DNA of 64,000 bases, from the IMG/VR virus record IMGVR_UViG_3300021387_001083, positions 1 through 64,000 of that record. One strand, 5' to 3'. This DNA is from a virus (lineage: Duplodnaviria; Caudoviricetes). Of the stretch, positions 1 through 64,000 are shown in pieces (positions within the stretch are counted from its first letter, which is position 1; the number at the start of each line of letters is the position of its first letter). The notes beneath the pieces were generated by a model. It was given only the letters and a program-made list of their open reading frames with translations. It was not told where the DNA came from and did no database searches. Made by a program: the position numbers and the translations under genes.

Positions 1-6
1 AACATT

Positions 7-471
7 ATGGAAAAATTTCTTTTAAAAGCTATAAACAAGTATTATAAGACTCTTAAATCAGTAGGTTATATTGATGCAAAAGAAAAATACTCACTTTTTG
101 TGGTGAGTACTTTATATAGTATGTATCTTGCTTTTGGCAAACTCTTTGATAAGGCAGGAGTTGAAAAACTCAACAAATATGTTAAATGTCTTACAACCAA
201 TAAATGTGTATTTGAAAAAAGCATTCCTTGTTTTACTTATGGTAGTGATGTTGCTGATTCTTTGATTACTATCATAGATAGCGACATTATAACAACCACT
301 AGTGGCAATACAATGGTATCTACTGATAGAACTACTCAAAATTTTACTGATTTTATTATTAGAACGGATATACAACCAGACCAGTTTGTTGTAGGTTATG
401 ACAGTTCTGACAATAATGAATTAGCTATCAATGTAAATGATTTGGGTATATTCTGGGAAGTTGATATTTAA
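7..471 (+). CDS. Hypothetical protein, probably a virion (tail/collar) structural protein of crAss-like phages
   Basis: 154-aa ORF with ATG start. It is first in a tightly packed run of tail-fibre-like genes, and the N-terminus (KYYKTLKSVGYI) resembles crAss-like structural proteins from memory. Confidence 0.4.
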   Translation: MEKFLLKAINKYYKTLKSVGYIDAKEKYSLFVVSTLYSMYLAFGKLFDKAGVEKLNKYVKCLTTNKCVFEKSIPCFTYGSDVADSLITIIDSDIITTTSGNTMVSTDRTTQNFTDFIIRTDIQPDQFVVGYDSSDNNELAINVNDLGIFWEVDI

Positions 472-482
472 AATATTACATT

Positions 483-1100
483 ATGATTAAAGTAAGATTT
501 AAATGGATTAGCAGAGTTAAATTTAATGCTATACCAGTAAAAGACCCTAATACTATATATTTTATATACAATGAGCACGTCCTTTATAAAGGAGACCAAA
601 TGTATGGTGGCATACAAACCATATCATATACAATAGATGAGAATGATGATTATATAGTTACTATTGTAAACGGTGATGGTTCTACTACAGAATTACAGAT
701 AGCTTCTTCTAGTAATTACAACAGACTAAAACAAGCTATAATATTACTACAAGAAGATTTAGATACACATATTGCTACAAAGGGTACTGAAGATACATCT
801 GCTCATGTTAAGTTGACAGATACTCCTATAACTTCGATAGATGAAAACGGTCAAATTACATCTAATCAAGATGTTGCATCAAATATAGCAGTTACCCCTA
901 AAGGCGTAGCTTCTATGATGGATAACTTCAAAGCTTTTTTAAAGTTTCCAAGTTATTTAAAATTTCCAGTAGCTGGTAATGAGAATCTGTTGTATTTGGC
1001 TGAAGATACAGGTTATCTTTGGGTATATAAAAATGGTGGTTATAATCTTATATCAGATAACTGGAGACGTATTAAAGAAATTAAAGGAATAATAGATTAA
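483..1100 (+). CDS. Putative tail-fibre-associated structural protein
   Basis: 205 aa. Motifs KDPNTIYFI, HVKLTD and FPVAGNENLLYL are of the kind seen in phage fibre/baseplate proteins. It is flanked by fibre genes. Confidence 0.4.
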   Translation: MIKVRFKWISRVKFNAIPVKDPNTIYFIYNEHVLYKGDQMYGGIQTISYTIDENDDYIVTIVNGDGSTTELQIASSSNYNRLKQAIILLQEDLDTHIATKGTEDTSAHVKLTDTPITSIDENGQITSNQDVASNIAVTPKGVASMMDNFKAFLKFPSYLKFPVAGNENLLYLAEDTGYLWVYKNGGYNLISDNWRRIKEIKGIID

Positions 1101-1111
1101 ATTATAATATT

Positions 1112-4100
1112 ATGGCTGAAAATACATTAGATGTCAGGTTGTTACATGCAGCTAAGACTTTAGATGACTGGAATAATATAACAACCATTCCTAAACTTGG
1201 TGAAGTCTGCCTTGAAATTCAAGGCAATACTCCACCTTTAAATTATAAAATTAAAATCGGTGATGGTTCTTCAACTTATGCTGCATTACCTTATTTTGGT
1301 ACTGTAGTCAACACTAGTGGTAATGCTAGTGTAGTAGTTGTTGATACAATTACTGATGGTAGTGTTACTAGAAAAGTTCTTAAATTCTATAAATTTACTC
1401 TTACTACAAGTACCGTTAACGGTGTAACCACTATCACCCCTACCATTGGTGATTTAATATTGACTGTGCAAGAAGGTGATGGTATTAATTTTTCTACTAA
1501 TACCACAGATACTTTGGTAAATGTTGAACTTGAAGCTACAACTGCTGATACAGCACAGACTATTGCTGATGGTGGCACTTTTACAACTATTACTAAGGAC
1601 TCTAATAATAGAGCTACTAAATATACTACATTTACATTACCTTCAATTACTAGTAAAATTAATGCCCTTGATGTAGCAGATAACACTGTTATTACAGCCG
1701 AATGGGATAGTACAAATAAACAAATAAAGCTTTATTATGTAAAAGAAACTGATGGTATAATTCAAAAAGGCTCTTTAGCTTATACTATCAATGCCACAGA
1801 TATAGCTCCTGTACAGAATATAACTACAACAGATACTGGTAATAGTGGTTTAGACATTACTATTAGCAACAATGTCAAAGATGTACATCATAAAGCTGTT
1901 ACCCAAAATATCATTGATAATTCGAGTATTGTTGGAGAAAAGGAACTTAACGTTATTACAAATGTTGAAGTTGATTCTTATGGTCATATTACTGGATATA
2001 CTAAAGACAAGTCTACTAATCTTGTAGCAGCTGATATTAAAGCACCAGTTAGACAATCAGACAATTCGATGTGGAACCACCGAGTGACAGGTGGAACTAT
2101 TAACATAGGCGAGGAAACAGCAAAGATTAGTAAATTGAGAGGTAATACTTTGGTGTGGAATCAATTGTTAGGTGAAGGCACTTTTGTCGATATGGGTCTT
2201 CCTAGTGGTAACCTTTGGGCTACATCCAATATTGATGTTACTCAACCTAATAAGTTTGCTGCAAGTCCATTTCAATATGAAGGTTCATTCTTTTCTTATG
2301 GTAATATTGAAGGACACAATCCTATCAGTACTTCTGCTTTTGACTATAACTGGGGCAGTGTTAATAGTCAAGAACCTTGGTATGATGGACAGCCTTACGG
2401 AGATACTGTTGGTGCAGGACTAACTACTAATATACCTGTGGGAGAGACCTATGATGCTGCCCGAGCAAATCTTGGGGCACCGTGGTATACGCCTCAGTCT
2501 GCGGATTTTCAAGAACTGGTTAATAATTGTATTTTTATTAATGCTGATGGTGTTGAAATTCCATCAGATACAACAGATAAAAGAGTGACCGTGAACGGCA
2601 TTGTCGGCCTCTACTTGCAGAGCAAGACCAACGGCAACCGCCTCTTCTTTGCTTGCTCCGGCCACGGCAATGGTACGTCTTGGAACTACCGCGGCTCGTA
2701 CGGCTACTACTGGTCTGCTTCGTTCAACTCCGCTCGCAATGCCCGGAGCTTGGGCTTATACAGCAGTGGTGTCTATCCGCAGGACAACGGCAGTCGGTAC
2801 GTCGGGTTCGCCGTCAGGGCAATAGCCAAAACAAGTGATACAATTATCACAGACCCTAACGGACACAAATACTATGTCAAGAACAAGCAGAATGTTTTTG
2901 ATTTGACCAAGATGTTCGGTGCTGGCAACGAGCCTACTACTGTTGCAGAATTTGAGTCAATGTTCCCTAATTCCTACTATTCATACAACGAAGGTGAGTT
3001 GATTAGTCTGAAACCTACTGGTGTTAAAAGTGTTGGATTTAACCAGTGGGATGAGGAATGGGAGAATGGATATTATTTTTCTAGTACAGGCGCGAAAATG
3101 CCAAGTAGTACACGCATTCGGAGTAAAAATAGCATTGCAGTTTTACCAAATACTCAATATTTTTGCAATCAGCCGATTGAAGAAGGATTAAATATCTGCT
3201 TCTACGATTCAAATGATAATTTTTTGAGTGGCAAGATGGTTTGGAATGTTCAATCATTCACAACTCCAGAAAATGCAAAAAGTCTTCGCTTTTATTTTTC
3301 AGATGTATATGGTTCTGTCTACAATCACGACATCTGCATCAACCTCTCTGACCCTAACCGTAATGGTACTTACGAGCCTTACAAAGAGTCTACTTTGGAT
3401 TTGAGTTGGATTAAATCTATAAAGGACACAGGTGGTAATCTGCTATTTCCTGATGGTGAACTTCACAGTGCAGGCAATATGTATGACGAGGTAGGGGATA
3501 GTTATGCAGTAAAAAGAGTCGGAAGTAGAAATTATACCTCGACAGATGATGATGATAGCACTGTAATTACTGACGGTACTACAACATATTATCCTTTGGC
3601 AGAGCCTGTTACAATCTACTTCGATAAGAAGCCTATGACATATCCTGTCGATGACTTGGGTACTGAAACATTGCTTCCCGAGGGTGTTGACAGCACTACT
3701 GGTGTTCCTTTGAGTGCTCCTTTCAATGGAACTTTTGAGTACAAGAGTAACTTTAAAGATACTGTATTAGACCTTATAAATAAAGTAAATAATGCTAGAA
3801 ATCCTGTTAAAGGTGTTACTAATACTAATCAAACTGTTGATAAATTAGCTATATATGACAGTGTTGAAACAGTCAAATCGAGTAACTATAGTCCTAGTAA
3901 TGCCACTATTGTTGAAGGTGCTACAGATAATGGCATTATTCTTCCTTCTGTAGAGACTATTGTTAATTATGTCAATAGTAAATTATCAAGTGCATTAACA
4001 TACAAAGGTACAATATCCCAATGGTCTGACTTGCCTACAAGTGGCCAAAGTGTAGGTGATATGTATATTGCAGACACTACATTTACTGAAGATGATGTTA

Positions 4101-4984
4101 CATATCAAGCAGGAGATTTCTTTATATGGAATGGTACTGATTGGGATATTGTATCAGGTACCACAAGTGTTGTAAACAGTAATCCTACTCTTACACCTAA
4201 CGGTAATACATATCAAGTAGGTACTGTTGATGGTAGACCTTTACAAGTGACTACTCCTAATCTTAATTATCCCAGCAGTCCTATTTCTTCAGTTGGTCAA
4301 TCTATTGACTTTATAGATACTGTAAGTCAAACTAACGGTTTAGTTAATGCTACAAAGAAAGCCATTCCTTCCGCTAGGACTATAGTAAATGGTACTAATT
4401 ACGATATATTAGTACCGCTGAGTGCATCTTTATGGTCTTCAATATATGCTCCTACTACTGCTGGCACAAATGGGCAATTTTTAAAATCTACAGCAGGTAC
4501 ACCAATATGGGCTACTTTAGGTATTGGCGATTTAGGTTTATATTCTAAAAACTTAAAACAGAACCTTAATGGTCAAGATATTAATCTAGGTAATATTATC
4601 CGTAATTCTAATGAGGATTTAAATTTACCTGCATTTTATGCACCATTAAATGCTGGTACTGCTTATAATTTGTTAATATCAAATGGTAGTGGCGCTCCAA
4701 GTTGGACTACTTTTCTTTCCACTGACAATGGTTATCTTAAAAAAACTGCTAACGGTGGATGGTCTTTAGACCCTTATGGAGGAGGTGCTAAAGAATCAGT
4801 AATGAATGATGGTTCAGTAATTACTGCTTCTTCTTCAGCTACAGCAGGTCTTAGAAAACAAACTGGAACCAATACTTATGAATATCAGAAGATTTCTTTT
4901 GCTGCTATTACTAATGATACTACAACTGATCCTACAACTGGTAACAACGCTGTAACAATAATACTTAATGGTAATTTTAATTAA
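1112..4984 (+). CDS. Tail fibre / receptor-binding protein with an N-terminal Mtd_N-like domain and an internal C-type-lectin-fold (Fib_succ_major/DUF1566-like) DGR-target-type domain
   Basis: 1290 aa, Thr/Asn/Ser-rich. The N-terminal motif W...IPKLGEVCLE...KIKIGDGSSTYAALPY is Mtd_N-like. An internal domain at 2183-2824 runs VDMGLPSGNLWA...GYYWSAS...RYVGFAVRAI, typical of Bacteroidota DGR target domains. Confidence 0.75.
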   Translation: MAENTLDVRLLHAAKTLDDWNNITTIPKLGEVCLEIQGNTPPLNYKIKIGDGSSTYAALPYFGTVVNTSGNASVVVVDTITDGSVTRKVLKFYKFTLTTSTVNGVTTITPTIGDLILTVQEGDGINFSTNTTDTLVNVELEATTADTAQTIADGGTFTTITKDSNNRATKYTTFTLPSITSKINALDVADNTVITAEWDSTNKQIKLYYVKETDGIIQKGSLAYTINATDIAPVQNITTTDTGNSGLDITISNNVKDVHHKAVTQNIIDNSSIVGEKELNVITNVEVDSYGHITGYTKDKSTNLVAADIKAPVRQSDNSMWNHRVTGGTINIGEETAKISKLRGNTLVWNQLLGEGTFVDMGLPSGNLWATSNIDVTQPNKFAASPFQYEGSFFSYGNIEGHNPISTSAFDYNWGSVNSQEPWYDGQPYGDTVGAGLTTNIPVGETYDAARANLGAPWYTPQSADFQELVNNCIFINADGVEIPSDTTDKRVTVNGIVGLYLQSKTNGNRLFFACSGHGNGTSWNYRGSYGYYWSASFNSARNARSLGLYSSGVYPQDNGSRYVGFAVRAIAKTSDTIITDPNGHKYYVKNKQNVFDLTKMFGAGNEPTTVAEFESMFPNSYYSYNEGELISLKPTGVKSVGFNQWDEEWENGYYFSSTGAKMPSSTRIRSKNSIAVLPNTQYFCNQPIEEGLNICFYDSNDNFLSGKMVWNVQSFTTPENAKSLRFYFSDVYGSVYNHDICINLSDPNRNGTYEPYKESTLDLSWIKSIKDTGGNLLFPDGELHSAGNMYDEVGDSYAVKRVGSRNYTSTDDDDSTVITDGTTTYYPLAEPVTIYFDKKPMTYPVDDLGTETLLPEGVDSTTGVPLSAPFNGTFEYKSNFKDTVLDLINKVNNARNPVKGVTNTNQTVDKLAIYDSVETVKSSNYSPSNATIVEGATDNGIILPSVETIVNYVNSKLSSALTYKGTISQWSDLPTSGQSVGDMYIADTTFTEDDVTYQAGDFFIWNGTDWDIVSGTTSVVNSNPTLTPNGNTYQVGTVDGRPLQVTTPNLNYPSSPISSVGQSIDFIDTVSQTNGLVNATKKAIPSARTIVNGTNYDILVPLSASLWSSIYAPTTAGTNGQFLKSTAGTPIWATLGIGDLGLYSKNLKQNLNGQDINLGNIIRNSNEDLNLPAFYAPLNAGTAYNLLISNGSGAPSWTTFLSTDNGYLKKTANGGWSLDPYGGGAKESVMNDGSVITASSSATAGLRKQTGTNTYEYQKISFAAITNDTTTDPTTGNNAVTIILNGNFN
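2585..2827 (+). other. DGR variable-region (VR)-like, GC-rich segment inside the tail fibre gene
   Basis: Hand count gives 142/240 G+C (about 59%) for 2581-2820 versus 15/60 (25%) in the preceding 60 nt. Codons at the expected variable positions are NNC/NNT (cac, tac, agc, ggc, tat, gac, agt, gtc), and the segment ends in the GF(A/S)VR motif. Confidence 0.7.
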
Positions 4985-4986
4985 TT

Positions 4987-5682
4987 ATGTCTGAAAATAT
5001 TTTATATGCAAGATTACAACACGCTGTAGAACATACTGAGGATAATACTCAAGTGCCAGCTAATGCATCAGTGCCACTAAATGGAGAGATTGTGTTTAAT
5101 AGTGACAGGACTAACTTTAAAGTTGGCAGTGGTACTACTGAATACAGTAGTTTATCTTATATTTTACCTGAGATACCCGAAAGATGTGTAATTATCACAC
5201 CATCAAGTAATAGTCATTTAACTAATTTGTACAACAACAGTTTTTTGACAAATCCAAACGCAACAAAATTCTCAGTTTTTGAACCAGGTGGAACGATAAG
5301 ATTAATACCTGATTATGTTACAAGTGATAGTATACAATTCTTTATGTTGAATTTAAGTGTTTTAAATTCTAACTTAATAAATGATGTGGAATACACTTTT
5401 GATTTTAATATACAACCAAATAACAATTCACCGGTATCAAATCCTGATAATGTATTTTTTGTCTGTACAAATACGGACCAATATCAGTATATATTAAATT
5501 ATACAGATTGGGGTAATGAAGTTACTCATACATTTAATGATATAGTTTTTCGTGGATTTCAAAAGCCAACCATTTACCCTTCATCGCCATTTAGTTATTT
5601 ACGATGTCAGTGTGTTAAAATTAAGAAACATACTGTTATTATATCAGGTAATATAGAAGTGACTTATTTTTTTATTTATTAA
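4987..5682 (+). CDS. Tail-fibre-type protein with an Mtd_N-like N-terminus
   Basis: 231 aa. The N-terminus LYARLQHA...VPLNGEIVFNSDRTNFKVGSGTTEYSSLSY parallels the N-terminus of 1112..4984. Confidence 0.55.
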   Translation: MSENILYARLQHAVEHTEDNTQVPANASVPLNGEIVFNSDRTNFKVGSGTTEYSSLSYILPEIPERCVIITPSSNSHLTNLYNNSFLTNPNATKFSVFEPGGTIRLIPDYVTSDSIQFFMLNLSVLNSNLINDVEYTFDFNIQPNNNSPVSNPDNVFFVCTNTDQYQYILNYTDWGNEVTHTFNDIVFRGFQKPTIYPSSPFSYLRCQCVKIKKHTVIISGNIEVTYFFIY

Positions 5683-5693
5683 TAATATAAATC

Positions 5694-7412
5694 ATGGCAA
5701 TAAAGAAAAGATTAACAGGACAAGACTTTTGTGATTGTCTTCCTTGTGAAGAAAGAAAACAAACAATTTATCCTTATGCTTTATTTGACACTGTTGTTAT
5801 AGATGATACATCAAATTCAAATTTATATGATTGGCTGTTTAAAGATCTTAATGGCGAATATCTTGATATAACTGATTCTCTATTGGATTTTCTTACAAAA
5901 TATTGGGCTCAAACAAACCCATTTAATCTGCCTATAGCGTCACCAAATACTCTCGGTGGTATAAAGGTAGGCAACAATCTTTCTATAACAGCAGATGGCG
6001 TTTTAAATGCAACAAATACAACTTACGATATATTTGGTAGTAATGCGGGTTTAGTGCCAGCAAGTAATAGTTCTACAAAATTTTTAAGAAGCGATGGTAC
6101 ATGGCAAAATATAGAATTTTCCAATATACCTATAGCTACAAATGATACACTTGGAGGAGTTATAGTAGACGATACGTATCTCACAATAAATTCTAATGGT
6201 TTGCTTGGTTTAAACATCAATGCGTTATCGATACCGGATTTTACAATAACCAATCTTTCGGATAATGGTTTATTGTTAGGCACTATAATTACAGGAGGAA
6301 ATTATAATATTAAAGTTCCCTATGCTTCTGCAGATACTTTCGGTGTTGTGAAAGCTGGTAGAAATATAATAATAACAGATGGTATTATATCAGTGGACAT
6401 AGGTACTATTATAGGAAGTATAAGTCTAGATAACGATGTTATTTTACCAATAATAGATAACAATGTAAATATTCCTGTATTTCAACCAAGTACTGATATA
6501 AATCATGGTGTTGCTGGTTTAGTTCCTGCTCCAACGATGTATTTATTGCCGTCAAACGAATATTATTTGAAAGCTAGTGGCCGTTGGGATAAATTACATG
6601 CAACATACGTAAACGATGATACAAATCATACTACGCCAGTACCTGAAATAGGAGCTGTAAGAATCGGAAGCTCTCCAGGCATATCCAGTGAAAACGTGAC
6701 TTATGCCTGTTGGCGAGACAGTAATAAGCCAATACATCAAGACGGACGTATTTTGAAAAGTGATTGGTTTGTTGTTAATCCTCCACAAAGAGAACCAAAC
6801 AGATATTATGCTATTGAAGTTGACAGTGCGGGAGTACCATTTGTCAATGTTCCTTGGGGTAGTATTGAAGAAATAAATGTTGCTACACAAGAATCTTTAG
6901 GAGGTATAAAGATTGGGTTTGTTACGGATGAATCAGGAAGAGATTACGCTGTTGAACTGGATTCAGAAACAAAAAAAGCATATGTGCATGTTCCATGGTC
7001 TAGTAGTGGAATAAGTATTGCTACAGACAATGTTATTGGTGGTTTTAAAACTGGATATACACAAACTGGTAAAAATTATCCTGTACAAATATCTGATGGC
7101 AAGGCTTATGTAAGCGTTCCTTGGGCATCATATAATGTTGTTACATCTTCTTATGATGGCTTAATGAGTAGTGCTGATAAAATTAAACTTAATGGTATAT
7201 CGAATGGTGCTCAACAAAACGTAATAGAGAAAATATTGGTCAACGGCACTGAAATCAGGTCAGAATCAAAAATTGTAAATATTGAAAGTTACGTATTGAT
7301 GAATTCAGAAGACTTATATAAATTCTTCGAAGAAATTCCTGAAGAAGGTGTATATGAAGCTAAGGTAGAAGGTTATTATTTAGTAAATACAGAATTAGTT
7401 AAAAAAGAATAA
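5694..7412 (+). CDS. Tail fibre/spike-like protein with repeated IAxxxTLGG(I/V)K(V/I)G motifs
   Basis: 572 aa with five copies of the LGG-type fibre repeat and three Y(A/P)(V/I)x..(Y/F)VxVPW repeats. Confidence 0.6.
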   Translation: MAIKKRLTGQDFCDCLPCEERKQTIYPYALFDTVVIDDTSNSNLYDWLFKDLNGEYLDITDSLLDFLTKYWAQTNPFNLPIASPNTLGGIKVGNNLSITADGVLNATNTTYDIFGSNAGLVPASNSSTKFLRSDGTWQNIEFSNIPIATNDTLGGVIVDDTYLTINSNGLLGLNINALSIPDFTITNLSDNGLLLGTIITGGNYNIKVPYASADTFGVVKAGRNIIITDGIISVDIGTIIGSISLDNDVILPIIDNNVNIPVFQPSTDINHGVAGLVPAPTMYLLPSNEYYLKASGRWDKLHATYVNDDTNHTTPVPEIGAVRIGSSPGISSENVTYACWRDSNKPIHQDGRILKSDWFVVNPPQREPNRYYAIEVDSAGVPFVNVPWGSIEEINVATQESLGGIKIGFVTDESGRDYAVELDSETKKAYVHVPWSSSGISIATDNVIGGFKTGYTQTGKNYPVQISDGKAYVSVPWASYNVVTSSYDGLMSSADKIKLNGISNGAQQNVIEKILVNGTEIRSESKIVNIESYVLMNSEDLYKFFEEIPEEGVYEAKVEGYYLVNTELVKKE

Positions 7413-7801
7413 TGATGAAAAAGTTATTTCTCTTTTTAATACCGTTCATCATAGTTAGCTGTAAGACAGTAGAAAAAGTTGTGGAAGTTCCTGTGGAGGT
7501 TGTTAAAACTGAATATAAAGATGTTTATCACCACGATTCTATTTTTCAAAAGGAATATGTGAACGTTTACGTCAAAGGAGATACTGTTTTTAAAGACAGT
7601 ATTGTTACAAAATATAAGGAAAAACAAGTTCATGATACGCTTATAACTCATGATACAATTCCTAAAGTAGTACCAATGGAAAAAATTGTTGAAAAAAAAG
7701 TTCCTCAATGGTGGCCTGTATGGTTAATGTTAATATTAGGTATTGTAGTCGGTATGTTTTTCTTATTAAAAAATACATTTGAAAAAATTAAACAAAAATG
7801 A
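7412..7801 (+). CDS. Lipoprotein with C-terminal transmembrane helix; candidate unimolecular spanin
   Basis: Signal peptide II/lipobox MMKKLFLFLIPFIIVS-C, a beta-rich middle (VEVPVEVVKTEY...DTVFKDSIV), and a C-terminal TM helix WWPVWLMLILGIVVGMFFLL followed by basic residues. Confidence 0.6.
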   Translation: MMKKLFLFLIPFIIVSCKTVEKVVEVPVEVVKTEYKDVYHHDSIFQKEYVNVYVKGDTVFKDSIVTKYKEKQVHDTLITHDTIPKVVPMEKIVEKKVPQWWPVWLMLILGIVVGMFFLLKNTFEKIKQK

Positions 7802-7806
7802 ATGAA

Positions 7807-7923
7807 ATGGCAAAAGTAAAAGATTCAAAAAGTTCTCGTAGAAACAGACCTCATGCTGTTCCGAGAAAAGCTGGTGTACACCCTGGAAGAGGTTATGGAA
7901 AAGGTGGAAAGCTGTGTAAGTAA
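7807..7923 (+). CDS. Small basic peptide (38 aa) missing from the ORF track
   Basis: Read by hand: ATG at 7807, MAKVKDSKSSRRNRPHAVPRKAGVHPGRGYGKGGKLCK, TAA at 7921-7923. It fills the gap directly after the lipoprotein stop. Confidence 0.4.
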   Translation: MAKVKDSKSSRRNRPHAVPRKAGVHPGRGYGKGGKLCK

Positions 7924-8305
7924 AAATTTATATAGGGTATTTCTTTTAATATTGAAAGTTATACCCTATATAGTTTCTATAGGTTCTTTGATAAATATGA
8001 TTTTGTATTATTATGATATAGAATTGAAAATCATGGATTATACATTATCGTGTTCTATATTACCTTGGCTATTTATCTATATAAGCAGCTTTTTGTTCAA
8101 ATTCTGTCTTTATCATAGAATACCTTTATATTATATTGCTATAAGTGATATAATAAATTTTATAGACTCTGTATATGGTATACCTATAGATACATATTAT
8201 TATATGATGTTACATTATATAATTGCCGGTGTGTTTATGATATTGTTTATCTATTTTAAAAGACATGCAAGAAATATTAGAAAACATTTTGACTGCAATA
8301 CTTGA
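7895..8305 (+). CDS. Small multi-pass membrane protein (possible holin-like); ORF track start 7853, likely start ATG 7895
   Basis: About 4 hydrophobic segments (KVIPYIVSIGSLINMILYY; SCSILPWLFIYISSFLF; IPLYYIAISDII; MMLHYIIAGVFMILFIYF). It lies next to the spanin candidate. Confidence 0.5.
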   Translation: MEKVESCVSKNLYRVFLLILKVIPYIVSIGSLINMILYYYDIELKIMDYTLSCSILPWLFIYISSFLFKFCLYHRIPLYYIAISDIINFIDSVYGIPIDTYYYMMLHYIIAGVFMILFIYFKRHARNIRKHFDCNT

Positions 8306-8588
8306 TAAAATACATTCAGGGAATTGCAATATGAGTGAAGTGCAATTTGAAAGGGCTATAAAAGCATTGCGTCCTTATACATTATATGATCCATATGTTA
8401 CTGCTTATAAAGCATATACATATTTAGGTGTATGTCCTAAAACATTTAAAACATTAATTGATAAAGGTGAAATTCCTCAAGGTGTTAAGGAATCTGGTTA
8501 TTCTACACTTAGATGGCTTAAAACTGACATCTTGGAATACAGCAAAAAATCCGGAAAAATAAATAAACACGGATTTACTTTAGATTAA
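8265..8588 (+). CDS. Helix-turn-helix DNA-binding protein (excisionase/AlpA/HTH_17-like)
   Basis: The C-terminal half TAYKAYTYLGVCPKTFKTLIDKGEIPQG...LRWLKTDI matches the MerR/Xis-type winged HTH pattern. Confidence 0.6.
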   Translation: MQEILENILTAILDKIHSGNCNMSEVQFERAIKALRPYTLYDPYVTAYKAYTYLGVCPKTFKTLIDKGEIPQGVKESGYSTLRWLKTDILEYSKKSGKINKHGFTLD

Positions 8589-8660
8589 GAAAAAACACAT
8601 ATTGGTTTTCAAGTTTTTATAAGAGAATTACATACTTTAGGTATTTAAAACTTTTTGTTG

Positions 8661-8668
8661 TATCTTTG
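8661..8668 (+). promoter_or_regulatory. Bacteroidota sigma-A -7 element (TATCTTTG) upstream of 8717
   Basis: Matches the TAnnTTTG consensus in an intergenic gap. A 12-bp palindrome GAAAAGCTTTTC follows at 8674-8685. Confidence 0.6.
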
Positions 8669-8716
8669 TATTCGAAAAGCTTTTCAAGAATTATTTACAA
8701 TTAATTTTTTAAAACT

Positions 8717-9706
8717 ATGGATGCAGAGAAAACAACTCAAGTTTACAATTTTCCAAGTGGAGCCAATGACAGTCTGATGCCGATAATTTCGATGTTAAGA
8801 AACAACGGCGTCGATGCTGCAACTCTTGCTGCCCTTAACAACAACAACCTTTTAGGTGGCGGTGACGGTTTACTGGCTCTGATCATATTGTTTGCAATAT
8901 TTGGTGGTAATTTTGGTGGTTTTGGTTTTGGTGGCAATGGTCGTGGTGCTTTGAATATGCTCAATACCGATTATGGTGTACAGACTATTATGAATGCCCT
9001 TACTGGAACATCAAATGATATTTCCAATCTAGCAAACGCTTTAAATATTTCTACCAACCAGGTACAGAATGGTATCAATTCTGTAAATACCAATATTTTA
9101 GGTATTGGTAATCAGCTTGGTCTTACTGGTCAGCAAGTGATTAACGCTATTCAAAGCGGCAATATGAGCCTTAGCACTCAATTATGTCAATGCTGCTGCG
9201 ACAATAGACTGGCTATGGCTGAACAGACTAATGCTCTTCAGAGCAACTTAGCAGCTCATGACGCTAATGTCAGACTTCAGCTTGCAGAACTGAATGGCGA
9301 GGACAAACTTGCTATTTGCGAGCAGACTAACCAACTTGGCAGTCAAGCTGATAGAAATACCAACAGTGTTCTGAGTGCAATAGCTGCACAGAGTGTTATG
9401 ATTAACGATAAATTCTGTGATCTCGAAAAACGTGAACTGCAGAATAAGATTGATGCTCTCAGCAATGCTAATACGACTTTGAAAGGTCAGATAGACAATG
9501 CAAATCAGACTGCTGCTATAAATACTTATGTGGCATCGTTGGTTACACCTATTCAGAATGAAGTTACCAGCATAAAGGCTTCCATGCCTAACACAGTTCC
9601 TGTGCAGTGGCCTAATTTGACTGCTGTTAATACTACTCCCTATGTCAGTGGTGGTTTCTATTATGGCAACAACTATGGCTGGGGCAACAATGGCTATTGG
9701 TCATAA
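8717..9706 (+). CDS. Conserved gut-phage hypothetical protein: Gly-rich TM segment, coiled coil and QCCC motif
   Basis: 329 aa containing GLLALIILFAIFGGNFGGFGFGG, Asn/Gln-rich heptads, LCQCCCDNRL and KFCDLEKRELQNKID. Confidence 0.55.
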   Translation: MDAEKTTQVYNFPSGANDSLMPIISMLRNNGVDAATLAALNNNNLLGGGDGLLALIILFAIFGGNFGGFGFGGNGRGALNMLNTDYGVQTIMNALTGTSNDISNLANALNISTNQVQNGINSVNTNILGIGNQLGLTGQQVINAIQSGNMSLSTQLCQCCCDNRLAMAEQTNALQSNLAAHDANVRLQLAELNGEDKLAICEQTNQLGSQADRNTNSVLSAIAAQSVMINDKFCDLEKRELQNKIDALSNANTTLKGQIDNANQTAAINTYVASLVTPIQNEVTSIKASMPNTVPVQWPNLTAVNTTPYVSGGFYYGNNYGWGNNGYWS

Positions 9707-9716
9707 GGAGGTACTT

Positions 9717-10055
9717 ATGTGTGGAAATACTCGTTTTTTGAATGGTAGACTGGGCGTCCCTTATCTTAATACAACTTCGGTATCTGTTACAGACACTCAG
9801 GTTGTTTTTACTTTAGAGCCGTCAAGATATAATTTCAGAACTTTTATAGGAGGTATATATATCAATGTCAATGATACTTTTACAGCTCCTGGTACAGCAG
9901 TGCCTGTGTTGTTTAAATTCAGTGATATGTTTGGTTTTCATACCGTTGAAGTTCTTGACGCTACAGGGGCTGCTATGACAACTGACGATTTCACCGGTAC
10001 TGGTGTTAGATTTATGTTTTTAAACGGTGCTAATGACACTATCCAAATATTGTAA
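9717..10055 (+). CDS. Hypothetical beta-rich protein (likely start ATG 9717)
   Basis: ATG 9717 is preceded by TAAGGAGGT overlapping the upstream stop codon. The protein begins MCGNTRFLNGRLGVPYLNTTSV. Confidence 0.55.
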   Translation: MCGNTRFLNGRLGVPYLNTTSVSVTDTQVVFTLEPSRYNFRTFIGGIYINVNDTFTAPGTAVPVLFKFSDMFGFHTVEVLDATGAAMTTDDFTGTGVRFMFLNGANDTIQIL

Positions 10056-10060
10056 TTGCC

Positions 10061-10546
10061 ATGTTTAGTTTATTGAGACAAAACAGCCCTGTCTATATAT
10101 TGGACAAGGGTGCCGAACCTTCATTGAAAGTAGGTACTGTAATAAATACCACACCGAGGATAGGCACATATCAGAACGCATTCAACAATACTATAGATAT
10201 AGAAGTGCAAGTTGGTGACACTGTTTCGAAGTTTAACCAACTTCCTTCTAATATGTCCAAAACATATTATAACAATTCTATTGTTGTTGCATCTGAAAAA
10301 GAAGCAATGCTTACTGAAGTTGAAAACTTTATAAAAAACAGTAAACAAGTGCTTGACAGCATCCCTTATCATAACAAGGTTGTTGAATCAGGCGAGAAAA
10401 TGCTTCTTGAACTAAATCCTCAGATTGCTAAGGAAAAGGCTAATGAAGAAAAGATAAACAAGCTTGAGGATAAAGTTTCAAACATAGACAACAGGCTTGG
10501 TACAATGATGGATATGTTATCAAAGGCTTTACAAAAGGAAGAATAA
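10061..10546 (+). CDS. Hypothetical protein with C-terminal coiled coil
   Basis: 161-aa ORF in a tightly packed operon (MFSLLRQNSPVYILDK...EEKINKLEDKVSNIDNRL). Confidence 0.55.
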   Translation: MFSLLRQNSPVYILDKGAEPSLKVGTVINTTPRIGTYQNAFNNTIDIEVQVGDTVSKFNQLPSNMSKTYYNNSIVVASEKEAMLTEVENFIKNSKQVLDSIPYHNKVVESGEKMLLELNPQIAKEKANEEKINKLEDKVSNIDNRLGTMMDMLSKALQKEE

Positions 10547-10547
10547 T

Positions 10548-10775
10548 ATGACAATCATGGAAACTACTGAAGTAATGAAGTACGCTTCGGACAAAATCGC
10601 TGAAGCAATATCTCTTATGAAAGAAGCCAAGGAATGTGTAATGGAATATGAAAAAGAAAATTACGCAGAACGTCGTGGCTCTATGCGAATGAGAGGTAAA
10701 TATGGCAAGCTCTCTTATAGATATGGTGATATGGATGACTATGATGATGAGCTTCCGAGAAATAGAAGATATTAA
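10548..10775 (+). CDS. Small hypothetical protein with a charged, Arg-rich C-terminus
   Basis: 75 aa (ERRGSMRMRG...PRNRRY), followed by a terminator. Confidence 0.5.
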   Translation: MTIMETTEVMKYASDKIAEAISLMKEAKECVMEYEKENYAERRGSMRMRGKYGKLSYRYGDMDDYDDELPRNRRY

Positions 10776-10781
10776 TCATTC

Positions 10782-10813
10782 AAGCAGGGAGCCTTAAAAC
10801 TTCCTGCTTTTTT
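10782..10813 (+). terminator. Rho-independent terminator
   Basis: AAGCAGGGAG-ccttaaaa-CTTCCTGCTT followed by a T-run. Confidence 0.75.
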
Positions 10814-10826
10814 AATATATAAAATT

Positions 10827-11240
10827 ATGAAAAGAACCAAGACGTCTCTAGATAATTATGATATAATACCTGAAGATATGGAACAATATCTCAGAAATTA
10901 CGGCAAACATTTTAACAAAAAGATGTATGAGTGGGCTGTATCTATGATGTATAAGGAATCTGGTGCAAAAATAAAACCTATTTCAAAAGAAACTCTTGAA
11001 AACAAGTGTCAGCAATACAATATAAAGCTTGATAATGATTGTCTTTATGACGGTTGTTATGTATACAGCATGTGTGAAGCTGATTTCTTAGGTTCTTCCA
11101 TTGTAGACGAGATGCACAAAATGCTTTTTGTTAAAGACATGGTTGACGATCCAGATGCAGTTGATGGATTTATATTCAATAGGTTTTATTCCGATTGTTG
11201 TCTGAAAGGAGAACCTATTGATTGGGAAGGGCTCATTTAA
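10827..11240 (+). CDS. Conserved Bacteroidota-phage hypothetical protein
   Basis: 137 aa (YLRNYGKHFNKKMYEWAVSMM...DDPDAVDGFIFNRFYSDC). Its stop overlaps the next ATG (TAATG). Confidence 0.55.
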   Translation: MKRTKTSLDNYDIIPEDMEQYLRNYGKHFNKKMYEWAVSMMYKESGAKIKPISKETLENKCQQYNIKLDNDCLYDGCYVYSMCEADFLGSSIVDEMHKMLFVKDMVDDPDAVDGFIFNRFYSDCCLKGEPIDWEGLI

Positions 11241-11638
11241 TGGAAAGTCATGATGTTTATATTGACGACTACGATTGGTATTTAAGAATATATTATGATT
11301 TTAACAGAGAATATATTGACGAACTGGAATTGTTTATGAGATTGAATGATTTCAGTTATGAATCGATATACAAAACTTGTAATTTTTTAAATACTGATTA
11401 TTTGAACAAAGGTGTTACTGTCGTAAACAAACATTCCAGAAAAGCTGTTATCGTGATCACTGAAACAACTTCTTGTGGTGAATTTTTTAATACGATGATT
11501 CATGAACTGAATCATTTGTCTGATTTTATTGCAGAGTATTATGGTATAGCGCCTTCAGGAGAAGATGTTTCATACATGATAGGAAATATAGGAATGTTAT
11601 TGTTTCCTGAAGCAGGTAAATTTTTATGCAGGTATTAA
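11240..11638 (+). CDS. Small HExxH protein (zincin-like, putative metallopeptidase); likely start 11240
   Basis: FFNTMIHELNHLSDFIAEYYGI...GEDVSYMIG contains HExxH with a downstream E. There is a TAATG overlap at 11238-11242. Confidence 0.5.
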   Translation: MESHDVYIDDYDWYLRIYYDFNREYIDELELFMRLNDFSYESIYKTCNFLNTDYLNKGVTVVNKHSRKAVIVITETTSCGEFFNTMIHELNHLSDFIAEYYGIAPSGEDVSYMIGNIGMLLFPEAGKFLCRY

Positions 11639-11652
11639 TTTAATTTTATAAA

Positions 11653-12039
11653 ATGGAATTTAATTTTGTAGAAATTATTTTAGCTATAATAGCTATAATC
11701 AGTTCCGTAGTTGCCCATTTATTGACAAAACGAAAATACAATGGGGAAATTGCCAAATTGAAAGCCGAAACAGACAGCGACAATATTGACAATATGGACA
11801 AATCTCTGGATTTTTATGAAAAACTCACAGAATCCACAAACAAAAGACTTGACGAAGTTCTCAAAAATCAAGAAAGTATTGTCAATGAGAATGTTCAACT
11901 GAAAGGGCAGATTGCAAATATCAATAGCAAGCTTATTCAATTGACAGCTATTGTATGTACAAAATTGTCCTGTGCTTATAGGGAAGTGGATGACGACATT
12001 GTAAAATGTGTATATCCAAAAGAAGAAACAAATAATTAA
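11653..12039 (+). CDS. N-terminally membrane-anchored coiled-coil protein (possibly lysis-related)
   Basis: TM helix FVEIILAIIAIISSVVAHLL, then KRKY, a coiled coil, and a C-terminal CTKLSC. Confidence 0.5.
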   Translation: MEFNFVEIILAIIAIISSVVAHLLTKRKYNGEIAKLKAETDSDNIDNMDKSLDFYEKLTESTNKRLDEVLKNQESIVNENVQLKGQIANINSKLIQLTAIVCTKLSCAYREVDDDIVKCVYPKEETNN

Positions 12040-12046
12040 TTGTTTT

Positions 12047-12077
12047 AAGGAGAGTGATATAATCATTCTCCTTTTTT
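12047..12077 (+). terminator. Rho-independent terminator
   Basis: AAGGAGAGTGAT-ata-ATCATTCTCCTT followed by TTTT. Confidence 0.75.
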
Positions 12078-12128
12078 GTTTTATATTAAATTAAAATACT
12101 TTTCTTTTTATGACAATTTTTCTTTTTG

Positions 12129-12161
12129 TTTGATTTTTAACGAAAAAGTTTTGTATTTTTG
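12129..12161 (+). promoter_or_regulatory. Bacteroidota-type promoter (-33 TTTG / -7 TATTTTTG) for the head operon
   Basis: TTTG at 12129-12132, a 21-nt spacer, then TATTTTTG at 12154-12161. Confidence 0.65.
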
Positions 12162-12185
12162 CAAAAAAATTTTAGGAGAAATTTT

Positions 12186-13301
12186 ATGGAAGAAGAATTT
12201 GTAAATTTAGGTTTTCTTAACGACAGCGAAATCGAAGAAATGTTCCGAGATGTGCAAGACTCCGAAGAAACTGACAATAATGAAAACAATGACAATCCTA
12301 ATTCTGAAGAAACTGAAGAGTCTTCAGAAGAGAAAACAACAGACAATGAGAAAGACAATGGAGAAATACATGAGACGAAGGACACTGAACCCATAACTAC
12401 GGAGTCTCCTAATAATAATTCTTCCATTGCTCTAGCTCTTATGGATGTAGGTGTTCTTCAAACTCATGATAAGGAAAGGCTTGAAGCTATACAGACTACT
12501 GAAGAACTTGCTGATATTTTTGAAGAGGAAGTTCAAAACAGACTTGATGAACATTCAAGACGTATAGATGAAGCTTTGAAATATCGTATGGAAATTCCTG
12601 CAATACAGAGATTTGAAAACACGATTAAATTTCTTGACTCTATTACCGAGGAAAAAATAGAAGAAGAGAACGATGAAGCTGAAAACATAAGACGTAATCT
12701 TATATATCAGAATTATATCAATAGGAATTTTTCTGATGAAGAAGCTCAGGATATGGTTGAAAGATCATTTTCTGAAGGCAATGATGTCAAAGATGCCAAA
12801 AAGGCTTTGGACTCTTGTAAGCGTTATTATAACAAAGCTTATAATGATGAAGTTGCAAATGCTAAAGCTGAATATGCAAAGCATCAAAAGGCAGTTGAGG
12901 AACAGGCAAAAAAGCTTAAAGATTCAATCCTTAACGACAAAGAGATGTTTGAGCAACTTGACATTAATAAAGCGACACGTCAGAAGATATATGAAGCTGT
13001 TTCAAAGCCCAGTGAAAGGGATGAAAATGGCAACACTATGACGAAATTGCAAAAATATATCAAAGAGAATCCTACAGACTTTTACAAAACAGTGGGTATG
13101 TTCTATGTGCTTACAGATGGGTTTAAGAAAATAGATAACCTTATTAAGGGACCTGTTAAAAAAGAAGTCAAAAAAGGTATTGACAGATTATCCAATGTGA
13201 TTGACAATACTTCGAGGAATTCAGACGGTTCATTCAAATTAAGAAACAGTGTGACTGCAGACAATGAACCTATTGATATATATTCTTGGAATTTAGGTTA
13301 A
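12186..13301 (+). CDS. crAss-like capsid-block protein directly upstream of MCP (putative scaffolding protein); likely start ATG 12186
   Basis: Very acidic N-terminus and a helical/coiled-coil body. AGGAG lies upstream of ATG 12186, and the gene sits immediately 5' of the MCP. Confidence 0.65.
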   Translation: MEEEFVNLGFLNDSEIEEMFRDVQDSEETDNNENNDNPNSEETEESSEEKTTDNEKDNGEIHETKDTEPITTESPNNNSSIALALMDVGVLQTHDKERLEAIQTTEELADIFEEEVQNRLDEHSRRIDEALKYRMEIPAIQRFENTIKFLDSITEEKIEEENDEAENIRRNLIYQNYINRNFSDEEAQDMVERSFSEGNDVKDAKKALDSCKRYYNKAYNDEVANAKAEYAKHQKAVEEQAKKLKDSILNDKEMFEQLDINKATRQKIYEAVSKPSERDENGNTMTKLQKYIKENPTDFYKTVGMFYVLTDGFKKIDNLIKGPVKKEVKKGIDRLSNVIDNTSRNSDGSFKLRNSVTADNEPIDIYSWNLG

Positions 13302-13319
13302 TTTTTAAACTATATATAA

Positions 13320-14861
13320 ATGGGTCAATTAAATCATTATTTACCGAGACCTGGTTTTACCATGGGTCCTGGTGTATCTAAGATTAAGCACGTTGCAGAA
13401 ATCTTTGGCAAGGCTCCTGTACAAATGAGTGATATAGTAACCAGAATGTTCACTGCTAACAATGGTTGGCTGTTTAGTACATTTCTGAGAGACTTTACTC
13501 AGGAAAGAGTTTTTGACACTGATGATGAGTATACGTGGAAACTTATTGGTTCTACTTACAAAAATATTCCTTTACTTGAAGCAAGAGATGAAGATGGTGC
13601 TGTCATTACCAATGATGGTCAGAATTATGGTAAAGGCGGTGCTATCATACAGCTTGTGTTTCCGGAGAACTATTTCGCCGATGGTGAAGTCCTCGTAGGA
13701 GAGCTTAACGAGTATTATCAATTTAGAATTCTCGGTGATCCTACAATGGAAGGAAATACTGCAGTCTATACTTGTGAACTTATGTATGGTCAAGAGACTG
13801 GTTGCCCTGCAGAACGTCTTCAGCCTGGTGAAAGATTCAGTTGGGAATATGCTCCTGTGGAGAACGAACTCAGTAGAAAAGTGGGCGGCATAAGAAAGGC
13901 TGTTCCTACTTCGATGAGAAATGAATGGACTACTATTCGTAAGTACAACAAGTTTACTGGTGCTGCTGACAGACAGCAAAAACTTGATGTCAGTATTCCT
14001 CTTATTAGAATCAATGCACAAGGTAAAGAAGAGAAAACAGTTATTAATTCATGGTTCTCTAATGAAGAGTGGATCTTCATGCAGGAGTGGGAGCGTGAGA
14101 AAGAGAGAGCAAGACTTTATTCGAGAAGCAACCGTAATTCTAACGGTGCTTATATGAACTTTGGTAAATCTGGTAATGCCATACGTGTAGGTGATGGCCT
14201 TTTTGCACAGATGCTGTATGGTAACACCAGTTTCTACAACAACTATGGTTCTAATTTCTCGATCAAAGGGCTTGCAAATGCTGTTTACAATATTTGTGAA
14301 CAGGGTAATGTTCCTATGGACCAGCGTAACTTTGTCGTTCTGACTGGTCAGAGAGGTATGATTCAGGTTAACGAGGCAATCCGCAAGGAGACCAATGGTT
14401 GGTCTGCTCCGTTCACTTTCAATGGTGACAATCTCGGTATCATCGAGAAGACCTCGAATCCTGCTCATCAGACTTCGTTGGCTTATGGTGCACAGTTTAC
14501 TGAGTGGCGTGGTCCTAACGGTCTTGTTTTGAAATTCATTGTTGATCCTTCGTTGGACGACAGAGAGAGAAACAAGATTCCTGGTCCGAATAATCAAGGT
14601 GTTTTAAGTTCGTATGCTTATTACATTTTTGATCTTGGCACTTCGAGTGAACCTAACATGTTCCTCTGCAAACTTAGAAATGCAGATGACACTTTCAAAT
14701 ATCGTATCGGCATAAGAAATCCGTGGGGTATAACTAACAATAACATAATCAATTACGATGAAGATAGTGCAGAGATTCACGTAATGACTACGTTAGGTGC
14801 TTTAATTCTGGATCCTACCAGATGTCTGGCTTATCTACCTTCTGGTATGGTTCCTGCTTAA
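13320..14861 (+). CDS. Major capsid protein (crAss-like, HK97 fold)
   Basis: 513 aa. crAss-MCP-like motifs include DEYTWKLIG, VFPENYFADGEVLVGELNE.YQFRILGDP, RFSWEYAPVE.ELSRKVG and GDGLFAQM. Codon bias suggests high expression, and a terminator follows. Confidence 0.85.
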   Translation: MGQLNHYLPRPGFTMGPGVSKIKHVAEIFGKAPVQMSDIVTRMFTANNGWLFSTFLRDFTQERVFDTDDEYTWKLIGSTYKNIPLLEARDEDGAVITNDGQNYGKGGAIIQLVFPENYFADGEVLVGELNEYYQFRILGDPTMEGNTAVYTCELMYGQETGCPAERLQPGERFSWEYAPVENELSRKVGGIRKAVPTSMRNEWTTIRKYNKFTGAADRQQKLDVSIPLIRINAQGKEEKTVINSWFSNEEWIFMQEWEREKERARLYSRSNRNSNGAYMNFGKSGNAIRVGDGLFAQMLYGNTSFYNNYGSNFSIKGLANAVYNICEQGNVPMDQRNFVVLTGQRGMIQVNEAIRKETNGWSAPFTFNGDNLGIIEKTSNPAHQTSLAYGAQFTEWRGPNGLVLKFIVDPSLDDRERNKIPGPNNQGVLSSYAYYIFDLGTSSEPNMFLCKLRNADDTFKYRIGIRNPWGITNNNIINYDEDSAEIHVMTTLGALILDPTRCLAYLPSGMVPA

Positions 14862-14873
14862 AAATGAATATAT

Positions 14874-14899
14874 AAGGGGGAGAGTGATCTCCCCTTTTT
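14874..14899 (+). terminator. Rho-independent terminator after MCP
   Basis: AAGGGGGAGA-gtga-TCTCCCCTT followed by TTTA. Confidence 0.75.
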
Positions 14900-14917
14900 A
14901 TACTAAGGAGAAAAACA

Positions 14918-15823
14918 ATGGAAGATAAAAAGACAATAAAAAAGGTTAAAGAGGAACCTATTTATAATCCTCTTAAAAATGAAGAAGTAACAGTACGTTT
15001 AATTTTGAAAAAAAGAGGATTTGTTGATGACCCAAGAAATCCATTATTTGGTGGTCTTGCGGAAACATCACAAATTGTATTTACTGTTCCTAGGGACAGA
15101 AACGGTTCTCTTGTACGTATTTTTGACGATAACGAGGAAGCTTTCTTCGAACAGTATTTAGGCCTTCCTGATGGTGCTTTAAGCGTTTATAAGCCTACAG
15201 ACAATTATTGGGATTCGAGTAAAGAAAACTGTGTAAATTCTGTCGTTCTTACAAAGATAGATACACATCTGCATCTTAACAAATGGGAAGATTATTTTAA
15301 ATATAAAATCCTACTTGCAAATACCAATCTTATATGTCCAAGTACCAAAGAATTGGAAGATAGCCCAAAAAATACATACATGTTTGTACTTGTAAATGAA
15401 GATCAGGAAGCTGCTGCTACTGGCAGACAGGCAGATATGAAATATGAGACTTATGAAAGTTTTGGAAATTATAAAGATTCTGCAAATGCATTGAGAACGA
15501 TCATATATCTTTATGAACATAAGAGAGTATCTTCGAACACTAAGCTTGAGCTTTTAAAAGCCAAGGTGTTGTCGCTACTTGAGAGAGATACTACCAGAAT
15601 GCACGAAATTCTTACGGATAAACTTTTAGATTATAAAGTTATTATCTGTACTGGCGTTGAAAAAGGTATTATTTCTGAAATCAACGGATTTTATTACATA
15701 AAGGAAGACCATAGTCCTCTTGCAAATCCTGGTAGCGATTCCAAATTGAACAATGCTGCTGCTTATATTGCTGATCCTAAAAATCAGGATTTGCTTTTCA
15801 GTTTACAAAAACAAATTAAATAA
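14918..15823 (+). CDS. Conserved crAss-like capsid-block protein (follows MCP)
   Basis: 301 aa (LKNEEVTVRLI...LFGGLAE...DYFKYKILLAN). The position is syntenic with the crAss conserved block. Confidence 0.6.
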   Translation: MEDKKTIKKVKEEPIYNPLKNEEVTVRLILKKRGFVDDPRNPLFGGLAETSQIVFTVPRDRNGSLVRIFDDNEEAFFEQYLGLPDGALSVYKPTDNYWDSSKENCVNSVVLTKIDTHLHLNKWEDYFKYKILLANTNLICPSTKELEDSPKNTYMFVLVNEDQEAAATGRQADMKYETYESFGNYKDSANALRTIIYLYEHKRVSSNTKLELLKAKVLSLLERDTTRMHEILTDKLLDYKVIICTGVEKGIISEINGFYYIKEDHSPLANPGSDSKLNNAAAYIADPKNQDLLFSLQKQIK

Positions 15824-15845
15824 ATATTATAAATAATTGCCCTAG

Positions 15846-16520
15846 ATGACTTGTAATGAAATGCGTGAGGAGTTTAATCTTTTTTACAACAATCTCTCCT
15901 CAAACCAAGCCCCAGGATTATTGGATTATGAAATATCTGTATATCTTACTAGGGCCGAACATATGTTTGTAGACTCTGTTTATGCAGAGTATGAAAAATC
16001 AGAAGAAGCTAGAAAGAAACTTTCGGAAATAGTAATATCAAAAAAGTTATACACTACCTCATCCGGTATTGTGAATATATGTCCTGATTCTGTATGTTTT
16101 AAGTTACCTGAAGATGTCAAATACATTGTATTCGAAACCATACTTATGAATAAAAACGCCAAAAAATGCATGAAAGGTCATTCCTTGGAAGTACAACCTG
16201 TATCTCATGATGAGTTTTACAGGATTTATGGCAACCCTTTTAGGTTTAATGATCGAAGAGCGTTAAGACTTGACATTTCAAATAACGGTGACAAATATTC
16301 TGAAATAGTATGTACAGACAAGAATAACATAGATTATTATTTATTACGTTATATAAAACAACCAAGACCTATATTTTTATCTGGTTGTTCCACAAACGAT
16401 GTTATTGACGGAATAGCATTTGATTCTAATTCTGATTGGACTTGTGAGCTTAATCCTATAGTACATAGAGATATAGTTCAAATAGCTGCTAAATTAGCTT
16501 ATGCTGATTATAAAAATTAA
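15846..16520 (+). CDS. crAss-like head-tail ring/adaptor protein
   Basis: 224 aa (EFNLFYNNLSSNQAPGLLDYEISVYLTRA...YIKQPRPI...CELNPIVHRDIVQIA). Confidence 0.6.
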   Translation: MTCNEMREEFNLFYNNLSSNQAPGLLDYEISVYLTRAEHMFVDSVYAEYEKSEEARKKLSEIVISKKLYTTSSGIVNICPDSVCFKLPEDVKYIVFETILMNKNAKKCMKGHSLEVQPVSHDEFYRIYGNPFRFNDRRALRLDISNNGDKYSEIVCTDKNNIDYYLLRYIKQPRPIFLSGCSTNDVIDGIAFDSNSDWTCELNPIVHRDIVQIAAKLAYADYKN

Positions 16521-16550
16521 CTTATTGTTTAATTAAATCTTTAATTTAAA

Positions 16551-17855
16551 ATGACTTACGGTGAAAACCAATTAAGACAATTTTATGTTGTCGATTCAAC
16601 TCACACGGCTACTCCTAAAGTAAGTGCAGCCGCAAACAAATTTTATGTAAAATATATTGACGCCAAGCGTTATGGTGACAATTCTGCTGGTACTGAGTTT
16701 GTCACTGACAAGATTGACAAAGGTTGCATAAGAGATATCCGTATCTCGAAACCTAAAGGCCTTGTTCTGAAGACCTGGAAAGTTGTTCTTGACAGTAATG
16801 TTAACAGCGGTGCACCTGTTGTCGGTGAGGATTACATTATCAATTTTGATTTTAGAAATGTTTTCGGCTTTGGTGAGAACGATAGATATTATAAGAACGC
16901 TGTTGTTCATGTTACCAGTGCAACCAATACTGCTGAGAAGTTTTATGAGGCTATGGCTGCCAATATCAACAAACAGTTTAAGACCGAGGCTTGGAAACCT
17001 ATCAAGGCTTACAGCGATGCAAATGCTGAGGGTGCTGTCGGTGGTATCAGCCTTGCCAGTGTGTTGGATAACAATGTCAAGAGTGTAAGCGTGACAACTG
17101 CTTCTGATTCTACGGAATCTGTTACTGCAAGTCTTAACACAACTACTGGTGTACTGAGCGTTGCAATAAAGTATGCTTCTGGTAGTACTGCTTCTACTTT
17201 GAACACCACTTTTGCCGCTGCAAATATTACAAACCTTTCTGGTAAGAAACTTGGTGACTATGTTACTGTTACCAATGTTGGTACAAAATCAGCTGTGTCA
17301 ACTGCAGTTGCTCTTGGTAACGTTCTTACCATTGTTGAGGAAGCTCCTGTTATTGACGTTGTCAGAGGTTATTATGGTCTTGGCCTTGACATGACTGTCA
17401 GTTTTGATCCTATCACTGTCAGTGGCGAAGAGACTGATTGGGTTGAAGGACTTACTGAACGTGCAGATGGTCTTATCAAATATCTTGATCCGGATCCTGA
17501 TTTAAGTACGGCACTTCCGAATGGTCATATTGTTGCCGATATGGAATATTTCTTCTCGAAAGGTCGTGCTGATGTTTATGGATTCATGGGTTATCCTGAT
17601 ATCAATCCTTCGGAGATGATTGCCAACAAGAACAGTGACTATTATATTTTGGATATCAAGTATTATTTCCAGGATAAGGGTATGCTTAATCAGAATTCTG
17701 AGAAAGAGCTTACTTTTGCTTGCACAAGTCTCGATACTTTGAAGAACATTATATACGACAGTACTACTGCAGCCAATCGTATCGTTGCCAATGCCAATGG
17801 CACGAGTGTCTCTGGTTCTGCAAACGATACTGTGATTTACAATGTAACTTTCTAA
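16551..17855 (+). CDS. crAss-like abundant virion protein (auxiliary capsid/structural), with an Ala/Thr/Ser-rich insertion
   Basis: 434 aa. The N-terminus MTYGENQLRQFYV and C-terminal GHIVADMEYFFSKGRADVY...YYILDIKYY resemble the conserved crAss structural protein. It has its own terminator. Confidence 0.6.
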   Translation: MTYGENQLRQFYVVDSTHTATPKVSAAANKFYVKYIDAKRYGDNSAGTEFVTDKIDKGCIRDIRISKPKGLVLKTWKVVLDSNVNSGAPVVGEDYIINFDFRNVFGFGENDRYYKNAVVHVTSATNTAEKFYEAMAANINKQFKTEAWKPIKAYSDANAEGAVGGISLASVLDNNVKSVSVTTASDSTESVTASLNTTTGVLSVAIKYASGSTASTLNTTFAAANITNLSGKKLGDYVTVTNVGTKSAVSTAVALGNVLTIVEEAPVIDVVRGYYGLGLDMTVSFDPITVSGEETDWVEGLTERADGLIKYLDPDPDLSTALPNGHIVADMEYFFSKGRADVYGFMGYPDINPSEMIANKNSDYYILDIKYYFQDKGMLNQNSEKELTFACTSLDTLKNIIYDSTTAANRIVANANGTSVSGSANDTVIYNVTF

Positions 17856-17874
17856 ATTGATGTTGTTATATTCT

Positions 17875-17906
17875 AGGGAAATGGGGAAACCTGTTTCCCT
17901 TTTTTT
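17875..17906 (+). terminator. Rho-independent terminator
   Basis: AGGGAAA/GGGAAAC...GTTTCCCT followed by a T7 run. Confidence 0.65.
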
Positions 17907-17931
17907 GTTATACATAAATTAGTTTTTAGTT

Positions 17932-17961
17932 TTTGTAATTCACAAAAAATTAGTATATTTG
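17932..17961 (+). promoter_or_regulatory. Bacteroidota-type promoter for the tail operon
   Basis: TTTG at 17932-17935 and TATATTTG at 17954-17961, upstream of ATG 17981. Confidence 0.6.
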
Positions 17962-17980
17962 CATTTTAAAATTTACAATT

Positions 17981-18715
17981 ATGACTTTTAGAGAATTGGT
18001 ATATATCATTACTGATTTAAGCAAGACGATCAGTGACGATTCAAATTTCAATCAAGACCACATATTGTTTCTTGCATGTAAATATAGGAATTATATAATT
18101 AATTCACAGTATCTTAATTTAAAGAAGACAATACCTGCATCTAATTATCAGACTATTTGTATAGATGTTGTTCCAACTGATGACGACATCTGTGGTGTTG
18201 ATAACGCATTAAAGAGTGTCGAGCCAATCCCTAATATTTTACCGTTAGGTACCATTACCGTGAGTCCTTCTGCTGGATTTCAATACGGTAAATTTTCCTA
18301 TGTACCTTATCAAAGATATAAATATACTGGAAATTCACGTTTTACAAACAAAACTCAATATGTCACAATAGGCCCAGACAACTATCTATACATAAAATCC
18401 AATAGCCATGACATTGCATTTATTGACAAAGTTTGTATTACTGGTATTTTTGACGATATTCTTGATGTTGCAAAAACCGGTGAATGTATGGACTGTGATT
18501 ATCTTGATACAAAATTCCCATTAGAGGATGCTTTTGTTAACAGTCTTATACAATTGGTTGTAAATGATATAACTGGTGGTGCTTGGAGACTTAGGGATAC
18601 TGATAACGATGCTTATGACAGTACAGATCAATTAGCTCAGGCAATAACACGTTATACCACAAATAGTTTTAAAAATATGATTAGGCCTAATGCAAATAAC
18701 AATAGAGAACAATGA
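17981..18715 (+). CDS. crAss-like tail ring protein
   Basis: 244 aa (MTFRELVYII.DL.K.ISDDS.F..DHILF...YQTICID...FPLEDAFVNSLIQLV). Confidence 0.6.
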   Translation: MTFRELVYIITDLSKTISDDSNFNQDHILFLACKYRNYIINSQYLNLKKTIPASNYQTICIDVVPTDDDICGVDNALKSVEPIPNILPLGTITVSPSAGFQYGKFSYVPYQRYKYTGNSRFTNKTQYVTIGPDNYLYIKSNSHDIAFIDKVCITGIFDDILDVAKTGECMDCDYLDTKFPLEDAFVNSLIQLVVNDITGGAWRLRDTDNDAYDSTDQLAQAITRYTTNSFKNMIRPNANNNREQ

Positions 18716-19208
18716 AACATTTTTTGAATTCTTAAGCAAAATTCATAGCAGACCCAGAAATGGCAAAGGGTATTCAGTATTTTCAAGGGAGATTATAAGA
18801 AAGATTCAAAAAAAAGACAAATATTTCAGGAAAGTTAAAGATAATGTGTTCTCAAAAGTAATACGCAGAATAAATGAATTATATTCCGATAAGCTTTTTA
18901 TGGAAGGCACTCTTACGTTTCCTTATAATATGGGTCATCTTACAATATTTTATTTTAAGGATTTCAATCCCAGTAAGACAAAGATAAATTTTCCGAAAAC
19001 TTTGCGTTATTGGTATGAAAACAAACAAGCTATGAAAGATAACATTACGGTAAAACTTATGAATTCCGAATGTTTTAAAATAATGTATAACAGTGGTGGT
19101 AATACTTTTCATAACAGACAGTATTATATGTTTGCTATAAGCAACACGCTTAAGAAAAAATTACATTCAAGAATAAAAAGAAAGGATTTTATATATTATG
19201 AACCATAG
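18690..19208 (+). CDS. HU/IHF-like DNA-binding protein of crAss-like phages
   Basis: Basic 172-aa protein with LTFPYNMGHLTI and INFPKTLRYWYEN. It lies just before the tail tube gene, as in the crAss conserved block. Confidence 0.55.
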   Translation: MQITIENNETFFEFLSKIHSRPRNGKGYSVFSREIIRKIQKKDKYFRKVKDNVFSKVIRRINELYSDKLFMEGTLTFPYNMGHLTIFYFKDFNPSKTKINFPKTLRYWYENKQAMKDNITVKLMNSECFKIMYNSGGNTFHNRQYYMFAISNTLKKKLHSRIKRKDFIYYEP

Positions 19209-19896
19209 ATTTATATCTTTTAAGGAAGTTATGGACCGCATTATGGCCAGTCAGTTTAATTACAATATGACTGAAGATTTGGCTATGAACTATGCTGTAG
19301 AATTTATGGGCATTATGGGTTGTCCTGTTGTATTTGAAGACAAACAATCCGTTATCGAAATAAACAAATGGCGTGGTGAACTTCCTTGCGATTTTTATGA
19401 GATGAATCAAGTCAAAATAATCAACGACAAGGCCGAAAATAAGCCTTCTGACGTGTTTGTTTATGACTTGAGTACATTTGGTCCTACCGACTCAAAAAGA
19501 CACTCTGTAAAGACGTATAAACTGCAAAACGGATTTATATACACCAGTATTGAAAAAGGCAATATTTTGATTTCATACCAAGCCTATAAAACTGACGAAG
19601 ACGGTTATCCTATGATAATTGACAATCCTGCTTTCATAAGGTCGTTGGTTGATTATGTGGAATATCAAAATGCATATGAACAATTTAAATTAGGCAGGAT
19701 ACCTGGCCAGGTGTATGGTGAAATAAAAGACACATATGAAAAACATGCTTTGCAGGCACATAATGCATTACTTACACCGAGTACTGATCAGATTGAAAGT
19801 ATTGCAAGAATGCTTAACAGCTTACTTACGCCTCAGTCCGATCATAAAAACGGATTTAAAAATCTTGTAAAACAATCAACATTAAGATTACATTAA
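19198..19896 (+). CDS. Tail tubular/ring protein (P22 gp4-like in crAss-like phages)
   Basis: 232 aa (IEINKWRGELPCDFY...YKLQNGFIYTSIEKG.I.ISYQA..TDEDGYPMIIDN). Confidence 0.7.
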   Translation: MNHRFISFKEVMDRIMASQFNYNMTEDLAMNYAVEFMGIMGCPVVFEDKQSVIEINKWRGELPCDFYEMNQVKIINDKAENKPSDVFVYDLSTFGPTDSKRHSVKTYKLQNGFIYTSIEKGNILISYQAYKTDEDGYPMIIDNPAFIRSLVDYVEYQNAYEQFKLGRIPGQVYGEIKDTYEKHALQAHNALLTPSTDQIESIARMLNSLLTPQSDHKNGFKNLVKQSTLRLH

Positions 19897-19897
19897 T

Positions 19898-22800
19898 ATG
19901 GCTGCAGAAAAACAACTCATACGTCCTGTCGGTATGAGACAGGATAATCTTATAGGTACTGGTAATTCCAGTAAATATGCTCATGAAATAAAGAACCTCA
20001 GATTTACTGCAGATAAAGATTTCACTACTGCTGTGTGGACTACTGAACAAGGTACATTACAACATAACGTTATTTGGGAAGATACAACTTATGCTGATTA
20101 TCATGAACTTGATGAAGATTTTACCTCGGATACTCATTCTGTTGTAATGCTTGGCACATCTGTAATAAACGATGTTATGGTTTGTTTTTGCAAGCTTAGG
20201 AATGATGATTATATTTTTGACGTATGGTTTGAAGGAGATGTTTTAAAAGGCAAAGTTTTATATAAAGGAAATCTTAATTTTGATGTAAATCATCCATTTG
20301 AGACAATACCTTATTATGAAAATGAACTTGTTCAAAAAGTATATTGGATTGACAATTACAATCAACCAAGAATGATAAATATTGTCGGTAATATAATCAA
20401 TGGAAACAATACACAATTTGATTTTGTAAGAACAGTATCTCTCAACGAAAAAGTCTCTATAGAAAAAGTAAAAGGTTTAAACGGACAATTTCCTCCGAGT
20501 ACTGTAAAATACGCAATAACTTATTATAACAAATATGGTCAGGAAAGCAATATCGTATGGTCTTCAACGTTATTGTACCCGACTATAGACAATAGAGGTC
20601 TTAAAGACAACGAACTTTCTGGAGATTGTTTTAAAATAACTGTCTCGCAATGTGATACACAGAACGGTTTTGATCATATAAGATTATATTCAATATTACG
20701 CACATCTGACAATGCTACACCTGTTGTAAGGATTGTCGAAGACAAACCTATCAGTCCTATTGTTACGTTTATTGACGGTAATATTTCAGGTGAAATTATA
20801 GATCCTACCATTTTGCTTTACGTTGGTGGCAAAGAATTTACAGCTGACACTTTTGAACAAAAAGACAACACTTTGTTTTTTGGTAATCTTACATTAAAAA
20901 CCAAAAGCATTGCTGAGTTTGAAAAGAAATATAACCTTACAGATATTGATTGGGGCATAGGCTTAAGTCCTATTGGACATATAGTCCCAGGATTTGTCAA
21001 CGATTCATCATATAAAGATTCTAAATATATAGAATTTTCTACAAAAGATAAAAATGAATTTTATAGTTGGAAAAACCAATTGGACAATACACAGAGTCCT
21101 AAAATATTTAAATCCGGGGAAACGTATAGATTTGGTATTCAGTTTCAAGATAATAAAGGTAATTGGTCTGATGTAAAATATCTTGGTGACTATACGAATA
21201 ATACTAAACCTGTATACTCTTCTTTTGGTGAAAATTTTGGTGTTTTTCGTTATATTCTACCAGATGATATTGCAATGAAGCTTATACGTGAAGGCTATAT
21301 TAAAAGCAGACTTGTGTGCTGTTTTCCGGATAATTCTGACAGAACAATATTGGCACAAGGTGTACTTTGTCCTACAATCTATAACGAACAATACAGAAAT
21401 GTTCATTCTCCTGATTATATGTCTTCTTGGTTTTTTAGGCCTTATAAAAATACAACTGAAGATGTAGGTGTAGAAGATTTTGAATTTCAGTCTGACAATC
21501 AAGACGATGAATATAACTTTCAAATTGCACGAGAAGTTGCAACATTTCATTCACCTGATATAGAATTTGATGAATCGTTAAGAACACTTGATTGGAGTAA
21601 CATTAAAGTAAGAATTGTAGGTTATTGTAAACAAACTAGTTATGCTACAAAACTTTTCCTTGATTATGAAAAGCAAGCCGAAGATTATCTTGGGAATAAA
21701 GGTGACGGTTTTATTGATAAATCCACGGTAAAGAGATTTTATGATTTTGATCCTAATTCTCCTCCACCAAATAGATTTTCATGGAATCCAAAGCCTAACA
21801 ATTATGGCTATTGGAATGACATCGATGTTTATAATTCTAACTATGTGCAGAGATCTTTTAACAATAATAAAAATTTTCAAGAATTTGCCATTACATATAA
21901 TTATGATATTTATCCTTTTCAAAGGAAATATCTGAACAATTATATGGGAGATCTTAAAATTGATATAAATGTCAGAGGTAGTGACATAGAAAGTAACATT
22001 ACCGAATCTTCTATCATAAAATCAAAAGTGTGGAGTACACTTAGATTTTCAGATAATACTGTATATAATGATTCAAATTATGATAACATAGCCAGAACTT
22101 TAAAACTTTTTGATTCCCAAGAAAACATACCTATAAAGCTTGAAGATAAAATATATTTCGGCAATGTAGATTTGCTTACACCAATATCTTCTGTGGATTA
22201 TAAAAGTTCAGATAAAAATTATATCAAAAATCATGTATGTCCTATATTTGAATATCAAGGTTTGAATCCTACAGGTACAGGTGCACCTGACAATGTTCAT
22301 GATGCTACAAGTGCGGTACAGAAAAATAAAATAATACTTAATTATTTTACAGGTGCTTATCGTATAAACAATCAAGGCAAATATGGTGATTGGAAATATA
22401 GAACTATAGATGAAATTAAAGGTGCTTATATAGGTGTTTCTAACGATCCGATAAGGGTTACATATAAATCAACACCACATTGTGTCTTGTTGTTGAATAC
22501 GCAGCTTACAAACATACCAAGTGAACCACATAGCGTATTGCTTGCAGAGCTTTATAGGGATAACGTTCAGCAAAGATTTGGCGGCAATACCAAAACTGCA
22601 CTGCTCAACAATAATTACATTCCTTGTAGCATTACATATAATCTTAAAGATTTCGGGCAAAACGGACTTACAATGTATCATACAGAGGGTGATACTTATT
22701 ATATGCGTTATGATTGTTTGAAAACATATCCCAGATCTACTGAAGATATAAACCAAATTGTCGATATCTTTTCATTCATGTGTGAAACCAGAATCAATCT

Positions 22801-24085
22801 TGATGGCCGTTGCGACATTAATAGAGCTTTGACAGACAATACTATAGTGAATAATGCCAATTTTAATGTCATAAATAAAATATACACACAATCCGACAAT
22901 TTCTTTATAGGCAAAGTTATTGATCCTGATATTGCAACGATAGATACATTTTCAAACCAACTTACGTGGACAAAGACAAAGATCACAGGAGAAGACATTG
23001 ATACATGGACAAATGTCACATTGGCAAATGTTGCTGACTCTGATGGCATTTTTGGTGCTATAACGAAGTTGACGTCTTTTAAGAATCAATTGTTGATGTT
23101 CCAAGAACATGCGTTAAGCTTTGTAGGTTTCAATGAAAAATTAATACTTACACAAGATAATGGAACACCATTGGAACTTGCATATTCTAATAAGTTTACA
23201 GGAATATCATATCTTACAAAAACTGTCGGTTGCCAAAACAAATGGTCAGTATGCAATACGAGAAACGGTATTTTCTTCATTGATGATACAAGACATGAAA
23301 TAAATCTATATGGTGAATCCTTAAGACCTATATCCACAGAAGCAGGTCTTAGCACGTTTATGTTTAATTCTCTTAAAAATGCTGAAAAAGTATGGACTCC
23401 CAACACATTCGGCAATTTTAAAACTTATTATGACAAGCAAAGCAAAGACGTGTATTTTATAAATAAAGACACATGTCTTGCTTGGAATGAATTGTTAGGC
23501 TCGTTTACATCTTTTTATGATTATAATGGTGTTATAAGTCTTGAATCAATCGACAAGCGTAGTGTTGTGTTTAAAGGATCGTTTTACACATTACGTGAAG
23601 GCAATACATATTCAACATTCTTTAATGAGAACAAACCATATTGGATCACTTTGGCAAGTGACGGAGAAAATAATTCTATTCTTGATAAGATATTTAACAA
23701 TATAGAATTTAATGGTGATTTGTATAATGCTACCGGTCCAGCAAAAGATAATTCTAACAATGCAGCGATAAATACGCATTTGTTTAACAAAATATCTGTT
23801 TGGAACGGATATCAGTTTTACAATGAATTTTATATTGATGGCACTTCTGTAAATAATTATTATCCTTGGAAAGCTGAACGTAAATTCAATACGTGGAGAG
23901 TTATTATTCCAAGAGCTTCGTATAAAGATTCTTATGACAATATATATGTAAGTCGTGATAGAATCAGAAGTCCATTTTGTTATATAAAATTGTTAAATGA
24001 TAATATTGACGATTCCATTCCTAATGGTGTTGCTTTGAACAGAGCTGTATTTCATGATTTTGTAGTCAGTTATGACATAAAATAA
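19898..24085 (+). CDS. Tail stabilisation/muzzle protein (P22 gp10-like, beta-propeller)
   Basis: 1395 aa. crAss-typical motifs include FETIPYYENELVQKVYWID, YAITYYNKYGQESNI, GDTYYMRYDCLKTYP, ETRINLDGR.D, FQEHAL, GCQNKWS and RKFNTWRV.IPR...RDRIRSPF. Confidence 0.8.
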   Translation: MAAEKQLIRPVGMRQDNLIGTGNSSKYAHEIKNLRFTADKDFTTAVWTTEQGTLQHNVIWEDTTYADYHELDEDFTSDTHSVVMLGTSVINDVMVCFCKLRNDDYIFDVWFEGDVLKGKVLYKGNLNFDVNHPFETIPYYENELVQKVYWIDNYNQPRMINIVGNIINGNNTQFDFVRTVSLNEKVSIEKVKGLNGQFPPSTVKYAITYYNKYGQESNIVWSSTLLYPTIDNRGLKDNELSGDCFKITVSQCDTQNGFDHIRLYSILRTSDNATPVVRIVEDKPISPIVTFIDGNISGEIIDPTILLYVGGKEFTADTFEQKDNTLFFGNLTLKTKSIAEFEKKYNLTDIDWGIGLSPIGHIVPGFVNDSSYKDSKYIEFSTKDKNEFYSWKNQLDNTQSPKIFKSGETYRFGIQFQDNKGNWSDVKYLGDYTNNTKPVYSSFGENFGVFRYILPDDIAMKLIREGYIKSRLVCCFPDNSDRTILAQGVLCPTIYNEQYRNVHSPDYMSSWFFRPYKNTTEDVGVEDFEFQSDNQDDEYNFQIAREVATFHSPDIEFDESLRTLDWSNIKVRIVGYCKQTSYATKLFLDYEKQAEDYLGNKGDGFIDKSTVKRFYDFDPNSPPPNRFSWNPKPNNYGYWNDIDVYNSNYVQRSFNNNKNFQEFAITYNYDIYPFQRKYLNNYMGDLKIDINVRGSDIESNITESSIIKSKVWSTLRFSDNTVYNDSNYDNIARTLKLFDSQENIPIKLEDKIYFGNVDLLTPISSVDYKSSDKNYIKNHVCPIFEYQGLNPTGTGAPDNVHDATSAVQKNKIILNYFTGAYRINNQGKYGDWKYRTIDEIKGAYIGVSNDPIRVTYKSTPHCVLLLNTQLTNIPSEPHSVLLAELYRDNVQQRFGGNTKTALLNNNYIPCSITYNLKDFGQNGLTMYHTEGDTYYMRYDCLKTYPRSTEDINQIVDIFSFMCETRINLDGRCDINRALTDNTIVNNANFNVINKIYTQSDNFFIGKVIDPDIATIDTFSNQLTWTKTKITGEDIDTWTNVTLANVADSDGIFGAITKLTSFKNQLLMFQEHALSFVGFNEKLILTQDNGTPLELAYSNKFTGISYLTKTVGCQNKWSVCNTRNGIFFIDDTRHEINLYGESLRPISTEAGLSTFMFNSLKNAEKVWTPNTFGNFKTYYDKQSKDVYFINKDTCLAWNELLGSFTSFYDYNGVISLESIDKRSVVFKGSFYTLREGNTYSTFFNENKPYWITLASDGENNSILDKIFNNIEFNGDLYNATGPAKDNSNNAAINTHLFNKISVWNGYQFYNEFYIDGTSVNNYYPWKAERKFNTWRVIIPRASYKDSYDNIYVSRDRIRSPFCYIKLLNDNIDDSIPNGVALNRAVFHDFVVSYDIK

Positions 24086-24090
24086 ATGTT

Positions 24091-24130
24091 AATTGGGATA
24101 GTAAAAGTATTTATTATCCCAATTATTTTT
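24091..24130 (+). terminator. Long hairpin / probable terminator after the muzzle gene
   Basis: AATTGGGATAGTAAA-agta-TTTATTATCCCAATT followed by an AT/T-run. Confidence 0.6.
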
Positions 24131-24138
24131 ATATAAAA

Positions 24139-24170
24139 TTTGCAAGAATGAAATTTTTTTTGTATCTTTG
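24139..24170 (+). promoter_or_regulatory. Bacteroidota-type promoter for the cargo operon
   Basis: TTTG at 24139-24142, a 20-nt spacer, then TATCTTTG at 24163-24170. ATG is at 24186. Confidence 0.75.
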
Positions 24171-24185
24171 TAAAAAATAAATTTT

Positions 24186-26414
24186 ATGGCTTTAGAAGAC
24201 TTTTATAAAAAATATAATAAGGACCTGTCAAAACCAACAAAATTTGGTTGGCAACTAGGTCAACAAGCAGCTTCTGGTTTTGGTGATCTCATTGACCAGC
24301 AATATGCAGAAACGCTTGACAATCAAGCTATAGCTAATGCTAATACAGATTATTCAATTGGTGCATTGTTTTCAAACAAAAATGCTTTAAACAACTCTTT
24401 GCAGAGTATTGACAACAATATACGTGATGTTTCTGATATAAATGATATTGCTACCTTATATGATGTTGCAAATCCAAACATGTATCAGCAAGGCGTGAAA
24501 GGTCCTAGTTCTTTACAGACTTTTGGAAATGTTTTGTCGTCTACTGCAGAAGGTTTTGCTGAAGGTATACAGACTGGGAACATTTATGTAGCAATAGCTG
24601 ATGCAGGATTACACTTAATAGGTGCTGGTTTAAGAGACGATCAAATAAAAAGAAACGTATATAAACAAAACGAACAGATAGCAAAAGCAAATGCTAGACA
24701 AACAGAATACATTAATGATCAAATGACAGACATATCAAGAACAAATACAAGAAACCAGTTAAGAAATGTTTTTGCACTTGGTGGTGATATGGAAGGCTCC
24801 AATGGTGTAAATTTCTTTAATACTGGTGGTTCTCATGAAACAAATCCTTTGGGGGGAATACCACAAGGTATCGCTGCTGATAACGTACCCAATCTCGTTG
24901 AAGAAGGTGAAGTTAAAGTTACATTTCCCGGTGTTGAAAACGATAACGAAATATTCAGCAACAAACTCAAAGCTTCAAAGACAGCTATAACAAATAATCA
25001 TCTTGATGAAAAATATATCGGTTGGTCTTGGGCTGACATTATCAAAGACCTTCAAAAGGAAATGGAGCCTAGAGGCACTTCGAATTTCATAAGTAACAAC
25101 AGCTTTTATGCTATGGCAGAAAGAGCTCGAGCTGGTCAAGCATATGACAGACAGATAAAAGAACAACATGAAATGGCAAAACTTGTAAATTCTTTATCTG
25201 ACGAAGAAAAAGCGGCACTGCTTCAAAATGCCACGCAACAGGAAATACCACAGGAAGAAATGTTTGAATCCGGTGGTAAAATTCATATAAAGAAATCCAA
25301 GCGTGGTACTTTTACTGCTGCTGCAAAAAAACACGGTAAAAGTGTTCAAGCTTTTGCCAGTCAAGTACTCGCAAATCCTGAGAATTATTCTCCAGCTATG
25401 AGGAAAAAGGCCCAATTTGCACGAAATTCTAGCCGTTGGCATAAAGGACAATATGGTTTGAATCTTGATGGTATTCCACCAAGATATCAAGGTCAATTTG
25501 AATTTGTTGACTTAGGTAATGGTGTAGGATATTATGATCCCATAGGTTCGGAAGCTTTAAGATTTCCGTCAGAACCATTGTTTAACACACCTTATGATAA
25601 CTATGAAAATTATACTCCTCTACTTGAACCTTCGATAGAACAAGAAGTTGAAGAAGAGCCTCTAGAGAGTTTAAGACCGTCTAAAAAAGATAACGATGAT
25701 GACGACAATGATGATAACATTATAGGTAATTATCTTCATGAATTACCCGTATATGCAAATACTGCACAAATGATTACTGATTCTCTTGGTCTTACAAACA
25801 GGCCTGACACTAGGTATGCAGATGCTGTTGGTAGAGCAAGAAGAAATATCAGATATTATTCTCCTGACATTACTATGTCTTATGAACAGTATCAGCCTAT
25901 AGATGTTAACTTGCCTGCAAATATGCAAATGGCACAAGCTGCTGAACTTCAAAGAGCAAATAGAGCAACTGCAAATAGGACATCACAGATGCAGAATGCT
26001 TTAGGTATATATAATACAACATCAAAACAATATGGTTTGACACAATTGCAAGCACAACAGGCAGCAGCTGCTGAAAGACGTGCTGTAAATCAAATTAACA
26101 ATACAATTAATGCTAAAAGAGATCAACTTATTGCAAATAATCAGCAACTTAATGCTGCAGTTGACCAGCAAAGAATGCAGAATGAAATTGCTGAAGCTAC
26201 AGCAAGAGATGCTTCTGAAACTGCAAGAGCTCAAACTATCAGTGCAAACAGAAAATATGCTTATGACAGTATTGGTGCTCTTGGTAAACAAAGAGGTTAT
26301 CAAGATGTTCTTTATCGACTTGGTTTGATCGATGTCTTCGGCAATATAAATCAAGATATGTTAGCAAATCTTCTTTATTATAATAAAACTAACAAAGGAA
26401 AGGAGAATGGATAA
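24186..26414 (+). CDS. Virion cargo/ejection protein
   Basis: 742 aa with crAss cargo motifs GGSHETNPLGGIPQG...NLVEEGEV and GGKIHIKKSKRGTFT...KKAQFARN, plus an Ala/Gln-rich helical C-terminus. Confidence 0.65.
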   Translation: MALEDFYKKYNKDLSKPTKFGWQLGQQAASGFGDLIDQQYAETLDNQAIANANTDYSIGALFSNKNALNNSLQSIDNNIRDVSDINDIATLYDVANPNMYQQGVKGPSSLQTFGNVLSSTAEGFAEGIQTGNIYVAIADAGLHLIGAGLRDDQIKRNVYKQNEQIAKANARQTEYINDQMTDISRTNTRNQLRNVFALGGDMEGSNGVNFFNTGGSHETNPLGGIPQGIAADNVPNLVEEGEVKVTFPGVENDNEIFSNKLKASKTAITNNHLDEKYIGWSWADIIKDLQKEMEPRGTSNFISNNSFYAMAERARAGQAYDRQIKEQHEMAKLVNSLSDEEKAALLQNATQQEIPQEEMFESGGKIHIKKSKRGTFTAAAKKHGKSVQAFASQVLANPENYSPAMRKKAQFARNSSRWHKGQYGLNLDGIPPRYQGQFEFVDLGNGVGYYDPIGSEALRFPSEPLFNTPYDNYENYTPLLEPSIEQEVEEEPLESLRPSKKDNDDDDNDDNIIGNYLHELPVYANTAQMITDSLGLTNRPDTRYADAVGRARRNIRYYSPDITMSYEQYQPIDVNLPANMQMAQAAELQRANRATANRTSQMQNALGIYNTTSKQYGLTQLQAQQAAAAERRAVNQINNTINAKRDQLIANNQQLNAAVDQQRMQNEIAEATARDASETARAQTISANRKYAYDSIGALGKQRGYQDVLYRLGLIDVFGNINQDMLANLLYYNKTNKGKENG

Positions 26415-28141
26415 TGGCATATTATACAACTACAGCTGCTCAATTTGATCCTTATTCTTTACAAGATTTGTTAGCTCCTTTGACAATGTATAAATCAAGA
26501 TGGAATGAACTTGAAAAATCTTATGAAGATATGGATTCCAAAGCAGCATTACTTGAAGCACAAGCCAGTAGTGATCCTAAAACAGCGCAGATGTATTCTA
26601 TATACAAAGAAGCTTTGTTGGCTGGTAGAGATGCTATGATGCAAGGATTGTCAAATAAAGACACATCAAACTTATTAAATGCCAAAAGAGCATATAATAC
26701 GAATGTTTTGCCAATAGCAGAAGCTGTTGCAGCAAGGACAAGTGATTCTGAAGTATGGCGCAAACAGAAAGCTTCTGATCCTAGTCTTTTGGGAGATGAC
26801 CCAATGTCCAAACCTTTAAGTGGTTATCTTTATGGCAACAGGCCTGAATTACATAATGTCAGTGGTAATGCATTATATACTAAAGCTATGAATGCTGCTA
26901 AAAATATATCGTCGCGTTATTTTAATACTGAAGAAGGTAAATTGTTCAAAGGCACTTATTATAATCTTATTACTGAAAAAGGATTTCCTCCTGAGATTGC
27001 AGCAAGGACATTGATTGCATCAGGTAAATTTCAAGGTCTCACAGAATTTTATAATAATTTACTTGCTTCTGAGGGTGTTGACGCATTGTCACCGAATGAC
27101 CAAACAAGAGCTGCAGAATATGTTCTTAGTGGTATGGATGCTGGATTTGTTAGGGATGTTGACATGAAACCTTTACAGAATCCTTGGGTTGCTGCTTCTA
27201 TAAAAAATAGCAGTGGTTCTGGCGGAAATTCTCCAGGTTCTCTAACACCAAAGGTACAAGTAATTCCTAAAGACCTTTCTACTATTGTAGGCAAATATTC
27301 CATAAAAGAAATAAAAGACAAAAAAGAATGGCTTAATAGTAAATTTGGTAAAGTTATTAAAGATGTTGACAACAAAAAATCTTGGGTTAATGATAATTCA
27401 CGTCTCACTGGACAAAAACTGGTTGCGCCAAATGAAGAATTAGAATCTGATTTAAAAGAATACAATAAAATGTTTGATACAAATTATAAACTTGTACATC
27501 GTACTAAACTTGGAATTTATCAAATAGGTTGGCAAGACGACAAAGGCAAATGGCATTATAATGAACCAGAACCTAATGATAAACCGTTAGAAACATATAC
27601 ACAAGGTTATCTAGGTAATATTGTATCTCCAAATGTAACTACATCTAACTATAATAATATAGATAATAGTATTCAAAATAATATTACTGCTGCATCAATT
27701 AATGGAAACGTTGTCATCAAAAAAGATAATGGTAAATTTTTGAGCACTAAAGATATGAGAAAAGTAGACATATCGTCTATACATTATGTCGGTACTAGTT
27801 TTGATGCAGCAAACAACGTAAATTTCCATATAACATATAAAATTGGTGACAAGGTATTTCAAGGAACTATTACACCAGAAGCTTTTCTACCAAATACAAG
27901 TCCTGTTGCAATGTATGATGTTAACGGTGAATTAAAACCAGTTACTGCTGCAAAATATGCAGAAGAATTGAAAAATTACGCTGCAGCAGGTATGAATGAC
28001 GAAGCTTTGGCTGGTCTTGGCCTTTTAAACAGTGTGTTAATTGATCATGCAAATACAAGAACTCCTGGACAATCCGGAACTAATGAAAAAATAGCTGCAG
28101 CACTTGAACAAATGGGTATCGGTGCATATTTGGATTATTAA
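26414..28141 (+). CDS. Virion cargo/ejection protein
   Basis: 575 aa (QFDPYSLQDLLAPL...). It is translationally coupled to the previous gene and precedes the giant cargo gene. Confidence 0.55.
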   Translation: MAYYTTTAAQFDPYSLQDLLAPLTMYKSRWNELEKSYEDMDSKAALLEAQASSDPKTAQMYSIYKEALLAGRDAMMQGLSNKDTSNLLNAKRAYNTNVLPIAEAVAARTSDSEVWRKQKASDPSLLGDDPMSKPLSGYLYGNRPELHNVSGNALYTKAMNAAKNISSRYFNTEEGKLFKGTYYNLITEKGFPPEIAARTLIASGKFQGLTEFYNNLLASEGVDALSPNDQTRAAEYVLSGMDAGFVRDVDMKPLQNPWVAASIKNSSGSGGNSPGSLTPKVQVIPKDLSTIVGKYSIKEIKDKKEWLNSKFGKVIKDVDNKKSWVNDNSRLTGQKLVAPNEELESDLKEYNKMFDTNYKLVHRTKLGIYQIGWQDDKGKWHYNEPEPNDKPLETYTQGYLGNIVSPNVTTSNYNNIDNSIQNNITAASINGNVVIKKDNGKFLSTKDMRKVDISSIHYVGTSFDAANNVNFHITYKIGDKVFQGTITPEAFLPNTSPVAMYDVNGELKPVTAAKYAEELKNYAAAGMNDEALAGLGLLNSVLIDHANTRTPGQSGTNEKIAAALEQMGIGAYLDY

Positions 28142-28153
28142 TAAAATAAAAAA

Positions 28154-31100
28154 ATGGCAACATTAACAGGTTTAAATACACAACAAGGGCAAAACAGAGA
28201 GGCTGGTCGAGTAAATGGTCAGCCTCTTCCTGATAACCCTACTATTAAAAATATAAGACCTATTACATTTGGTGAAGCTCAACAAATGATGTGGTCTCCT
28301 AGAGGAATTAAAAATCTTACAACTATAGAGCTTCCTGAAGATTATGGTGAAAGCCGTTTCGATAAACGTGCGTGGGCACCAAGTCAACTTTACGATTTAA
28401 ATGAACTTCGAGCACAAGAACAGACTGGTGCTGAAAAACTTTTTAACGGTATAGCAAAAGGTGCTGTGTTATTTGGCACTACATTTGTTACAGGTGTTGC
28501 AGAACTGCCTGTTGCTTTAGCTACTTCTTTGGAGCGAGGTGATTGGTCAGGTATGTGGGATAATGCTATCACACAAATGGCGTATGATGTGAGTCAGTCT
28601 GTTGAAAATGTACTTCCGAATTATTATACCAGCAGAGAACAAACAGATCCCTGGTATCAACATATATGGTCTGCTAATTTTATAGGTGACAAATTTCTTA
28701 AGAATCTTGGTTTTACTGCTGGTGCTATAGCTTCATCTGCAGTTACAAACAATTGGATGAATGCCTTAAAAATACCACAAGTAATGGCAACTATTCTAAG
28801 AAGTCAAAAAGCTGGCCGTTTTGCTTCAGCAGCCATAGGATCAGCATTGCAGGCTTATACTGAATCTTCTATTGAAGCCAAACAAGGTATGGAAGATTTT
28901 GTAAAGACAAAAGGACAATTGCTTGATGCTGAACACGAAAGAAGACTTCAAGAAATAGAAATGATGTTTCCCCTTCAAGGCGAAAATGTCGTTAATGTCA
29001 ATACAGACAAACAAGCTTTAATAGATGAAGAAAACCAAGCTTATGTCAATGCAAAAACAAGACTTGCTATGGATTCTTCTAAAGTCGGTAATTTTGTTTT
29101 AAGAAATGAAATGCCTTTGCTGTTTGCATCAAGCCTTTTTCAGTTTGGCAGAATGTATGCAAATGGTTTTGGCACAGCAAGACATATAAACAATGCTGTA
29201 AGAAAATCTGCAACAGAATATGGACTTAGAAATATTCCTGGGGCTGGTTTAGCTAAAGGTGTTGGTAATGCTTTTATGGAGGGTTCTGAAGAATTCAATC
29301 AATCAATGATACAGAACATTGCGGCAAACTATTATAAAGAAGACGTTGATAATTTCTATAACGCTTCTTTGGATCCAACATTAACTGAAAATACGGTGGA
29401 TTTTATGCGTTCTGCTGGCAGAAGTATTTCCGATACATGGAATGATTCGTCAGCTTGGGAAGAAGGCTTTATAGGGGCTCTTACAGGCGGTTTGGGTATG
29501 GTTCGTATAGGCAAGAATGCTCAGAACGCTGATGTAAAACTCGGTAAAATCGGTCTTGATGGTGGCATCATCGGTGATATAGCACAAGCCAGAAAAGAAC
29601 GTGTAAGACAGCAAAATATAATAGATCAGGTAAATAGTATACTTGGCAGTAAGAAAATATCAGCTATGGTCAGAGGTGCAAACAGAAACCAAATGGAACA
29701 AAACCGTATGGATTTCGCAGCTATGCAAGGTGATGCAAAAACTTTTAAGGATGCTGAATTTTCGCAAATGATCTCTGATATAATAACTATTGACCAAGTA
29801 GACGGTTTGCAGGATTATAAAGCTATGATATCTTCTGTATTGTCTGATGAGGCTTTAGCAGATCCAAAATATTTACAAGATTTGATACAAAGCACCGAAA
29901 AGGATATCAATGGCAAAAAAGAAGGCCCTTTTGCAGGTATGGATAATGCTGAAATTGTTGAAAGACTCAAAAAGACTCGAGAGACTCTTTTGGATGCTGT
30001 AGACAAATACAAAAAGATAAAAGACAAAATAGACATCAATACTGAAGGTGTTTTCTCTGAGGAACAACTTGGTACGCTTACGTGGATGAGAGCTAAGCTT
30101 GCCAACTGGGATGAACGTCAGAAAACAATGACTGGTGAACTTGTAGAAGATCTTAAAAAGCTTAAAGATGTTGCGGATAAGAAGAATCTGGAAATCCCCG
30201 AACTTGTTGTCAAAGAGATGGGTAAAGTGGACGCTGCTCAGATGGCTTCTGATATTCTTGCAGCAAGTATCAGTGAACAAGGACTTAAATCCATACCGCT
30301 TAGTGGAACTATAGATGATCTTATTAATAGCATAAGTAATTTAAAAACAAGGGCTGGTTCGTTTTTTGATGCCGACGTAGATGTCAAAAACAATGTAAAA
30401 GTACACGATGCTTTAGCCAATTGGATTAACTCTGTAGGCGTCATTATGGGTGCGGACACTACTGTTGACATAAAAGAGACTATTCAAAAAATGAAAGATC
30501 TTGCTGCAATCCATGAAGATGTTGTGAAATATAATATACAGCTTGCTGATTATCTTGAACATCCTGAAAGACTTGCTGAGGATATGTCTAAACAAGAAAA
30601 GAAAGCCGCTAAAAAACAACGTAAAAAAGAAAACAAAAAGACTGTTGACGCTTATAATAATGCCGATACTAAAGAAGACAAGGATGAAGTTTATGACAAC
30701 GCTGATGACAGTGGAAAAGCAGCTATAGACAAAGACCACAAGAATGATCCTGAATATCAATTTGATAAACATAAAAAAGAGTTTAGAGATGCTGTTGCAA
30801 AATCAATTGATGAGCAAGATGACATTGATGGTAGTGTTAAGGCTGCTGCAAAAGAAGCATATGACGCTGTTGTTGAAAATACGAATACCAGTAATTCAGA
30901 CAATTTATATTATCCTTATAGAGCATTGGCAGAATATAGGGAACCGCTTCGTACAGACATAGCATTGAGTGGTGATGATAATGCTATTGCAGAATTTGAT
31001 ACTCAAAACAATTGGGTGGATTTTGTTATTGATAGAGCAATACATAAAATATATGACAGTAACAATTTCAAGGATTCATTTAGAACTTACGAAGCACCTG

Positions 31101-34100
31101 CCAGTGCAGTACAACCTGCAAGAGATGATGTTTATGTAAGAATGAACGATCCTGCTGAACAAGCTCCTGCTACAAAACTTGGGACCGACTTGCCTGAAAA
31201 TGAGTTAGATACTCCAATTGCTCCAATATCTTCTGAGTCTTTGAAAGAAGCCAATGAAGTTCCTCCGACTACAACTGAACAAACCCCTGGTAACAGCGGT
31301 GACAAGAAAAGAACCTTAATGAACACTATTCCTTTCTATGACCCGGAAGCAAAGAAAAAACAAGACTACAGACCTTTCTGGGAAGTTGATATGGAAAGAG
31401 AACTGCAGGGTTTAAGGATGTCAGATGAAGCTGTAAAGACTTATATTGACAATATAAAATCTACAGGCTGGAAACATATTCCTCCTACAGAGACTCCCGA
31501 ATATATAGCTACAATAACACCAACTGAAGAAAATATAAACAATGGCACTTATAGAGGTTATTATGATATATGGAATTTCCTTGAAGAGCACGGTGCATTT
31601 AGATATGTAGATCAAGGTTTACTTGAACATGGAGACAAAATACAATTTGCAAAAGTACCAAGTATTTCTGACAATGTGTTGTTCTTCGTAAAGAAATTAA
31701 ACGATGATTCTTTTCAAATAATAGGAGTGGTATCTGCAAGAAACGATGTTATCGGTATACAAGAGCTTAGAAATATATTGAAAAATTCTAAATCAAGTAA
31801 CATAGGTATTCAATATAAAACAAACGATGGTTCTGTATCTACTGAAAAACGTAATGAGGTTGTTGATGTATACGATGTTGAAACTACTGTTATGGACATT
31901 TATAACGGTAACGTGCCTATTATCGATGAAGAAAGATCCTTAAAGGATATACCTAATGGTAGAGATGTTAAAATAGCTGTCATAAAAAATGGTTCATTTA
32001 CTGGTCAAGATATTGAAGGACTTCCTATAGAACCTGTCAATACAACCAATATGGAAGGCTATATTGTTGCTTTAGTTCCTACTGCAGCAAATACTTATTT
32101 TCCTGTTACTTTAAGAACAGCACCTGTTTCACAGACTTTATTTACTGACGACAATGAGTTTGCTAAAGAAATTCAAGAAACTGTAAAAGAACTTAATAAA
32201 GCAACAACTGTAGAAGTTGCTAGTAATCTAATGGTAGAGTTAAGAAAATCGTTGTATTTTGATGATGATTTAAAATATGAATATTATTTTAGAGACTCTA
32301 AAGGTGTTACACACCAAACGAAAGACAAAAACGATACTATTACAACGATAGGTTTTGGTAGTAAGAAACAAGATGCTGAAAACAATAGGATAAGAGAAGA
32401 AAATAAGAATCGTCCTGAAGATCAACAAGTACCTACCAAAAGTTCAATGGAATATGTAGATATTGATCGACATGACGAAACTAGTTTAAAAAAACTACAG
32501 GAATATATATTAAGTAAAGTTGTATATTATAATGTTACACCAAGAAATCTTAACGACCCGAAATACAACAACAAACTTATAAACAGCGATATTTTAACTA
32601 CTAACGTCGAAAGCCTTGAAGTTAGAAGCAGTTGGTTTGGTGCAAACTATTATGATCCAAATACAAAAAAGTTTGTACAAGCTGTGAGATTTCCGTCACC
32701 AATAAGAGGACAAGCTACACCTGTTGGTGGTGTTAATAATGAAAATCTTAAAGTCGTCATAAAAGGTAAAAACAACAAAGGCACAAATTTTACTTGGTAT
32801 GTCGATGAAACTAATGGTAAAAGAATATATTATCGTAAATCAGCAGATTCTAAAGATTTTAAGTTAATTAATGATAATGGAGCTATTAATAACTTAAATA
32901 ATGTTTTATATATTAAAAGACGATTCATACCACAGGAAGTAGAACGTTTTAAAACAGACGATAAAATTGATAGAGCTGGCCTTTCAAAACGTTATTCTAA
33001 TTACATATATTTTCAAGATCAAAACGACAAAAATATTTTTCATGACTATTATGTGTATCCCAGATTTGGAAATGAATATGGTATTTTTAAAATTGATCTT
33101 AATAATCCAGACAATATATCGTTTATTATTAGACAAAATAACTCTGACGAATATACAAATGTTTTGCAACAATATCTAGCCAAACGTTATATTCCTAAAC
33201 AAGAAGCTGTTAAAGAAGTTGCTAAACCTACTGTTGGCGTATCTAAAGATATCGGTACATCATTAGCTGAAAATTGGAATGGTAGAGTCGATATAGATAA
33301 AACTGAAGATGCTGATGATGTATTAAAAAGTTTAAATATTAAACTCAATCCAGAACCAATCACACTATTTTGGTATTCTAAAAAAGATATAGTGACAAAA
33401 ACTAAAGGTTATAAACTGCCAGGTAAGGATTTGTTTGTTGTTTTTGATGATAAAACTAATTTTGTCGTAAATGAAAATCAATCGGGTGATCTTAATGTAG
33501 CTTCATACAGAATTATTTCAAAAAATGGTTATTCTATACGCAAACAAGATGTAGATAAGCGAGATATCAAGATAACGCCCACATCTATTGAACGTATGCT
33601 TAGAAAAATAAGCGAAGATCTTACAGAAAACCAAGAAAAAATACTTAATGGTTATGAAGGTTTAAATAAAATCGTTCAAACTGTTACTCCATTACCTACA
33701 GAAACTGAACAATACACTAAAGTAAAAGATGTTTTAAAGACTAATTCTGAGCGTTTCAAAAATGAAAAAGGAGAAGTCAACAGAACATCCGGTCAGTATC
33801 AAACTAAAGATGGAGAATTATATTTAAGATTCCATGCTTTATCTGATAAAGGAAATGGTAGTTTTGAAACACCTTCCGATAAAGTAGAAAGTATTCCTCC
33901 AAATGAGCCAATAAAAAGAGGTATTGCATTTGATACTTTTATGAGGGAATACCTTTCTTCGAAAGATTTTGACAAAGCAAAGGTTGAACTTGGCAAACTT
34001 GTTTCTGCTGATAAAGATTATACTTTAAGTGATGAAGAACTTAATAATATAAAGACTTTTGTTGAAGAACAGCTTAAAGATTATAATATTATATCAAAAG

Positions 34101-36883
34101 ATCTTATTGTTTCAGGTACTTTCAATAACTTGCGTATCGCTGGTGAAATGGATTGCATTCTTGAAAAAGATGGTAGATTTTATATAGTTGATTTTAAAGC
34201 TAGTAAAAATGATCCATCAAAAGATGCATTTTACAAAACACAGCTAGCGTTCTATAAAGAAGCTTTACGTCAAATTCTTTCTGAAAATAATATAAATGAT
34301 GTGCCTATAGAAACTCTCGGTTTTATATGGTTATCTTCTACTTCGAAAAATGTATCATTAAAAACCACAGGTGATCTTGCGTTAAATCAACAAGTGTTAG
34401 GACCTTGGGCTGTTACTAAAGATGGTGTAACTCAATCTGTTGCAAACACTTATAATTGGGATGCTAGAATAAATAAGAAATATAACATAGAGGCTGATAA
34501 CAATACTGGCACTGTTATTAAAACAGAATCTGACGATGAAGGCATTGACTTTGATGATGACACTGATTCTGGTATGTTTAATTTAAATAATATGCCAGCC
34601 AGCAATGAAAGAAACAAACTTGTATCTGATGAATCTAGTTATACTGCTGCAGATATCAACAAAGAAGTTGAATGGATAAATCAAGTTTTACCACAACTTT
34701 CAAGGAATGAACAACTCATGATTGTTGATGGTCTTATAAAAACATCTAAACGTGGTGTTTATGCTTATGGCCAGCTTAAAAACAATGTTATAAAATTGTC
34801 AAGACAAGGCGTCAGAGGTATTGGTTTCCACGAAGTATTTCATTATATGTTTAATCTTGTTTTGAGTAATGAAGAACAAAATGAAATCTTCAGAGAAGCT
34901 TCTAAGAAATGGAACAATATTACCAATCCTATAGATTTAGAAGAAAAACTTGCAGACGCTTTTCAAGATTATGCTATCGACCAAGTTTATGGTGGCAGAG
35001 GTATTTTACCGGCAATGAAAAGATTCTTTAACAAACTTCTCTTGTGGATAAAACATGGTAAGACTATTGTACAACAGATGGACAATCTTTATAAAGACTT
35101 GAATGCTGGCAGATATATTGATGCTGAGGAACATCCTTTTGAAGGCGTTCGTTATCAAAAATATACATTTGAAATGCAACAAATAAAAGACCAAGCTATT
35201 GCTAATGGTACTTTTATGAAAGCTCCTAATGGTAAACCTACTAATCTTAATGAAAGACAATGGTTACAAGTTAGAACTAAAGCTTTTAAAAAATGGTTTG
35301 GCGATTGGGAAAGTGTTGCTGCTAGAATAGCTAATGCTAAAGTTATTTGGGGTCATCCTGGTATAGGTAAAACAGAATACTATAAAAATAACAAAAATGT
35401 TATAGATTTTGATAGTGTTTATAAACCTAGAATCAATAAAGAATTAGGACTTCCTGAAGGTGCTGAAGAACGTAAAAAATGGAGACGTGAGCATAGAGAT
35501 GAATATAGGCAAAAGATTCTTTCTTTATTTGATGAGGCTGTAGAGGATGCTAAGAAGCAGGGTAAACAACTATTAGTATCTGATATGGTTGTATTACAAG
35601 AAAGAGAAGATACTTTAGACCTTATTACTCAAATGTCTGAAGATACTTTTGCTAAAAGAAGCATGCAACGTAATGAACCTTATGATGATAATAGAAAACT
35701 TTGGAAAACTGATATAGACGAAAGTATATCTAAAGTATATGATAAATCTAAAGTAGTTAATACAGAAAAGTATCTTTCTGAACTTTATGAAGATGCTAAA
35801 AATGTTTCTAAAGTAGTAGATGAAAATGGTGAACCTTTAGTAGTTTATCATGGTACAACAGTTCCATTTACAACTTTTGATAAATCTAAACAAAATAGTA
35901 GATTTCCTTTTGGTTTAGGTACAAATGCTTTTTATTTTACTTCTAAAAAAGAAAATGCTGAAAAAATAGCTATAGGTGTTCATAAAGGAGATTTTCTTAT
36001 AAATAGTAAACCTTTATATAGCTCAGAATATCCTTGGGGGAATCCAAAATATATTAGTGAAGTTGTTGGATATAAAGTTGCTTCTGATTTTAAAAGTTTG
36101 ATAGAAGGTGCAAAAGATTTGTATTCAAAAGAGGTAATAGAAGACTATTTTAATAAAATAAATAAACCTAATACTACTATTCAAGAAATACAAGAAAGTT
36201 CTGATAACGTTATGGCTGTATTTTTAAATATAAAAAATATGGACATAAAAGATTACGAAGGAAAGAATCTTATGGATACTTCTTCAAAAGAATTTGATTC
36301 TTTTGTAAATAATAGTAAAGAAGGTGGTAAATTAGCTAATGTTAAAGATGGTAATATGAAATTAGCTGATACTTATTTTGTTAAAGAACCAAATCAAATT
36401 AAATCAGCTACTGATAATGTAGGTACTTTTGATCCAAACAATCCTGATATCAGATATTCTTTAGTCGATGATGTAGATCATGTAGGAAGACCTTTAACAC
36501 CAAAAGCTTATCAACCTATGATTGATAATATGGTAAACAATCTGCAATATGGTACAGATACCAATATTGATAATCAGTGGGGTTTGTTTGTTGATGATTA
36601 CTTTAGAAAATTCGGCATTGTAATTACTGGTCATAAAGTTAGAGGCAAATACAAAGTTGACAGTGTCACAAGAGGTTTTGTAGCACCTGAAGCAACTTCA
36701 ATTCAAAATGAAGATGGCACGATTAAATCTTTAAAAGAACTTAAAAATTCATCTGAATTTAGAAATGATTGGAACAATCTAACTGAATGGCAACAAACAG
36801 CTCTTGAAAATTCAGGTATGAATGAAGAGTTTTGGATAACTCTACCTAACGACATCAGAGATAACATATTACATTGCTTATAA
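28154..36883 (+). CDS. Giant virion cargo/polyvalent protein: N-terminal hydrophobic ejection region, PD-(D/E)XK nuclease-like, zincin HExxH, P-loop and ART-PolyVal-like domains
   Basis: 2909 aa. Motifs: IAGEMDCILE...IVDFKAS...QLAFY (about 33900-34350); GFHEVFH...EEKLADAF (34829-34962); GHPGIGKT (35351-35374); SKVVDENGEPLVVYHGT...FYFT...NQIKSATDN.GTFD.NNPDIRYS (35792-36460). Confidence 0.75.
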   Translation: MATLTGLNTQQGQNREAGRVNGQPLPDNPTIKNIRPITFGEAQQMMWSPRGIKNLTTIELPEDYGESRFDKRAWAPSQLYDLNELRAQEQTGAEKLFNGIAKGAVLFGTTFVTGVAELPVALATSLERGDWSGMWDNAITQMAYDVSQSVENVLPNYYTSREQTDPWYQHIWSANFIGDKFLKNLGFTAGAIASSAVTNNWMNALKIPQVMATILRSQKAGRFASAAIGSALQAYTESSIEAKQGMEDFVKTKGQLLDAEHERRLQEIEMMFPLQGENVVNVNTDKQALIDEENQAYVNAKTRLAMDSSKVGNFVLRNEMPLLFASSLFQFGRMYANGFGTARHINNAVRKSATEYGLRNIPGAGLAKGVGNAFMEGSEEFNQSMIQNIAANYYKEDVDNFYNASLDPTLTENTVDFMRSAGRSISDTWNDSSAWEEGFIGALTGGLGMVRIGKNAQNADVKLGKIGLDGGIIGDIAQARKERVRQQNIIDQVNSILGSKKISAMVRGANRNQMEQNRMDFAAMQGDAKTFKDAEFSQMISDIITIDQVDGLQDYKAMISSVLSDEALADPKYLQDLIQSTEKDINGKKEGPFAGMDNAEIVERLKKTRETLLDAVDKYKKIKDKIDINTEGVFSEEQLGTLTWMRAKLANWDERQKTMTGELVEDLKKLKDVADKKNLEIPELVVKEMGKVDAAQMASDILAASISEQGLKSIPLSGTIDDLINSISNLKTRAGSFFDADVDVKNNVKVHDALANWINSVGVIMGADTTVDIKETIQKMKDLAAIHEDVVKYNIQLADYLEHPERLAEDMSKQEKKAAKKQRKKENKKTVDAYNNADTKEDKDEVYDNADDSGKAAIDKDHKNDPEYQFDKHKKEFRDAVAKSIDEQDDIDGSVKAAAKEAYDAVVENTNTSNSDNLYYPYRALAEYREPLRTDIALSGDDNAIAEFDTQNNWVDFVIDRAIHKIYDSNNFKDSFRTYEAPASAVQPARDDVYVRMNDPAEQAPATKLGTDLPENELDTPIAPISSESLKEANEVPPTTTEQTPGNSGDKKRTLMNTIPFYDPEAKKKQDYRPFWEVDMERELQGLRMSDEAVKTYIDNIKSTGWKHIPPTETPEYIATITPTEENINNGTYRGYYDIWNFLEEHGAFRYVDQGLLEHGDKIQFAKVPSISDNVLFFVKKLNDDSFQIIGVVSARNDVIGIQELRNILKNSKSSNIGIQYKTNDGSVSTEKRNEVVDVYDVETTVMDIYNGNVPIIDEERSLKDIPNGRDVKIAVIKNGSFTGQDIEGLPIEPVNTTNMEGYIVALVPTAANTYFPVTLRTAPVSQTLFTDDNEFAKEIQETVKELNKATTVEVASNLMVELRKSLYFDDDLKYEYYFRDSKGVTHQTKDKNDTITTIGFGSKKQDAENNRIREENKNRPEDQQVPTKSSMEYVDIDRHDETSLKKLQEYILSKVVYYNVTPRNLNDPKYNNKLINSDILTTNVESLEVRSSWFGANYYDPNTKKFVQAVRFPSPIRGQATPVGGVNNENLKVVIKGKNNKGTNFTWYVDETNGKRIYYRKSADSKDFKLINDNGAINNLNNVLYIKRRFIPQEVERFKTDDKIDRAGLSKRYSNYIYFQDQNDKNIFHDYYVYPRFGNEYGIFKIDLNNPDNISFIIRQNNSDEYTNVLQQYLAKRYIPKQEAVKEVAKPTVGVSKDIGTSLAENWNGRVDIDKTEDADDVLKSLNIKLNPEPITLFWYSKKDIVTKTKGYKLPGKDLFVVFDDKTNFVVNENQSGDLNVASYRIISKNGYSIRKQDVDKRDIKITPTSIERMLRKISEDLTENQEKILNGYEGLNKIVQTVTPLPTETEQYTKVKDVLKTNSERFKNEKGEVNRTSGQYQTKDGELYLRFHALSDKGNGSFETPSDKVESIPPNEPIKRGIAFDTFMREYLSSKDFDKAKVELGKLVSADKDYTLSDEELNNIKTFVEEQLKDYNIISKDLIVSGTFNNLRIAGEMDCILEKDGRFYIVDFKASKNDPSKDAFYKTQLAFYKEALRQILSENNINDVPIETLGFIWLSSTSKNVSLKTTGDLALNQQVLGPWAVTKDGVTQSVANTYNWDARINKKYNIEADNNTGTVIKTESDDEGIDFDDDTDSGMFNLNNMPASNERNKLVSDESSYTAADINKEVEWINQVLPQLSRNEQLMIVDGLIKTSKRGVYAYGQLKNNVIKLSRQGVRGIGFHEVFHYMFNLVLSNEEQNEIFREASKKWNNITNPIDLEEKLADAFQDYAIDQVYGGRGILPAMKRFFNKLLLWIKHGKTIVQQMDNLYKDLNAGRYIDAEEHPFEGVRYQKYTFEMQQIKDQAIANGTFMKAPNGKPTNLNERQWLQVRTKAFKKWFGDWESVAARIANAKVIWGHPGIGKTEYYKNNKNVIDFDSVYKPRINKELGLPEGAEERKKWRREHRDEYRQKILSLFDEAVEDAKKQGKQLLVSDMVVLQEREDTLDLITQMSEDTFAKRSMQRNEPYDDNRKLWKTDIDESISKVYDKSKVVNTEKYLSELYEDAKNVSKVVDENGEPLVVYHGTTVPFTTFDKSKQNSRFPFGLGTNAFYFTSKKENAEKIAIGVHKGDFLINSKPLYSSEYPWGNPKYISEVVGYKVASDFKSLIEGAKDLYSKEVIEDYFNKINKPNTTIQEIQESSDNVMAVFLNIKNMDIKDYEGKNLMDTSSKEFDSFVNNSKEGGKLANVKDGNMKLADTYFVKEPNQIKSATDNVGTFDPNNPDIRYSLVDDVDHVGRPLTPKAYQPMIDNMVNNLQYGTDTNIDNQWGLFVDDYFRKFGIVITGHKVRGKYKVDSVTRGFVAPEATSIQNEDGTIKSLKELKNSSEFRNDWNNLTEWQQTALENSGMNEEFWITLPNDIRDNILHCL

Positions 36884-36886
36884 AAG

Positions 36887-36916
36887 AAAAGGGAGCCATA
36901 ACGGTTCCCTTTTTTT
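36887..36916 (+). terminator. Bidirectional-type terminator 1 at the convergence point
   Basis: AAAAGGGAGCC-ataac-GGTTCCCTTTT with an A-run before and a T-run after. Confidence 0.75.
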
Positions 36917-36927
36917 AGTATCTGGAA

Positions 36928-36966
36928 AAAATAAGGGAGGCTCTCTTTCGAGGGTCTCCCTTTATT
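36928..36966 (-). terminator. Terminator 2 at the convergence point (for the - arm)
   Basis: AAGGGAGGCTCTC-tttc-GAGGGTCTCCCTT, preceded on the + strand by an A-rich run (a T-run on the - strand). Confidence 0.7.
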
Positions 36967-36969
36967 GTT

Positions 36970-39900
36970 TTATCGTTTGTAAAATGGAATTGTTTCTTCA
37001 GGATGCAACATATTATACCAGTCATTATTAAATGGAAATAATGGGCTTTGATAAAATATTTTATATGCCTTTGTATGGCCTTTATAACGTCCTGAACGAA
37101 TCAAATCCTCTTCTTCAGTGGAATAATTGGCAGGATTCAATAGTTTGAATGTATCTATAATACCTTGCCATGTTCTTACATCTGCTGTAGGTGATTGAAT
37201 GATTTTAAACAGTTCATTTGGCAATAACAATGTAGGTGTAATGGCACCAATTTCAGTTCTCATTCTACGTAATTGGTATTCCATCATTTTTATTGCCCAA
37301 GGTCTATCTTTATCGTCATCCCAGTCAATAAGTATAAGTGCAAGTACTATAGCACCAAGTGTTGCCATTTCTGTTGCAGCACGTCTTACATTAGCTTTTT
37401 CTACATCTGTAAGTTCGTCTTTAAAAAGTTCCCAGTTAAACTCGCCATTTCTTATATCACGATATATTTGACCAAACAATCTGCCGACAGTATGATAATA
37501 TCCCTCAGTCCATTCGTCAAGATCAAAATTATAGTCTATACCGCGATATCTTCTGTTTACTGCAGGAACTATCCATTTACGGAAAATCATCGCCATACGG
37601 CCTATTGCAGTGCGTTGAAATGCGTTCATATCCTCAGTATTGTATATACCGTGCAGTCTATGGTTTATTTCACTTACTTTCCTTGAAAAATAATTCGTGA
37701 ATTCCTCTTGTGAAACTTCATTTTCCTTAAGTTTACCATGAGTTTTAGCTTCTTCTTTGGTTATGATTCTGTTACCATTACGGTCATGCAAACCGGTTTT
37801 CATTACAAGTTTGGCACCAAGACCTTGGTCTGTATCACCAAGTGTACCGTCTTCTTGTATAAATTTTCTGTCGTATGCTTCAGTGATTAAAACATCATTT
37901 CCTTCGATATCTTTGAGAGGTTCAGCATCAACCAATGAGAAAAATGTTCTATGTTGCATCCAATGTTCACCAGAATTCGTAGTAAAATACAGAAAGTCAC
38001 TACCGAACATTTTTTGAAACCATTGACGTCTGTCGAAACGGATATCCCTTATTTTACGGTCATATTCTTGCATGATGTTGTATTCATCATCAAATAATGC
38101 CATCATGCTTGTTTTTGCTCTCGAACCTATTTCAAGCATATAGTCAGGTAAATATTTTGCATAAGCCAAATCACCATGAGCAACATTTCTAGTATTAAAA
38201 AATTCCTTGGATTTGGCATCTATATCCATCATTATAACACCTTGGTTTATGTTTGCAAAACCTGCTAAGAAATTCAAAGCTAAACCATTAAGTGATGTCA
38301 GTTTATTTGATAAATCTGCAAGTTTGGATAAATCAAATGTTTGACCGAGAATTGTTATGGTACCTGCGTCAGCAAAATATCGTCCATATACCTGTGCAGA
38401 GAAAAAGTCATCTCTTTGTTGTGATATTCTTGTGCCAGTTTGTTTCAAGGCTTTTTGCTCGAATTCACGTCCCATAAATTTTATTTGTTCAACGATTGGT
38501 TTTCCACCTTCGGTCAGTTGAACTTCTTGGTTTCTGTCAAGAAAATCCCTTGCCACTTCAAGTGCATCAACGATATCATTCATGTTTTTATAGTTCACAG
38601 CCATATAAGCATATGCAGACATTGTTGAAACTATATCTGTCGATACATCATTTACATTGTCACCTCTTTGTATAAGTCTTCCTGATTTTGTAAATGTGTC
38701 TCCTCTGAGTTTTTGGTAATAAATCGGCAATCTGTTTATTGGCGTACTGTCAAATGTAAGGCGTTTTTTTATGAAAGCGTCCCCATATACAATTTCACCT
38801 TCCATACCGAAATCGACATCATCGGAACGTCTTATGACTTCATCTTTTAAAGATTCCACTATAGCTATGCCAGCACCTTTGATATTGCCTGCATCCTTAA
38901 CTCTTTCCACAAGGTCTTTTATAATTACAGGTACTGTATGAGTCTGTTGTCTTGTATTGGGTAGCCAGGAATCGAAAAGTTCTTTCATTTCAACCATTGT
39001 GTCATAGAATTCTTTCATAGCCTCATTGTTTTGAATTCTGTCATATTCAGGATTCAAATACATATCTGAAGGAACGTTGTATTTTGTTTTTTTGTCTTTT
39101 TGCAAGTGTTTGCTGTTCCATTCCTTTAGAGCGACATTTCTTTCTTTTCGTTGTGCTTTTGTCCATTTCGATCTATCTTCGCCGAATCTGTCGTTAAAAG
39201 ACTGTTCAAATTTGTTTTTGTCTATCCTATATTGTCCCCAGTTATATCTGCTGACAAAATTCAATGTGAGGTTTCCTTCATTATCTCTTTCAAATACGAA
39301 TGATTGATCTGTTATGCCAGCTTTTTCCAGTTTAAGACCTGCAGCTATAAGTTTCTTTTGATAGTCTATTGTTTCAAGTCTTGTTTTTGTATTTTGTTGT
39401 TTTACAGCTACTGCAAAAAGCTTGTTCATCCAGTCACCCGAATTCGTCATACTATTAAGCCATCTGTCAAGGAATGATATATCCGTAACAGCTTCATTGA
39501 CGAATCTGTCTACAGACATTTTTTCTCCTTTGTTTTTGCCAAAAGGAACGACAATTTCTTCACCCATAAAAGGTTTCATAAATGCTATGAATAATGGCTT
39601 TGCACTTTTGTCGTAAGCGTGTTCAAGTTCACTTGCAGCAAGAAAAGCACTGTCGACTATTGTCTTTATTTCGCCTTTAAAGAAACCAGTATCTATATTA
39701 TAGTTGGAATCTGTTGATTCTGCCTCATCATCTGCAGCATCTTTGATTTCTTTTAGGACATTTGTATAGCTGTTAAGGTAGTTTTTAACCTCTCTAAGCA
39801 CCTTGCATTTTTCATTTATAGACATATTGGGATTGCTTTCAACTTGTTTGATTCTGTCACTAAGGCTTTTGAAAGTGTTTAATGCTTTCTGCACAAACAT

Positions 39901-41178
39901 TGCTATACCCAAAGCTTGTCTTTGTTCATCGGTATTTTGGTATTTCTCCAATTTTGCAATGAATTCTTTTTCTTTGTCTATAAATTTCTTGTTTGCATAT
40001 GTGTCGTATATTGAAGCTCTCTTTATTTCGGTGTTTATAATTTTCTGTAAGAGCTTTATATCTCTGTCTACACGTTCATCAAGATGAAACAAAGTTCTAT
40101 TTACCTTTATAAGGTCAGACTTTAACACATCAGGATCTGTAAATACACTACTGGAAATTTTTTGGATGCTTGTTAAAGCTTCATCGACTAATTTTTGAAT
40201 TTCATTTTCATCCAGTCTGGAAAATTTTTGCTTAAAGACCTTTTTTAGCCTTTCTGAGAGGTTTTTGACGTTATCAGGCACAATTCCTTCACTCTCCAAA
40301 AAATATTGTCTTATAAGGCTTGTAATCGCTTCATGTGTTAAAGATTCCTTATTCCCATTGTATTTTTCATAATTCAAATCATATTCATCACCAAGAATAG
40401 CTTCTTCAAGATTGTTGTTTGAAATTATATTTACAAGTCTTTTTGCAAGTTCTTCATTCTTTAAGCATTCGTATACGAAATGCGAGAATTCTTCAGGCAA
40501 TTGCTGTTCTCCTCTTGAGCCTTTGGCAATCTTTATTATTGTTTTCAAACCATTAGCACCGTCTACCGCAGCCTTAAAGTCTATTTCGCCTGTTGCCAGT
40601 TCGTCTTGCAAATTGTCATAAGCATATACAGATACACCTGCCCTTTGCAATGCAGCTTTTATTTTATTGTTAAGTTCGTATGCTTTTTTAAAATCATCTG
40701 CAATTTTTCTTGTTGATTCTGAATAAGGTTCTACAGTTATAAACAGTTTGCGTCCTTTTTCGGTAGTAACGTGGTTAAGAATAGCAACGTAATTACCTTT
40801 CAAAGAATCATTGTCGTTGAATTTGATTATTTTTTCAACAGCAGATATATAATTCTCTGTATTGTCGTCAATTTGTCTATCGGTATTTAACTGTTGCTTC
40901 AGGTATTTTTGTATGCTTTCTTCATCCAAGTATTCTGCTAAATCAGTTTCTCTTAAAAGGTCACCAATATTCGGTTCGCCTTGTTCATTCAGTTCCACTT
41001 TCCCTTTCAGCAGTTCAAGATTAGCAGGACTTACAAGTTTAAGATATGTATCCACAACCTTGTTTCGTCTGTCTGGAAATTTTTTAGTGAAGGAAAGCAG
41101 GTCATTGAATAACCTGCTCTCCTCTTCATTATTGGTAACAGCATTTGTCACCATCGGTTTAAGATTACATGAAATCAT
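36970..41178 (-). CDS. Large virion cargo protein co-encoded with the RNAP (degenerate zincin EExxH, helical polyvalent-type C-terminus)
   Basis: 1402 aa containing EQQLPEEFSHFVYE and coiled coils. It starts 2 nt after the RNAP stop. Confidence 0.6.
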   Translation of the reverse strand: MISCNLKPMVTNAVTNNEEESRLFNDLLSFTKKFPDRRNKVVDTYLKLVSPANLELLKGKVELNEQGEPNIGDLLRETDLAEYLDEESIQKYLKQQLNTDRQIDDNTENYISAVEKIIKFNDNDSLKGNYVAILNHVTTEKGRKLFITVEPYSESTRKIADDFKKAYELNNKIKAALQRAGVSVYAYDNLQDELATGEIDFKAAVDGANGLKTIIKIAKGSRGEQQLPEEFSHFVYECLKNEELAKRLVNIISNNNLEEAILGDEYDLNYEKYNGNKESLTHEAITSLIRQYFLESEGIVPDNVKNLSERLKKVFKQKFSRLDENEIQKLVDEALTSIQKISSSVFTDPDVLKSDLIKVNRTLFHLDERVDRDIKLLQKIINTEIKRASIYDTYANKKFIDKEKEFIAKLEKYQNTDEQRQALGIAMFVQKALNTFKSLSDRIKQVESNPNMSINEKCKVLREVKNYLNSYTNVLKEIKDAADDEAESTDSNYNIDTGFFKGEIKTIVDSAFLAASELEHAYDKSAKPLFIAFMKPFMGEEIVVPFGKNKGEKMSVDRFVNEAVTDISFLDRWLNSMTNSGDWMNKLFAVAVKQQNTKTRLETIDYQKKLIAAGLKLEKAGITDQSFVFERDNEGNLTLNFVSRYNWGQYRIDKNKFEQSFNDRFGEDRSKWTKAQRKERNVALKEWNSKHLQKDKKTKYNVPSDMYLNPEYDRIQNNEAMKEFYDTMVEMKELFDSWLPNTRQQTHTVPVIIKDLVERVKDAGNIKGAGIAIVESLKDEVIRRSDDVDFGMEGEIVYGDAFIKKRLTFDSTPINRLPIYYQKLRGDTFTKSGRLIQRGDNVNDVSTDIVSTMSAYAYMAVNYKNMNDIVDALEVARDFLDRNQEVQLTEGGKPIVEQIKFMGREFEQKALKQTGTRISQQRDDFFSAQVYGRYFADAGTITILGQTFDLSKLADLSNKLTSLNGLALNFLAGFANINQGVIMMDIDAKSKEFFNTRNVAHGDLAYAKYLPDYMLEIGSRAKTSMMALFDDEYNIMQEYDRKIRDIRFDRRQWFQKMFGSDFLYFTTNSGEHWMQHRTFFSLVDAEPLKDIEGNDVLITEAYDRKFIQEDGTLGDTDQGLGAKLVMKTGLHDRNGNRIITKEEAKTHGKLKENEVSQEEFTNYFSRKVSEINHRLHGIYNTEDMNAFQRTAIGRMAMIFRKWIVPAVNRRYRGIDYNFDLDEWTEGYYHTVGRLFGQIYRDIRNGEFNWELFKDELTDVEKANVRRAATEMATLGAIVLALILIDWDDDKDRPWAIKMMEYQLRRMRTEIGAITPTLLLPNELFKIIQSPTADVRTWQGIIDTFKLLNPANYSTEEEDLIRSGRYKGHTKAYKIFYQSPLFPFNNDWYNMLHPEETIPFYKR

Positions 41179-41180
41179 GA

Positions 41181-44100
41181 TTAATTCTTACATAAGTTTT
41201 TACTTTTTTCTATTTCTTTATCGATTGCTAGCAGTTGTATTTTAATAGCGTTACGACTTTCATCGTCTTCATTAGCTTCATAATCTGACAACAAAGCATT
41301 TCTTTCGTTGTAAAGTGCTTCTAAATCAGCATCATTCTCTTCAACCTCAGTTGGAGTAGTCTTTATTTCAGGGGTATCTTCATGAGGATCGGAAATATTT
41401 TGCGGTGCTTGTGATGTTATTTGCTGTGTTGTAAATCTAGCTTTAAAAGCCTGTTCATCAGAAATGTCTCGACCGTTGATATCTCTAAATTTCCATCCTT
41501 TAGGAGCTAAAATACCACTTCTAATACCTAATTTCATTGCAGCTTTAATACCAGCCTCATCATAACCAGTTTGTCCACCACTTCTGATAGTCTCTATTTT
41601 AGTTTTTAGATTAGGATGATTTAACACTCTATTGAGTAAGTTATAGACATATTCATCAACTTGCTCTTGGGTGTATTTACCCTTTAAAGTATAGATACCA
41701 TTACCTGCAATATTAAGAGATTTGGCATTTACCTCGTTTAATTGGTCAACTATAGAATTTACTAACTTATCAGTAATTTCTGGATTATTGGTATTAACAG
41801 GAATATATTTTTTACCATTCTCCAAAACAGCTTTTTTAGTAAGTCTTTCTCCAGCAGAGTTAAAATCAACAGCCAAAGCAATAGTAGCGTCAGCTTTGGC
41901 ATTCTTAATGGTTCTTTCTCTATAACCATTAGAAGATTCTTCTTTAAATAAGGGCTCTGCAATAGTAGGTTCTTGAGAAGTAGGCTGACTGGTAAATTCT
42001 TCAAAATTCATAACTAACTGATTGGGGTCATGGTGATATTCCCTCATCAATCTGTTTCTAACTTCCATAAGAATTCTAGGAAACTCAGTACCCCATTTAC
42101 CTTTATCTTGGGTATGAGTTAGAGTAGCATAGCCTGTTTCAAAAAGTTTTTGTCTAGCTTGAGGATTCTGTCTAAAAGACTGTTCAATTAAGACTTCCAT
42201 AGTTTTAGAAGAGATTGCCTCCCAATCTTCTAATATAGTCTTACTACTATAAGAGACCTTGCCCATAGGAATAGTCCTTCCAAGTTTTTTAATTTCTGAA
42301 GGATTTTTAGAAGCAAGTATTTTATCTATTATCTCATTACATTTTTCCTCATTTTTACGTCCTTCTTCACTTTCATCGTTTATATAGTATCCTCTAGCAT
42401 AAGCAGCTTTAATAGCTTGAAATGCTTGCTCTACAGAATCAAATGAAGTACTTGCTAAAAATTCTTCTACTCCATCAGAATCTAAAAATTCCCATTCAGA
42501 TTTTAAATCAAAGAAATCATCATTAGTAAAACTTGAAAAGTCAAAAGGTCTTTCTGCAAAATTACTTAGTTCCACATTCTCTCCAGTACCTGCATAAATA
42601 TTAATAACTTCTGTTTTACTAGGTTCTTTCATGTTATTTTTGTTATTATTTTTCTTTGCAACATATTTTGTATCAATGACATCAACAAGTTCACTAGGAT
42701 TAGATTGAGCATCGTATACAAGAATATGTTTTGCTATACCAAGAGGATTGATTCTATCATATACAAGAGTTTCATCGTCAGATTCATCTTCATTCTTTTT
42801 ATAATAAACATTTTCACCATTGGAAACGATTGTTATATAAGGATGATAAGTGTTTTCAGATCTATTGATACCCTTACGAAGTATCAATTGTTCAGCACCA
42901 GAGCCTCTGACATTTTTGACATCGACAAAAAGTTTGTCTTCAACATTGTATACAGTTTTGCCTTTATCGTTAACACTTGCTATATTTGAAAAGGTTTCTA
43001 TAGGAACTTCAGGCGACAAAGATCTTTCATTCAAATTGTTTAGTATAAACATCTCCAAAAAGCCTGAAAGATTAAAATTGCCTTTTTCCATATTTCTGAT
43101 ACAGTCAATGTAATCACTGTTTACAGATTCTCTTGTAAACGTATTGGCAAGATGTATATATGTATCAGGACCGAAATCCCAAGCCGTCCTTAAACCTGCA
43201 TAGAAAAACAGTTCGTCAGCAAGTTGTCTGATCTTAGGATCTTTCGACTCAAACAAAGAACCCCAATAATTACCTATAATCCATTTAGAACGATTGTTCA
43301 AATGTCCAACGTTCATAAAATTAATTGTCGGCGCATTACAGGATTTTGTTTCTGAAAAAGTTCTTAACCTGGAAGTAAACATGTTGTTTTTGAGTTCAGG
43401 CATTGTCATACTCATGGTTTTGAATTTAAATGGAAAATCATATACCCATTTTCTTAAAATGTCTGCTTTGGTCAATACTTTTCCTGTCACAGGGTCTTTT
43501 TTGCCTACTTCATAAACTTTACCGTCAATGTCTGTATAGCTAGAATAATAATTGTTTTCACCACCGAAAGCAGTAAATACATAAAGTCTTGAATCCCTAT
43601 AAAATCTGTTTACTAACTTTGGACTTAATTTGCCGGTTTTAGTAATAGACCTTAACTGGTCAAGCAATTTCGGATACTGACTGTTAAATTCAGGAAAATA
43701 ATCCTTGAACAATACATTGGCAGATTCAATACCAAACGTAAACGACGCTTGTATGGCAGGGAAAGGTGAGTCGGAAAACATACTTAAAACTTCATCAGGA
43801 TTGCTGTCAATAAGCTGCATTATCCTGTCAAGCATGTTTACACGGACAATTGACCTGACTCCTGTCAAAGGATACGATTTTGCTTCGGAATCTTGTAAAA
43901 TTTGTCTTGCTACAGCAATCCTGTTCTCGGTAGTAGCTATATCAGGACCAGCAGCACCAGCAGAAGTATCTGCTTTACAGAACTTTACAATATCACCTAA
44001 GACTTTTGCTATCTTAAAGATATTATAATAAAGTTCTCCCATTGCAACTTGATCTTGAATATATTTATAATGTTCCTCATTATTAAGTTGATTGAGTTCC

Positions 44101-47100
44101 AATCTTCTTGCCTGAAGTTTATTATGAAACATATTAGCTTTAGTCCAAGTATAACCACCAGCTTTAAGTTTGTCAAACGAGAAAGATTTTTGATCCTGTT
44201 CATTTAACATATTTTTCCATCTATAAAGAACTGTGGTTATTGCTGATTCTTTACTTTTATTGCCTAAGTTATCAAAATACTCTTTTGTCATTTCTCTTAC
44301 AATAGGCTGTGTAAGTAACAGGTTTGTAGCATACTTATCATGACCAATTCTAGAGTTTGTGATTGCAACGTCAGCAGTAAAAGTATTCTGGTTCGTATCA
44401 GACAGAGTAGGGTCTTTAACGTCATCTACAGAACTGTCGACATGCTCAGATACATTTTTCGAAATGACCACATCGTGAGCACCAATCCTTTCATGTAATG
44501 AGTTATTTTCCCATTCGTCGATTTTGTATACAAACTCAGGTTTTATTGCAACATTGGTATGCTGCAGCAAAGCGTGATTTACACTCTGGTCAGCATTAAT
44601 GCCGATCATCATACCTGAAGATGAAATTCTGGAATGGTTCTTAACCCAAACAACAGGTGACAATGGATTGTCAACTGTTTTGTACTTGTCAAGTATTTTA
44701 TCCAACTCTTTGAGATCTAAAGTCTCAATTTTTTTGAAAAGATCTTCATCGGATGTTACATTAAATTGTTCTTTTAAGGCTTCAATTTGATCTAAAGGAA
44801 CGTTTTCTGAAAGTCTTACAACACGAGCAGATTTCTTTTGTTCATTAAAACCACCTGGATTCAACAGTTTACCCATTGTTTCGGAGTTTGTAAGTATACC
44901 AAAGACAAAATCGAGTATAATGTTGTTTCTTGCTTTACGAGCTTTCTTAAAGTCTTCATTTTGATCCAAAGCAGATTTACTGAAATCGTATTGTATCTTT
45001 CTCACCTGACCGTCTTCGAGAGTCTCAAGACCAGGAAGCATAAGATACAAGTGGTCAATATCAAAGTCAGAACCTGAAATAGTAACCCAATCAGCAGGAA
45101 GGATTATCGATGAACCTAAAGATTGAGGTAGAAAACCCTTTATTTTTAAAGGTAGCATTGAAAATTTATCTTCAGTAGGAATTCTGAATCCTACAATGTT
45201 AAGCAATTCATCACGATACTCTTCAGGAATGTCTTCAATTTTTAAAATACCGTTTTCGTCAGTATGTAAATATTGCAATAAGTCTGAATTATATACAGGA
45301 AGATAGCATTCTGCATAGGCAATATGACTTTTTGGATTTCCTGTAACACTGCCTTCTTCAGATTTCTTATAGGCTTCAAAAGTCTTGTATTTGTCTTTCA
45401 TTGATTGATTTTCATTGAATTCCTTTTCATTAAGAATAAGTTCACCTTTTGAATTGGTAAATCTTATTGCAAGTTCTTCATCATAACCGAAAGCTGAAAT
45501 CTGTACAGCACTACCACCATCAATCTGTTGTTTTGTCACATTATTTTTGATGATGCTGTATAACAGACTTTGAACCTTCCTACTTTGAACAGGATCTCCC
45601 AAAGGTATGTTGAAATATTTTTCACCAGTTTCGGGGTCGGTGACAAGAGTACACGCCTCCAAAAGATCTGGAGAAAATGTAGCACTTGACATAACTTGGT
45701 CTTTAAGTAATCTCTCAAGACTTTCAATATCAGTAAATTCATCTTTTACCGCTTTAAAGTCCATCATTATGTTTGCTGTACGTACATAATGATAAAGTCT
45801 TTTTGCATCTTTGAATGGTAAGAGTTTTTTACCAGTTTCTTTGTCTATTGTAAAAGCTACAGGAACACCAAAGATATTTACTGAATCTCCAGCAAAATAA
45901 GACATACCAGGAATTTCAACCAAAGTGTCATCACTTATATCAGCAGTGATTAACTTTGTTAACTGGGTACCAAGCAACTGTGTCTTATCAAACAAGTGTT
46001 CGGGATTTGGAGTCTGAATTACATAATCATGTAAATCAAGAGTATGTACAAATTTGGGATCTGCTTGTACTAAATTATTCAGTTGAGACACAATGGTCTT
46101 TTTTGTCTTGTTAAAATCACCGGTATCTTCAACAGAACTTAAGTCTATGACATGGTTAGCACCATCTTTAATTGCTGAACTGAAAACATATACGTCAACA
46201 TTGTCACCGCCAAATTCATTTAAAGCAGAAAGAACAGGAGAAGTATTTGCCATAGAAGCAAGCTGGGCATACATTGTAAGCAATACTGTTTCAGAAGTTT
46301 TTATCTGTAACGGTGCTTTAAAATGATGTTCGTTTCCAGCAGCATCCGTCCAAGCTATATCTTGGTCTGTATATACATACGGTTTTATAGCATTATAGAC
46401 AGTAAGAAAATCTTGCATATCAAACTCACCTTTCATAAATCTTTGATAGGATTCTTCTTTCTGTTCGTTCCAATCATTAGACATTATAGCAATCTTTCTA
46501 TAAGAAGATAATTTTCTAAATGATTGTGCATCAGTAATATTGTTTCCTTTATAAAGACTTAATGCAAGTTTTCTTTCAGCAGGATTCTTCAAATAAATGT
46601 TAAGTGTTCTTTCAATATCTTCATAAGAAGGAGAAGGTTTTTCTGAATCTTTTAAAAATACTGCTTTTTGATAACCGTCAGAAACTTTTTTACCGTTCCA
46701 TGTGGCATTTACATTCAAACGCATACCAGGAGCATGAAATTGTTTTGCTCTTTTTATCCATTCTTCAAGATTTTTATAGAAAGCAAGATCTCCTGTAATC
46801 AATTCGATCATTTCAGCTTGTGCATACATGGAATTGTAAAAGAATTCTCTAAAAGCTTCTGTAGTAGGATCTGTTTTGTTTATATTATCTTTAGCATTAT
46901 TTATCATATTGCTTATTGATTCACTTTCCTGATAAAGATCACCAAGATAATCCAAAGCTGGTCTGACAACACTGATTATTTTTGTGATTTTGTCCATATT
47001 TACATTGGAATAATCTATGTTGTTTCTCAAAACATAAGCAGTCTTGTCCTTATTTAGCACTATATAGGGTTCTAGAAAGTTATAGAGAATGTTTTCGATA

Positions 47101-50024
47101 TTTGAAAACAACAAATTGTTACGAATGGTTCCTCCATTGTGTAAAGTTACAAGTGTTTCCCAAGAATCTCTACTTAATAATCCACTGTTTATTAATCTAT
47201 TATATAAATCCTCATTAAACGGAAACTCAGCAATGGCGTTGATATCAATCAATTTATTCTCATCTTGTTTGACAATATTAAGTGCTGTTAACAAAGGATT
47301 CATAAAATGCCTTTCTCTACTTATAGTACCAAGAGTTTTGTTTACACCTGTCGAACTATTGTCAAGAAGTCCCCAATTTCTCCAATCGTCCATTGCTTTT
47401 CTAAAGTCACTTTCAACATATTTCAAGACTTCTTGTTTTATGATGTTTTTCAAATCGGTATTCGAAAAGTCTTCTTTAGCGTCCTTTATAAGATTTATGA
47501 TATGATATTCTCCATTATCGTCTTTTACATTCAAACCAGGGAAAAACCTGAAAGAATCTCCAGTCTTATCATAACTTGCTATAAGATCTTTGTCTTGCAA
47601 CACGCCTTCTTTGACAAGTCTGGCTCTTTCTCTGACTTCCATTATACGATTATATTCCTGCTTGATGATATTTACGAATTTATCAAGAATCTTATCTTGC
47701 GCAGTACCGTTTTCATCAGATAAATATTTCGGCAAAGTCATAACATAACCAAATCCTGCTTCAGCTGGTAAAGGTAAATAATATCTTGCCCAGTTTGATT
47801 CAGTTTCACCGTCAAAAGTCCTATATTGTGCTATCTGTGATATAGCAGCTTCCCTATCTCCGTAAGTTTCAAAATCTTTTGTTACACCACTGTTTTTTTG
47901 CTGCAATACAACGCCGATATCAAACATTTCCTTGAAGTCAGTGAGACAACGCCTCAAATCAGAATCATCGCCAACATTACCTTCCAGGAGTTTAAAAATA
48001 TCAATGTTCCATTCATTTGAATTCTTGTCATAAAACCAATCATATTTTTTATATTTTTCATTAATATAATAATCAAAGTAATTGGAATATCTGTCTTGAA
48101 ACCCTTCGGGAGCATTTTTATTTTTCATTTCCTGTCTTAATATACGCATAAGTCTAAAGATAAAGTTATCTTTTGCGTGTGCATATCTTGTTGTGTCTCC
48201 TTCTCTGATATTGGCTTCTATAGCGTTTTTCACAGAACTCTGTAAATATCTAGCTAACGTTCTATAACGTTTACCGAATTCATTTATAAGATCGAATCCT
48301 TCTTTATAAGCATTGATTTTATTTTCACCTATTGTATTTGCTATCGTAAAAATACTAGAACAAATGGCTTCGTAAGGATCGTATGTCTTGTAGTGAACTC
48401 TTTCTCCTTCTGCTATTTCTACAGGATTACCTTTTTTATCTATCGCATATATGTTTGTAAGTATGTTTTCAAGATCATCAGAATCAACATCGATACCTAG
48501 TGAATTTAACATGATAGTCATGTTCTTGAATAAAGGTTGCCCTTTCATTACAGAGTTACGTCTTGCTTCCAGCAATTCACGAGTTATGCCTTCTTTTTGT
48601 GCATTTTTATCGGAATATGTATTTAACGATGCCTGTAAAAGTTTTACGATTTTCTTTGCATTTTCAGGTATAATGCTACGGTCTTTGCCATATACAGACA
48701 TGTTTTCATCACCAATGACATCACCATTTTGATAATTGTTACGCCAAGTATCATATAAAGTTTTTATTGGCTCAGAATCATTAAGATTTTTTATACCAAT
48801 TTTAATAATTCCATTAGCATCAACATTTATAAGTTCTTTATGATATTTTATGAAAGCGCAACACATGTCGTTAAATAAAGCAGTGAATTTTTTACCGGCA
48901 TCTTGTTGGTCTTTGACATTAGGACTTTTAGTTTCTATTTCAGAAATCAATTGTTGAACCCAAGGGTAATATTTTTTCATTTCCTTTAATAATGGAAGCA
49001 TATCTGTGTCATCAACCATTGATGTCAACCAATTTATCAATGCTGTATGAGCTTCATTAAAATCAACAAAACGCGGGTTTCCAAGGTCGTCATATTTAAC
49101 ATTTCCGTTCTTGTCAACTTGATATATATTATCAAGCATAAGTCTTGTGATTTTCGATAAAGAAGCTTCGTTAGACACCTCAGAATAATGGTTCATCCAA
49201 TGGTCTTTCTGATGCATTCTTTCACTGTCATCTTTATTTGCGTAAGTATCTTCAATAGTATCGTCAGAATTGGAATCTGCTTGAACATCTTCCACATTAT
49301 CATTATTGATATCTATAGAGATATTCATACTCCAACGAATCATATTACATGCTTGTTCAGCAAGAGTCGTGAAGTTGTTTACTATTTTTACCTCTGCATC
49401 TTTTGCATAAAGAATTTTATTTCTGATTGCAGTTATTTCTTTCTCCGAAGGTTCTGTGATTTTAGAAGTTTCGGCTTCAACAAGTTTGTCAGTCTTTGTA
49501 ACGATATGACGTATCATTTTGGCTTTTATATCGTTGAAAATCGCACTTGGTCCACCTAACGATCTTATAGCCTCAGATACAGACATTCCTGGATTTTTTG
49601 CTTGTTCGTTGATAACTATTTTTTGAAATAATTTATATAAAGATGTAACTCGGTCCTGTCTTATGACAAACGGTATTTCTCTTCGTAAAGCTCTAAGGCG
49701 TTCTATTGCATCAGTAGATTCAGCTCTTAAACCAAACTTTGAAAAATCCACTTTCAGATAAGGTTCTGCAATCGTAAATTTCGGAAGTTTTGTGTCTTTC
49801 TTTAACAAATCTACAAGATAAGCCGTATTTGTGCGCTGTGCTTCAGTTGTGTTATGTGACTTTATAAAGTCTATTAATTCATCTTCTTTAGGAAAATCAT
49901 CCATTGTTTTCTTATTGTCTCTTTGCCATTGTACAATATATGCAGCAATGGCTCTATTAGGCAATTTTTTTGAAATTTTTGGATAATCTTTCAAATTGTT
50001 TATTCTTATACAATATGGTAACAT
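41181..50024 (-). CDS. crAss-like virion DNA-directed RNA polymerase (fused beta/beta'-like double-psi barrels) with C-terminal NADAR and SLOG domains
   Basis: 2947 aa. The catalytic GSDFDID (DFDID at 45054-45068) is preceded by GFRIPTE. The NADAR-like region is at about 42040-42605 and the SLOG-like region at about 41434-41930. Confidence 0.85.
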   Translation of the reverse strand: MLPYCIRINNLKDYPKISKKLPNRAIAAYIVQWQRDNKKTMDDFPKEDELIDFIKSHNTTEAQRTNTAYLVDLLKKDTKLPKFTIAEPYLKVDFSKFGLRAESTDAIERLRALRREIPFVIRQDRVTSLYKLFQKIVINEQAKNPGMSVSEAIRSLGGPSAIFNDIKAKMIRHIVTKTDKLVEAETSKITEPSEKEITAIRNKILYAKDAEVKIVNNFTTLAEQACNMIRWSMNISIDINNDNVEDVQADSNSDDTIEDTYANKDDSERMHQKDHWMNHYSEVSNEASLSKITRLMLDNIYQVDKNGNVKYDDLGNPRFVDFNEAHTALINWLTSMVDDTDMLPLLKEMKKYYPWVQQLISEIETKSPNVKDQQDAGKKFTALFNDMCCAFIKYHKELINVDANGIIKIGIKNLNDSEPIKTLYDTWRNNYQNGDVIGDENMSVYGKDRSIIPENAKKIVKLLQASLNTYSDKNAQKEGITRELLEARRNSVMKGQPLFKNMTIMLNSLGIDVDSDDLENILTNIYAIDKKGNPVEIAEGERVHYKTYDPYEAICSSIFTIANTIGENKINAYKEGFDLINEFGKRYRTLARYLQSSVKNAIEANIREGDTTRYAHAKDNFIFRLMRILRQEMKNKNAPEGFQDRYSNYFDYYINEKYKKYDWFYDKNSNEWNIDIFKLLEGNVGDDSDLRRCLTDFKEMFDIGVVLQQKNSGVTKDFETYGDREAAISQIAQYRTFDGETESNWARYYLPLPAEAGFGYVMTLPKYLSDENGTAQDKILDKFVNIIKQEYNRIMEVRERARLVKEGVLQDKDLIASYDKTGDSFRFFPGLNVKDDNGEYHIINLIKDAKEDFSNTDLKNIIKQEVLKYVESDFRKAMDDWRNWGLLDNSSTGVNKTLGTISRERHFMNPLLTALNIVKQDENKLIDINAIAEFPFNEDLYNRLINSGLLSRDSWETLVTLHNGGTIRNNLLFSNIENILYNFLEPYIVLNKDKTAYVLRNNIDYSNVNMDKITKIISVVRPALDYLGDLYQESESISNMINNAKDNINKTDPTTEAFREFFYNSMYAQAEMIELITGDLAFYKNLEEWIKRAKQFHAPGMRLNVNATWNGKKVSDGYQKAVFLKDSEKPSPSYEDIERTLNIYLKNPAERKLALSLYKGNNITDAQSFRKLSSYRKIAIMSNDWNEQKEESYQRFMKGEFDMQDFLTVYNAIKPYVYTDQDIAWTDAAGNEHHFKAPLQIKTSETVLLTMYAQLASMANTSPVLSALNEFGGDNVDVYVFSSAIKDGANHVIDLSSVEDTGDFNKTKKTIVSQLNNLVQADPKFVHTLDLHDYVIQTPNPEHLFDKTQLLGTQLTKLITADISDDTLVEIPGMSYFAGDSVNIFGVPVAFTIDKETGKKLLPFKDAKRLYHYVRTANIMMDFKAVKDEFTDIESLERLLKDQVMSSATFSPDLLEACTLVTDPETGEKYFNIPLGDPVQSRKVQSLLYSIIKNNVTKQQIDGGSAVQISAFGYDEELAIRFTNSKGELILNEKEFNENQSMKDKYKTFEAYKKSEEGSVTGNPKSHIAYAECYLPVYNSDLLQYLHTDENGILKIEDIPEEYRDELLNIVGFRIPTEDKFSMLPLKIKGFLPQSLGSSIILPADWVTISGSDFDIDHLYLMLPGLETLEDGQVRKIQYDFSKSALDQNEDFKKARKARNNIILDFVFGILTNSETMGKLLNPGGFNEQKKSARVVRLSENVPLDQIEALKEQFNVTSDEDLFKKIETLDLKELDKILDKYKTVDNPLSPVVWVKNHSRISSSGMMIGINADQSVNHALLQHTNVAIKPEFVYKIDEWENNSLHERIGAHDVVISKNVSEHVDSSVDDVKDPTLSDTNQNTFTADVAITNSRIGHDKYATNLLLTQPIVREMTKEYFDNLGNKSKESAITTVLYRWKNMLNEQDQKSFSFDKLKAGGYTWTKANMFHNKLQARRLELNQLNNEEHYKYIQDQVAMGELYYNIFKIAKVLGDIVKFCKADTSAGAAGPDIATTENRIAVARQILQDSEAKSYPLTGVRSIVRVNMLDRIMQLIDSNPDEVLSMFSDSPFPAIQASFTFGIESANVLFKDYFPEFNSQYPKLLDQLRSITKTGKLSPKLVNRFYRDSRLYVFTAFGGENNYYSSYTDIDGKVYEVGKKDPVTGKVLTKADILRKWVYDFPFKFKTMSMTMPELKNNMFTSRLRTFSETKSCNAPTINFMNVGHLNNRSKWIIGNYWGSLFESKDPKIRQLADELFFYAGLRTAWDFGPDTYIHLANTFTRESVNSDYIDCIRNMEKGNFNLSGFLEMFILNNLNERSLSPEVPIETFSNIASVNDKGKTVYNVEDKLFVDVKNVRGSGAEQLILRKGINRSENTYHPYITIVSNGENVYYKKNEDESDDETLVYDRINPLGIAKHILVYDAQSNPSELVDVIDTKYVAKKNNNKNNMKEPSKTEVINIYAGTGENVELSNFAERPFDFSSFTNDDFFDLKSEWEFLDSDGVEEFLASTSFDSVEQAFQAIKAAYARGYYINDESEEGRKNEEKCNEIIDKILASKNPSEIKKLGRTIPMGKVSYSSKTILEDWEAISSKTMEVLIEQSFRQNPQARQKLFETGYATLTHTQDKGKWGTEFPRILMEVRNRLMREYHHDPNQLVMNFEEFTSQPTSQEPTIAEPLFKEESSNGYRERTIKNAKADATIALAVDFNSAGERLTKKAVLENGKKYIPVNTNNPEITDKLVNSIVDQLNEVNAKSLNIAGNGIYTLKGKYTQEQVDEYVYNLLNRVLNHPNLKTKIETIRSGGQTGYDEAGIKAAMKLGIRSGILAPKGWKFRDINGRDISDEQAFKARFTTQQITSQAPQNISDPHEDTPEIKTTPTEVEENDADLEALYNERNALLSDYEANEDDESRNAIKIQLLAIDKEIEKSKNLCKN

Positions 50025-50044
50025 ATGCTTAAATTTTAAAGATG

Positions 50045-50052
50045 CAAAGATA
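50045..50052 (-). promoter_or_regulatory. Bacteroidota -7 element (TATCTTTG on the - strand) upstream of the RNAP gene
   Basis: CAAAGATA on the + strand at 50045-50052, 21 nt from the RNAP start codon. The -33 box is not clear. Confidence 0.6.
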
Positions 50053-50106
50053 CGAAGAATTTTTGAAATAAAAAAGTTAAAAAATGTAAAAATTTATACA
50101 CAACTG

Positions 50107-50156
50107 GAAAAAAATAGGAAAGTATATAGTAAATTGCTTTATTGTATACTTTCCTA
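50107..50156 (-). terminator. Long-stem terminator after HicA, insulating the RNAP unit
   Basis: The - strand reads TAGGAAAGTATA-CAATAAAGCAATTTACTA-TATACTTTCCTA followed by TTTTTTT. Confidence 0.7.
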
Positions 50157-50161
50157 ATTCT

Positions 50162-50344
50162 TTAAATGGATAGTCCGTGTTCTTTTATCAGTCTACGGGC
50201 TATCACGCTTCTAATATGTAAAGGCACACTTATATGATTACCATTATTACTGGTATATATTACATGACTACCTTTTTGTCTTGATTCTATGTAACCATTG
50301 TTTTTTAATAATTTAGAAAATTCTCTATATGTAAATTGTTGCAT
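50162..50344 (-). CDS. hicA: HicA-family (dsRBD-fold) mRNA interferase-like protein, without an adjacent HicB
   Basis: 60 aa: REFSKLLKNNGY.ESRQKGSHVIY...HISVPLH, with the canonical RQ.GSH catalytic motif. Confidence 0.75.
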   Translation of the reverse strand: MQQFTYREFSKLLKNNGYIESRQKGSHVIYTSNNGNHISVPLHIRSVIARRLIKEHGLSI

Positions 50345-50345
50345 G

Positions 50346-51449
50346 TTACTCGTTATTCGCAGCGAGGAACATGGGGCTTACAGCTTTAAAACTCAACTTA
50401 CCGTCCTGTGATCTGAATACCAAACCTTCTCTATTGCATTTATAGAGTTTTGATCTGCCGTTACTTAAACCGAGAATATCTTTTACGGTAAGATTTTTAA
50501 TTTCAATTCTTGGATAAATGACTGGTACAAATTCAATCTTGTCATTAAAACCAAAAAGTTTTGCAAAATCCATAGCTTCAAGGGTGCCAAGACGTTTGCC
50601 TGGGATCCTGATATTAAAAAGTTTTAATTCATAATCCTTCTTTGCATACTTGTTGCCTTGTATATTAGGACCTATACATTCGCCCTGAAAAGCAACGAAT
50701 TCCAAATCTTTACGTTTTTCAAGAATTGATTTCAGAATATTTTCTATGTCGTATTTTTCAGTGCATTTCCAGTAAGAAGAAGAATCTTTTATAGGTTTTC
50801 TGAAATTCCTGCTACATACATAAAATTCATAATGATCTTTGAACTGCCACCATCTCCTGGGTTTTCTTTCCAATGCGAATGTTCCTGACTGTCCATCCAC
50901 TTTTTCCGTAGCAGTCCATACTACATCTTCAGTTATGATATTAGGTATGTTTTGAATTCTTTCTTCATCAGTCTTGCTAATGAATTCAGGAAATTTGTTG
51001 CTGAATTTCTTCTTTATGATTTTTCTATACCACTTAAAGCGGTTAAGAAAATTACTTTTTGACACTGTTTGTTCAGTATCCTTATCCATTGGCGGTTCAT
51101 ACTGTGTTATATTGAGTAACGATGTCACATCATTGCCAATAGAAGCGTTATAATTCGTCGGCAATATTTCAATTGGCAACACCAAACCTTGAGAGAATAT
51201 TGTAGTACCATCTCCATCCTTGAACCGTTGTGTTTTAATTCTGTAATTGTACTTCTTAAGGAAGTCCCATTGTTCCGTTTGTGGAAAAACACTGTCTGGT
51301 TCACAAAAAATACACAAGTCTCCTTTTTTGAAGTTGTCTTTCTTGCTTACCATACAGGTCCATCCATCTACAGTGGCCATTTCAACTCTGTCTTTCCCCT
51401 TTATGGGATTTATTTCTGAAATGACTCTGATTGTCGCTAGTTTTCTCAT
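50346..51449 (-). CDS. RNA ligase, DRB0094/Rnl2-like family
   Basis: N-terminal MRKLATIRVI..I.PI.G.DRVE.A.VDGW; KTDEERIQN; nucleotidyltransferase motif I TEKVDGQS; FQGECIGPNIQGNKY; EGLVFR; SFKAVS. Confidence 0.85.
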   Translation of the reverse strand: MRKLATIRVISEINPIKGKDRVEMATVDGWTCMVSKKDNFKKGDLCIFCEPDSVFPQTEQWDFLKKYNYRIKTQRFKDGDGTTIFSQGLVLPIEILPTNYNASIGNDVTSLLNITQYEPPMDKDTEQTVSKSNFLNRFKWYRKIIKKKFSNKFPEFISKTDEERIQNIPNIITEDVVWTATEKVDGQSGTFALERKPRRWWQFKDHYEFYVCSRNFRKPIKDSSSYWKCTEKYDIENILKSILEKRKDLEFVAFQGECIGPNIQGNKYAKKDYELKLFNIRIPGKRLGTLEAMDFAKLFGFNDKIEFVPVIYPRIEIKNLTVKDILGLSNGRSKLYKCNREGLVFRSQDGKLSFKAVSPMFLAANNE

Positions 51450-51691
51450 TGTTTTAAATTTTGTTTAAGTTGGTTTATTTTGTCATTTATATACCAGGCG
51501 GCTTTTTGAAAATCTTCGAGCTCTTTTTGTTGCTCAGACATTGAAGCGTCTTCTTTATGTCCTGCTCGTAAAAGATATTTTATCGCATTACCGGTATCAA
51601 AATCCAAATGCCTGGTAATATCAATAACTTCAATGCCGCATTTCTCTTTTAACCAAGTATAATGTTTAGGATGATCTACATTATCATGCAT
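51446..51691 (-). CDS. DUF3310 family protein
   Basis: DNVDHPKHY...IEVIDI...F..GNAIKYLLRAGHK. Confidence 0.85.
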   Translation of the reverse strand: MHDNVDHPKHYTWLKEKCGIEVIDITRHLDFDTGNAIKYLLRAGHKEDASMSEQQKELEDFQKAAWYINDKINQLKQNLKQ

Positions 51692-51723
51692 ATCTAAAAT
51701 TAAATCTATAATTTAAGAAAAGT

Positions 51724-52539
51724 TTAAAGAATATCAAGTTCACCATCATCCGTTAATATATAACATCTTGCTGTATCAATACAAGTCACATTGGTATTGT
51801 ATGCTGTTAAAGCATTACCGAACTTATATTTTACTGAGCCTTCTTGATATTCTACATCCAGTTGCATTGTATGGCCAACTATTTGATCATACGGCAACAT
51901 ATATTCTGGATGTTGTACAAATTCATAATAATCTGCCCATATTACAGATCCATAGTCAGATGTACCACCTCTAGCACACGAAATCGTTTTCAAAATATCA
52001 CCAGCATCTTCTTTGGCGAAATTGTTACAAAAACATTCCAAAATATTATTAATGCTTGAACATATCAATTCGTCGTCAGGTGATATTGTTGTTTCAAATA
52101 TCGCATCGAGAGGTGAAATTCGATTGTTTGAATAAAAAATTTTTACTTTGTCAAACCAAGGTTTTGTAATTCCTGCATGAGATATTAAAAAATGTTTGTC
52201 TTTTGTTTTTACTGATGTACATAACTTGAATTTATATGTAGAAAACAAGTTTCTTAATGCAGCAGCATTAAGTGCATCTTTTCTACAATCACAAAATGAC
52301 GGGTCAGCAAAATAAGTCATATCGTGATTACCAAGTAACAACATTACATTTTTAAACGTATAAGCTGTACTTAAGATGTTTCTGAAATTAAGTAACGAAT
52401 CTCCAGTCAATATACCTTCATGTGGGTACGGATCATGATAATCTCCTAAAAATATTGTAGGTATCCCTCTTTTTATATAAGGTATTGCTTTTGTCCAAAA
52501 AGTTCTACCGTGAACATCAGGTATAAGAATTGTAGGCAT
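51724..52539 (-). CDS. Calcineurin-like metallophosphoesterase
   Basis: Motifs DVHG, GDYHD, GNHD, SHAG and QIVGHT. Confidence 0.85.
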   Translation of the reverse strand: MPTILIPDVHGRTFWTKAIPYIKRGIPTIFLGDYHDPYPHEGILTGDSLLNFRNILSTAYTFKNVMLLLGNHDMTYFADPSFCDCRKDALNAAALRNLFSTYKFKLCTSVKTKDKHFLISHAGITKPWFDKVKIFYSNNRISPLDAIFETTISPDDELICSSINNILECFCNNFAKEDAGDILKTISCARGGTSDYGSVIWADYYEFVQHPEYMLPYDQIVGHTMQLDVEYQEGSVKYKFGNALTAYNTNVTCIDTARCYILTDDGELDIL

Positions 52540-52540
52540 T

Positions 52541-52774
52541 TTAGTTAGAGTTTATTAAGTTTTCGACATCAGTATCTACGAAGAAAAAGCTTGAATGACT
52601 TCCGTAATCTATCATTGTTTGATTAGGAAGAGTCCCTATAAGTCTCATATAGGGACTTTCCACATTTCTTACTGCCAAAAAGTCATCTATAGCTTTAAAA
52701 ACTTCTTTTTTGTCATTCACATCTGTCTTTACAACAATTGTTTTATCAAATCTGTCTTTAAAAGTTATAGTCAT
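52541..52774 (-). CDS. Hypothetical protein
   Basis: 77-aa ORF abutting both neighbours (PYMRLIG...IDYGSHSSFF). Confidence 0.5.
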   Translation of the reverse strand: MTITFKDRFDKTIVVKTDVNDKKEVFKAIDDFLAVRNVESPYMRLIGTLPNQTMIDYGSHSSFFFVDTDVENLINSN

Positions 52775-54669
52775 TAGAATAGCGTTAATTGTATGTTTTC
52801 CAAATCATTTATTATTTTTTTACATTGTCCTATATAATACTGATAGTTAATGTTATCAGGCAATTTGTAATCTTTAGGTATAACATTCAACAACGTTACA
52901 CCAAAATTTGAATTGACTTTTATTTGTTTTCCGGTATCTTTATCACGTTTGATAAGAAAGTCTCCATTTGTAGAATAATAAAATCTGTTGATATGATTTA
53001 TATTCTGTTTGGTTCCAATATCTACAGCGAATTGTTTTCCTATTTTTTGATAAGATATAAAGTCATGTATGTCGTTGCATTCTTCTATCGTCTTTTCAAC
53101 AGGAATTCCATCTGCGAAATATTTTATCAACGCTTTTGGTATTATAAGACAATCGAGTCCTTTACCAAGTTGTGGATAATCGATAAACATACCTTTAGTT
53201 TCGATAAGATCTTGGTTTTTGGTTTCAGAATATCCTTTTTTTATTGCTATATAATCATTTACAGCGTATTGAATGAATTTTTCATACTGATCGTCTTCAA
53301 AAACAAGTCTGCTGATTTTTTCGAATTCTGTTTTAGTATTTTGATATTCAGTATATTTATCTTTTTTTAAAATCATATAAAGTCCGTCAGTATTATATTG
53401 AATTACCCTACAGTCTGTAGTATCTATCAAACGTTCTGCGAGCATTAACAATATAAGCTGACCATTCATTCGGATTCGCATTACGTCTTCAGGGCTATAT
53501 AACCAGCTATGTTGACTTTGCATAAGGCCTGTTACCGCATTTAATGCCAGTTTTAAGGTCTTGTCTTTCAATTTGTTACCATTATGTTTAGCTTCAATAC
53601 GTTCTTTTTTAATATTACTATAAGTCGTTAAAAACTCTTTACCTAAATGTTTTGGTATAAGCCCCCACTCAATCAACAATGTCGGATATAGCGACGCAGC
53701 GTCGACGTGAAGAAGATATTCATCATTTTTTGGTATTATTATTTCCGGAGTATTTTGGCTGTGTAAACCTCCGACACCAATAGATATGACTGTACCATGA
53801 AATAAAAATTTCTTGTTCCATCCATCTATTCCAGGACTTACAATCAGAGTTTTCATTTCTTTGAGAAGCTCTTGCAATACAGGTGTCTTAAACTCTACAA
53901 TAGGTAATATTACTTTATTGAGTTCAACCATGTCACAAGGACTTCTCAAATCTTTGATGTCATCCCAAGTTTTACCAGTATCTTGTAGATATTTTGTTTT
54001 AAGTATCTCTTTACCGATAGACACTCCATCCATAGAGAGTACATCAACACCATATTCTTCTTCAATACCAAGTCTTAAATCAATGTCTTTTTTACATCTG
54101 TCGAGTAATTCGACAGTGTTCATTACATCATGTAAATTATACTCAAGTACTCTGTCAATATCACTTTCTTTGACTGGTTTGTTGAAATCGCCTTCAAATT
54201 CATCAACATTTTCGACTTGCATTGTCACTTCCATCTCTTTCAGTCCTACCCTAAGTTTTGATGAAAACAACATTGTAAGTAAATCCATTGATTTGAAGTT
54301 GTTGGCATATTTCCATTTTTTCCAGCCATCAGTTGTTTCTGAATTAACTATCAAATTACTGAGATTAAAAATCTCTTTCGTTATGATTTTCCAATCATAA
54401 AAATCATTTTGCCAAACGTTAAATTTGTCAATGATGAAATTTATGATTGGATCGTCATAATGTTTGTTATTATACCCACACCATAGAAACTTCTTGCAAT
54501 CTATAAAACTGTATTTAATGTCTTTTAAAGTCTTATGATAATCAACTCTTTCAGATATTTCAAAAACAAGTTTTTGATTTCGTTCCGTATGATAACAGGT
54601 ACAGGTAAATAAATTAGGAAAACATTCTATATCATATACAACAACAGGTAAATTCTTAATTAACATCAA
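52774..54669 (-). CDS. DNA polymerase family B (crAss-like type)
   Basis: Exonuclease motifs YDIEC, GYNNKHYD and YNLHD; polymerase motifs DAASLYP, KLALNAVTG and YNTDG. Confidence 0.85.
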   Translation of the reverse strand: MMLIKNLPVVVYDIECFPNLFTCTCYHTERNQKLVFEISERVDYHKTLKDIKYSFIDCKKFLWCGYNNKHYDDPIINFIIDKFNVWQNDFYDWKIITKEIFNLSNLIVNSETTDGWKKWKYANNFKSMDLLTMLFSSKLRVGLKEMEVTMQVENVDEFEGDFNKPVKESDIDRVLEYNLHDVMNTVELLDRCKKDIDLRLGIEEEYGVDVLSMDGVSIGKEILKTKYLQDTGKTWDDIKDLRSPCDMVELNKVILPIVEFKTPVLQELLKEMKTLIVSPGIDGWNKKFLFHGTVISIGVGGLHSQNTPEIIIPKNDEYLLHVDAASLYPTLLIEWGLIPKHLGKEFLTTYSNIKKERIEAKHNGNKLKDKTLKLALNAVTGLMQSQHSWLYSPEDVMRIRMNGQLILLMLAERLIDTTDCRVIQYNTDGLYMILKKDKYTEYQNTKTEFEKISRLVFEDDQYEKFIQYAVNDYIAIKKGYSETKNQDLIETKGMFIDYPQLGKGLDCLIIPKALIKYFADGIPVEKTIEECNDIHDFISYQKIGKQFAVDIGTKQNINHINRFYYSTNGDFLIKRDKDTGKQIKVNSNFGVTLLNVIPKDYKLPDNINYQYYIGQCKKIINDLENIQLTLF

Positions 54670-54898
54670 TCTGTTCTTTAAGAATTAGAAATATTCTAGT
54701 ATGATGTTCAATTCCTTCACTTTCTTTAAATATAATGTCTTGAATCTTTAAAGTCGTATTCGGAATAGTTTCCCCTTGTACAAGAGTCGGTCCTCCTTTA
54801 GGATGCACAAAACGTAAACCATTTTCATTCTTGCCTCTTTTTACAAAAGACCAATCGTTGGTATACAACTCAAATACAAGAGATGTCCTGCCTTCCAT
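54656..54898 (-). CDS. Hypothetical protein (likely start ATG 54898)
   Basis: Begins MEGRTSLVFELY...FVHPKGGPTLVQG. Starting at 54898 removes the overlap with the protease gene. Confidence 0.5.
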   Translation of the reverse strand: MEGRTSLVFELYTNDWSFVKRGKNENGLRFVHPKGGPTLVQGETIPNTTLKIQDIIFKESEGIEHHTRIFLILKEQIDVN

Positions 54899-54902
54899 TG
54901 AT

Positions 54903-55466
54903 TTAAGTTTTTTTAAATAATGAAAGTAGTTTGGAGTCTTTTTTATCACTAGAATGTCTTGCATAAAATGATTTGTTATTATAGTCGATAATATAGTTAT
55001 GAGCATCAAAGAAGTTACTGCCTAAAAGTCCATGTATTGATACACCTGTATCTTTCTTTATTATACCAAATGTTTCTGTGAAATCATTTAATATAAAAGA
55101 ATCAGACATCTGAATACCATTACATTGGAATTCTATATCTTCTATGGATTTACTTCCAACTTCTCCAGCAATACCGACAACTTTCTTTGTTTTTTGATTA
55201 TGATGTTTTTTGAACAAAGTGTTATAAACATTTTTGTCAATGTACGACATCACGCTACCAGTATCAAGAATCATGTTAAATGTCTTGTTCTGTATTACAA
55301 TAGGTATTATCGGTAAACCTGTAAGTCTTAAAGCTTCGTTGAAAGAGACAGTATTTTTTACTTTTTCAAATTCATTTTTATAGAATTTGAAATGGCTGTG
55401 GTTGAATAACAGTAATCCAATTAAAACCAGTATTATAATTCCAGTAATAATTGGAACTGCTGTCAT
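54903..55466 (-). CDS. Membrane-anchored retropepsin-like aspartic protease
   Basis: N-terminal TM helix, ILDTGS catalytic motif, and C-terminal IHGLLGSNFF. Confidence 0.8.
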   Translation of the reverse strand: MTAVPIITGIIILVLIGLLLFNHSHFKFYKNEFEKVKNTVSFNEALRLTGLPIIPIVIQNKTFNMILDTGSVMSYIDKNVYNTLFKKHHNQKTKKVVGIAGEVGSKSIEDIEFQCNGIQMSDSFILNDFTETFGIIKKDTGVSIHGLLGSNFFDAHNYIIDYNNKSFYARHSSDKKDSKLLSLFKKT

Positions 55467-57730
55467 TCGTCTATATCAGTTTGTTGTACATAAGATAACA
55501 TACACACAGAATATCCACACGAAGAACAATGCTTACAGCCACCTTCGTTGATTATAGGACTTCCACATTCTGGACAGATTTCTGCCGAAGCTTCTTCTGT
55601 AGAATTGTATTTGTTGAGTACTCTTATCATTGCTGCGGTAAAAGTACTAATCATTGGATTTGTCTTTTTAAGAGTTTTTACAATATATTTTATATCGGCT
55701 CCATGTCTTAAACCCAACGAAGCCAGTAATGTAGCAACTCTTTCGGGACTTTCCTCATCAATTATGGCAATATTGCTGTCATACTTAAGTCCGATATAAT
55801 CATCATCTTTACAGTCAGAAGTCCAAGTGTATACACCTTTCTTTACTTTTGTAATAACACCTTTTCCAAAAGCTACCTTTGTTTTCTCATCTGTGGCTTT
55901 GGCAAAAATTTCATATGGTTTACCCTCATAAAGGCCTATGAAAATATTAAAAAGCTGCTTGTTTGCTACGACTTGATACCATTCAGCTTCAAGTGTTTTA
56001 GGTCTTTTTGGAGCTTGTCTGCCAGATTCCATTTTTGTAGTGCTGTTTGTAGACAAGATTGCATCTCTACTACCGTCAACATAAATAGTCATACCTTTAC
56101 AACCAAGAGACCAAGCATTAAGATATAAATCTTCTATTTGTTCTATCGTGGTTTCTTTTGGAAGATTTACAGTACTTGATATTGCAGTATCTACATGATT
56201 ATTTATAGCTGCTTGTAATTTAACTCTTTGCTTGTATGGAATTTGTGCAGCAGTTATAAAATAATCTGGAACAGCTAAGGTATTTCCAAATTTATCATAC
56301 CAATCTTGCAATGTTTTGACATGTACAGTATATTCTGTATCTTTGCCATTCAAAGAAACAGTTCTTCTGACATAGCTTGTTGCAAACCAAGGCTCAATTC
56401 CACCAGAAATATTCAACATTGTACCAATGCTTCCTGTAGGAGCTATACTTATCAATGTTGCGTTTCTAAGACAGTTCTTTTGTTTATAATAATTTATCTT
56501 TTCTGGTGCAACGTTTGTTTTGATAAATTCACTATCCCATACTTCAGGGGAATAGCCAGGGAAACTACCTCTTTCTTCTGCAAGGTCTACACTTGCCGAC
56601 AAGGCTTCATTGAAAATGAACTTTGTCAAGTCTGAAAGAAAAGAAATGCTTGCTTCAGAACCATAGACAAGTCCTAATGTTGCAAACATATCTGCAACAC
56701 CCATAAAACCAATGCCTATATTTCTCCATTTCAAAGAGGCTTCTTTCTGTTCAGTCAATGCATGGTTGCCCTTATTCTCATCGATAAGATCATCCATAGC
56801 TTTGACAATGACTGCAATATCTTTCGACAACTGCTGTCTGTCTACATAAGCAGTAGATTCGAATGGATTTACAACATATTCTAACAGATTGATACTGCAT
56901 AAATTACAGCAACCATGCTTAGGTAAAGGTTGTTCGCCACATGGATTAGTAGTCTCAATTTTATATTCAGGAATCAGTTCCATCATATTATAGTTACGAA
57001 GCCTGTTTACATAAAGAATACCTGGTTCTGCATGATTTCTTGCATACTCACATATCTTTTTGTAAACATCTATTGGACAGACTTCATATTCAACAATATG
57101 ACCAGAATAATTGCGTTTTACAGTAACTGTCTCTTTAATTCCCTCAATGTAATATTTCTGGACATACGTCATAAATTCATCATCAATCTCTACAGATAAA
57201 TTACAATTGTTTATCTTGTTATTGTTGGATTTTACTGTAATGAAATCGAGTATGTCTTTATGCCAGACATCAAGAGAAACCATCAATGCACCGCGTCTTG
57301 CGTTACCTTGGCTTATAGCACCCGTAGTGGTGTTAAACATCTCCAAGAACGGCAATATGCCATCCGAAGTGTAATTTTTATTTATTGGTGTCCCTTTAGG
57401 TCTTATGTGAGATAAAGATACACCTTGTCCACCTTGGGCCTGAAATGTTTTAGCAATCTGTGTGTTTGTAAGTAGTATATCATCCAAAGAATCTTCAACA
57501 AAACCTCTGGAATAACAATTAGAGTTAGTACCTTGATTAAGGCCTCTGTTTGCAAGAGTTCGTCCGCCGAAAAGAAATTTTCTCTTTTTTATAAGAGCTT
57601 TAACTTCTTTATTTTTGCCTGATACTCTATCAAGCCATTCATCAAAGCTTTCTTCTTTGTATCGATATTTCCTTTTCCAAATATCAATACCAAGTACATT
57701 ATCATTTCTTAACCATTCTTCTATGGTCAT
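55463..57730 (-). CDS. nrdJ: Class II (adenosylcobalamin-dependent) ribonucleotide reductase with C-terminal TSCPD-like/Zn-ribbon region
   Basis: FLFGGRTLANRG, NSNCY, TNPCGEQPL, CNLCSINL, IAPTGSI and CPECG...GCKHCSSCG. No NrdB/F gene is nearby. Confidence 0.8.
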   Translation of the reverse strand: MTIEEWLRNDNVLGIDIWKRKYRYKEESFDEWLDRVSGKNKEVKALIKKRKFLFGGRTLANRGLNQGTNSNCYSRGFVEDSLDDILLTNTQIAKTFQAQGGQGVSLSHIRPKGTPINKNYTSDGILPFLEMFNTTTGAISQGNARRGALMVSLDVWHKDILDFITVKSNNNKINNCNLSVEIDDEFMTYVQKYYIEGIKETVTVKRNYSGHIVEYEVCPIDVYKKICEYARNHAEPGILYVNRLRNYNMMELIPEYKIETTNPCGEQPLPKHGCCNLCSINLLEYVVNPFESTAYVDRQQLSKDIAVIVKAMDDLIDENKGNHALTEQKEASLKWRNIGIGFMGVADMFATLGLVYGSEASISFLSDLTKFIFNEALSASVDLAEERGSFPGYSPEVWDSEFIKTNVAPEKINYYKQKNCLRNATLISIAPTGSIGTMLNISGGIEPWFATSYVRRTVSLNGKDTEYTVHVKTLQDWYDKFGNTLAVPDYFITAAQIPYKQRVKLQAAINNHVDTAISSTVNLPKETTIEQIEDLYLNAWSLGCKGMTIYVDGSRDAILSTNSTTKMESGRQAPKRPKTLEAEWYQVVANKQLFNIFIGLYEGKPYEIFAKATDEKTKVAFGKGVITKVKKGVYTWTSDCKDDDYIGLKYDSNIAIIDEESPERVATLLASLGLRHGADIKYIVKTLKKTNPMISTFTAAMIRVLNKYNSTEEASAEICPECGSPIINEGGCKHCSSCGYSVCMLSYVQQTDIDE

Positions 57731-57736
57731 TAAAAA

Positions 57737-58807
57737 TTACAATTTATTTAAATAATTTGTTAGATTGTTTGGTTCAGTGACACTTATACCTTTGGGTACC
57801 AATGGCTTATTTTCAATATAATATTTCAACTCCAATGCTACATCTTCAGGATCTTTAAAGATAAATTTCTGTGTTTCACCATATTCAAGTGTACCATATT
57901 CAAAACAGTCGTCAAATTGCCATATCAATGGTATCATTGAAAATTTGCCTATAACGATAAATTGAAACGGTAATATTTTGAAAGATTTGAAATAGTCTGA
58001 GTTTTTTATGACTTCTTTCAATATTCTTACATAAAGTCTTGCTTGCATATGATAGTTGTACTTGTTTACAGATTTATAGAAATTCCATTCATATTCGGAA
58101 GATGTTTTTAAGTCAGCTATTTGTATTGTCTTGTTATAATGGTCAACAATAACACAATCAAACATTCCTTTATATTCTATTCCTTTAAGGAATGCTGTAA
58201 ATTTAAGCTGATAAAACTTATCTATACCTGTTTCAATGGATTTGTTGAAATAGAATTTCGTAGTATTCGACTCTTTAAGTTTATAGTAAACCTCCATGAC
58301 TTTTTGATAAAAATCAGGATCCAGAAGTTTCCTATCTCCCACAGTTCTTAAAAAGTCAAAATAATCCGATCCTTGAGTTATTATTTTTTCATATCTCGTA
58401 AGATCTTTCCAATTTGGTTGCCATTGAAATGCATCACAAGTATCTATGATGTCATCCAAAGAGATGTCTGGAAGCCGTACATTTGAATTTTTCTTTGATT
58501 CAATTGTATATAAAGCTTCAACAATATTCTTTACTGTTTCTGAAACTTTTTTGAAATCAGCAACAATAAACTTTTTGTTAAAAGCATCAATACCTTCTGT
58601 GATAAGACAATCTACAGCAGCACCAAACGATAGACTTTCAGTATTTACATGCTCTTTTAAAGAATCTAATTTTTCAAAGCCTTCTCTGTTGAACTTCGAA
58701 ATCATACTGAAATCCATAGCTGGGTATTTTCGATATTCTTCTTCAGTCCAGTCTTTAGCCAGAGAAGACAGATCAGTATTCACACTCGTCGTCATCATCG
58801 TCTCCAT
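57737..58807 (-). CDS. PD-(D/E)XK (RecB/Cas4-like) exonuclease
   Basis: LSFGAAVDCLIT, KGMFDCVIVDH, IADLKTS and YHMQARLY. Confidence 0.75.
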   Translation of the reverse strand: METMMTTSVNTDLSSLAKDWTEEEYRKYPAMDFSMISKFNREGFEKLDSLKEHVNTESLSFGAAVDCLITEGIDAFNKKFIVADFKKVSETVKNIVEALYTIESKKNSNVRLPDISLDDIIDTCDAFQWQPNWKDLTRYEKIITQGSDYFDFLRTVGDRKLLDPDFYQKVMEVYYKLKESNTTKFYFNKSIETGIDKFYQLKFTAFLKGIEYKGMFDCVIVDHYNKTIQIADLKTSSEYEWNFYKSVNKYNYHMQARLYVRILKEVIKNSDYFKSFKILPFQFIVIGKFSMIPLIWQFDDCFEYGTLEYGETQKFIFKDPEDVALELKYYIENKPLVPKGISVTEPNNLTNYLNKL

Positions 58808-59054
58808 AAATAAGTTGTTCCTTTACATTAGCACAAGCTAAATTTGCTATAAGTTGATGAAAAGAACGATAATAAGGATTCTCCCAAGGATCTTTATCCG
58901 TGTCTTTTAATATCTTATATATTTCACCCTGTTTTATTCTGGCTATTGTTTCGGCTTCTGCATAACGTTTTTCTACAATACAAGTCTTCAGTTTGTCATA
59001 ATCTTGCATTGTAACAGCAGGTTTTAAAGCCTCAAGTATTTCCAACGTAGTCAT
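58773..59054 (-). CDS. Hypothetical protein
   Basis: 93-aa ORF overlapping its neighbours by a few nt. Confidence 0.45.
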   Translation of the reverse strand: MTTLEILEALKPAVTMQDYDKLKTCIVEKRYAEAETIARIKQGEIYKILKDTDKDPWENPYYRSFHQLIANLACANVKEQLIYGDDDDDECEY

Positions 59055-59491
59055 TGTAATTGTTTTAAATGTTTAACAAATTCTGTAACTTCTGATATAG
59101 AATTTATTCTTAAAATGATATAGCGTTCTTTATCTTCAAATTTTTCAAACAGTTTCCTGAAAAGTTTGAATTTATAAGGAAAGACATCATTTTCAAAACC
59201 CTTGACTTCAATAATAATCTTGTAATTGTTATACTCTATGATAAAATCAGGAGTATATGTCCAATCACGCAATTTTGCAGAGTTGTTTTTGAAACAGTGT
59301 TTTTTCTTGTTATAAACCCAAAAAGGCACTGTAGGTTTAAACCCTTCAAACAATAAAAAAGTCTGAGCTTCATATTTTGGTTGAAACCCAGACTCTTTCA
59401 ATTTTTCATAGACTTTTTTTTCAAGAATGCTTTTGAATTGAATTCCGTCAAAAAAAGTCATAGTAGCATTTTTGATCTTTTTGTTTATCAC
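59051..59491 (-). CDS. T7 endonuclease I / DUF1064-like endonuclease (putative Holliday junction resolvase)
   Basis: DGIQFKSILE...YTPDFII...IIEVKG. Confidence 0.75.
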   Translation of the reverse strand: MINKKIKNATMTFFDGIQFKSILEKKVYEKLKESGFQPKYEAQTFLLFEGFKPTVPFWVYNKKKHCFKNNSAKLRDWTYTPDFIIEYNNYKIIIEVKGFENDVFPYKFKLFRKLFEKFEDKERYIILRINSISEVTEFVKHLKQLQ

Positions 59492-60738
59492 GAGTAAGTT
59501 ATAAAATCACTAAGCATAATATTGTCTTCTATGGTTGTATCACTGCCTGCAAAATCTTCATTGATTTTCTGCATTTGCGAAACATAATAGAGTTCTGTGA
59601 TACGTTCTTTCATGTATGTGCTTTGTTTATACTGGTATATTTCGTCGCATATTGCATGAAAATAAGGTGTTGCAATTTCTCTATGTCTGATTTTATCACG
59701 TAATGTATCAATATCAACAGGACCAAATTTCTTGGTTAAAACTTCTGCATATTGAAGCAATGCATTAAGCAACATAATCCAAGTGCAGACTTTCGTAAAA
59801 TTATACGTAGGTCTTAAGAATCGAAATTCTATTGTTTTCGGAGATTTATAACAAAGAATATTTATAAAATTGATCCAATAATATCTTGTATTGATTTGCC
59901 ATTTTCTATTGTGTTCGATATCATTGGGATGATTTTGATAAAGATCTCCAAAGAAGTTATTACCAACAAAGTAGTTGTAGAATTGTTCGAATGTTTTAAG
60001 TTCTTCTGCGCTTGGCAATGATCTGCAATAACTTTTCCCATTCTTCTTATAGTTCTCCGTATTGAACACATATTTGTTGGTTAATTTTTCGATTTCTCCT
60101 TTTTCTTGAAGCCAATAACATAATGTATACAATGTGAATATATAATCAGGTTCAACAGGAAAACCACCGAAATGGATATGAAGTGCACATTCTTTATTAT
60201 AGGCTGTATATTTTCGTAGAAGATTCAATTGCTGTTTCACTAAATTCAAACCTCTACTTTTAGCCAGCACTATAGTGGAATATTCGTTTCCTGAAATAGA
60301 ACCATCTCTAAGAGGAATAAGACCACTTAAAAAACATTGGTCTTCAGGAATGCAACCCATTGAGGTTTCATATTCAAGACCAAATGTGTATTTAAGTTTC
60401 CCAGAACCTATGAATTTATAATTCGTCGTAGGTTCTTCTTTGCCATTAAAGATGTTGAAGTGGTCTACTGCTTCATATACCTGTTCAAACCTATATGGAT
60501 ATACATGTGTACCTTTATATACAGTATGTCTTAAAATATCGGATTTTAAAAATTTGTTTTTCAAATAATACCGACCTGATATAGTAGAGAAAAACACAAT
60601 ATTTTTTACGGCTTCATAACTGTCTGCTATATAAACTACTTCATCAAAATTGTCACAGATTTCAATATGTTTATATTCAGGCTCTTTTAAAATACCAAAT
60701 ACTGGTTGATCATCTTGTGTATTTACTATACCTCTCAT
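59488..60738 (-). CDS. Putative amidoligase (COOH-NH2 ligase / glutamine-synthetase-like fold, Amidoligase_2-type)
   Basis: FGLEYET, LRDGSI...EYST, CALHIHFG, RYYWINF and TIEFRF. Confidence 0.75.
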   Translation of the reverse strand: MRGIVNTQDDQPVFGILKEPEYKHIEICDNFDEVVYIADSYEAVKNIVFFSTISGRYYLKNKFLKSDILRHTVYKGTHVYPYRFEQVYEAVDHFNIFNGKEEPTTNYKFIGSGKLKYTFGLEYETSMGCIPEDQCFLSGLIPLRDGSISGNEYSTIVLAKSRGLNLVKQQLNLLRKYTAYNKECALHIHFGGFPVEPDYIFTLYTLCYWLQEKGEIEKLTNKYVFNTENYKKNGKSYCRSLPSAEELKTFEQFYNYFVGNNFFGDLYQNHPNDIEHNRKWQINTRYYWINFINILCYKSPKTIEFRFLRPTYNFTKVCTWIMLLNALLQYAEVLTKKFGPVDIDTLRDKIRHREIATPYFHAICDEIYQYKQSTYMKERITELYYVSQMQKINEDFAGSDTTIEDNIMLSDFITYS

Positions 60739-62159
60739 CCCAAATAAAATTTTCTTAATTCACCAAATTGTATTCTGTCTTTTTTATTCCAAATAGCTTT
60801 GAAATCATTTTCTGTAGAACAACGTGTCCATTCATTAATCACCTTGCCTTCGGAAATGGTGTATTGTTTTCCGCTGAGAACTTTGTGAAGGACACCTGAA
60901 TATATCGTCTGATCAAATACATCACCGACAACAAAAGGTGATTCTGGCTCAGTAGAATCTTCTCTTAAAGGATAAGCCGAAAGATAATACAACAAATCCG
61001 GATATGCGTAGATAAAATCATCAAGATTCACATTAGACTTTTTTCTTAATGCGTTAAGAAAATTGAAACAATTTTTGTTTTTCAACAAAATACCGTCCCA
61101 AAAATGCAATTCATACAAAATATCTTTCGTTGAATCAGCATGAAGTCTTCCAAATTTGTTAACCGAATACGTTCCAGTGACATTCTTACCATCCATTATA
61201 TACCTATCACGTCTATTAGCATAATAAATATATTGTTTGGTATTTGTTTCGTTGTAGGAACTTATTAAACCAGAAGATTCAGGGAATACATCATCGTCAT
61301 CGTCATCATACCAATCATAGTGTGGTTTAACGATTGCTTTTGTTGGAGTAGTTTGTTTTGATGACGAGTAATAAGATGAATAATTTTCATAGCCATTTGT
61401 AAACCTATATTGTCCTGACTGACTTACAGAACTTCTGTCATATTCTCGTATGCAATATAATTCAGAATTCTTTAATTCAATAAGTATATTTGAAGTTATA
61501 GTGTTTACCGTAGCATTAGGTTTAAAAGCCTTAAAGTATGTAGGTATTGAAGAAAAGACAAAACTCTTGTTGATATAAGTAAAATAGAAAGGTCTTTCTT
61601 CTTTAACATCGGAATTAGTATATTCATATTCTCTAGAACTGCCCCGAAACATCAATATCTTTGTAGGATTTGAGCGATAGTCGACAATGAAAAACACAGA
61701 TCCTCCATAATATTCAGATAAACAATCATAACCAGCATTATAGAAAATATTGGCCATGACTTGGGAATCTGTCATACCTGTGATATCAATATTGGGGATG
61801 TATTTTTTTGCCAATTCACCATAATTATAGATCGTTCCATTATGTATAACTACAAAATCAGGCTTATTGTTCTTATATATAACTACAGGTTGTGCGGTTT
61901 TTTTAGAGACAGAACCTACGGAAGCTTTTCTGCAATGGCCAAGTGCAATAGTTGAAAATTTGGTATTTTTTAGAATTTTACTTGTTTGCAGAAAATCATA
62001 GAAATATTTCTCTTTCTCAGTTCCGTATTCTAAAGCGCCATCTATGAACACACCACAAGAGTCGCCTCCACGTGCATCATTCAATATGCCAAGAACATTA
62101 AATAATTCGTTATTGAATGGTTGTTTTTTAGCATTTATAATTCCAAATATTCCACACAT
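60735..62159 (-). CDS. Class II (Ntn) glutamine amidotransferase-domain protein
   Basis: N-terminal MCGIFG nucleophile, RGGDSCG, GHCRKAS, HNGTIYN and TDSQ. Confidence 0.85.
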   Translation of the reverse strand: MCGIFGIINAKKQPFNNELFNVLGILNDARGGDSCGVFIDGALEYGTEKEKYFYDFLQTSKILKNTKFSTIALGHCRKASVGSVSKKTAQPVVIYKNNKPDFVVIHNGTIYNYGELAKKYIPNIDITGMTDSQVMANIFYNAGYDCLSEYYGGSVFFIVDYRSNPTKILMFRGSSREYEYTNSDVKEERPFYFTYINKSFVFSSIPTYFKAFKPNATVNTITSNILIELKNSELYCIREYDRSSVSQSGQYRFTNGYENYSSYYSSSKQTTPTKAIVKPHYDWYDDDDDDVFPESSGLISSYNETNTKQYIYYANRRDRYIMDGKNVTGTYSVNKFGRLHADSTKDILYELHFWDGILLKNKNCFNFLNALRKKSNVNLDDFIYAYPDLLYYLSAYPLREDSTEPESPFVVGDVFDQTIYSGVLHKVLSGKQYTISEGKVINEWTRCSTENDFKAIWNKKDRIQFGELRKFYLG

Positions 62160-62160
62160 C

Positions 62161-62961
62161 TTATATCATTTTTTTTTGATTTTTTAAAATATTGTATGTA
62201 CGACATACACTCATTGCTTTTTCTTTGCATCCTTCGTTAATGATTTTTTGTGTTTCATCTTCTGGAAACAATTCTTTATTTTCAACAAAAGCGTTATAAG
62301 CAGCCATAGCTTGTGTGAAAGCAAATTCCATCAATTCGTCATTTGCAATAAAAGCTCCTGAAAGCACTCTGTATTCGAGGCCGTATGGACATAATCTGAA
62401 GCTTCCGGCTTTACCGTAAAGCTGACGTCTTTCGGAATCGTCATCAAACAATACAGAAGGAATTCCGACATACATATCCATATAACGTACAAGCATCAAT
62501 GAATCGTATGTATTAGGTCTGTCATAACCTAAATGAATATGGCAGCCTGTCGAACGTAGGTCTGTGGATTCACCCTTTGGTTTTGGGTTTGGTCTTTCAG
62601 TATATACATTATAATCGACAGAACATCCAAAAAGCTTAGCTTCTTTGCTTTTAAGCTGGTCTTTGTCAACATGTGCTGAAGCTTTGCAAAGAATGTCATA
62701 ATCAGGATTTGCTTTTTGTACAAAGTTTCTGATATAATCCTTCATATAATTCATATGATGTAACCATTCTTCAAGCGTTGTACATGGTGGAATGTTGAAT
62801 TCTGCCAAAATATTGTCTATTTCAAGGCCGAAACCTTCAGGCATATCATCGCTTCTATAAGGGTTACCTTTTTCACCGGGAATAATACCAATGGACGATA
62901 TTATTTTTTCATTCCGTTTGTCATAAATAAACAGTTCGGGATCTGCACCTATTGTTATCAT
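62161..62961 (-). CDS. phiEco32-like COOH-NH2 ligase type 2
   Basis: TIGADPELF, DNILAEFNIPP, FGCSVDYNVY, RSTGCHIHLG and RRQLYGKAGSFR..PYGLEYRVLS. Confidence 0.85.
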   Translation of the reverse strand: MITIGADPELFIYDKRNEKIISSIGIIPGEKGNPYRSDDMPEGFGLEIDNILAEFNIPPCTTLEEWLHHMNYMKDYIRNFVQKANPDYDILCKASAHVDKDQLKSKEAKLFGCSVDYNVYTERPNPKPKGESTDLRSTGCHIHLGYDRPNTYDSLMLVRYMDMYVGIPSVLFDDDSERRQLYGKAGSFRLCPYGLEYRVLSGAFIANDELMEFAFTQAMAAYNAFVENKELFPEDETQKIINEGCKEKAMSVCRTYNILKNQKKMI

Positions 62962-62963
62962 TT

Positions 62964-63620
62964 TTATATTAAAGACTTTAAAATGTTATTGAATGTTTTT
63001 ATTGTTTGTGAGTTTAAATCCATCATCTCAGGATGTCCTTGAATAGCAAGGAATTTTGGATTGTTTTGTTTATGAAACAAAATTACTTCTGGTTCACCAA
63101 AAGTATTTATTTTTGATATTTTTTCAACATCACCATCGAATTTGTCACCAGCATAATAGCCTTTGCTTCTTTGTTCTTCAGATATATAAAGTAATGTGTA
63201 ATCATCTGGATCCATATCATAAGGATACATCATCTGATGATGCAAAGAAGGAATATCCAATTCCAAAGGCAGTTCTTCGTTATCAGATACATTAATGATG
63301 GAATGAGTGCTACCAATCCAGTGGTTGTCGACATCTTGTACCAGCAAACCACCATTCAGCGCACATGCTAACTGTGCTCCTCTACATATGCCGAGACCAA
63401 TCTGGTCATTTCTCATTTTATGGTAACATTCAAGTTCATATTTATCACGAGCTTCAGTGAAGTATGTAGTTTTATGAACTTTACAACCATATAATGCAGG
63501 ATTTATGTCCTCGCCTCCAGTGAACAATACTATGTCTGCGTCTTCAATGGATTTTACTATTTCCAGCGATTCAATCCATCTTGAATAACTTTTACTGAAA
63601 CCAACTACAAATACTTTCAT
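62964..63620 (-). CDS. Class I glutamine amidotransferase / peptidase C26 (gamma-glutamyl hydrolase-like)
   Basis: LFTGGEDI.P..YG, RD.YE, GICRGAQ (catalytic Cys), HHQ and QGHPE. Confidence 0.85.
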   Translation of the reverse strand: MKVFVVGFSKSYSRWIESLEIVKSIEDADIVLFTGGEDINPALYGCKVHKTTYFTEARDKYELECYHKMRNDQIGLGICRGAQLACALNGGLLVQDVDNHWIGSTHSIINVSDNEELPLELDIPSLHHQMMYPYDMDPDDYTLLYISEEQRSKGYYAGDKFDGDVEKISKINTFGEPEVILFHKQNNPKFLAIQGHPEMMDLNSQTIKTFNNILKSLI

Positions 63621-64000
63621 TTTTTATAAAACGCTTTAAAATTATCCTTATAATAAGTTAATCTTTTATCAAAATTATTGATCCAAAAACTATAATTATA
63701 TGCCATATATTTATAGTCATTATCAATAAAACCAAATGCATTGTTTTTGATACGTCCGTAAAACTCACTAAATTTAGTCAGACTGGCACTGTAGTTTTGA
63801 ATACTATCGTCATCAGATTCTTCCAATGCTTCAAGATCAAGTTCTTCTTTATCGTCTTCTATATCTTTCAAATATGTTTCCAGTTTGTTATAAAACTGTG
63901 TTTTTGAAAAATGGTTTAGAAGAGAAATGTCATCATACTCGCTACAAGCAAAGAAATCGTACTCGCGTTCAGAAAAAAGTATTTCCTTTGTAGTAAAATT
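63617..64000 (-). CDS. Hypothetical protein, 5'-truncated by the window edge
   Basis: The frame of the 63617..63871 ORF stays open to position 64000 (NFTTKEILFSERE...LETYLKDIED). Confidence 0.55.
   Translation of the reverse strand, partial: NFTTKEILFSEREYDFFACSEYDDISLLNHFSKTQFYNKLETYLKDIEDDKEELDLEALEESDDDSIQNYSASLTKFSEFYGRIKNNAFGFIDNDYKYMAYNYSFWINNFDKRLTYYKDNFKAFYKK

Follow-up and report, generated by a model that had tools for sequence, protein, structure and literature searches.

An orphan DGR variable region in the tail fibre of a rumen crAss-like phage, probably acquired from an unrelated phage of higher GC content

The tail-fibre gene of a rumen crAss-like phage carries, in the middle of its coding sequence, a GC-rich patch that contains a true DGR variable region (VR), written by a DGR. 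The phage has no RT and no template repeat (TR) of its own in the ~98.6 kb searched and is thus an orphan VR carrier. The patch consists of this VR and 58 nt of adjoining target-gene sequence, and we consider it probable that it was recombined in from an unrelated phage of higher GC content and is now likely fixed. Below, the window is the whole 64,000-nt stretch of DNA analysed (positions 1 to 64,000 of IMG/VR record IMGVR_UViG_3300021387_001083); coordinates are window positions and all features lie on the + strand.

The phage, its fibre gene and the lectin-like domain

Judged by its crAss-type capsid and tail-hub genes, the phage is crAss-like (Crassvirales). The record is AT-rich (84,633 bp, mean GC 33%), and its major capsid protein (MCP) gene (13320..14861) matches a PHROG major head protein (E=7e-81), with 47% identity to the MCP of IAS virus and 45% to PhiCrAssBcn MCPs. 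On contigs overlapping the window start, P22_portal, crAss_THA and Phage_tail_C genes lie directly upstream of the fibre gene. Among GenBank phages, no nucleotide match was obtained to the patch by blastn or to the first 12 kb by megablast. CheckV rates the record as linear and 84% complete, and a further 13.9 kb upstream is covered by contig L048 of a 98.5%-identical strain, giving a total of ~98.6 kb against the ~100 kb expected from the CheckV estimate, of which ~2 kb may remain unseen.

The fibre gene, P0001, spans 1112..4984 and encodes 1290 aa according to the ORF list and its translation. Its mid-protein lectin-like domain (2150..2836) is a putative Fib_succ_major/DUF1566-like (CLec-type) receptor-binding domain, an assignment based on homology to bona fide DGR targets. 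It shares 60-87% aa identity with nine IMG/VR loci, among them several with a cis TR and RT, and 58-64% with the domains of L006, L008, L010 and L041, demonstrable DGR targets with TR and RT (or TR) in cis and adenine-specific mismatches. The YWS...GF.VR scaffold is conserved between the window domain and its homologues, many of which have a precomputed PF09603 or PF07603 assignment. The initial annotation of the window had proposed a CLec fold and an AlphaFold check of it. On the VR domain, PF09603 (Fib_succ_major) stays below threshold (E=0.0057, 17.4 bits vs a cut-off of 33.9), and the AF2 model is of low confidence (mean pLDDT 64.6, <35 in the VR part). Its best VIA-align matches are TaqVP, Mtd, Lcl_C, FGE and TvpA, all DGR variable proteins or FGE/CLec folds, with weak Z values of 2.8-4.3; Foldseek against the PDB returned no significant structural match for the model, and a PDB sequence search gave chance matches only. 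Together, the sub-threshold Fib_succ_major matches and these weak structural matches hint at a CLec fold.

An Mtd_N-like start had also been suggested for P0001. The Pfam search of P0001 gave no Mtd_N match, and what speaks for such a start is a sub-threshold Mtd_N match (E=0.074) at the N-terminus of the next fibre-like ORF (4987..5682), whose N-terminal anchor sequence is common to P0001 (direct repeat 1109-1149 / 4984-5024). PHROGs places the fibre protein in no family. The VR is indeed located mid-protein, as previously noted; its TR-homologous part corresponds to aa 511-567 of 1290 rather than to aa 518-570, and an extension of ~720 aa is fused after the domain. In motif-bearing homologues, the VR is C-terminal in 97 of 114 and mid-protein in the other 17.

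The variable region and its template on another contig

A metagenome scan yielded contig L041 (53% GC), which carries a canonical DGR made of a target gene, a TR and an RT with the motifs IGNLTSQ and YVDD. The window VR proper (2642..2812) is homologous to this TR: over the 166 bases compared (2642-2810), mismatches fall at 15 of 39 adenines and at 2 of 127 other bases (Fisher p=3e-9). The TRs of G007 and G008 align to positions 58-230 of a 2585-2830 query, that is to window 2642-2814. Adenine-specific mismatches to a real TR located beside a DGR-type RT confirm the VR identity proposed in the initial annotation, which had made its reading depend on such a TR-like homologue; the peptide that it had back-substituted from the window is almost identical to the translation of the L041 TR.

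The 3' end of the VR differs from the canonical arrangement. The window diverges from the TR after GGGTTCGC and continues into ..AIAKTSD.., while in L041 identity between VR and TR continues for another ~16 nt, as far as the stop codon. The junction to the downstream fibre extension (2813..2834) has thus lost the TR-type 3' identity (IMH-equivalent). A weak AT-rich 6-bp inverted repeat follows (2835..2850). DNA folding downstream of the VR gave -10.4 kcal/mol (z -2.6) in the window vs -22 kcal/mol (z -6.4) in L041, suggesting that the window has no strong hairpin of the kind that follows canonical VRs. With neither the terminal TR identity nor a strong hairpin downstream, the VR is probably frozen. 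The homing needs (IMH, hairpin) are known from BPP-1 and not from this DGR lineage (PMC3240598).

The previously noted lack of TR and RT in the window was borne out for the rest of the record and for L048. A six-frame RVT_1 search of the 84.6-kb record gave no match, and neither the record nor the 13.9-kb upstream contig yielded a tblastn match to the L041 RT. With the VR or the L041 TR as query (blastn, word size 7, record and L048), only the self-hit and chance matches were obtained, and a DNA self-search of the record returned only the self-hit; the near-identical repeat suggested as a check was therefore not seen. The same module is present in a complete DTR genome (G003) and in a 94%-complete one (G002), neither of which contains RT or TR. 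Finally, the lineage pattern retrieved no matching TR from 185,579 GTDB representative prokaryote genomes.

In the canonical relatives (L006, L008, L010, G007, G008 and L041), a target gene with a C-terminal VR is followed by TR and RT within ~2 kb. Cognate TR/VR mismatches in such relatives fall at TR adenines in 21/22, 14/17, 10/10 and 16/16 cases, and in G007 a single TR serves two VRs. All six of the other mid-protein loci examined have neither TR nor RT in cis; the loci have a GC content of 31-48%, and each contains a GC-rich VR-like patch of 52-63%. Among 67 IMG/VR loci sharing the downstream fibre domain, there was no further case of a mid-protein VR accompanied by a cis TR. IMG/VR scans returned only sister orphans with the lineage-specific VR pattern and only three known sister contigs with the junction pattern, and a look-up of the downstream ORF for further VR variants led back to the same sheep-rumen scaffold. 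Same-phage contigs from DRR8550xx runs all break off short of the VR, at window 1815-2356 in the fibre gene.

Structure and origin of the GC-rich patch

The patch (2584..2818) comprises 235 bases with 59% GC and a GC3 of 0.80. The G+C counts given earlier are exact (142/240, or 59.2%, for 2581-2820 and 15/60, or 25%, for the preceding 60 nt), and 2581-2820 is the highest 240-nt GC window of the whole record, ~6 sd above the mean (0.330, sd 0.043). GC3 changes from 0.19 (1112-2581) to 0.80 (2582-2818) and back to 0.23 (2819-4981). The patch lies inside ORF 1112-4984, encodes the peptide originally read from it and leaves the frame intact. We rejected the idea that its GC richness is forced by the amino-acid sequence; L006, a phage of 41% GC, encodes the same scaffold at 48% GC.

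The 5' edge is sharp. Codon-aligned nucleotide identity to the L041 target gene rises from 0.42-0.63 before ~2584 to 0.85-0.92 inside the patch; a step near 2584 is seen against both the L041 and L040 target genes, and 2584 is also where blastn matches to L029, a relative of high GC content, start. The GC-rich tract therefore starts 58 nt upstream of the TR homology. This 5' part (2584..2641) is identical to the L041 target gene upstream of its VR at 53 of 58 positions and to the TR upstream flank at only 17 of 58, so that cDNA homing could not have supplied it. DNA recombination is favoured over cDNA homing because the tract exceeds the TR into the target-gene match and because of the identity jump at ~2584. 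Tract ends also vary among sister alleles: in L002 and L004 the GC-rich onset lies ~100 nt further 5' than in the window, and the 3' end of L004 is L008-like. Such variation fits gene conversion and does not fit homing with fixed ends.

We propose that the VR was first written by adenine-specific mutagenic reverse transcription in a phage of ~53-56% GC, of the L041/L040 type, and that the patch was then copied into the 33%-GC crAss-like phage by homologous recombination at the lectin-like fibre domains, which are homologous in the two phages, co-infection of a ruminant-gut Bacteroidales host being the probable setting. In the recipient, the domain lies mid-protein, with the ~720-aa extension fused to it, and the final TR identity and the strong downstream inverted repeat, both required for DGR homing in the BPP-1 model, are gone. 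The receptor-binding loop would then most likely be a fixed, second-hand product of the DGR of another phage. Of the three explanations offered by the initial annotation, recombinational capture from a higher-GC element has the strongest support, namely the tract beyond the TR homology and the sharp identity step. L041 is not the exact donor; the window differs from L041 at 2 non-adenine VR sites and 5 of the 58 upstream sites. The nearest target-gene relative, G006, has no crAss-type capsid match. In some alleles, lineage-specific sequence stops only a few bases short of the shared 3' junction; a 3' crossover would have little homology to use there, and the pattern would fit the polarity of homing.

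It is rather unlikely that an ancestor of the phage had a DGR of its own acting on this fibre, that TR and RT disappeared later, with the fusion of the C-terminal extension, and that the VR is a vertical fossil. Orphan VRs in crAss-like phages have already been published: in the genus-I genomes studied by Morozova et al. (2020), VRs were present in 80 of 91, TRs in 30 and complete DGRs in 15 (PMC7290462), and incomplete cassettes are thus common. Like these, the window phage has a DGR-type VR in a tail-fibre gene and neither TR nor RT. In G006/L040, the DGR core has been deleted from just behind the VR, with the break inside the hairpin, and the non-adenine mismatches of orphan alleles to the L041 TR form a gradient (2, 4, 9, 12 and 26 of 127) that resembles decay with age. 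However, the published remnants occupy the orthologous locus, that of a tail-collar fibre between the tail-needle and IHF genes in genus-I AlphacrAssvirinae, of close relatives with a full cassette (PMC7290462), suggesting loss in place, while the window VR is a GC-discordant recombinant patch in mid-protein whose nearest TR lies on a separate contig, L041. The window phage also belongs to a rumen lineage distant from these genus-I phages, its MCP being 45-47% identical to known crAss-like MCPs. Moreover, GC richness extends to the 58 nt that precede the TR homology, and these 58 nt show 91% identity to the target gene of a 53%-GC phage, as against only ~50% for the remaining, AT-adapted part of the domain; a TR residing in the genome cannot keep sequence intact beyond its own limits. 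Finally, phages that are unrelated to one another, some crAss-like and some tape-measure-bearing, carry the same module at genome GC contents of 30-45%.

Quite unlikely as well is diversification in trans, in which the VR would still be rewritten by an L041-like DGR of a co-infecting phage or host prophage, with borrowed machinery. At non-adenine sites, the window VR and the L041 TR agree to 98%. In the five alleles of the window, L002, L003, L004 and L123, whose flanks are near-identical, the VRs differ mainly at TR-adenine columns (between window and L002, for instance, at 17 of 38 A columns and 7 of 118 others), which requires either repeated recombination or a DGR that was at some stage active on the mid-protein form. 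From a plasmid, avd, TR and brt work in trans, and at least 8 bp of 5' homology suffice (PMC3240598, PMC5758913); the shared TR of G007 is a case of one template serving two VRs. Against this, the last ~16 nt of TR/VR identity are replaced, the strong inverted repeat is absent, the GC-rich tract is longer than the TR, two GC-to-AT changes at non-adenine sites remain and were not overwritten, and the prokaryote genomes searched offer no matching TR. The VR is also identical in three assemblies made with different pipelines, including an ENA scaffold and a SPAdes contig, in the same context; as these may go back to a single sheep-rumen sample or to related ones, they are weak evidence for a static VR.

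A DGR core within the unsequenced part of the genome, also among the earlier explanations, is very improbable: the record is linear and incomplete, but the additional 13.9 kb of L048 contain no RT or TR, only a small part of the expected genome escapes the search, and in every canonical relative TR and RT lie at most ~2 kb downstream of the target. Although conserved domains may produce chimeric metagenome assemblies, the chance that the patch is an assembly chimera or an accident of composition is negligible given the identical sequence in three assemblies, the intact reading frame, analogous patches in at least nine other loci and the adenine-specific pattern (p=3e-9).

Known DGR systems and the sharing of written cassettes

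The DGR of BPP-1, with its VR in mtd (Guo et al. 2011, PMC3240598), resembles the present case in its adenine-specific TR-to-VR differences and in the lectin-like tail-fibre domain that they affect, and the order of target, TR and RT in L041, L006, L008 and G007 is that of BPP-1. Unlike BPP-1, in which mtd, avd, TR and brt are associated with an IMH and a hairpin/cruciform, the window contains no RT, TR, terminal TR identity or strong hairpin, and its VR is not at the C-terminus. The weak, mixed Fib_succ_major / Lcl_C (DUF1566) matches recall the category 'd' / CLec2 targets (DUF1566, DUF823, Fib_succ_major; Legionella LdtA type) described by Wu et al. 2018 (PMC5758913). LdtA-type targets are bacterial surface lipoproteins, whereas the window domain is a phage fibre module with Pfam scores below gathering thresholds. 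The same study takes deviant GC as a mark of recent horizontal origin, ~20% of DGRs deviating by at least 5% (PMC5758913). The window patch is GC-deviant like such transferred DGRs, but here only a written VR with a short piece of target gene, and not the retroelement, would have moved.

Twelve Bacteroidales MAG contigs retrieved from GTDB with a broader core pattern were set aside, none being close to the window VR; their ungapped identity of ~0.53 indicates that they are out of register.

A DGR is usually regarded as a mutator private to its own genome. In the present case, it is the written product, rather than the machinery, that appears to have moved between unrelated phages, and the same footprint is found in at least nine other fibre genes. 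We raise, as a tentative idea that may well prove wrong, that RT-less phages of unrelated lineages (crAss-like, tape-measure-bearing and TAG-recoded) routinely renew their receptor-binding loops with DGR-written cassettes taken, by gene conversion or by direct trans-homing, from carriers that share their Bacteroidales hosts. If this were true, the hypervariation of fibres across an entire phage community would come from a minority of phages that carry DGRs, and persistently GC-rich patches in fibre genes of 31-36% GC would be the footprint of cassette flow. If general, recombination would spread host-range diversity from a few DGR-positive phages community-wide, and estimates of tropism evolution and of DGR prevalence from metagenomes would be affected. 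The GC3 step combined with the NNY codon pattern is usable as a detector of orphan VRs, and the nearest TR gives a lead to host-sharing phages. Ruminant-gut MAG contigs of Bacteroidaceae and Prevotellaceae contain the VR/TR core motif.

A GC-rich patch in a tail-fibre gene

The window covers the initial 64 kb of a linear IMG/VR virus record of 84,633 bp, with a CheckV completeness of 84%. The G+C counts of the initial annotation were reproduced (142/240 at 2581-2820 and 15/60 in the preceding 60 nt), and 2581-2820 is the GC maximum among the 240-nt windows of the entire record (mean 0.330, sd 0.043). The GC-rich patch (2584-2818) is enclosed by a single intact ORF (1112-4984, 1290 aa), in which third-codon-position GC is 0.19 5' of the patch, 0.80 within it and 0.23 3' of it. 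The phage is crAss-like: its major capsid protein shares 47% identity with that of IAS virus and 45% with those of PhiCrAssBcn phages, and in overlapping contigs portal and crAss_THA genes immediately precede the window start. Its three giant ORFs (28154-36883 (+), 2909 aa; 36970-41178 (-), 1402 aa; 41181-50024 (-), 2947 aa) have a size typical of crAss-like virion-packaged proteins.

A 41-nt repeat (1109-1149 and 4984-5024, 73% identity) gives two consecutive fibre genes the same N-terminal sequence, and a sub-threshold Mtd_N match occurs only in the second, which starts with the 4984-5024 copy. Independent assemblies of the phage break repeatedly within the fibre gene and not at the patch (contigs L043, L045 and L046 end at 1815-2356; L044 has gaps at 1414-1750 and 2917-3520), which suggests strain-level mosaicism elsewhere in this gene.

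Residues ~340-575 of the fibre protein make up a domain that matches Fib_succ_major below threshold; public metagenomes contain hundreds of its homologues, some with precomputed PF09603 or PF07603 assignments. In this the domain resembles the category 'd' targets of Wu et al., described by weak, mixed DUF1566 / Fib_succ_major matches (PMC5758913). The top VIA-align ranks (TaqVP, Mtd, the Lcl C-terminal domain, an FGE paralogue and TvpA) are variable proteins of diversity-generating retroelements (DGRs) and FGE/C-type-lectin folds. A lectin-like fold is only likely, because the AlphaFold model, built on 64 sequences, is of mediocre quality (mean pLDDT 64.6, dropping to ~30 for the variable part), a Foldseek search with it gave no match, and the VIA-align Z values are only 2.8-4.3.

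The variable region and its template

Nine related IMG/VR loci were found for the domain, and in their DNA alignment its last ~180 nt consist of invariant bases interspersed with hypervariable codons. In higher-GC relatives the domain ends the protein, with a template repeat (TR) and an RVT_1 gene at most ~2 kb downstream, and mismatches between cognate TR and variable region (VR) are nearly confined to TR adenines (21/22, 14/17 and 10/10). By scanning JGI metagenomes with the pattern of non-variable bases from the window's lineage, we recovered L041, a 3,456-bp contig of 53% GC having both VR and TR. It is a canonical DGR, made up of a target ORF whose VR is C-terminal, a 182-aa ORF, the TR and a reverse transcriptase (RT; RVT_1 E=1e-10, motifs IGNLTSQ and YVDD); its own VR and TR differ at 16 adenines and at 0 other bases. 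Within its TR-homologous stretch, the window has mismatches to the L041 TR at 15/39 adenines and 2/127 other bases (C-to-A and G-to-A; Fisher p=3e-9). This adenine specificity shows that the patch contains a DGR variable region, as the initial annotation had proposed.

Several relatives show further peculiarities. L040/G006, a phage of 56% GC, holds a target gene and VR of the L041 type (88.6% identity), with no TR or RT in its 30.6 kb; similarity between its ~1393-1440 and L041 1085-1127 ends inside the post-VR hairpin, and it appears to be an orphan that arose when the DGR core was deleted or replaced. Among the donor-type records that allowed typing, G006 is the closest, and it gave no crAss-type capsid match. 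The complete 75.6-kb phage genome G007 (contig of L025/L030/L033-L037), which bears terminal repeats, combines a single DGR with two targets: RT 6275-6850 (-), TR 7261-7433 (-), VR 8306-8535 (-) and a second VR, 75311-75480 (+), at the opposite end of the linear record and a few kb distant across the terminal repeat. L039 (Ga0326513_10102240) 1-340 joins the upstream flank of a TR, VR-like mutated codons and the downstream flank of a VR, and is either an assembly chimera of TR with VR or a rearranged copy. Compared with TRs, 3-nt in-frame insertions occur in the L010 VR (CTT, ~725-1000) and in L123 (GAC or similar, ~1000-1210); in L123, moreover, otherwise invariant positions of the scaffold have changed (W to R in YWS, F to V in GF.VR).

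Origin and present activity of the patch

Neither an RT nor a second VR copy was found in the whole 84.6-kb record, and neither RT nor TR in the 13.9 kb by which L048, a contig from a strain with 98.5% identity in the shared part, extends upstream of the window start. Record and L048 amount to 98.6 kb, close to the size implied by the CheckV value; the cassette was rightly called an orphan across this length. Orphan or incomplete DGR cassettes are already published for crAss-like phages: in AlphacrAssvirinae genus I, VRs occur in 80/91 genomes, TRs in 30 and complete DGRs in 15 (PMC7290462). The present case differs in that a near-cognate TR was found on another contig of higher GC (L041), the transferred tract is directly evidenced as target-gene DNA and not cDNA, and the VR lies mid-protein, in a layout recurring in other loci.

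Recombinational capture, one of the origins first put forward, is the reading we favour as probable, with the VR now probably static. TR homology starts at ~2642, 3' of the GC-rich start at 2584, and 2584-2641 is identical to the L041 target gene at 53/58 positions and unrelated to the upstream flank of the TR. Codon-aligned nucleotide identity to the L041/L040 target genes steps from 0.38-0.63 upstream of ~2557 to 0.78-0.92 in the patch; with the high-GC relative L029, blastn gave no match for 2150-2583 and an 85% match for 2584-2814. Since cDNA copied from a TR is unable to supply sequence beyond it, DNA-DNA recombination with a target gene would have to be the source of the patch. Atypical GC was taken by Wu et al. 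as a mark of horizontal DGR movement (PMC5758913). Tract ends vary among sister orphan alleles (L002 and L004 are GC-rich from ~100 nt further 5', and L004 joins an L041-like middle to an L008-like 3' end), which fits gene conversion between homologous copies of the domain. At the 127 non-adenine positions of the L041 TR, mismatches number 2 in the window, 4 in L002, 9 in L004, 12 in L123 and 26 in L003; on this count the copy in the window is the freshest. Many of the L003 changes are of the G-to-A or C-to-T kind that decay should produce where genome GC is 30%.

Loss of a DGR core in place is unlikely. Slightly less likely still is continuing diversification in trans. Counter to a static VR, five alleles with near-identical flanks have different VRs, mostly at TR-adenine columns (window and L002 differ at 17/38 A columns and 7/118 others), which requires that conversion was repeated or that the mid-protein form was a homing target in the past. 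However, L041 VR/TR identity continues for ~16 nt after the window has passed into the ..AIAKTSD.. extension, and the inverted repeat after the VR is strong in L041 (-22 kcal/mol, z -6.4) and weak in the window (-10.4 kcal/mol, z -2.6). In BPP-1, a recipient VR must retain its IMH intact, have a hairpin or cruciform next to it and share some 5' homology (PMC3240598); on that model the window VR would not be a competent homing target, because the TR-type 3' identity is lost and the inverted repeat is weak. The VR is also identical in the window, a sheep-rumen ENA scaffold and a SPAdes contig, three assemblies that are possibly not independent. A DGR core in unseen sequence is very improbable, and an artefact is scarcely credible.

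Recurrence of the mid-protein module

The same mid-protein module, with flanks 92-98% identical, occurs in three more phage records: G001 (46% complete), G002 (171 kb, 94% complete) and G003 (83 kb, complete, bearing direct terminal repeats). These are different phages; a crAss-type capsid gene is present in G002 and none was found in G003, which has a tape-measure protein. Neither RT nor TR was found in the three records, and locus GC spans 30-45% in these phages. Among scaffold-motif homologues the domain is C-terminal in 97/114 and mid-protein in 17/114. At each of the six further mid-protein loci fetched, a VR-like stretch reaches 52-63% GC against 31-48% for the locus, and no TR or RT was found within 10 kb.

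The family core motif was also seen in Bacteroidaceae, Prevotellaceae and Phocaeicola MAG contigs of gut origin (sheep, goat, roe deer, reindeer), which points to ruminant-gut Bacteroidales as its host range. Stop-codon-recoded phages bear the same module, since the mid-protein fibre gene of L121 (Logan SRR32209734 contig, 141 kb) gives its database protein on translation only with TAG=Q, and the crAss-type capsid gene of G002 (95194-95946) contains two in-frame TAG codons.

Follow-up and report, generated by a model that had tools for sequence, protein, structure and literature searches.

An ADP-ribosyltransferase domain and a NADAR-SLOG cassette on two giant proteins of a crAss-type phage locus are distributed independently of each other

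Two giant proteins encoded on opposite strands of one locus in a crAss-like gut phage carry, near their C-termini, an ADP-ribosyltransferase (ART) domain on the one and NADAR and SLOG domains on the other, which raises the question of whether writer and eraser form a co-injected, toxin/antidote-like pair, as a sequence-only reading had suggested, or are independent acquisitions, as the same reading had allowed as its fallback. In the window (the whole stretch of 64,000 nucleotides of viral DNA that was analysed), both domain assignments were confirmed, and the interval 35174-42605 that had been singled out fits them, beginning at the linker motif that precedes the ART and ending where NADAR starts. 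The distribution of the modules among relatives favoured the fallback, and we moderately favour reading the modules as effector cassettes that sit on injected proteins and are exchanged laterally and independently of each other, rather than as a matched writer/eraser pair. The carriers and their gene block are as follows:

28154..36883, plus strand: giant cargo protein, 2909 aa, homologue of crAss001 gp47 with C-terminal polyvalent-type modules (ORF, translation, homology)
36476..36883, plus strand: conserved C-terminal tail of the cargo protein, aa 2775-2909 (comparison with relatives L001 and L002)
36933..36962, no strand: hairpin with a 13-bp stem and a T-run, lying where the two gene blocks converge, terminator-like (1 found vs 0.2 expected)
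36970..41178, minus strand: 1402-aa protein, homologue of crAss001 gp49, an RNA polymerase-associated virion protein (39% identity, full length, to the crAss001 1352-aa ORF)
41181-50024, minus strand: whole ORF of the predicted crAss-type virion RNA polymerase, 2947 aa (Pfam, PHROG and PDB matches)
42633..50024, minus strand: RNA polymerase body, aa 1-2464, with DFDID at 45054-45068 (PDB 6VR4_A, E 5e-22; 2358 homologues; alignment A1)
41181..41402, minus strand: conserved C-terminal tail of the polymerase, 73 aa, ending in NLCKN (kept in the relative P0124 directly after the polymerase body)

Judged by its sequence, the polymerase ORF encodes a crAss-type virion RNA polymerase resembling phi14:2 gp66 (PDB 6VR4_A), with the match spanning aa 1606-1684 around DFDID (aa 1653-1657), a DxDxD metal-binding motif in which D1653, D1655 and D1657 are conserved; in the tail, C2945 is almost invariant among 40 homologues. 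Residues 65-1553 and 2169-2277 of the cargo protein align to the crAss001 2343-aa ORF, and its gene directly follows the MUZ, CARG1 and CARGO2 positions, the order in relatives being Ring-MUZ-CARG1-CARGO2-giant protein. Its tail shares 82% identity with that of L001 and 28% with that of L002, whereas the ART immediately upstream differs. The crAss001 counterparts were named gp47 (2343 aa) and gp49 (1352 aa) by ORF size, and Pfam and PHROG searches with the 1402-aa ORF gave no match. Mass spectrometry of crAss001 virions detected gp47, gp49 and gp50 (PMC10172136), and the earlier prediction that both carriers are virion-packaged gains support from their homology to gp47 and gp50; by this analogy, the window's own cargo protein and polymerase are probably packaged as well. 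The crAss001 proteins and phi14:2 gp66 are homologous carriers in an identical convergent gene layout, but crAss001 lacks ART-PolyVal, NADAR, cpYpsA and Macro, whereas the window carries ART, NADAR and SLOG, and the window proteins are ~550 aa longer than their crAss001 counterparts because of such add-on modules. Those of the cargo protein follow one another upstream of its tail:

33914..34330, plus strand: PD-(D/E)XK nuclease-like domain, aa 1921-2059 (Pfam PDDEXK_1, E 7e-7; phrog_298 exonuclease)
34658..34984, plus strand: HExxH region, aa 2169-2277, with HEVFH at 34829-34843, conserved with crAss001 gp47 (39% identity to the crAss001 ORF)
35171..35320, plus strand: polyvalent-protein linker motif (KAPNGKP...WFGDWE), aa 2340-2389 (phrog_30335)
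35327..35788, plus strand: P-loop domain, aa 2392-2545, with Walker A GHPGIGKT at 35351-35374 (read from sequence)
35819..36430, plus strand: ART-PolyVal ADP-ribosyltransferase domain, PF18760, aa 2556-2759 (Pfam; 56-sequence alignment; AF2 model)

With its PD-(D/E)XK, HExxH, linker, P-loop and ART modules all encoded in a single ORF, the cargo protein corresponds to the definition of a polyvalent protein (Iyer et al. 2017), delivery being presumed from crAss001. The HExxH region is probably a zincin-like peptidase module, a role suggested by analogy with PMC5512222. The linker motif, 94% identical to the N-terminus of the polymerase P0004, stands immediately before the ART in most homologues; in the window the P-loop domain is inserted between the two, with no counterpart in L100, L101 or L001 and no match in Pfam.

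The ART-PolyVal profile matched at E 2e-14, with 54.9 and 61.8 bits against a cut-off of 31.2 bits, and the domain contains neither stops nor frameshifts. [quoted passage not shown] An AF2 model of the domain, which has a subfamily-specific insert of ~95 aa, reached a pLDDT of 84.6. On structural alignment with VIA-align, all 31 of the 31 chains at Z >=5 were ART-superfamily domains, the best matches being PARP/tankyrase catalytic domains and ParT (top Z 7.0 for tankyrase 1, rmsd 2.5 Å, 104 aligned), and diphtheria toxin and exotoxin A following at Z of about 6; Foldseek matches were non-significant, yet again headed by PARPs. At these middling Z scores the model supports rather than proves a PARP/diphtheria-toxin-type ART fold. 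ART-PolyVal domains have been predicted to act on host proteins (PMC5512222), and the literature that we searched contained no experimental paper on the family, its substrates included.

On the polymerase, the accessory domains form a single block:

41403..42632, minus strand: NADAR-SLOG cassette, aa 2465-2874, either complete or missing altogether (indel vs P0124)
42084..42578, minus strand: NADAR domain, PF08719, phage gp30.3/AdfN type, aa 2483-2647 (Pfam; alignment with T4 gp30.3)
41451..41948, minus strand: SLOG (cpYpsA-like) domain, PF12694 (Pfam; phrog_10774, E 8e-30; alignment A3)

Both domains scored above their Pfam cut-offs, NADAR at E 8e-11 (42.8 and 46.8 bits vs 35.1), with a weak additional match to the YbiA structure 2B3W, and SLOG at E 5e-12 (46.2 vs 26.2 bits); PHROG matches agreed with the Pfam domain calls on both giant ORFs. 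NADAR enzymes use a catalytic Glu and a Lys seven residues apart, together with a last-strand residue that is His, Glu (YbiA) or Asp (DarT1-linked) (PMC11543638, PMC11125620), and E2532, K2539 and H2637 of the window are invariant in an alignment with T4 gp30.3 and four crAss NADARs. Phage NADARs of the gp30.3/AdfN type strip ADPr from guanine and overcome DarTG1 (PMC11825919); T4 AdfN alone did not neutralise DarT1, and other phage factors were required. The SLOG match is split into two stretches with the segment SGGQTG last rather than first, while G047, G062 and G064 keep the order of the model (alignment A3); the domain is therefore SLOG-like, with an order permuted relative to the model.

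Comparison with relatives revealed how readily these modules move. P0124, the polymerase of a close relative, matches aa 1-2464 at 86% identity and continues straight into aa 2875-2947, so that precisely the 410 aa of the NADAR-SLOG cassette are missing; its genome keeps an ART on the cargo protein. In P0004 the polymerase core is 24% identical to the window's, the NADAR 92% and the linker 94%, a pattern that points to lateral exchange of NADAR and linker. The closest ART homologues are 90%, 79% and 60% identical, and in the three lineages with these most similar ARTs (60-90% identity) the polymerases carry neither NADAR nor SLOG; an ART alongside a cassette-free polymerase occurs in L001, L099/L100, L101 and L102/L103. 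As the two modules are gained and lost independently across related phages, we regard them as separate plug-in weapons rather than as toxin and antidote.

We suggest that the gp47-like cargo protein and the gp50-like virion RNA polymerase would each dock exchangeable accessory effector cassettes immediately upstream of the conserved C-terminal tail of the carrier. The ART-PolyVal domain would most likely mono-ADP-ribosylate a host target straight after ejection, like T4 Alt, and the NADAR-SLOG cassette would most likely counter host defences that use ADP-ribosylation or signals derived from NAD. In this proposal, for which we infer substrates and timing from domain type and carrier, NADAR would strip ADP-ribose set by putative host DarT1-like enzymes on guanines of the incoming DNA and SLOG would have an NAD-derived nucleotide as its ligand or substrate; both would already be present on the polymerase, the first enzyme to read the DNA, ahead of any phage gene expression. 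The suggestion of the sequence-only reading that incoming phage DNA could be shielded by a NADAR tethered to the polymerase is supported as an idea.

In a variant with equally independent modules, the NADAR-SLOG cassette would act on small molecules instead of DNA, degrading or sequestering compounds that the host makes early in infection, either immune signals derived from NAD or ADPr derivatives that are toxic, for example cADPR isomers of Thoeris-type systems; we consider this possible but rather unlikely. Iyer et al. 2022 (PMC9503650) argued from context that phage Macro, NADAR and SLOG domains act mainly against soluble ADPr derivatives, and noted that SLOG is often joined to NADAR or Macro. 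SLOG alone is also by far the commoner add-on, accounting for most of the 2532 giant proteins with such fused domains that we found, for 11/150 polymerase representatives with SLOG only, and with SLOG in 9 of 78 crAss-like genomes, a predominance that fits a ligand-directed function independent of NADAR. However, all phage NADARs assayed to date hydrolyse guanine-ADPr on DNA, the window NADAR has E/K/H in common with T4 AdfN, and a tether to a DNA-bound polymerase would suit a DNA substrate better.

The co-injected pair originally proposed, in which the ART would mark host or competitor nucleic acid and the polymerase-tethered NADAR would clean the phage template, we judge to be improbable. 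Both activities do lie inside one virion-protein gene block, and several lineages (P0004, G079, G111, G040, L002) have ART and NADAR in one giant ORF or in two that abut; the literature searched describes no ART-PolyVal substrate, the H-Y-acid clade includes the DNA-modifying DarT, and non-DarT ART/NADAR toxin-antitoxin pairs exist (YarT-YbiA). Such adjacency is, however, expected anyway, because all accessory modules are housed in three adjacent genes, and polyvalent proteins typically combine unrelated activities (PMC5512222). The proposal had named co-occurrence across crAss-like phages as its check and chance-level co-occurrence as evidence against it, and chance level is what we found in every contrast. 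Among 78 crAss-like records drawn via the polymerase, which are related by descent and yield small NADAR counts, ART was present in 12, NADAR in 3 and SLOG in 9, with ART and NADAR together in one (0.46 expected); Macro was searched for in the same 78 and found in none. Among the 37 near-complete records, 7 had ART, 6 had NADAR or SLOG, and none had ART with either. ART-PolyVal occurred in 8/43 NADAR-positive viral contigs against a base rate of 12/78, and within single polymerase polypeptides ART and NADAR coincided twice among 150 (0.5 expected), a non-significant excess (p 0.09); no Fisher test of the association was significant (all p about 0.09 or higher). Of the crAss-like genomes with an ART, some 80% or more have none of NADAR, SLOG and Macro, and five complete ART-bearing genomes contained no NADAR, SLOG, Macro or ARG. 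A DarTG-like genetic linkage of writer and eraser conserved across lineages was thus not observed. The nearest relative, which lost or never gained the cassette, and the nearest ART homologues with their cassette-free polymerases suggest from natural variation that the writer does not depend on the eraser. A narrower version, confined to the window's sub-lineage and to P0004, G079, G111 and G040, in which a nucleobase mark set by the ART would be erased co-transcriptionally by the polymerase NADAR as a facultative virion-borne self-protection, appears similarly improbable. Least probable of all, one or both modules could be inactive passengers, decaying domains or spacers adding packaged mass, as fast gain and loss between close relatives and the many ART-PolyVal copies without the strand-2 tyrosine would allow, but both catalytic sets are intact in the window without stops or frameshifts, and the modules are 90-92% identical while their carriers diverged far more, which speaks for selection on the modules.

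Independent, exchangeable cassettes as the preferred reading bear on what crassviruses, which rank first in abundance among human gut phages, inject besides DNA. In the window and its relatives the conserved cargo proteins serve as docks for quickly swapped enzyme cassettes, with ADP-ribose adding and removing chemistry as a frequent payload, and a NADAR whose anti-DarT type has been validated by experiment, placed on the first enzyme that meets the incoming genome, suggests counter-defence before phage gene expression. Uncoupling the ART from the NADAR also keeps an unsupported toxin/antidote story from spreading, and cultured Kehishuvirus isolates that differ in the polymerase SLOG module offer a possible laboratory system.

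Among known systems, the polyvalent proteins of PMC5512222 are alike in being big virion-associated polypeptides that string together unrelated effectors for delivery with the DNA, including an H-Y-D clade ART, a zincin-like peptidase, nucleases, kinases and LPD linkers. The same study describes an ART fused to the N4-type virion RNA polymerase of Roseovarius Plymouth podovirus 1, so a packaged polymerase with an ADPr-related domain has a precedent; that carrier is, however, a T7-like N4 enzyme bearing an ART, whereas the window has a crAss-specific gp47-like protein and a two-barrel polymerase that bears the eraser/sensor-type NADAR and SLOG before a conserved tail. T4 likewise combines an injected ART (Alt) with a His-type NADAR (gp30.3/AdfN) in one phage, the genes being about 3 kb apart, but Alt belongs to the R-S-E clade rather than to ART-PolyVal, AdfN is a free-standing early protein while both window modules are fused to packaged giants, and the T4 pair is functionally separate, Alt acting on host proteins and AdfN on DarT1 damage to DNA. 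True writer/eraser pairs, with NADAR as eraser of guanine-ADPr, are DarT1-NADAR (DarTG1) and YarT-YbiA (PMC11543638, PMC11125620); these form operons with conserved linkage and an Asp- or Glu-type NADAR, in contrast to the unconserved linkage, phage His type and different ART family of the window. The sequence-only reading knew of no description of such a pairing in virion cargo, but virion-packaged ARTs with NADAR, Macro or Nudix, as well as NADAR+SLOG architectures, are described in PMC9503650, so that the concept of a packaged ART with ADPr erasers is already known in general terms, from PMC5512222 too. In the survey of PMC9503650 crAss-like phages go unmentioned and the phage versions are typically stand-alone, while those of the window are fused into giant cargo proteins.

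The two domains that the sequence-only reading had joined into a co-injected toxin/antidote-like pair, an ADP-ribosyltransferase (ART-PolyVal) and the ADP-ribose-removing NADAR, lie on giant proteins encoded by converging genes. The source IMG/VR virus record, of which the window is a part, spans 84.6 kb and is estimated to be 84% complete. The open reading frames (ORFs) concerned are as follows:

28154-36883, + strand: P0001, giant cargo protein, 2909-aa ORF, after the structural-gene block
36970-41178, - strand: P0002, 1402-aa ORF, convergent on P0001
41181-50024, - strand: P0003, polymerase, 2947-aa ORF, convergent on P0001

The + strand structural block closes with 1395-aa, 742-aa and 575-aa genes ahead of P0001, which occupy the positions that the crAss muzzle, cargo 1 and cargo 2 genes have in relatives, and an 86-nt spacer holding a hairpin with a 13-bp stem separates P0001 from the - strand genes. 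P0003, with 2358 homologues in a representative library, matches the crAss-type virion polymerase phi14:2 gp66 (6VR4_A, E 5e-22) around the DFDID motif; no IMG/VR relatives were returned by a query with the core of this single protein, and they were found with an alignment query instead. Upon comparison with a 102,679-bp record whose polymerase region is 100% identical to that of Bacteroides phage crAss001, P0001 (aa 65-1553 and 2169-2277) matched a 2343-aa ORF, and P0002 matched a 1352-aa ORF at 39% identity over its full length; by their lengths, the two ORFs of that record are gp47 and gp49. Because gp47, gp49 and gp50 were detected by mass spectrometry in crAss001 virions (PMC10172136), packaging of the window's predicted cargo proteins is a reasonable inference from homology. 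Virion delivery of both carriers is hence likely, though through these homologues rather than by direct demonstration. P0003 also has a conserved 73-aa C-terminal tail ending in NLCKN (41181-41402, - strand), and accessory cassettes are located just inside it. Among 40 polymerase homologues, C2945 and the N-terminal M1 and C5 (50010-50024, - strand) are nearly invariant, and the tail may act as a packaging or ejection signal.

The domain assignments themselves were confirmed, with the ART on P0001 and both the NADAR and the SLOG domain on P0003 scoring above the curated Pfam cut-offs. The ART-PolyVal domain occupies aa 2556-2759 of P0001 and has relatives in 4650 giant proteins. In a 56-sequence alignment, H2566 is invariant, the aromatic position is Y2594, and the window's residues agree with the H-Y-D configuration given for the clade in PMC5512222, where ART-PolyVal is described as PARP/diphtheria-toxin-like. 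On the basis of a 12-sequence alignment and the ART subfamily, the catalytic acid was at first read as missing from this ART, given T2740 where many homologues have Glu and an adjacent D2739 that is Asn in close relatives; this reading was dropped, as that position is acidic in just 18 of the 56 sequences and the D-G motif, E2723-G in the window, in 54. An AF2 model built from the 56 sequences reached a pLDDT of 84.6 (49.7, unusable, from 12 sequences), and all solved chains at Z ≥5 against it were ART domains, at middling scores of 6.5-7.0 for tankyrase, PARP2, NatT and ParT and of ~6 for PARP1, diphtheria toxin, exotoxin A and a cyanophage pre-ejectosome protein; Foldseek of the model against the PDB gave no significant match. 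The cyanophage protein, from phage A4 (PDB 9k3a_B, Z 6.0, 17% identity), would be a solved case in which an ejection protein carries an ART-like domain. The ART further contains a subfamily-specific insert of ~95 aa (about 35960-36230, + strand; P0001 aa about 2604-2690), common to 38 proteins at 54-90% identity, which lies between the helix following strand 2 and the FLNIKN strand and is confidently modelled as a small helical subdomain. Between the ART and the polyvalent-protein linker motif preceding it sits a P-loop domain of ~150 aa with the Walker A sequence GHPGIGKT (35327-35788, + strand); linker and ART are adjacent in the related locus L101 and most other relatives, and another relative, L100, has a different insert there.

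On P0003, NADAR spans aa 2483-2647 and the SLOG domain (Pfam cpYpsA) about aa 2694-2858, and relatives of this block were found in 2532 giant proteins. Aligning the NADAR with four crAss NADARs and the experimentally characterised T4 gp30.3 (AdfN) showed E2532, K2539 and H2637 to be invariant. Glu and Lys are needed for guanine-ADPr hydrolysis and the His marks phage NADARs (PMC11543638, PMC11125620); in the alignment, E2532/K2539 and H2637 correspond to these residues. The SLOG domain (41451-41948, - strand) differs in segment order from the Pfam cpYpsA model: its Y.ERT/ADATI and LNIAGN segments precede SGGQTG, the reverse of that model and of the polymerases of G047, G062 and G064. A scan of one genome per prokaryote species with the NADAR alignment gave a sole match for the crAss-type NADAR, the 114.7-kb contig WLWP01000004.1 (L184), binned in a Pseudomonadales MAG, which is probably a phage contig, either mis-binned or from a resident phage.

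We found the pairing of the two domains not to be supported by their co-occurrence. Among 78 crAss-like IMG/VR records, collected via polymerase alignment and each scanned in six frames, ART-PolyVal was present in 12, NADAR in 3 and cpYpsA in 9, while ART and NADAR coincided in 1 record versus 0.46 expected, counts that rest on phylogenetically non-independent records, few NADARs and detection by Pfam profiles. The 37 records that were at least 90% complete held ART in 7 and NADAR or SLOG in 6, with an overlap of 0. Selecting instead for NADAR, we obtained ART-PolyVal in 8/43 contigs of at least 70 kb (19%) and in 5/25 near-complete ones (20%), which cannot be told apart from the 15-19% base rate; ART-selected IMG/VR contigs were mostly short non-crAss fragments. 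Single polymerase polypeptides (150 cluster representatives) combined both domains twice versus 0.5 expected (p 0.09). The most similar ARTs, 90%, 79% and 60% identical and with the same insert, come from genomes whose polymerases of 2534, 3385 and 2536 aa lack NADAR and SLOG. As for other erasers, Macro was found in none of the 78 records, and ADP-ribosylglycohydrolase in none of five complete ART-bearing genomes. Where ART and NADAR are both present, they lie on the same or abutting giant ORFs, an adjacency that carries little weight because all such accessory modules sit in few adjacent genes. One such locus is L185 (G079; 262-10925), where a 1806-aa ORF with SLOG then NADAR directly adjoins a 1749-aa ORF that begins with the linker motif and ART; the arrangement recurs in G080, G101 and G104.

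Both add-ons are cassettes in their behaviour. The nearest relative found, L001, carries the same 1402-aa gene next to a 2539-aa polymerase (P0124) that is 86% identical to P0003 over aa 1-2464 and then runs straight on to the equivalent of aa 2875-2947, so that it lacks exactly the 410 aa of the NADAR-SLOG block and retains the 73-aa tail. Its convergent cargo protein closes with the linker motif, a different variant of ART-PolyVal and a tail 82% identical to the window's. In an ENA metagenome polymerase, P0004, the core shares only 24% identity with that of P0003, yet the N-terminus bears a linker 94% identical to window 35171-35320, an ART-PolyVal, and a NADAR that shares 92% identity with window 42030-42620. 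Such similar modules on so divergent a core show that modules move between distant genomes and point to recent lateral exchange between distant crAss-like phages. In cultured Kehishuvirus isolates PhiCrAssBcn1, 2, 3, 20 and 25, a 2608-aa polymerase carries a SLOG module close to its N-terminus (PhiCrAssBcn2, L268, OQ221537.1, locus 8737-16563, with a HicA toxin annotated upstream). The polymerase region of crAss001 is 95-99% identical to theirs and gave no match in a cpYpsA search, providing a natural pair with and without SLOG in a tractable host.

On the most economical reading, ART and NADAR-SLOG would be two independent payloads. ART-PolyVal has been predicted, by analogy with the packaged T4 ART Alt, to modify proteins of the host as the phage enters (PMC5512222). 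A NADAR that travels on the ejected polymerase would be present ahead of all phage gene expression. The phage NADARs assayed to date strip ADP-ribose from DNA guanines, and AdfN of T4, Bas32 and Bas60 restored phage growth against DarTG1 (PMC11825919); damage by DarT1 keeps incoming DNA from being transcribed and replicated. In a serious rival reading, NADAR and SLOG have soluble NAD-derived signals as their targets instead, the view favoured for the phage versions in PMC9503650. What stands of the sequence-only reading is the domains, likely delivery and a protective NADAR role, without the coupled writer/eraser system.

Our search of the openly accessible literature found no paper connecting crAss-like phages to NADAR, SLOG or ART-PolyVal, and the new contribution is a negative one, namely that the ART/NADAR pairing does not hold up when tested. 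The window's add-ons belong to the polyvalent-protein phenomenon, which has a precedent in an N4-type virion polymerase with a fused ART (PMC5512222), and fit into the virion-packaged NAD/ADPr toolkit (PMC9503650). They differ in their carriers, a crAss gp47-like cargo protein and a two-barrel crAss polymerase, in that the polymerase bears a domain of the eraser type, and in their insertion ahead of a conserved C-terminal tail. The closest analogy is T4, whose packaged ART (alt) and NADAR (30.3) are encoded ~3 kb apart yet serve separate purposes.

Follow-up and report, generated by a model that had tools for sequence, protein, structure and literature searches.

A candidate payload cassette of NADAR and SLOG domains in a predicted crAss-type virion RNA polymerase

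Why should the RNA polymerase of a crAss-like phage carry domains of ADP-ribose and nucleotide chemistry? No phages are more abundant in the human gut than Crassvirales and, to our knowledge, almost nothing is known of how they cope with host immunity. The locus that raises the question lies in a stretch of 64,000 nucleotides (hereafter the window; positions 1 to 64,000 of IMG/VR record IMGVR_UViG_3300021387_001083), from a phage whose host we assume to be among the Bacteroidales, from what is known of Crassvirales. The original prediction was that a virion polymerase encoded there ends in a NADAR and a permuted SLOG domain, and that this module could be an anti-defence fusion erasing ADP-ribose from the template or from the polymerase itself. 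In the literature that we searched (subscription papers lay outside it), we found no description of a NADAR or SLOG fusion to a crAss polymerase. What appears to be new is the NADAR-SLOG pair as an in-frame, swappable cassette in such a polymerase, the delivery strategy itself being already known.

A polymerase in a block of three giant genes

The domains of interest are encoded in one gene of a block of three giant genes:

41181..50024, minus strand: giant ORF A, 2947 aa, predicted crAss-type virion RNA polymerase plus cassette (translation, homology to 6VR4)
44262..46889, minus strand: polymerase core homologous to phi14:2 gp66, aa 1046-1921 of ORF A (HMMER alignment to 6VR4)
45054-45068, minus strand: DFDID metal-binding motif, aa 1653-1657 of ORF A (aligned to the DFDID of gp66)
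41184..41402, minus strand: acidic C-terminal tail of ORF A, 73 aa, aa 2875-2947 (conserved in cassette-less relatives)
36970..41178, minus strand: giant ORF B, 1402 aa, directly downstream of ORF A (ORF list)
28154..36883, plus strand: giant ORF C, 2909 aa, convergent with ORFs A and B (Pfam, synteny)
Within ORF C, plus strand: PD-(D/E)XK nuclease domain, aa 1977-2043 (Pfam)

ORF A matches phi14:2 gp66 (PDB 6VR4) in three regions (phmmer, E 4.8e-22), its DFDID motif aligning with that of gp66, and D614, D616 and D618 are invariant in an alignment of six polymerase sequences (A4). It is also 37% identical to crAss001 gp50 over ~860 aa of the core. This agrees with the original prediction, and we regard ORF A as a crAss-type virion RNA polymerase, homologous to one that is packed in virions. 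The products gp47, gp49 and gp50 of crAss001 are ejected virion cargo by MS, with about 6 copies each (PMC10172136). By homology to gp50, ORF A is probably packed in the virion and ejected too. The polymerase core used as a single query found no relatives, which were found with the six-sequence alignment, and a megablast of positions 36000-51000 against the phage collection gave no match.

The block of three giant genes is common to the window phage, phi14:2 and crAss001. ORF B corresponds to crAss001 gp49 in position and length only (not by alignment); it is 97% identical in a related record (L005), is syntenic with phage records, and had no match in Pfam or PHROG. The likeness to gp66 (a chain of 2194 residues) and gp50 (2412 aa) covers the homologous core and the gene block. 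It does not extend to the accessory domains, neither of which our searches matched in these two proteins, and the window protein has about 413 residues more.

A NADAR domain and a permuted SLOG domain

All the motifs on which the prediction was built are present in the translation of 41181-50024 (minus strand), and they fall in two domains joined by a short linker:

42030..42617, minus strand: NADAR domain, aa 2470-2665 (Pfam, profile search, AF2 model)
42084-42578, minus strand: core of the NADAR Pfam family PF08719, aa 2483-2647 (Pfam)
Minus strand, aa 2493-2527: acidic insertion inside the NADAR domain, charge -9
42429-42431, minus strand: Glu2532 of the NADAR domain (family alignment)
42408-42410, minus strand: Lys2539 of the NADAR domain (family alignment)
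42114-42116, minus strand: His2637 of the NADAR domain (family alignment)
41952..42029, minus strand: acidic Pro/Thr/Gln-rich linker between NADAR and SLOG, aa 2666-2691, net charge about -5 (translation)
41415..41951, minus strand: circularly permuted YpsA/cpYpsA-like SLOG domain, aa 2692-2870 (Pfam, 3IMK, AF2 model)
41565-41582, minus strand: SGGQTG loop of the SLOG domain, aa 2815-2820 (translation)

The NADAR segment scores 42.8-48.4 bits against PF08719 (cut-off 35.1), with an E of 1.6e-12 when searched alone and 46.8 bits in the genome search. A profile of its family recovers YbiA (2B3W, E 2e-16) and PnNADAR (8BAU, E 3.5e-12). The AF2 model (pLDDT 91.2) shows the fold of YbiA, helical with small sheets at its sides, and its only significant matches in Foldseek are the same two structures (2B3W, E 5e-5, TM 0.55/0.64; 8BAU, E 7.5e-4). 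Glu2532 and Lys2539, seven residues apart, are invariant among 41 family members, and His2637, Asp2640 and Trp2644 are conserved in at least 90% of them (the two domains were aligned separately, as A2 and A3). The first two residues align with YbiA, with PnNADAR (E43/K50) and with the mutagenised E36/K43 of T4 AdfN (PMC11825919). The catalytic-type residues Glu2532, Lys2539 and His2637 are kept, in line with the prediction.

NADAR types differ in the conserved residue of the last strand, which carries a Glu in NADARs of the YbiA type, an Asp in those linked to DarT1 and a His in those of phages (PMC11543638, PMC11125620). In the AF2 model, His2637 ends the strand 165-167, and the L-x-[E/D/H] register reads L-T-H in the window, L-V-E in YbiA and L-K-H in T4, which fits the rule for phages (PMC11543638, PMC11125620). 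The equivalence of His2637 depends on this register, HMMER placing instead a one-residue gap at the Glu of YbiA, and hhalign of the family against T4 AdfN aligns the N-terminal motif alone (probability 56%), the C-terminal His being matched by motif register. On this basis, we assign the domain as a His-type ("phage-type") putative ADP-ribosyl-glycohydrolase. Its net charge is -10, of which -9 come from the insertion, whereas T4 AdfN is basic (+2.6). DarT1-linked NADARs carry a DNA-binding extension, from which the acidic window NADAR differs (PMC11543638). An antitoxin NADAR of the DarG1 type (BC4488 family) was rejected, given the His in place of Asp and the fact that the linked ART is an ART-PolyVal. 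Matches to DarT were absent from the 84.6-kb phage record, and the control genomes gave none in the same search either.

The SLOG domain scores 46.2 bits against the cpYpsA family PF12694 (cut-off 26.2), with its halves swapped: aa 2694-2773 match positions 46-123 of the profile and aa 2813-2844 match positions 1-32. The same swap is found against PDB 3IMK, the "putative molybdenum carrier" of this family, with which the domain shares the motifs SGGQTG.D, PKG, RT..N..D.T and NIAG, as well as the Rossmann-like fold. 3IMK is the best match of the AF2 model (pLDDT 93.2; Z 9.0, rmsd 2.5 over 107 residues, the next match having 6.6). The structures of YpsA, LOG and ThsA are not among its best 50 matches, nor is DprA listed by Foldseek or VIA-align, which does not count against a likeness to any of them. 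The predicted circular permutation relative to cpYpsA is thus real. The window SLOG is colinear with free phage proteins of 183-202 aa and with the family phrog_10774, so the permuted order is not special to the polymerase fusion. These proteins form a large phage family of their own, phrog_10774, that is a permuted sister of cpYpsA. Across the family, 26 alignment columns are invariant and identity is about 50%, the residues of SGGQTG.DE, PKG, RT..N, D.T and NIAGN being invariant or nearly so, and the window domain has a net charge of +6. In a pattern-based scan of 185,579 species genomes (genome_contigs), the phage form occurred at only 26 loci. This large, strongly conserved and uncharacterised phage SLOG family is a natural subject for biochemistry.

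An in-frame cassette that varies between close relatives

The two domains form a unit that can be delimited precisely within the gene:

41403..42643, minus strand: in-frame NADAR-SLOG cassette, 1.24 kb, aa about 2462-2874 of ORF A (blastp, blastn breakpoints)
35170..36453, plus strand: ART-PolyVal cassette of ORF C, aa about 2340-2767 (Pfam; missing in the closest relative)
35819-36430, plus strand: Pfam core of ART-PolyVal (Pfam)

Comparison of the window with two related records (L005 and L008) by blastn places the breakpoints of the cassette at 41402/42644, and blastp against three polymerases (P0292, 95% identical, P0293 and P0294) shows a gap at precisely aa about 2462-2874, with the sequence on either side retained. 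The module had been described as C-terminal; it is indeed near the C-terminus, but it is followed by the 73-aa tail, which matches the end of P0292 at 93% identity and is also kept in P0293 and P0294. The cassette is present in ORF A and cleanly absent, with the tail retained, from polymerases 85-95% identical to it. The cassette itself is intact, in frame, and has the G+C of its gene. Over 27 kb, the window and its closest relative (L005) are 90-94% identical in nucleotides and differ by two large indels only, the NADAR-SLOG cassette and the ART-PolyVal cassette 6 kb away, both of which are lacking in L005. The original prediction drew no link to this ART-PolyVal.

Homologous cassettes are found in very different contexts. 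The window NADAR is 95% identical to a copy (in P0002) that precedes a polymerase core only 24% identical to that of ORF A, and the window SLOG is 83-91% identical to copies in four other proteins (P0004-P0007). Such cassettes lie on either side of the polymerase core, with ART, helicase and other payload domains as neighbours, or on their own, and in unrelated phages the two domains turn up as free proteins or beside helicases. Among relatives of ORF A, further additions are ART, helicase, RNase H, kinase and GNAT domains. On crAss-type polymerases, NADAR is much rarer than SLOG, and a polymerase core is present in about 97/120 of the best SLOG-bearing giants. Among cultured phages, the polymerase of PhiCrAssBcn2 is that of crAss001 (gp50, 99.4% identity) with a SLOG cassette of 196 aa added. 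PhiCrAssBcn1, 3, 20 and 25 carry a SLOG cassette as well.

These comparisons show that the NADAR-SLOG unit is a mobile cassette, probably a payload, lodged in a linker between the polymerase body and its conserved tail, and that such cassettes are sporadic and mobile among the giants of Crassvirales. Because their position and partners vary, the polymerase looks like a delivery vehicle, for which closeness to the template would be a bonus at most. An eraser serving the template of the polymerase, as first proposed, is thus not the reading that we favour. The locus shows the packaged giants of Crassvirales as carriers of swappable ADP-ribose-related cassettes. The presence or absence of the latter, with exact boundaries, between polymerases that are 95% identical and between the cultured crAss001 and PhiCrAssBcn2, provides a testable natural experiment.

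What the cassette may do at entry

We give about an even chance to the following explanation: the cassette is ejected into the host, where its NADAR cleaves base-linked ADP-ribose and its SLOG binds or processes a nucleotide, the polymerase being mainly the vehicle. Since homologues of this polymerase travel in the capsid and leave it with the DNA, the cassette would put a pre-made enzyme into the cell ahead of any phage gene expression, following the logic of polyvalent virion proteins. If ejected, it would be a ready-made tool against ADP-ribose chemistry. The NADAR would remove ADP-ribose from guanine, and possibly from cytosine, on the incoming phage DNA or the first transcripts, and the basic SLOG would bind or further process an ADP-ribose-type nucleotide. 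Guanine-ADPr is hydrolysed by every type of NADAR tested in the studies cited here, including a phage one (PMC11125620, PMC11543638, PMC12945103), cytidine-ADPr by several NADARs (PMC11125620, PMC12945103), and thymidine-ADPr was not reversed by those tested (PMC11125620). One phage NADAR was active in vitro yet did not rescue cells from DarT1 toxicity (PMC11125620). That near-identical phages differ in having the cassette is in keeping with an accessory function in an arms race.

Such adducts could be written by host ADP-ribosyltransferases, which we find possible but rather unlikely. DarT was found in 37/401 sampled Bacteroidales genomes, in none of these 37 beside a NADAR, and the best four loci, whose neighbours were checked, are of the DarT-Macro, i.e. 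DarTG2-like, organization. As these four loci are of the macrodomain type, the case for DarT1 as the target of the putative window NADAR is weakened. PADLOC returned one weak, unnamed match. The idea of an anti-defence fusion keeps the precedent of T4 AdfN, a phage NADAR that removes ADP-ribose from DNA and counters DarTG1 (PMC11825919; also tested in PMC11125620), and the arms-race pattern of presence, but is weakened by the DarT loci of the sampled Bacteroidales genomes.

It is less probable that the writer is the phage's own co-packaged ART-PolyVal of ORF C, yet the locus does bring up a candidate pairing of writer and eraser. One could imagine, doubtfully, a division of labour in which ART-PolyVal modifies host nucleic acid or protein and NADAR-SLOG cleans the phage template and transcripts, the two being gained and lost together. 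A narrower and also improbable alternative is that the module only limits or reverses the action of this ART, as in the established pairs DarT1-NADAR and YarT-YbiA (PMC11543638, PMC11125620), shielding phage DNA, RNA or cargo proteins from an ART that attacks host targets. Beyond the joint difference from L005, ART occurs with NADAR or SLOG within one polypeptide (P0002, P0004-P0007), and the split layout of the window recurs in two records (L009 and L126). ART-PolyVal is found in the giant block of 8/9 phages with cassettes at least 78% identical, against 7/50 polymerase-sampled records (Fisher p 2e-5, relatedness uncorrected). All ART copies in NADAR-sampled IMG/VR records (9/9) lie within about 3 kb of NADAR, and in T4 the packaged ART gene alt is 3 kb from the NADAR gene 30.3. 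On the other side, the link to ART is not a general one: ART-PolyVal is present in 9/43 NADAR-sampled and 12/42 SLOG-sampled viral records, next to the 7/50 of the polymerase-sampled ones, and is missing from 34/43 and 30/42 of them. ART also occurs without either module in six records (L008, G011, G012, G032, G037 and G038), and the overlap in the polymerase-sampled set is not significant (2/6, p 0.19). A strict rule by which NADAR or SLOG needs ART was rejected. The adjacency may reflect shared permissive insertion sites, or hot spots, in payload arrays.

Quite another substrate is proposed by Iyer et al. 2022, for whom soluble ADPr derivatives are the main targets of the NADAR, SLOG and Macro domains of phages (PMC9503650). 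The module would then degrade or sequester, at entry, ADP-ribose-derived immune messengers or toxins such as ADPr-1''P or the cADPR isomers of Thoeris/TIR systems. We think this unlikely, although it was predicted by comparative genomics from domains that co-occur and fuse in DNA viruses, often in association with the virion, and although YpsA-like SLOG domains of host systems sense cADPR variants (PMC9503650). The acidic NADAR, a poor fit for DNA binding, the excess of SLOG over NADAR on polymerases, and the lack of ART-PolyVal in about 70% of SLOG-bearing phages also point this way. However, no NADAR or YpsA-like SLOG is known to act on such signals, the tested NADAR types remove base-linked ADPr instead (PMC11125620, PMC11543638, PMC12945103), and about six packaged copies per virion are little enzyme against an amplified second messenger (PMC10172136). 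We regard as very unlikely that the module regulates the polymerase, by reversing ADP-ribosylation of this or other proteins or by processing NAD-capped 5' ends of transcripts. The first of these ideas came with the original prediction and is mechanistically possible, molecules derived from NAD caps have been named as possible substrates (PMC9503650), and most of the best SLOG-bearing giants have the core. Yet polymerases 95% identical do without the module, its place before or after the core varies, the same domains are found away from polymerases, and NADAR activity on protein-ADPr is unreported in the cited NADAR studies. It seems just as far-fetched that the cassette is a YbiA-like N-glycosidase of riboflavin intermediates with a housekeeping role, or an inactive remnant carried by recombination. 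The former was rejected because the NCBIfam TIGR02464 match is weak (27.3 bits against an equivalog cut-off of 73.7) and the Glu of the YbiA type is unmatched; decay fits poorly with the strong conservation of polar residues in both domains and with the intact state of the cassette.

The preferred reading, an ejected cassette acting on base-linked ADP-ribose, has a close precedent in the polyvalent proteins of phages and conjugative elements (Iyer, Burroughs, Anand, de Souza, Aravind 2017; summarised in PMC9503650). Like ORF A, these are giant, virion-associated multidomain carriers with variable, shuffled effector domains, of which ART is the commonest, and injection with early action has been predicted for them. 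ORF A is likewise huge, with variable and unrelated effector domains among its relatives, its virion linkage coming by homology only. It differs in that the carrier is a predicted crAss-type virion RNA polymerase with two partner giants ("crAss" occurs 0 times in PMC9503650) and in that the payload comes as clean in-frame cassettes differing between near-identical phages. Viral NADAR-SLOG(-Macro/DUF4326) fusions combine the same superfamilies, with a YpsA-like SLOG and a proposed early or virion deployment, but are typically stand-alone outside RNA-virus polyproteins, whereas here the pair is a cassette inside a protein of 2947 aa (PMC9503650). T4 AdfN (gp30.3) shares with the window NADAR the motifs LSNFA...E...K and, in the last strand, L-x-H-[ST]. 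AdfN is a free, early and basic protein of 152 aa; the window NADAR, with its insertion, has 196 aa, is acidic, and is joined to SLOG in a probable virion protein. Finally, DarTG1 and YarT-YbiA also link an ART writer genetically to a NADAR eraser (PMC11543638, PMC11125620), but with DarT or YarT instead of ART-PolyVal, with Asp or Glu instead of His in the NADAR, and in two-gene operons, whereas here both partners are parts of giant cargo proteins in a lytic-type phage.

A polymerase giant and its inserted cassette

The window is organised like a crAss-like phage: a plus-strand structural module, encoding a virion structural protein and a major head protein (phrog_11589, E 7e-81), precedes three giant ORFs (C, B and A), after which RNR and DNA polymerase genes form part of a minus-strand replication module. 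The source record is an 84.6 kb IMG/VR virus contig with an estimated completeness of 84%. The giants, and the cassettes that are indels relative to L005 (the contig of the closest relative, P0292), are:

28154-36883, plus strand: giant ORF C, 2909 aa
35170-36453, in giant C (aa ~2340-2767): ART-PolyVal cassette, indel relative to L005
36970-41178, minus strand: giant ORF B, 1402 aa
41181-50024, minus strand: giant ORF A, 2947 codons, with the NADAR-SLOG finding within its last seventh
41403-42643, in giant A: NADAR-SLOG cassette, indel relative to L005

ORF A matched phi14:2 gp66 (6VR4) in three regions when all PDB sequences were searched with phmmer (E 4.8e-22), its DFDID motif (aa 1653-1657) aligning with that of gp66. 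By tblastn it matched 100 phage records, every one crAss-like, and it is 37% identical across ~860 residues to crAss001 gp50, whose record is labelled 'putative RNA polymerase'. At the sequence level, ORF A is a crAss-type virion RNA polymerase. Mass spectrometry detected gp47, gp49 and gp50 in crAss001 virions, at an estimated ~six copies each, and their ejection in a partly unfolded state was proposed (PMC10172136); because the homologous gp50 is among these cargo proteins, ORF A would be packaged as well. Giant B had no Pfam or PHROG match, is conserved at 97% in L005, and resembles the virion cargo protein gp49 by position and length only. In some SLOG-bearing giants of 3400-5000 aa the C-like, A-like and B-like parts are merged: polymerase, SLOG and B-like parts share a single chain in P0012, P0072 and P0074, and C-like part, polymerase and SLOG form chains of 4000-5000 aa in P0015, P0020, P0050 and others.

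The three closest polymerases (P0292, P0293 and P0294) are 95, 86 and 85% identical to ORF A from aa 1 to ~2470, have ~2540 aa and contain no Pfam domains. Where the window protein has the cassette, they have only a short linker, which joins '...DTKYVAKK' to '...SDPHEDTPEIK...', the final 73 residues of the window protein. Positions 29897-56935 are colinear with L005 at 90-94% DNA identity, with exactly two large indels, at 41403-42643 and 35170-36453. More distant relatives also lack the cassette, so parsimony favours its acquisition by the lineage of the window phage; its G+C is that of the remaining gene. Behind it lies a strongly acidic tail of 73 aa (41184-41402, net charge -12), which is kept in the relatives without the cassette; more distant polymerases showed no such tail. 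It may serve as a signal for packaging or for interaction.

The NADAR and SLOG domains

The original prediction that this polymerase carries NADAR and permuted SLOG domains was borne out. PF08719 matches aa 2483-2647 above its Pfam gathering score. A profile built from 41 relatives matched E. coli YbiA (2B3W, E 2e-16) and a Phytophthora NADAR (8BAU, E 3.5e-12), which were also the sole significant Foldseek matches of the AF2 model (pLDDT 91.2). Glu2532 and Lys2539, invariant across these relatives, are the counterparts of PnNADAR E43/K50 and T4 AdfN E36/K43, whose mutation impairs function (PMC11543638; PMC11825919). The final strand has the family motif L-T-H-T-Q-D...W-G, with conservation of at least 90% at His2637, Asp2640 and Trp2644; the aligned strand has no family counterpart of the YbiA Glu (L-V-E-H-T), and T4 AdfN reads L-K-H-S there. 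This fits the phage type of a published rule that assigns Glu to the YbiA type, Asp to DarT1-linked NADARs and His to phage NADARs (PMC11125620; PMC11543638). Overall, this is a genuine NADAR domain that appears catalytically competent. Identity as a riboflavin N-glycosidase equivalog was rejected (27.3 bits, far short of the cut-off of 73.7). The NADAR is acidic (net charge -10) and the SLOG basic (+6).

PF12694 (cpYpsA) matches ORF A above its cut-off in two pieces of reversed order, and a profile built from 34 relatives aligned to the type structure 3IMK with the same swap (profile 154-190 to chain 5-41, 37-121 to 52-136); since both match in swapped pieces, the permutation stands. The AF2 model (pLDDT 93.2) is structurally closest to 3IMK (Z 9.0 over 107 residues; runner-up Z 6.6), a match limited to the part preceding the swap. 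The family phrog_10774 is colinear with the window domain (E 8e-30), and free phage proteins of 183-202 aa have the same order. These comparisons indicate that permutation is the norm in a large phage family and not peculiar to the window fusion. HMMER found 2010 family members at E <=0.001 among 1.84 billion cluster representatives, and only 26 loci in prokaryotes (one genome per species), chiefly on MAG contigs and Pseudomonas plasmids. The 26 invariant columns, at ~50% pairwise identity, suggest a specific ligand or reaction. Permuted SLOGs, among them those of P0036, P0060, P0064, P0080, P0086, P0089, P0091 and P0110, repeatedly adjoin, or share a chain with, Dda/PIF1-type helicases; this is seen in several crAss-type giants and in Vibrio phages, including ICP1 (helA). 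This proximity hints at a nucleic-acid-linked role.

Mobility and distribution

The window NADAR is 95% identical to that of P0002, from a bovine-metagenome phage, which has the order ART-PolyVal, NADAR, polymerase core, the core being 24% identical to ours. For the SLOG, copies with 83-91% identity occur in P0004-P0007, where ART-PolyVal is present as well. Such identities show that cassettes are transferred among phages. A polymerase core is present in ~97 of the 120 best SLOG-bearing giants, with SLOG mostly after the core and in some before it, and NADAR occurs in ~20 of them, in either order. Conversely, among the 120 closest polymerase cores, ~14 carry PF12694 and two PF08719, and a polymerase-core sample of 50 IMG/VR crAss-like records had SLOG in four, NADAR in two and ART-PolyVal in seven. 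The distribution is sporadic. SLOG lies close to the polymerase N-terminus in PhiCrAssBcn2 and to the C-terminus of a 4460-aa giant in cr10_1, and cr126_1 has an N-terminal NADAR on a giant labelled 'DUF1768 domain-containing protein', the kind of automatic label that these giants bear in public records.

PhiCrAssBcn2 and crAss001, two Kehishuvirus phages in culture with B. intestinalis as host, encode their polymerases at:

11737-19563 of L001 (PhiCrAssBcn2)
3109-10347 of L092 (crAss001)

The two are 99.4% identical, with an extra 196-aa SLOG cassette after residue ~81 in PhiCrAssBcn2, and form a ready-made natural experiment on this cassette. Cassettes of this type were found in only five of roughly 30 Bacteroides phage records.

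Candidate targets

NADAR, SLOG and Macro domains are known to co-occur and fuse in DNA viruses, often linked to virions, and ART is the commonest enzyme of polyvalent virion proteins (PMC9503650, Iyer et al. 2022). That paper leaves crAss-like phages unmentioned, and in the literature searched no crAss-type polymerase is described as bearing NADAR or SLOG. Judged from sequence, the module is a mobile cassette predicted to process ADP-ribose, on a polymerase that is probably packaged, as its homologue is; it is a variant of the polyvalent-protein strategy. We give about even chances that its target would be base-linked ADP-ribose of nucleic acids, with either the host or the phage's own ART as the writer. 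Soluble signals, in line with the action against soluble ADPr derivatives predicted by Iyer et al. (PMC9503650), are an unlikely substrate.

The original prediction also proposed DarT-type lesions as a target, and this part is weakened. In its favour, T4 AdfN is a phage NADAR that defeats DarTG1 by taking ADP-ribose off DNA (PMC11825919), and every NADAR type tested in the cited studies removed guanine-ADPr in vitro (PMC11125620). However, among 401 genomes sampled within the order of one Bacteroidales MAG, the 37 with DarT (PF14487) had no NADAR nearby, the four best loci (L120-L123) have DarT followed by a ~347-aa macrodomain protein, the DarTG2 arrangement, tested NADARs did not reverse thymidine-ADPr (PMC11125620), and the window NADAR is acidic. 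For a phage with a presumed Bacteroidales host, this makes the specific anti-DarT1 reading less likely.

A module directed strictly at the phage's own ART, an idea that overlaps with the reading of base-linked ADP-ribose as target, seems as unlikely as soluble signals. Several observations favour a link between the two cassettes. The NADAR-SLOG and ART cassettes form a paired indel relative to L005, P0002 and P0004-P0007 have ART with NADAR or SLOG on one chain, and two further loci (L009 and L126) repeat the split arrangement. ART occurs in eight of nine close cassette relatives, against a base rate of 7/50 (relatedness not corrected for), and all nine ART copies of NADAR-sampled records lie within ~3 kb of NADAR. 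Against a general link, ART-PolyVal is present in only 9/43 NADAR-sampled and 12/42 SLOG-sampled records (size at least 60 kb), L008 (with a GNAT domain) and the complete genome G038 have ART but lack the module, and in the covered part of the P0008 phage SLOG stands without ART. Shared sites that tolerate insertions in payload arrays may be enough to explain the adjacency.

The ART-PolyVal of giant C (35170-36453) is itself a clean in-frame cassette, missing from the 91%-identical L005 and replaced by a GNAT+ART version in L008. Over its first 50 residues it shares 94% identity with the beginning of the P0002 ART region. Because the 140 profile positions of its Pfam match spread over 204 residues, an insertion within the ART is likely. 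In T4 (L091), the gene of the packaged ADP-ribosyltransferase Alt (1455-3503) lies ~3 kb from the NADAR gene 30.3/adfN (6308-6766), a loose parallel to the ART/NADAR neighbourhood of the window.
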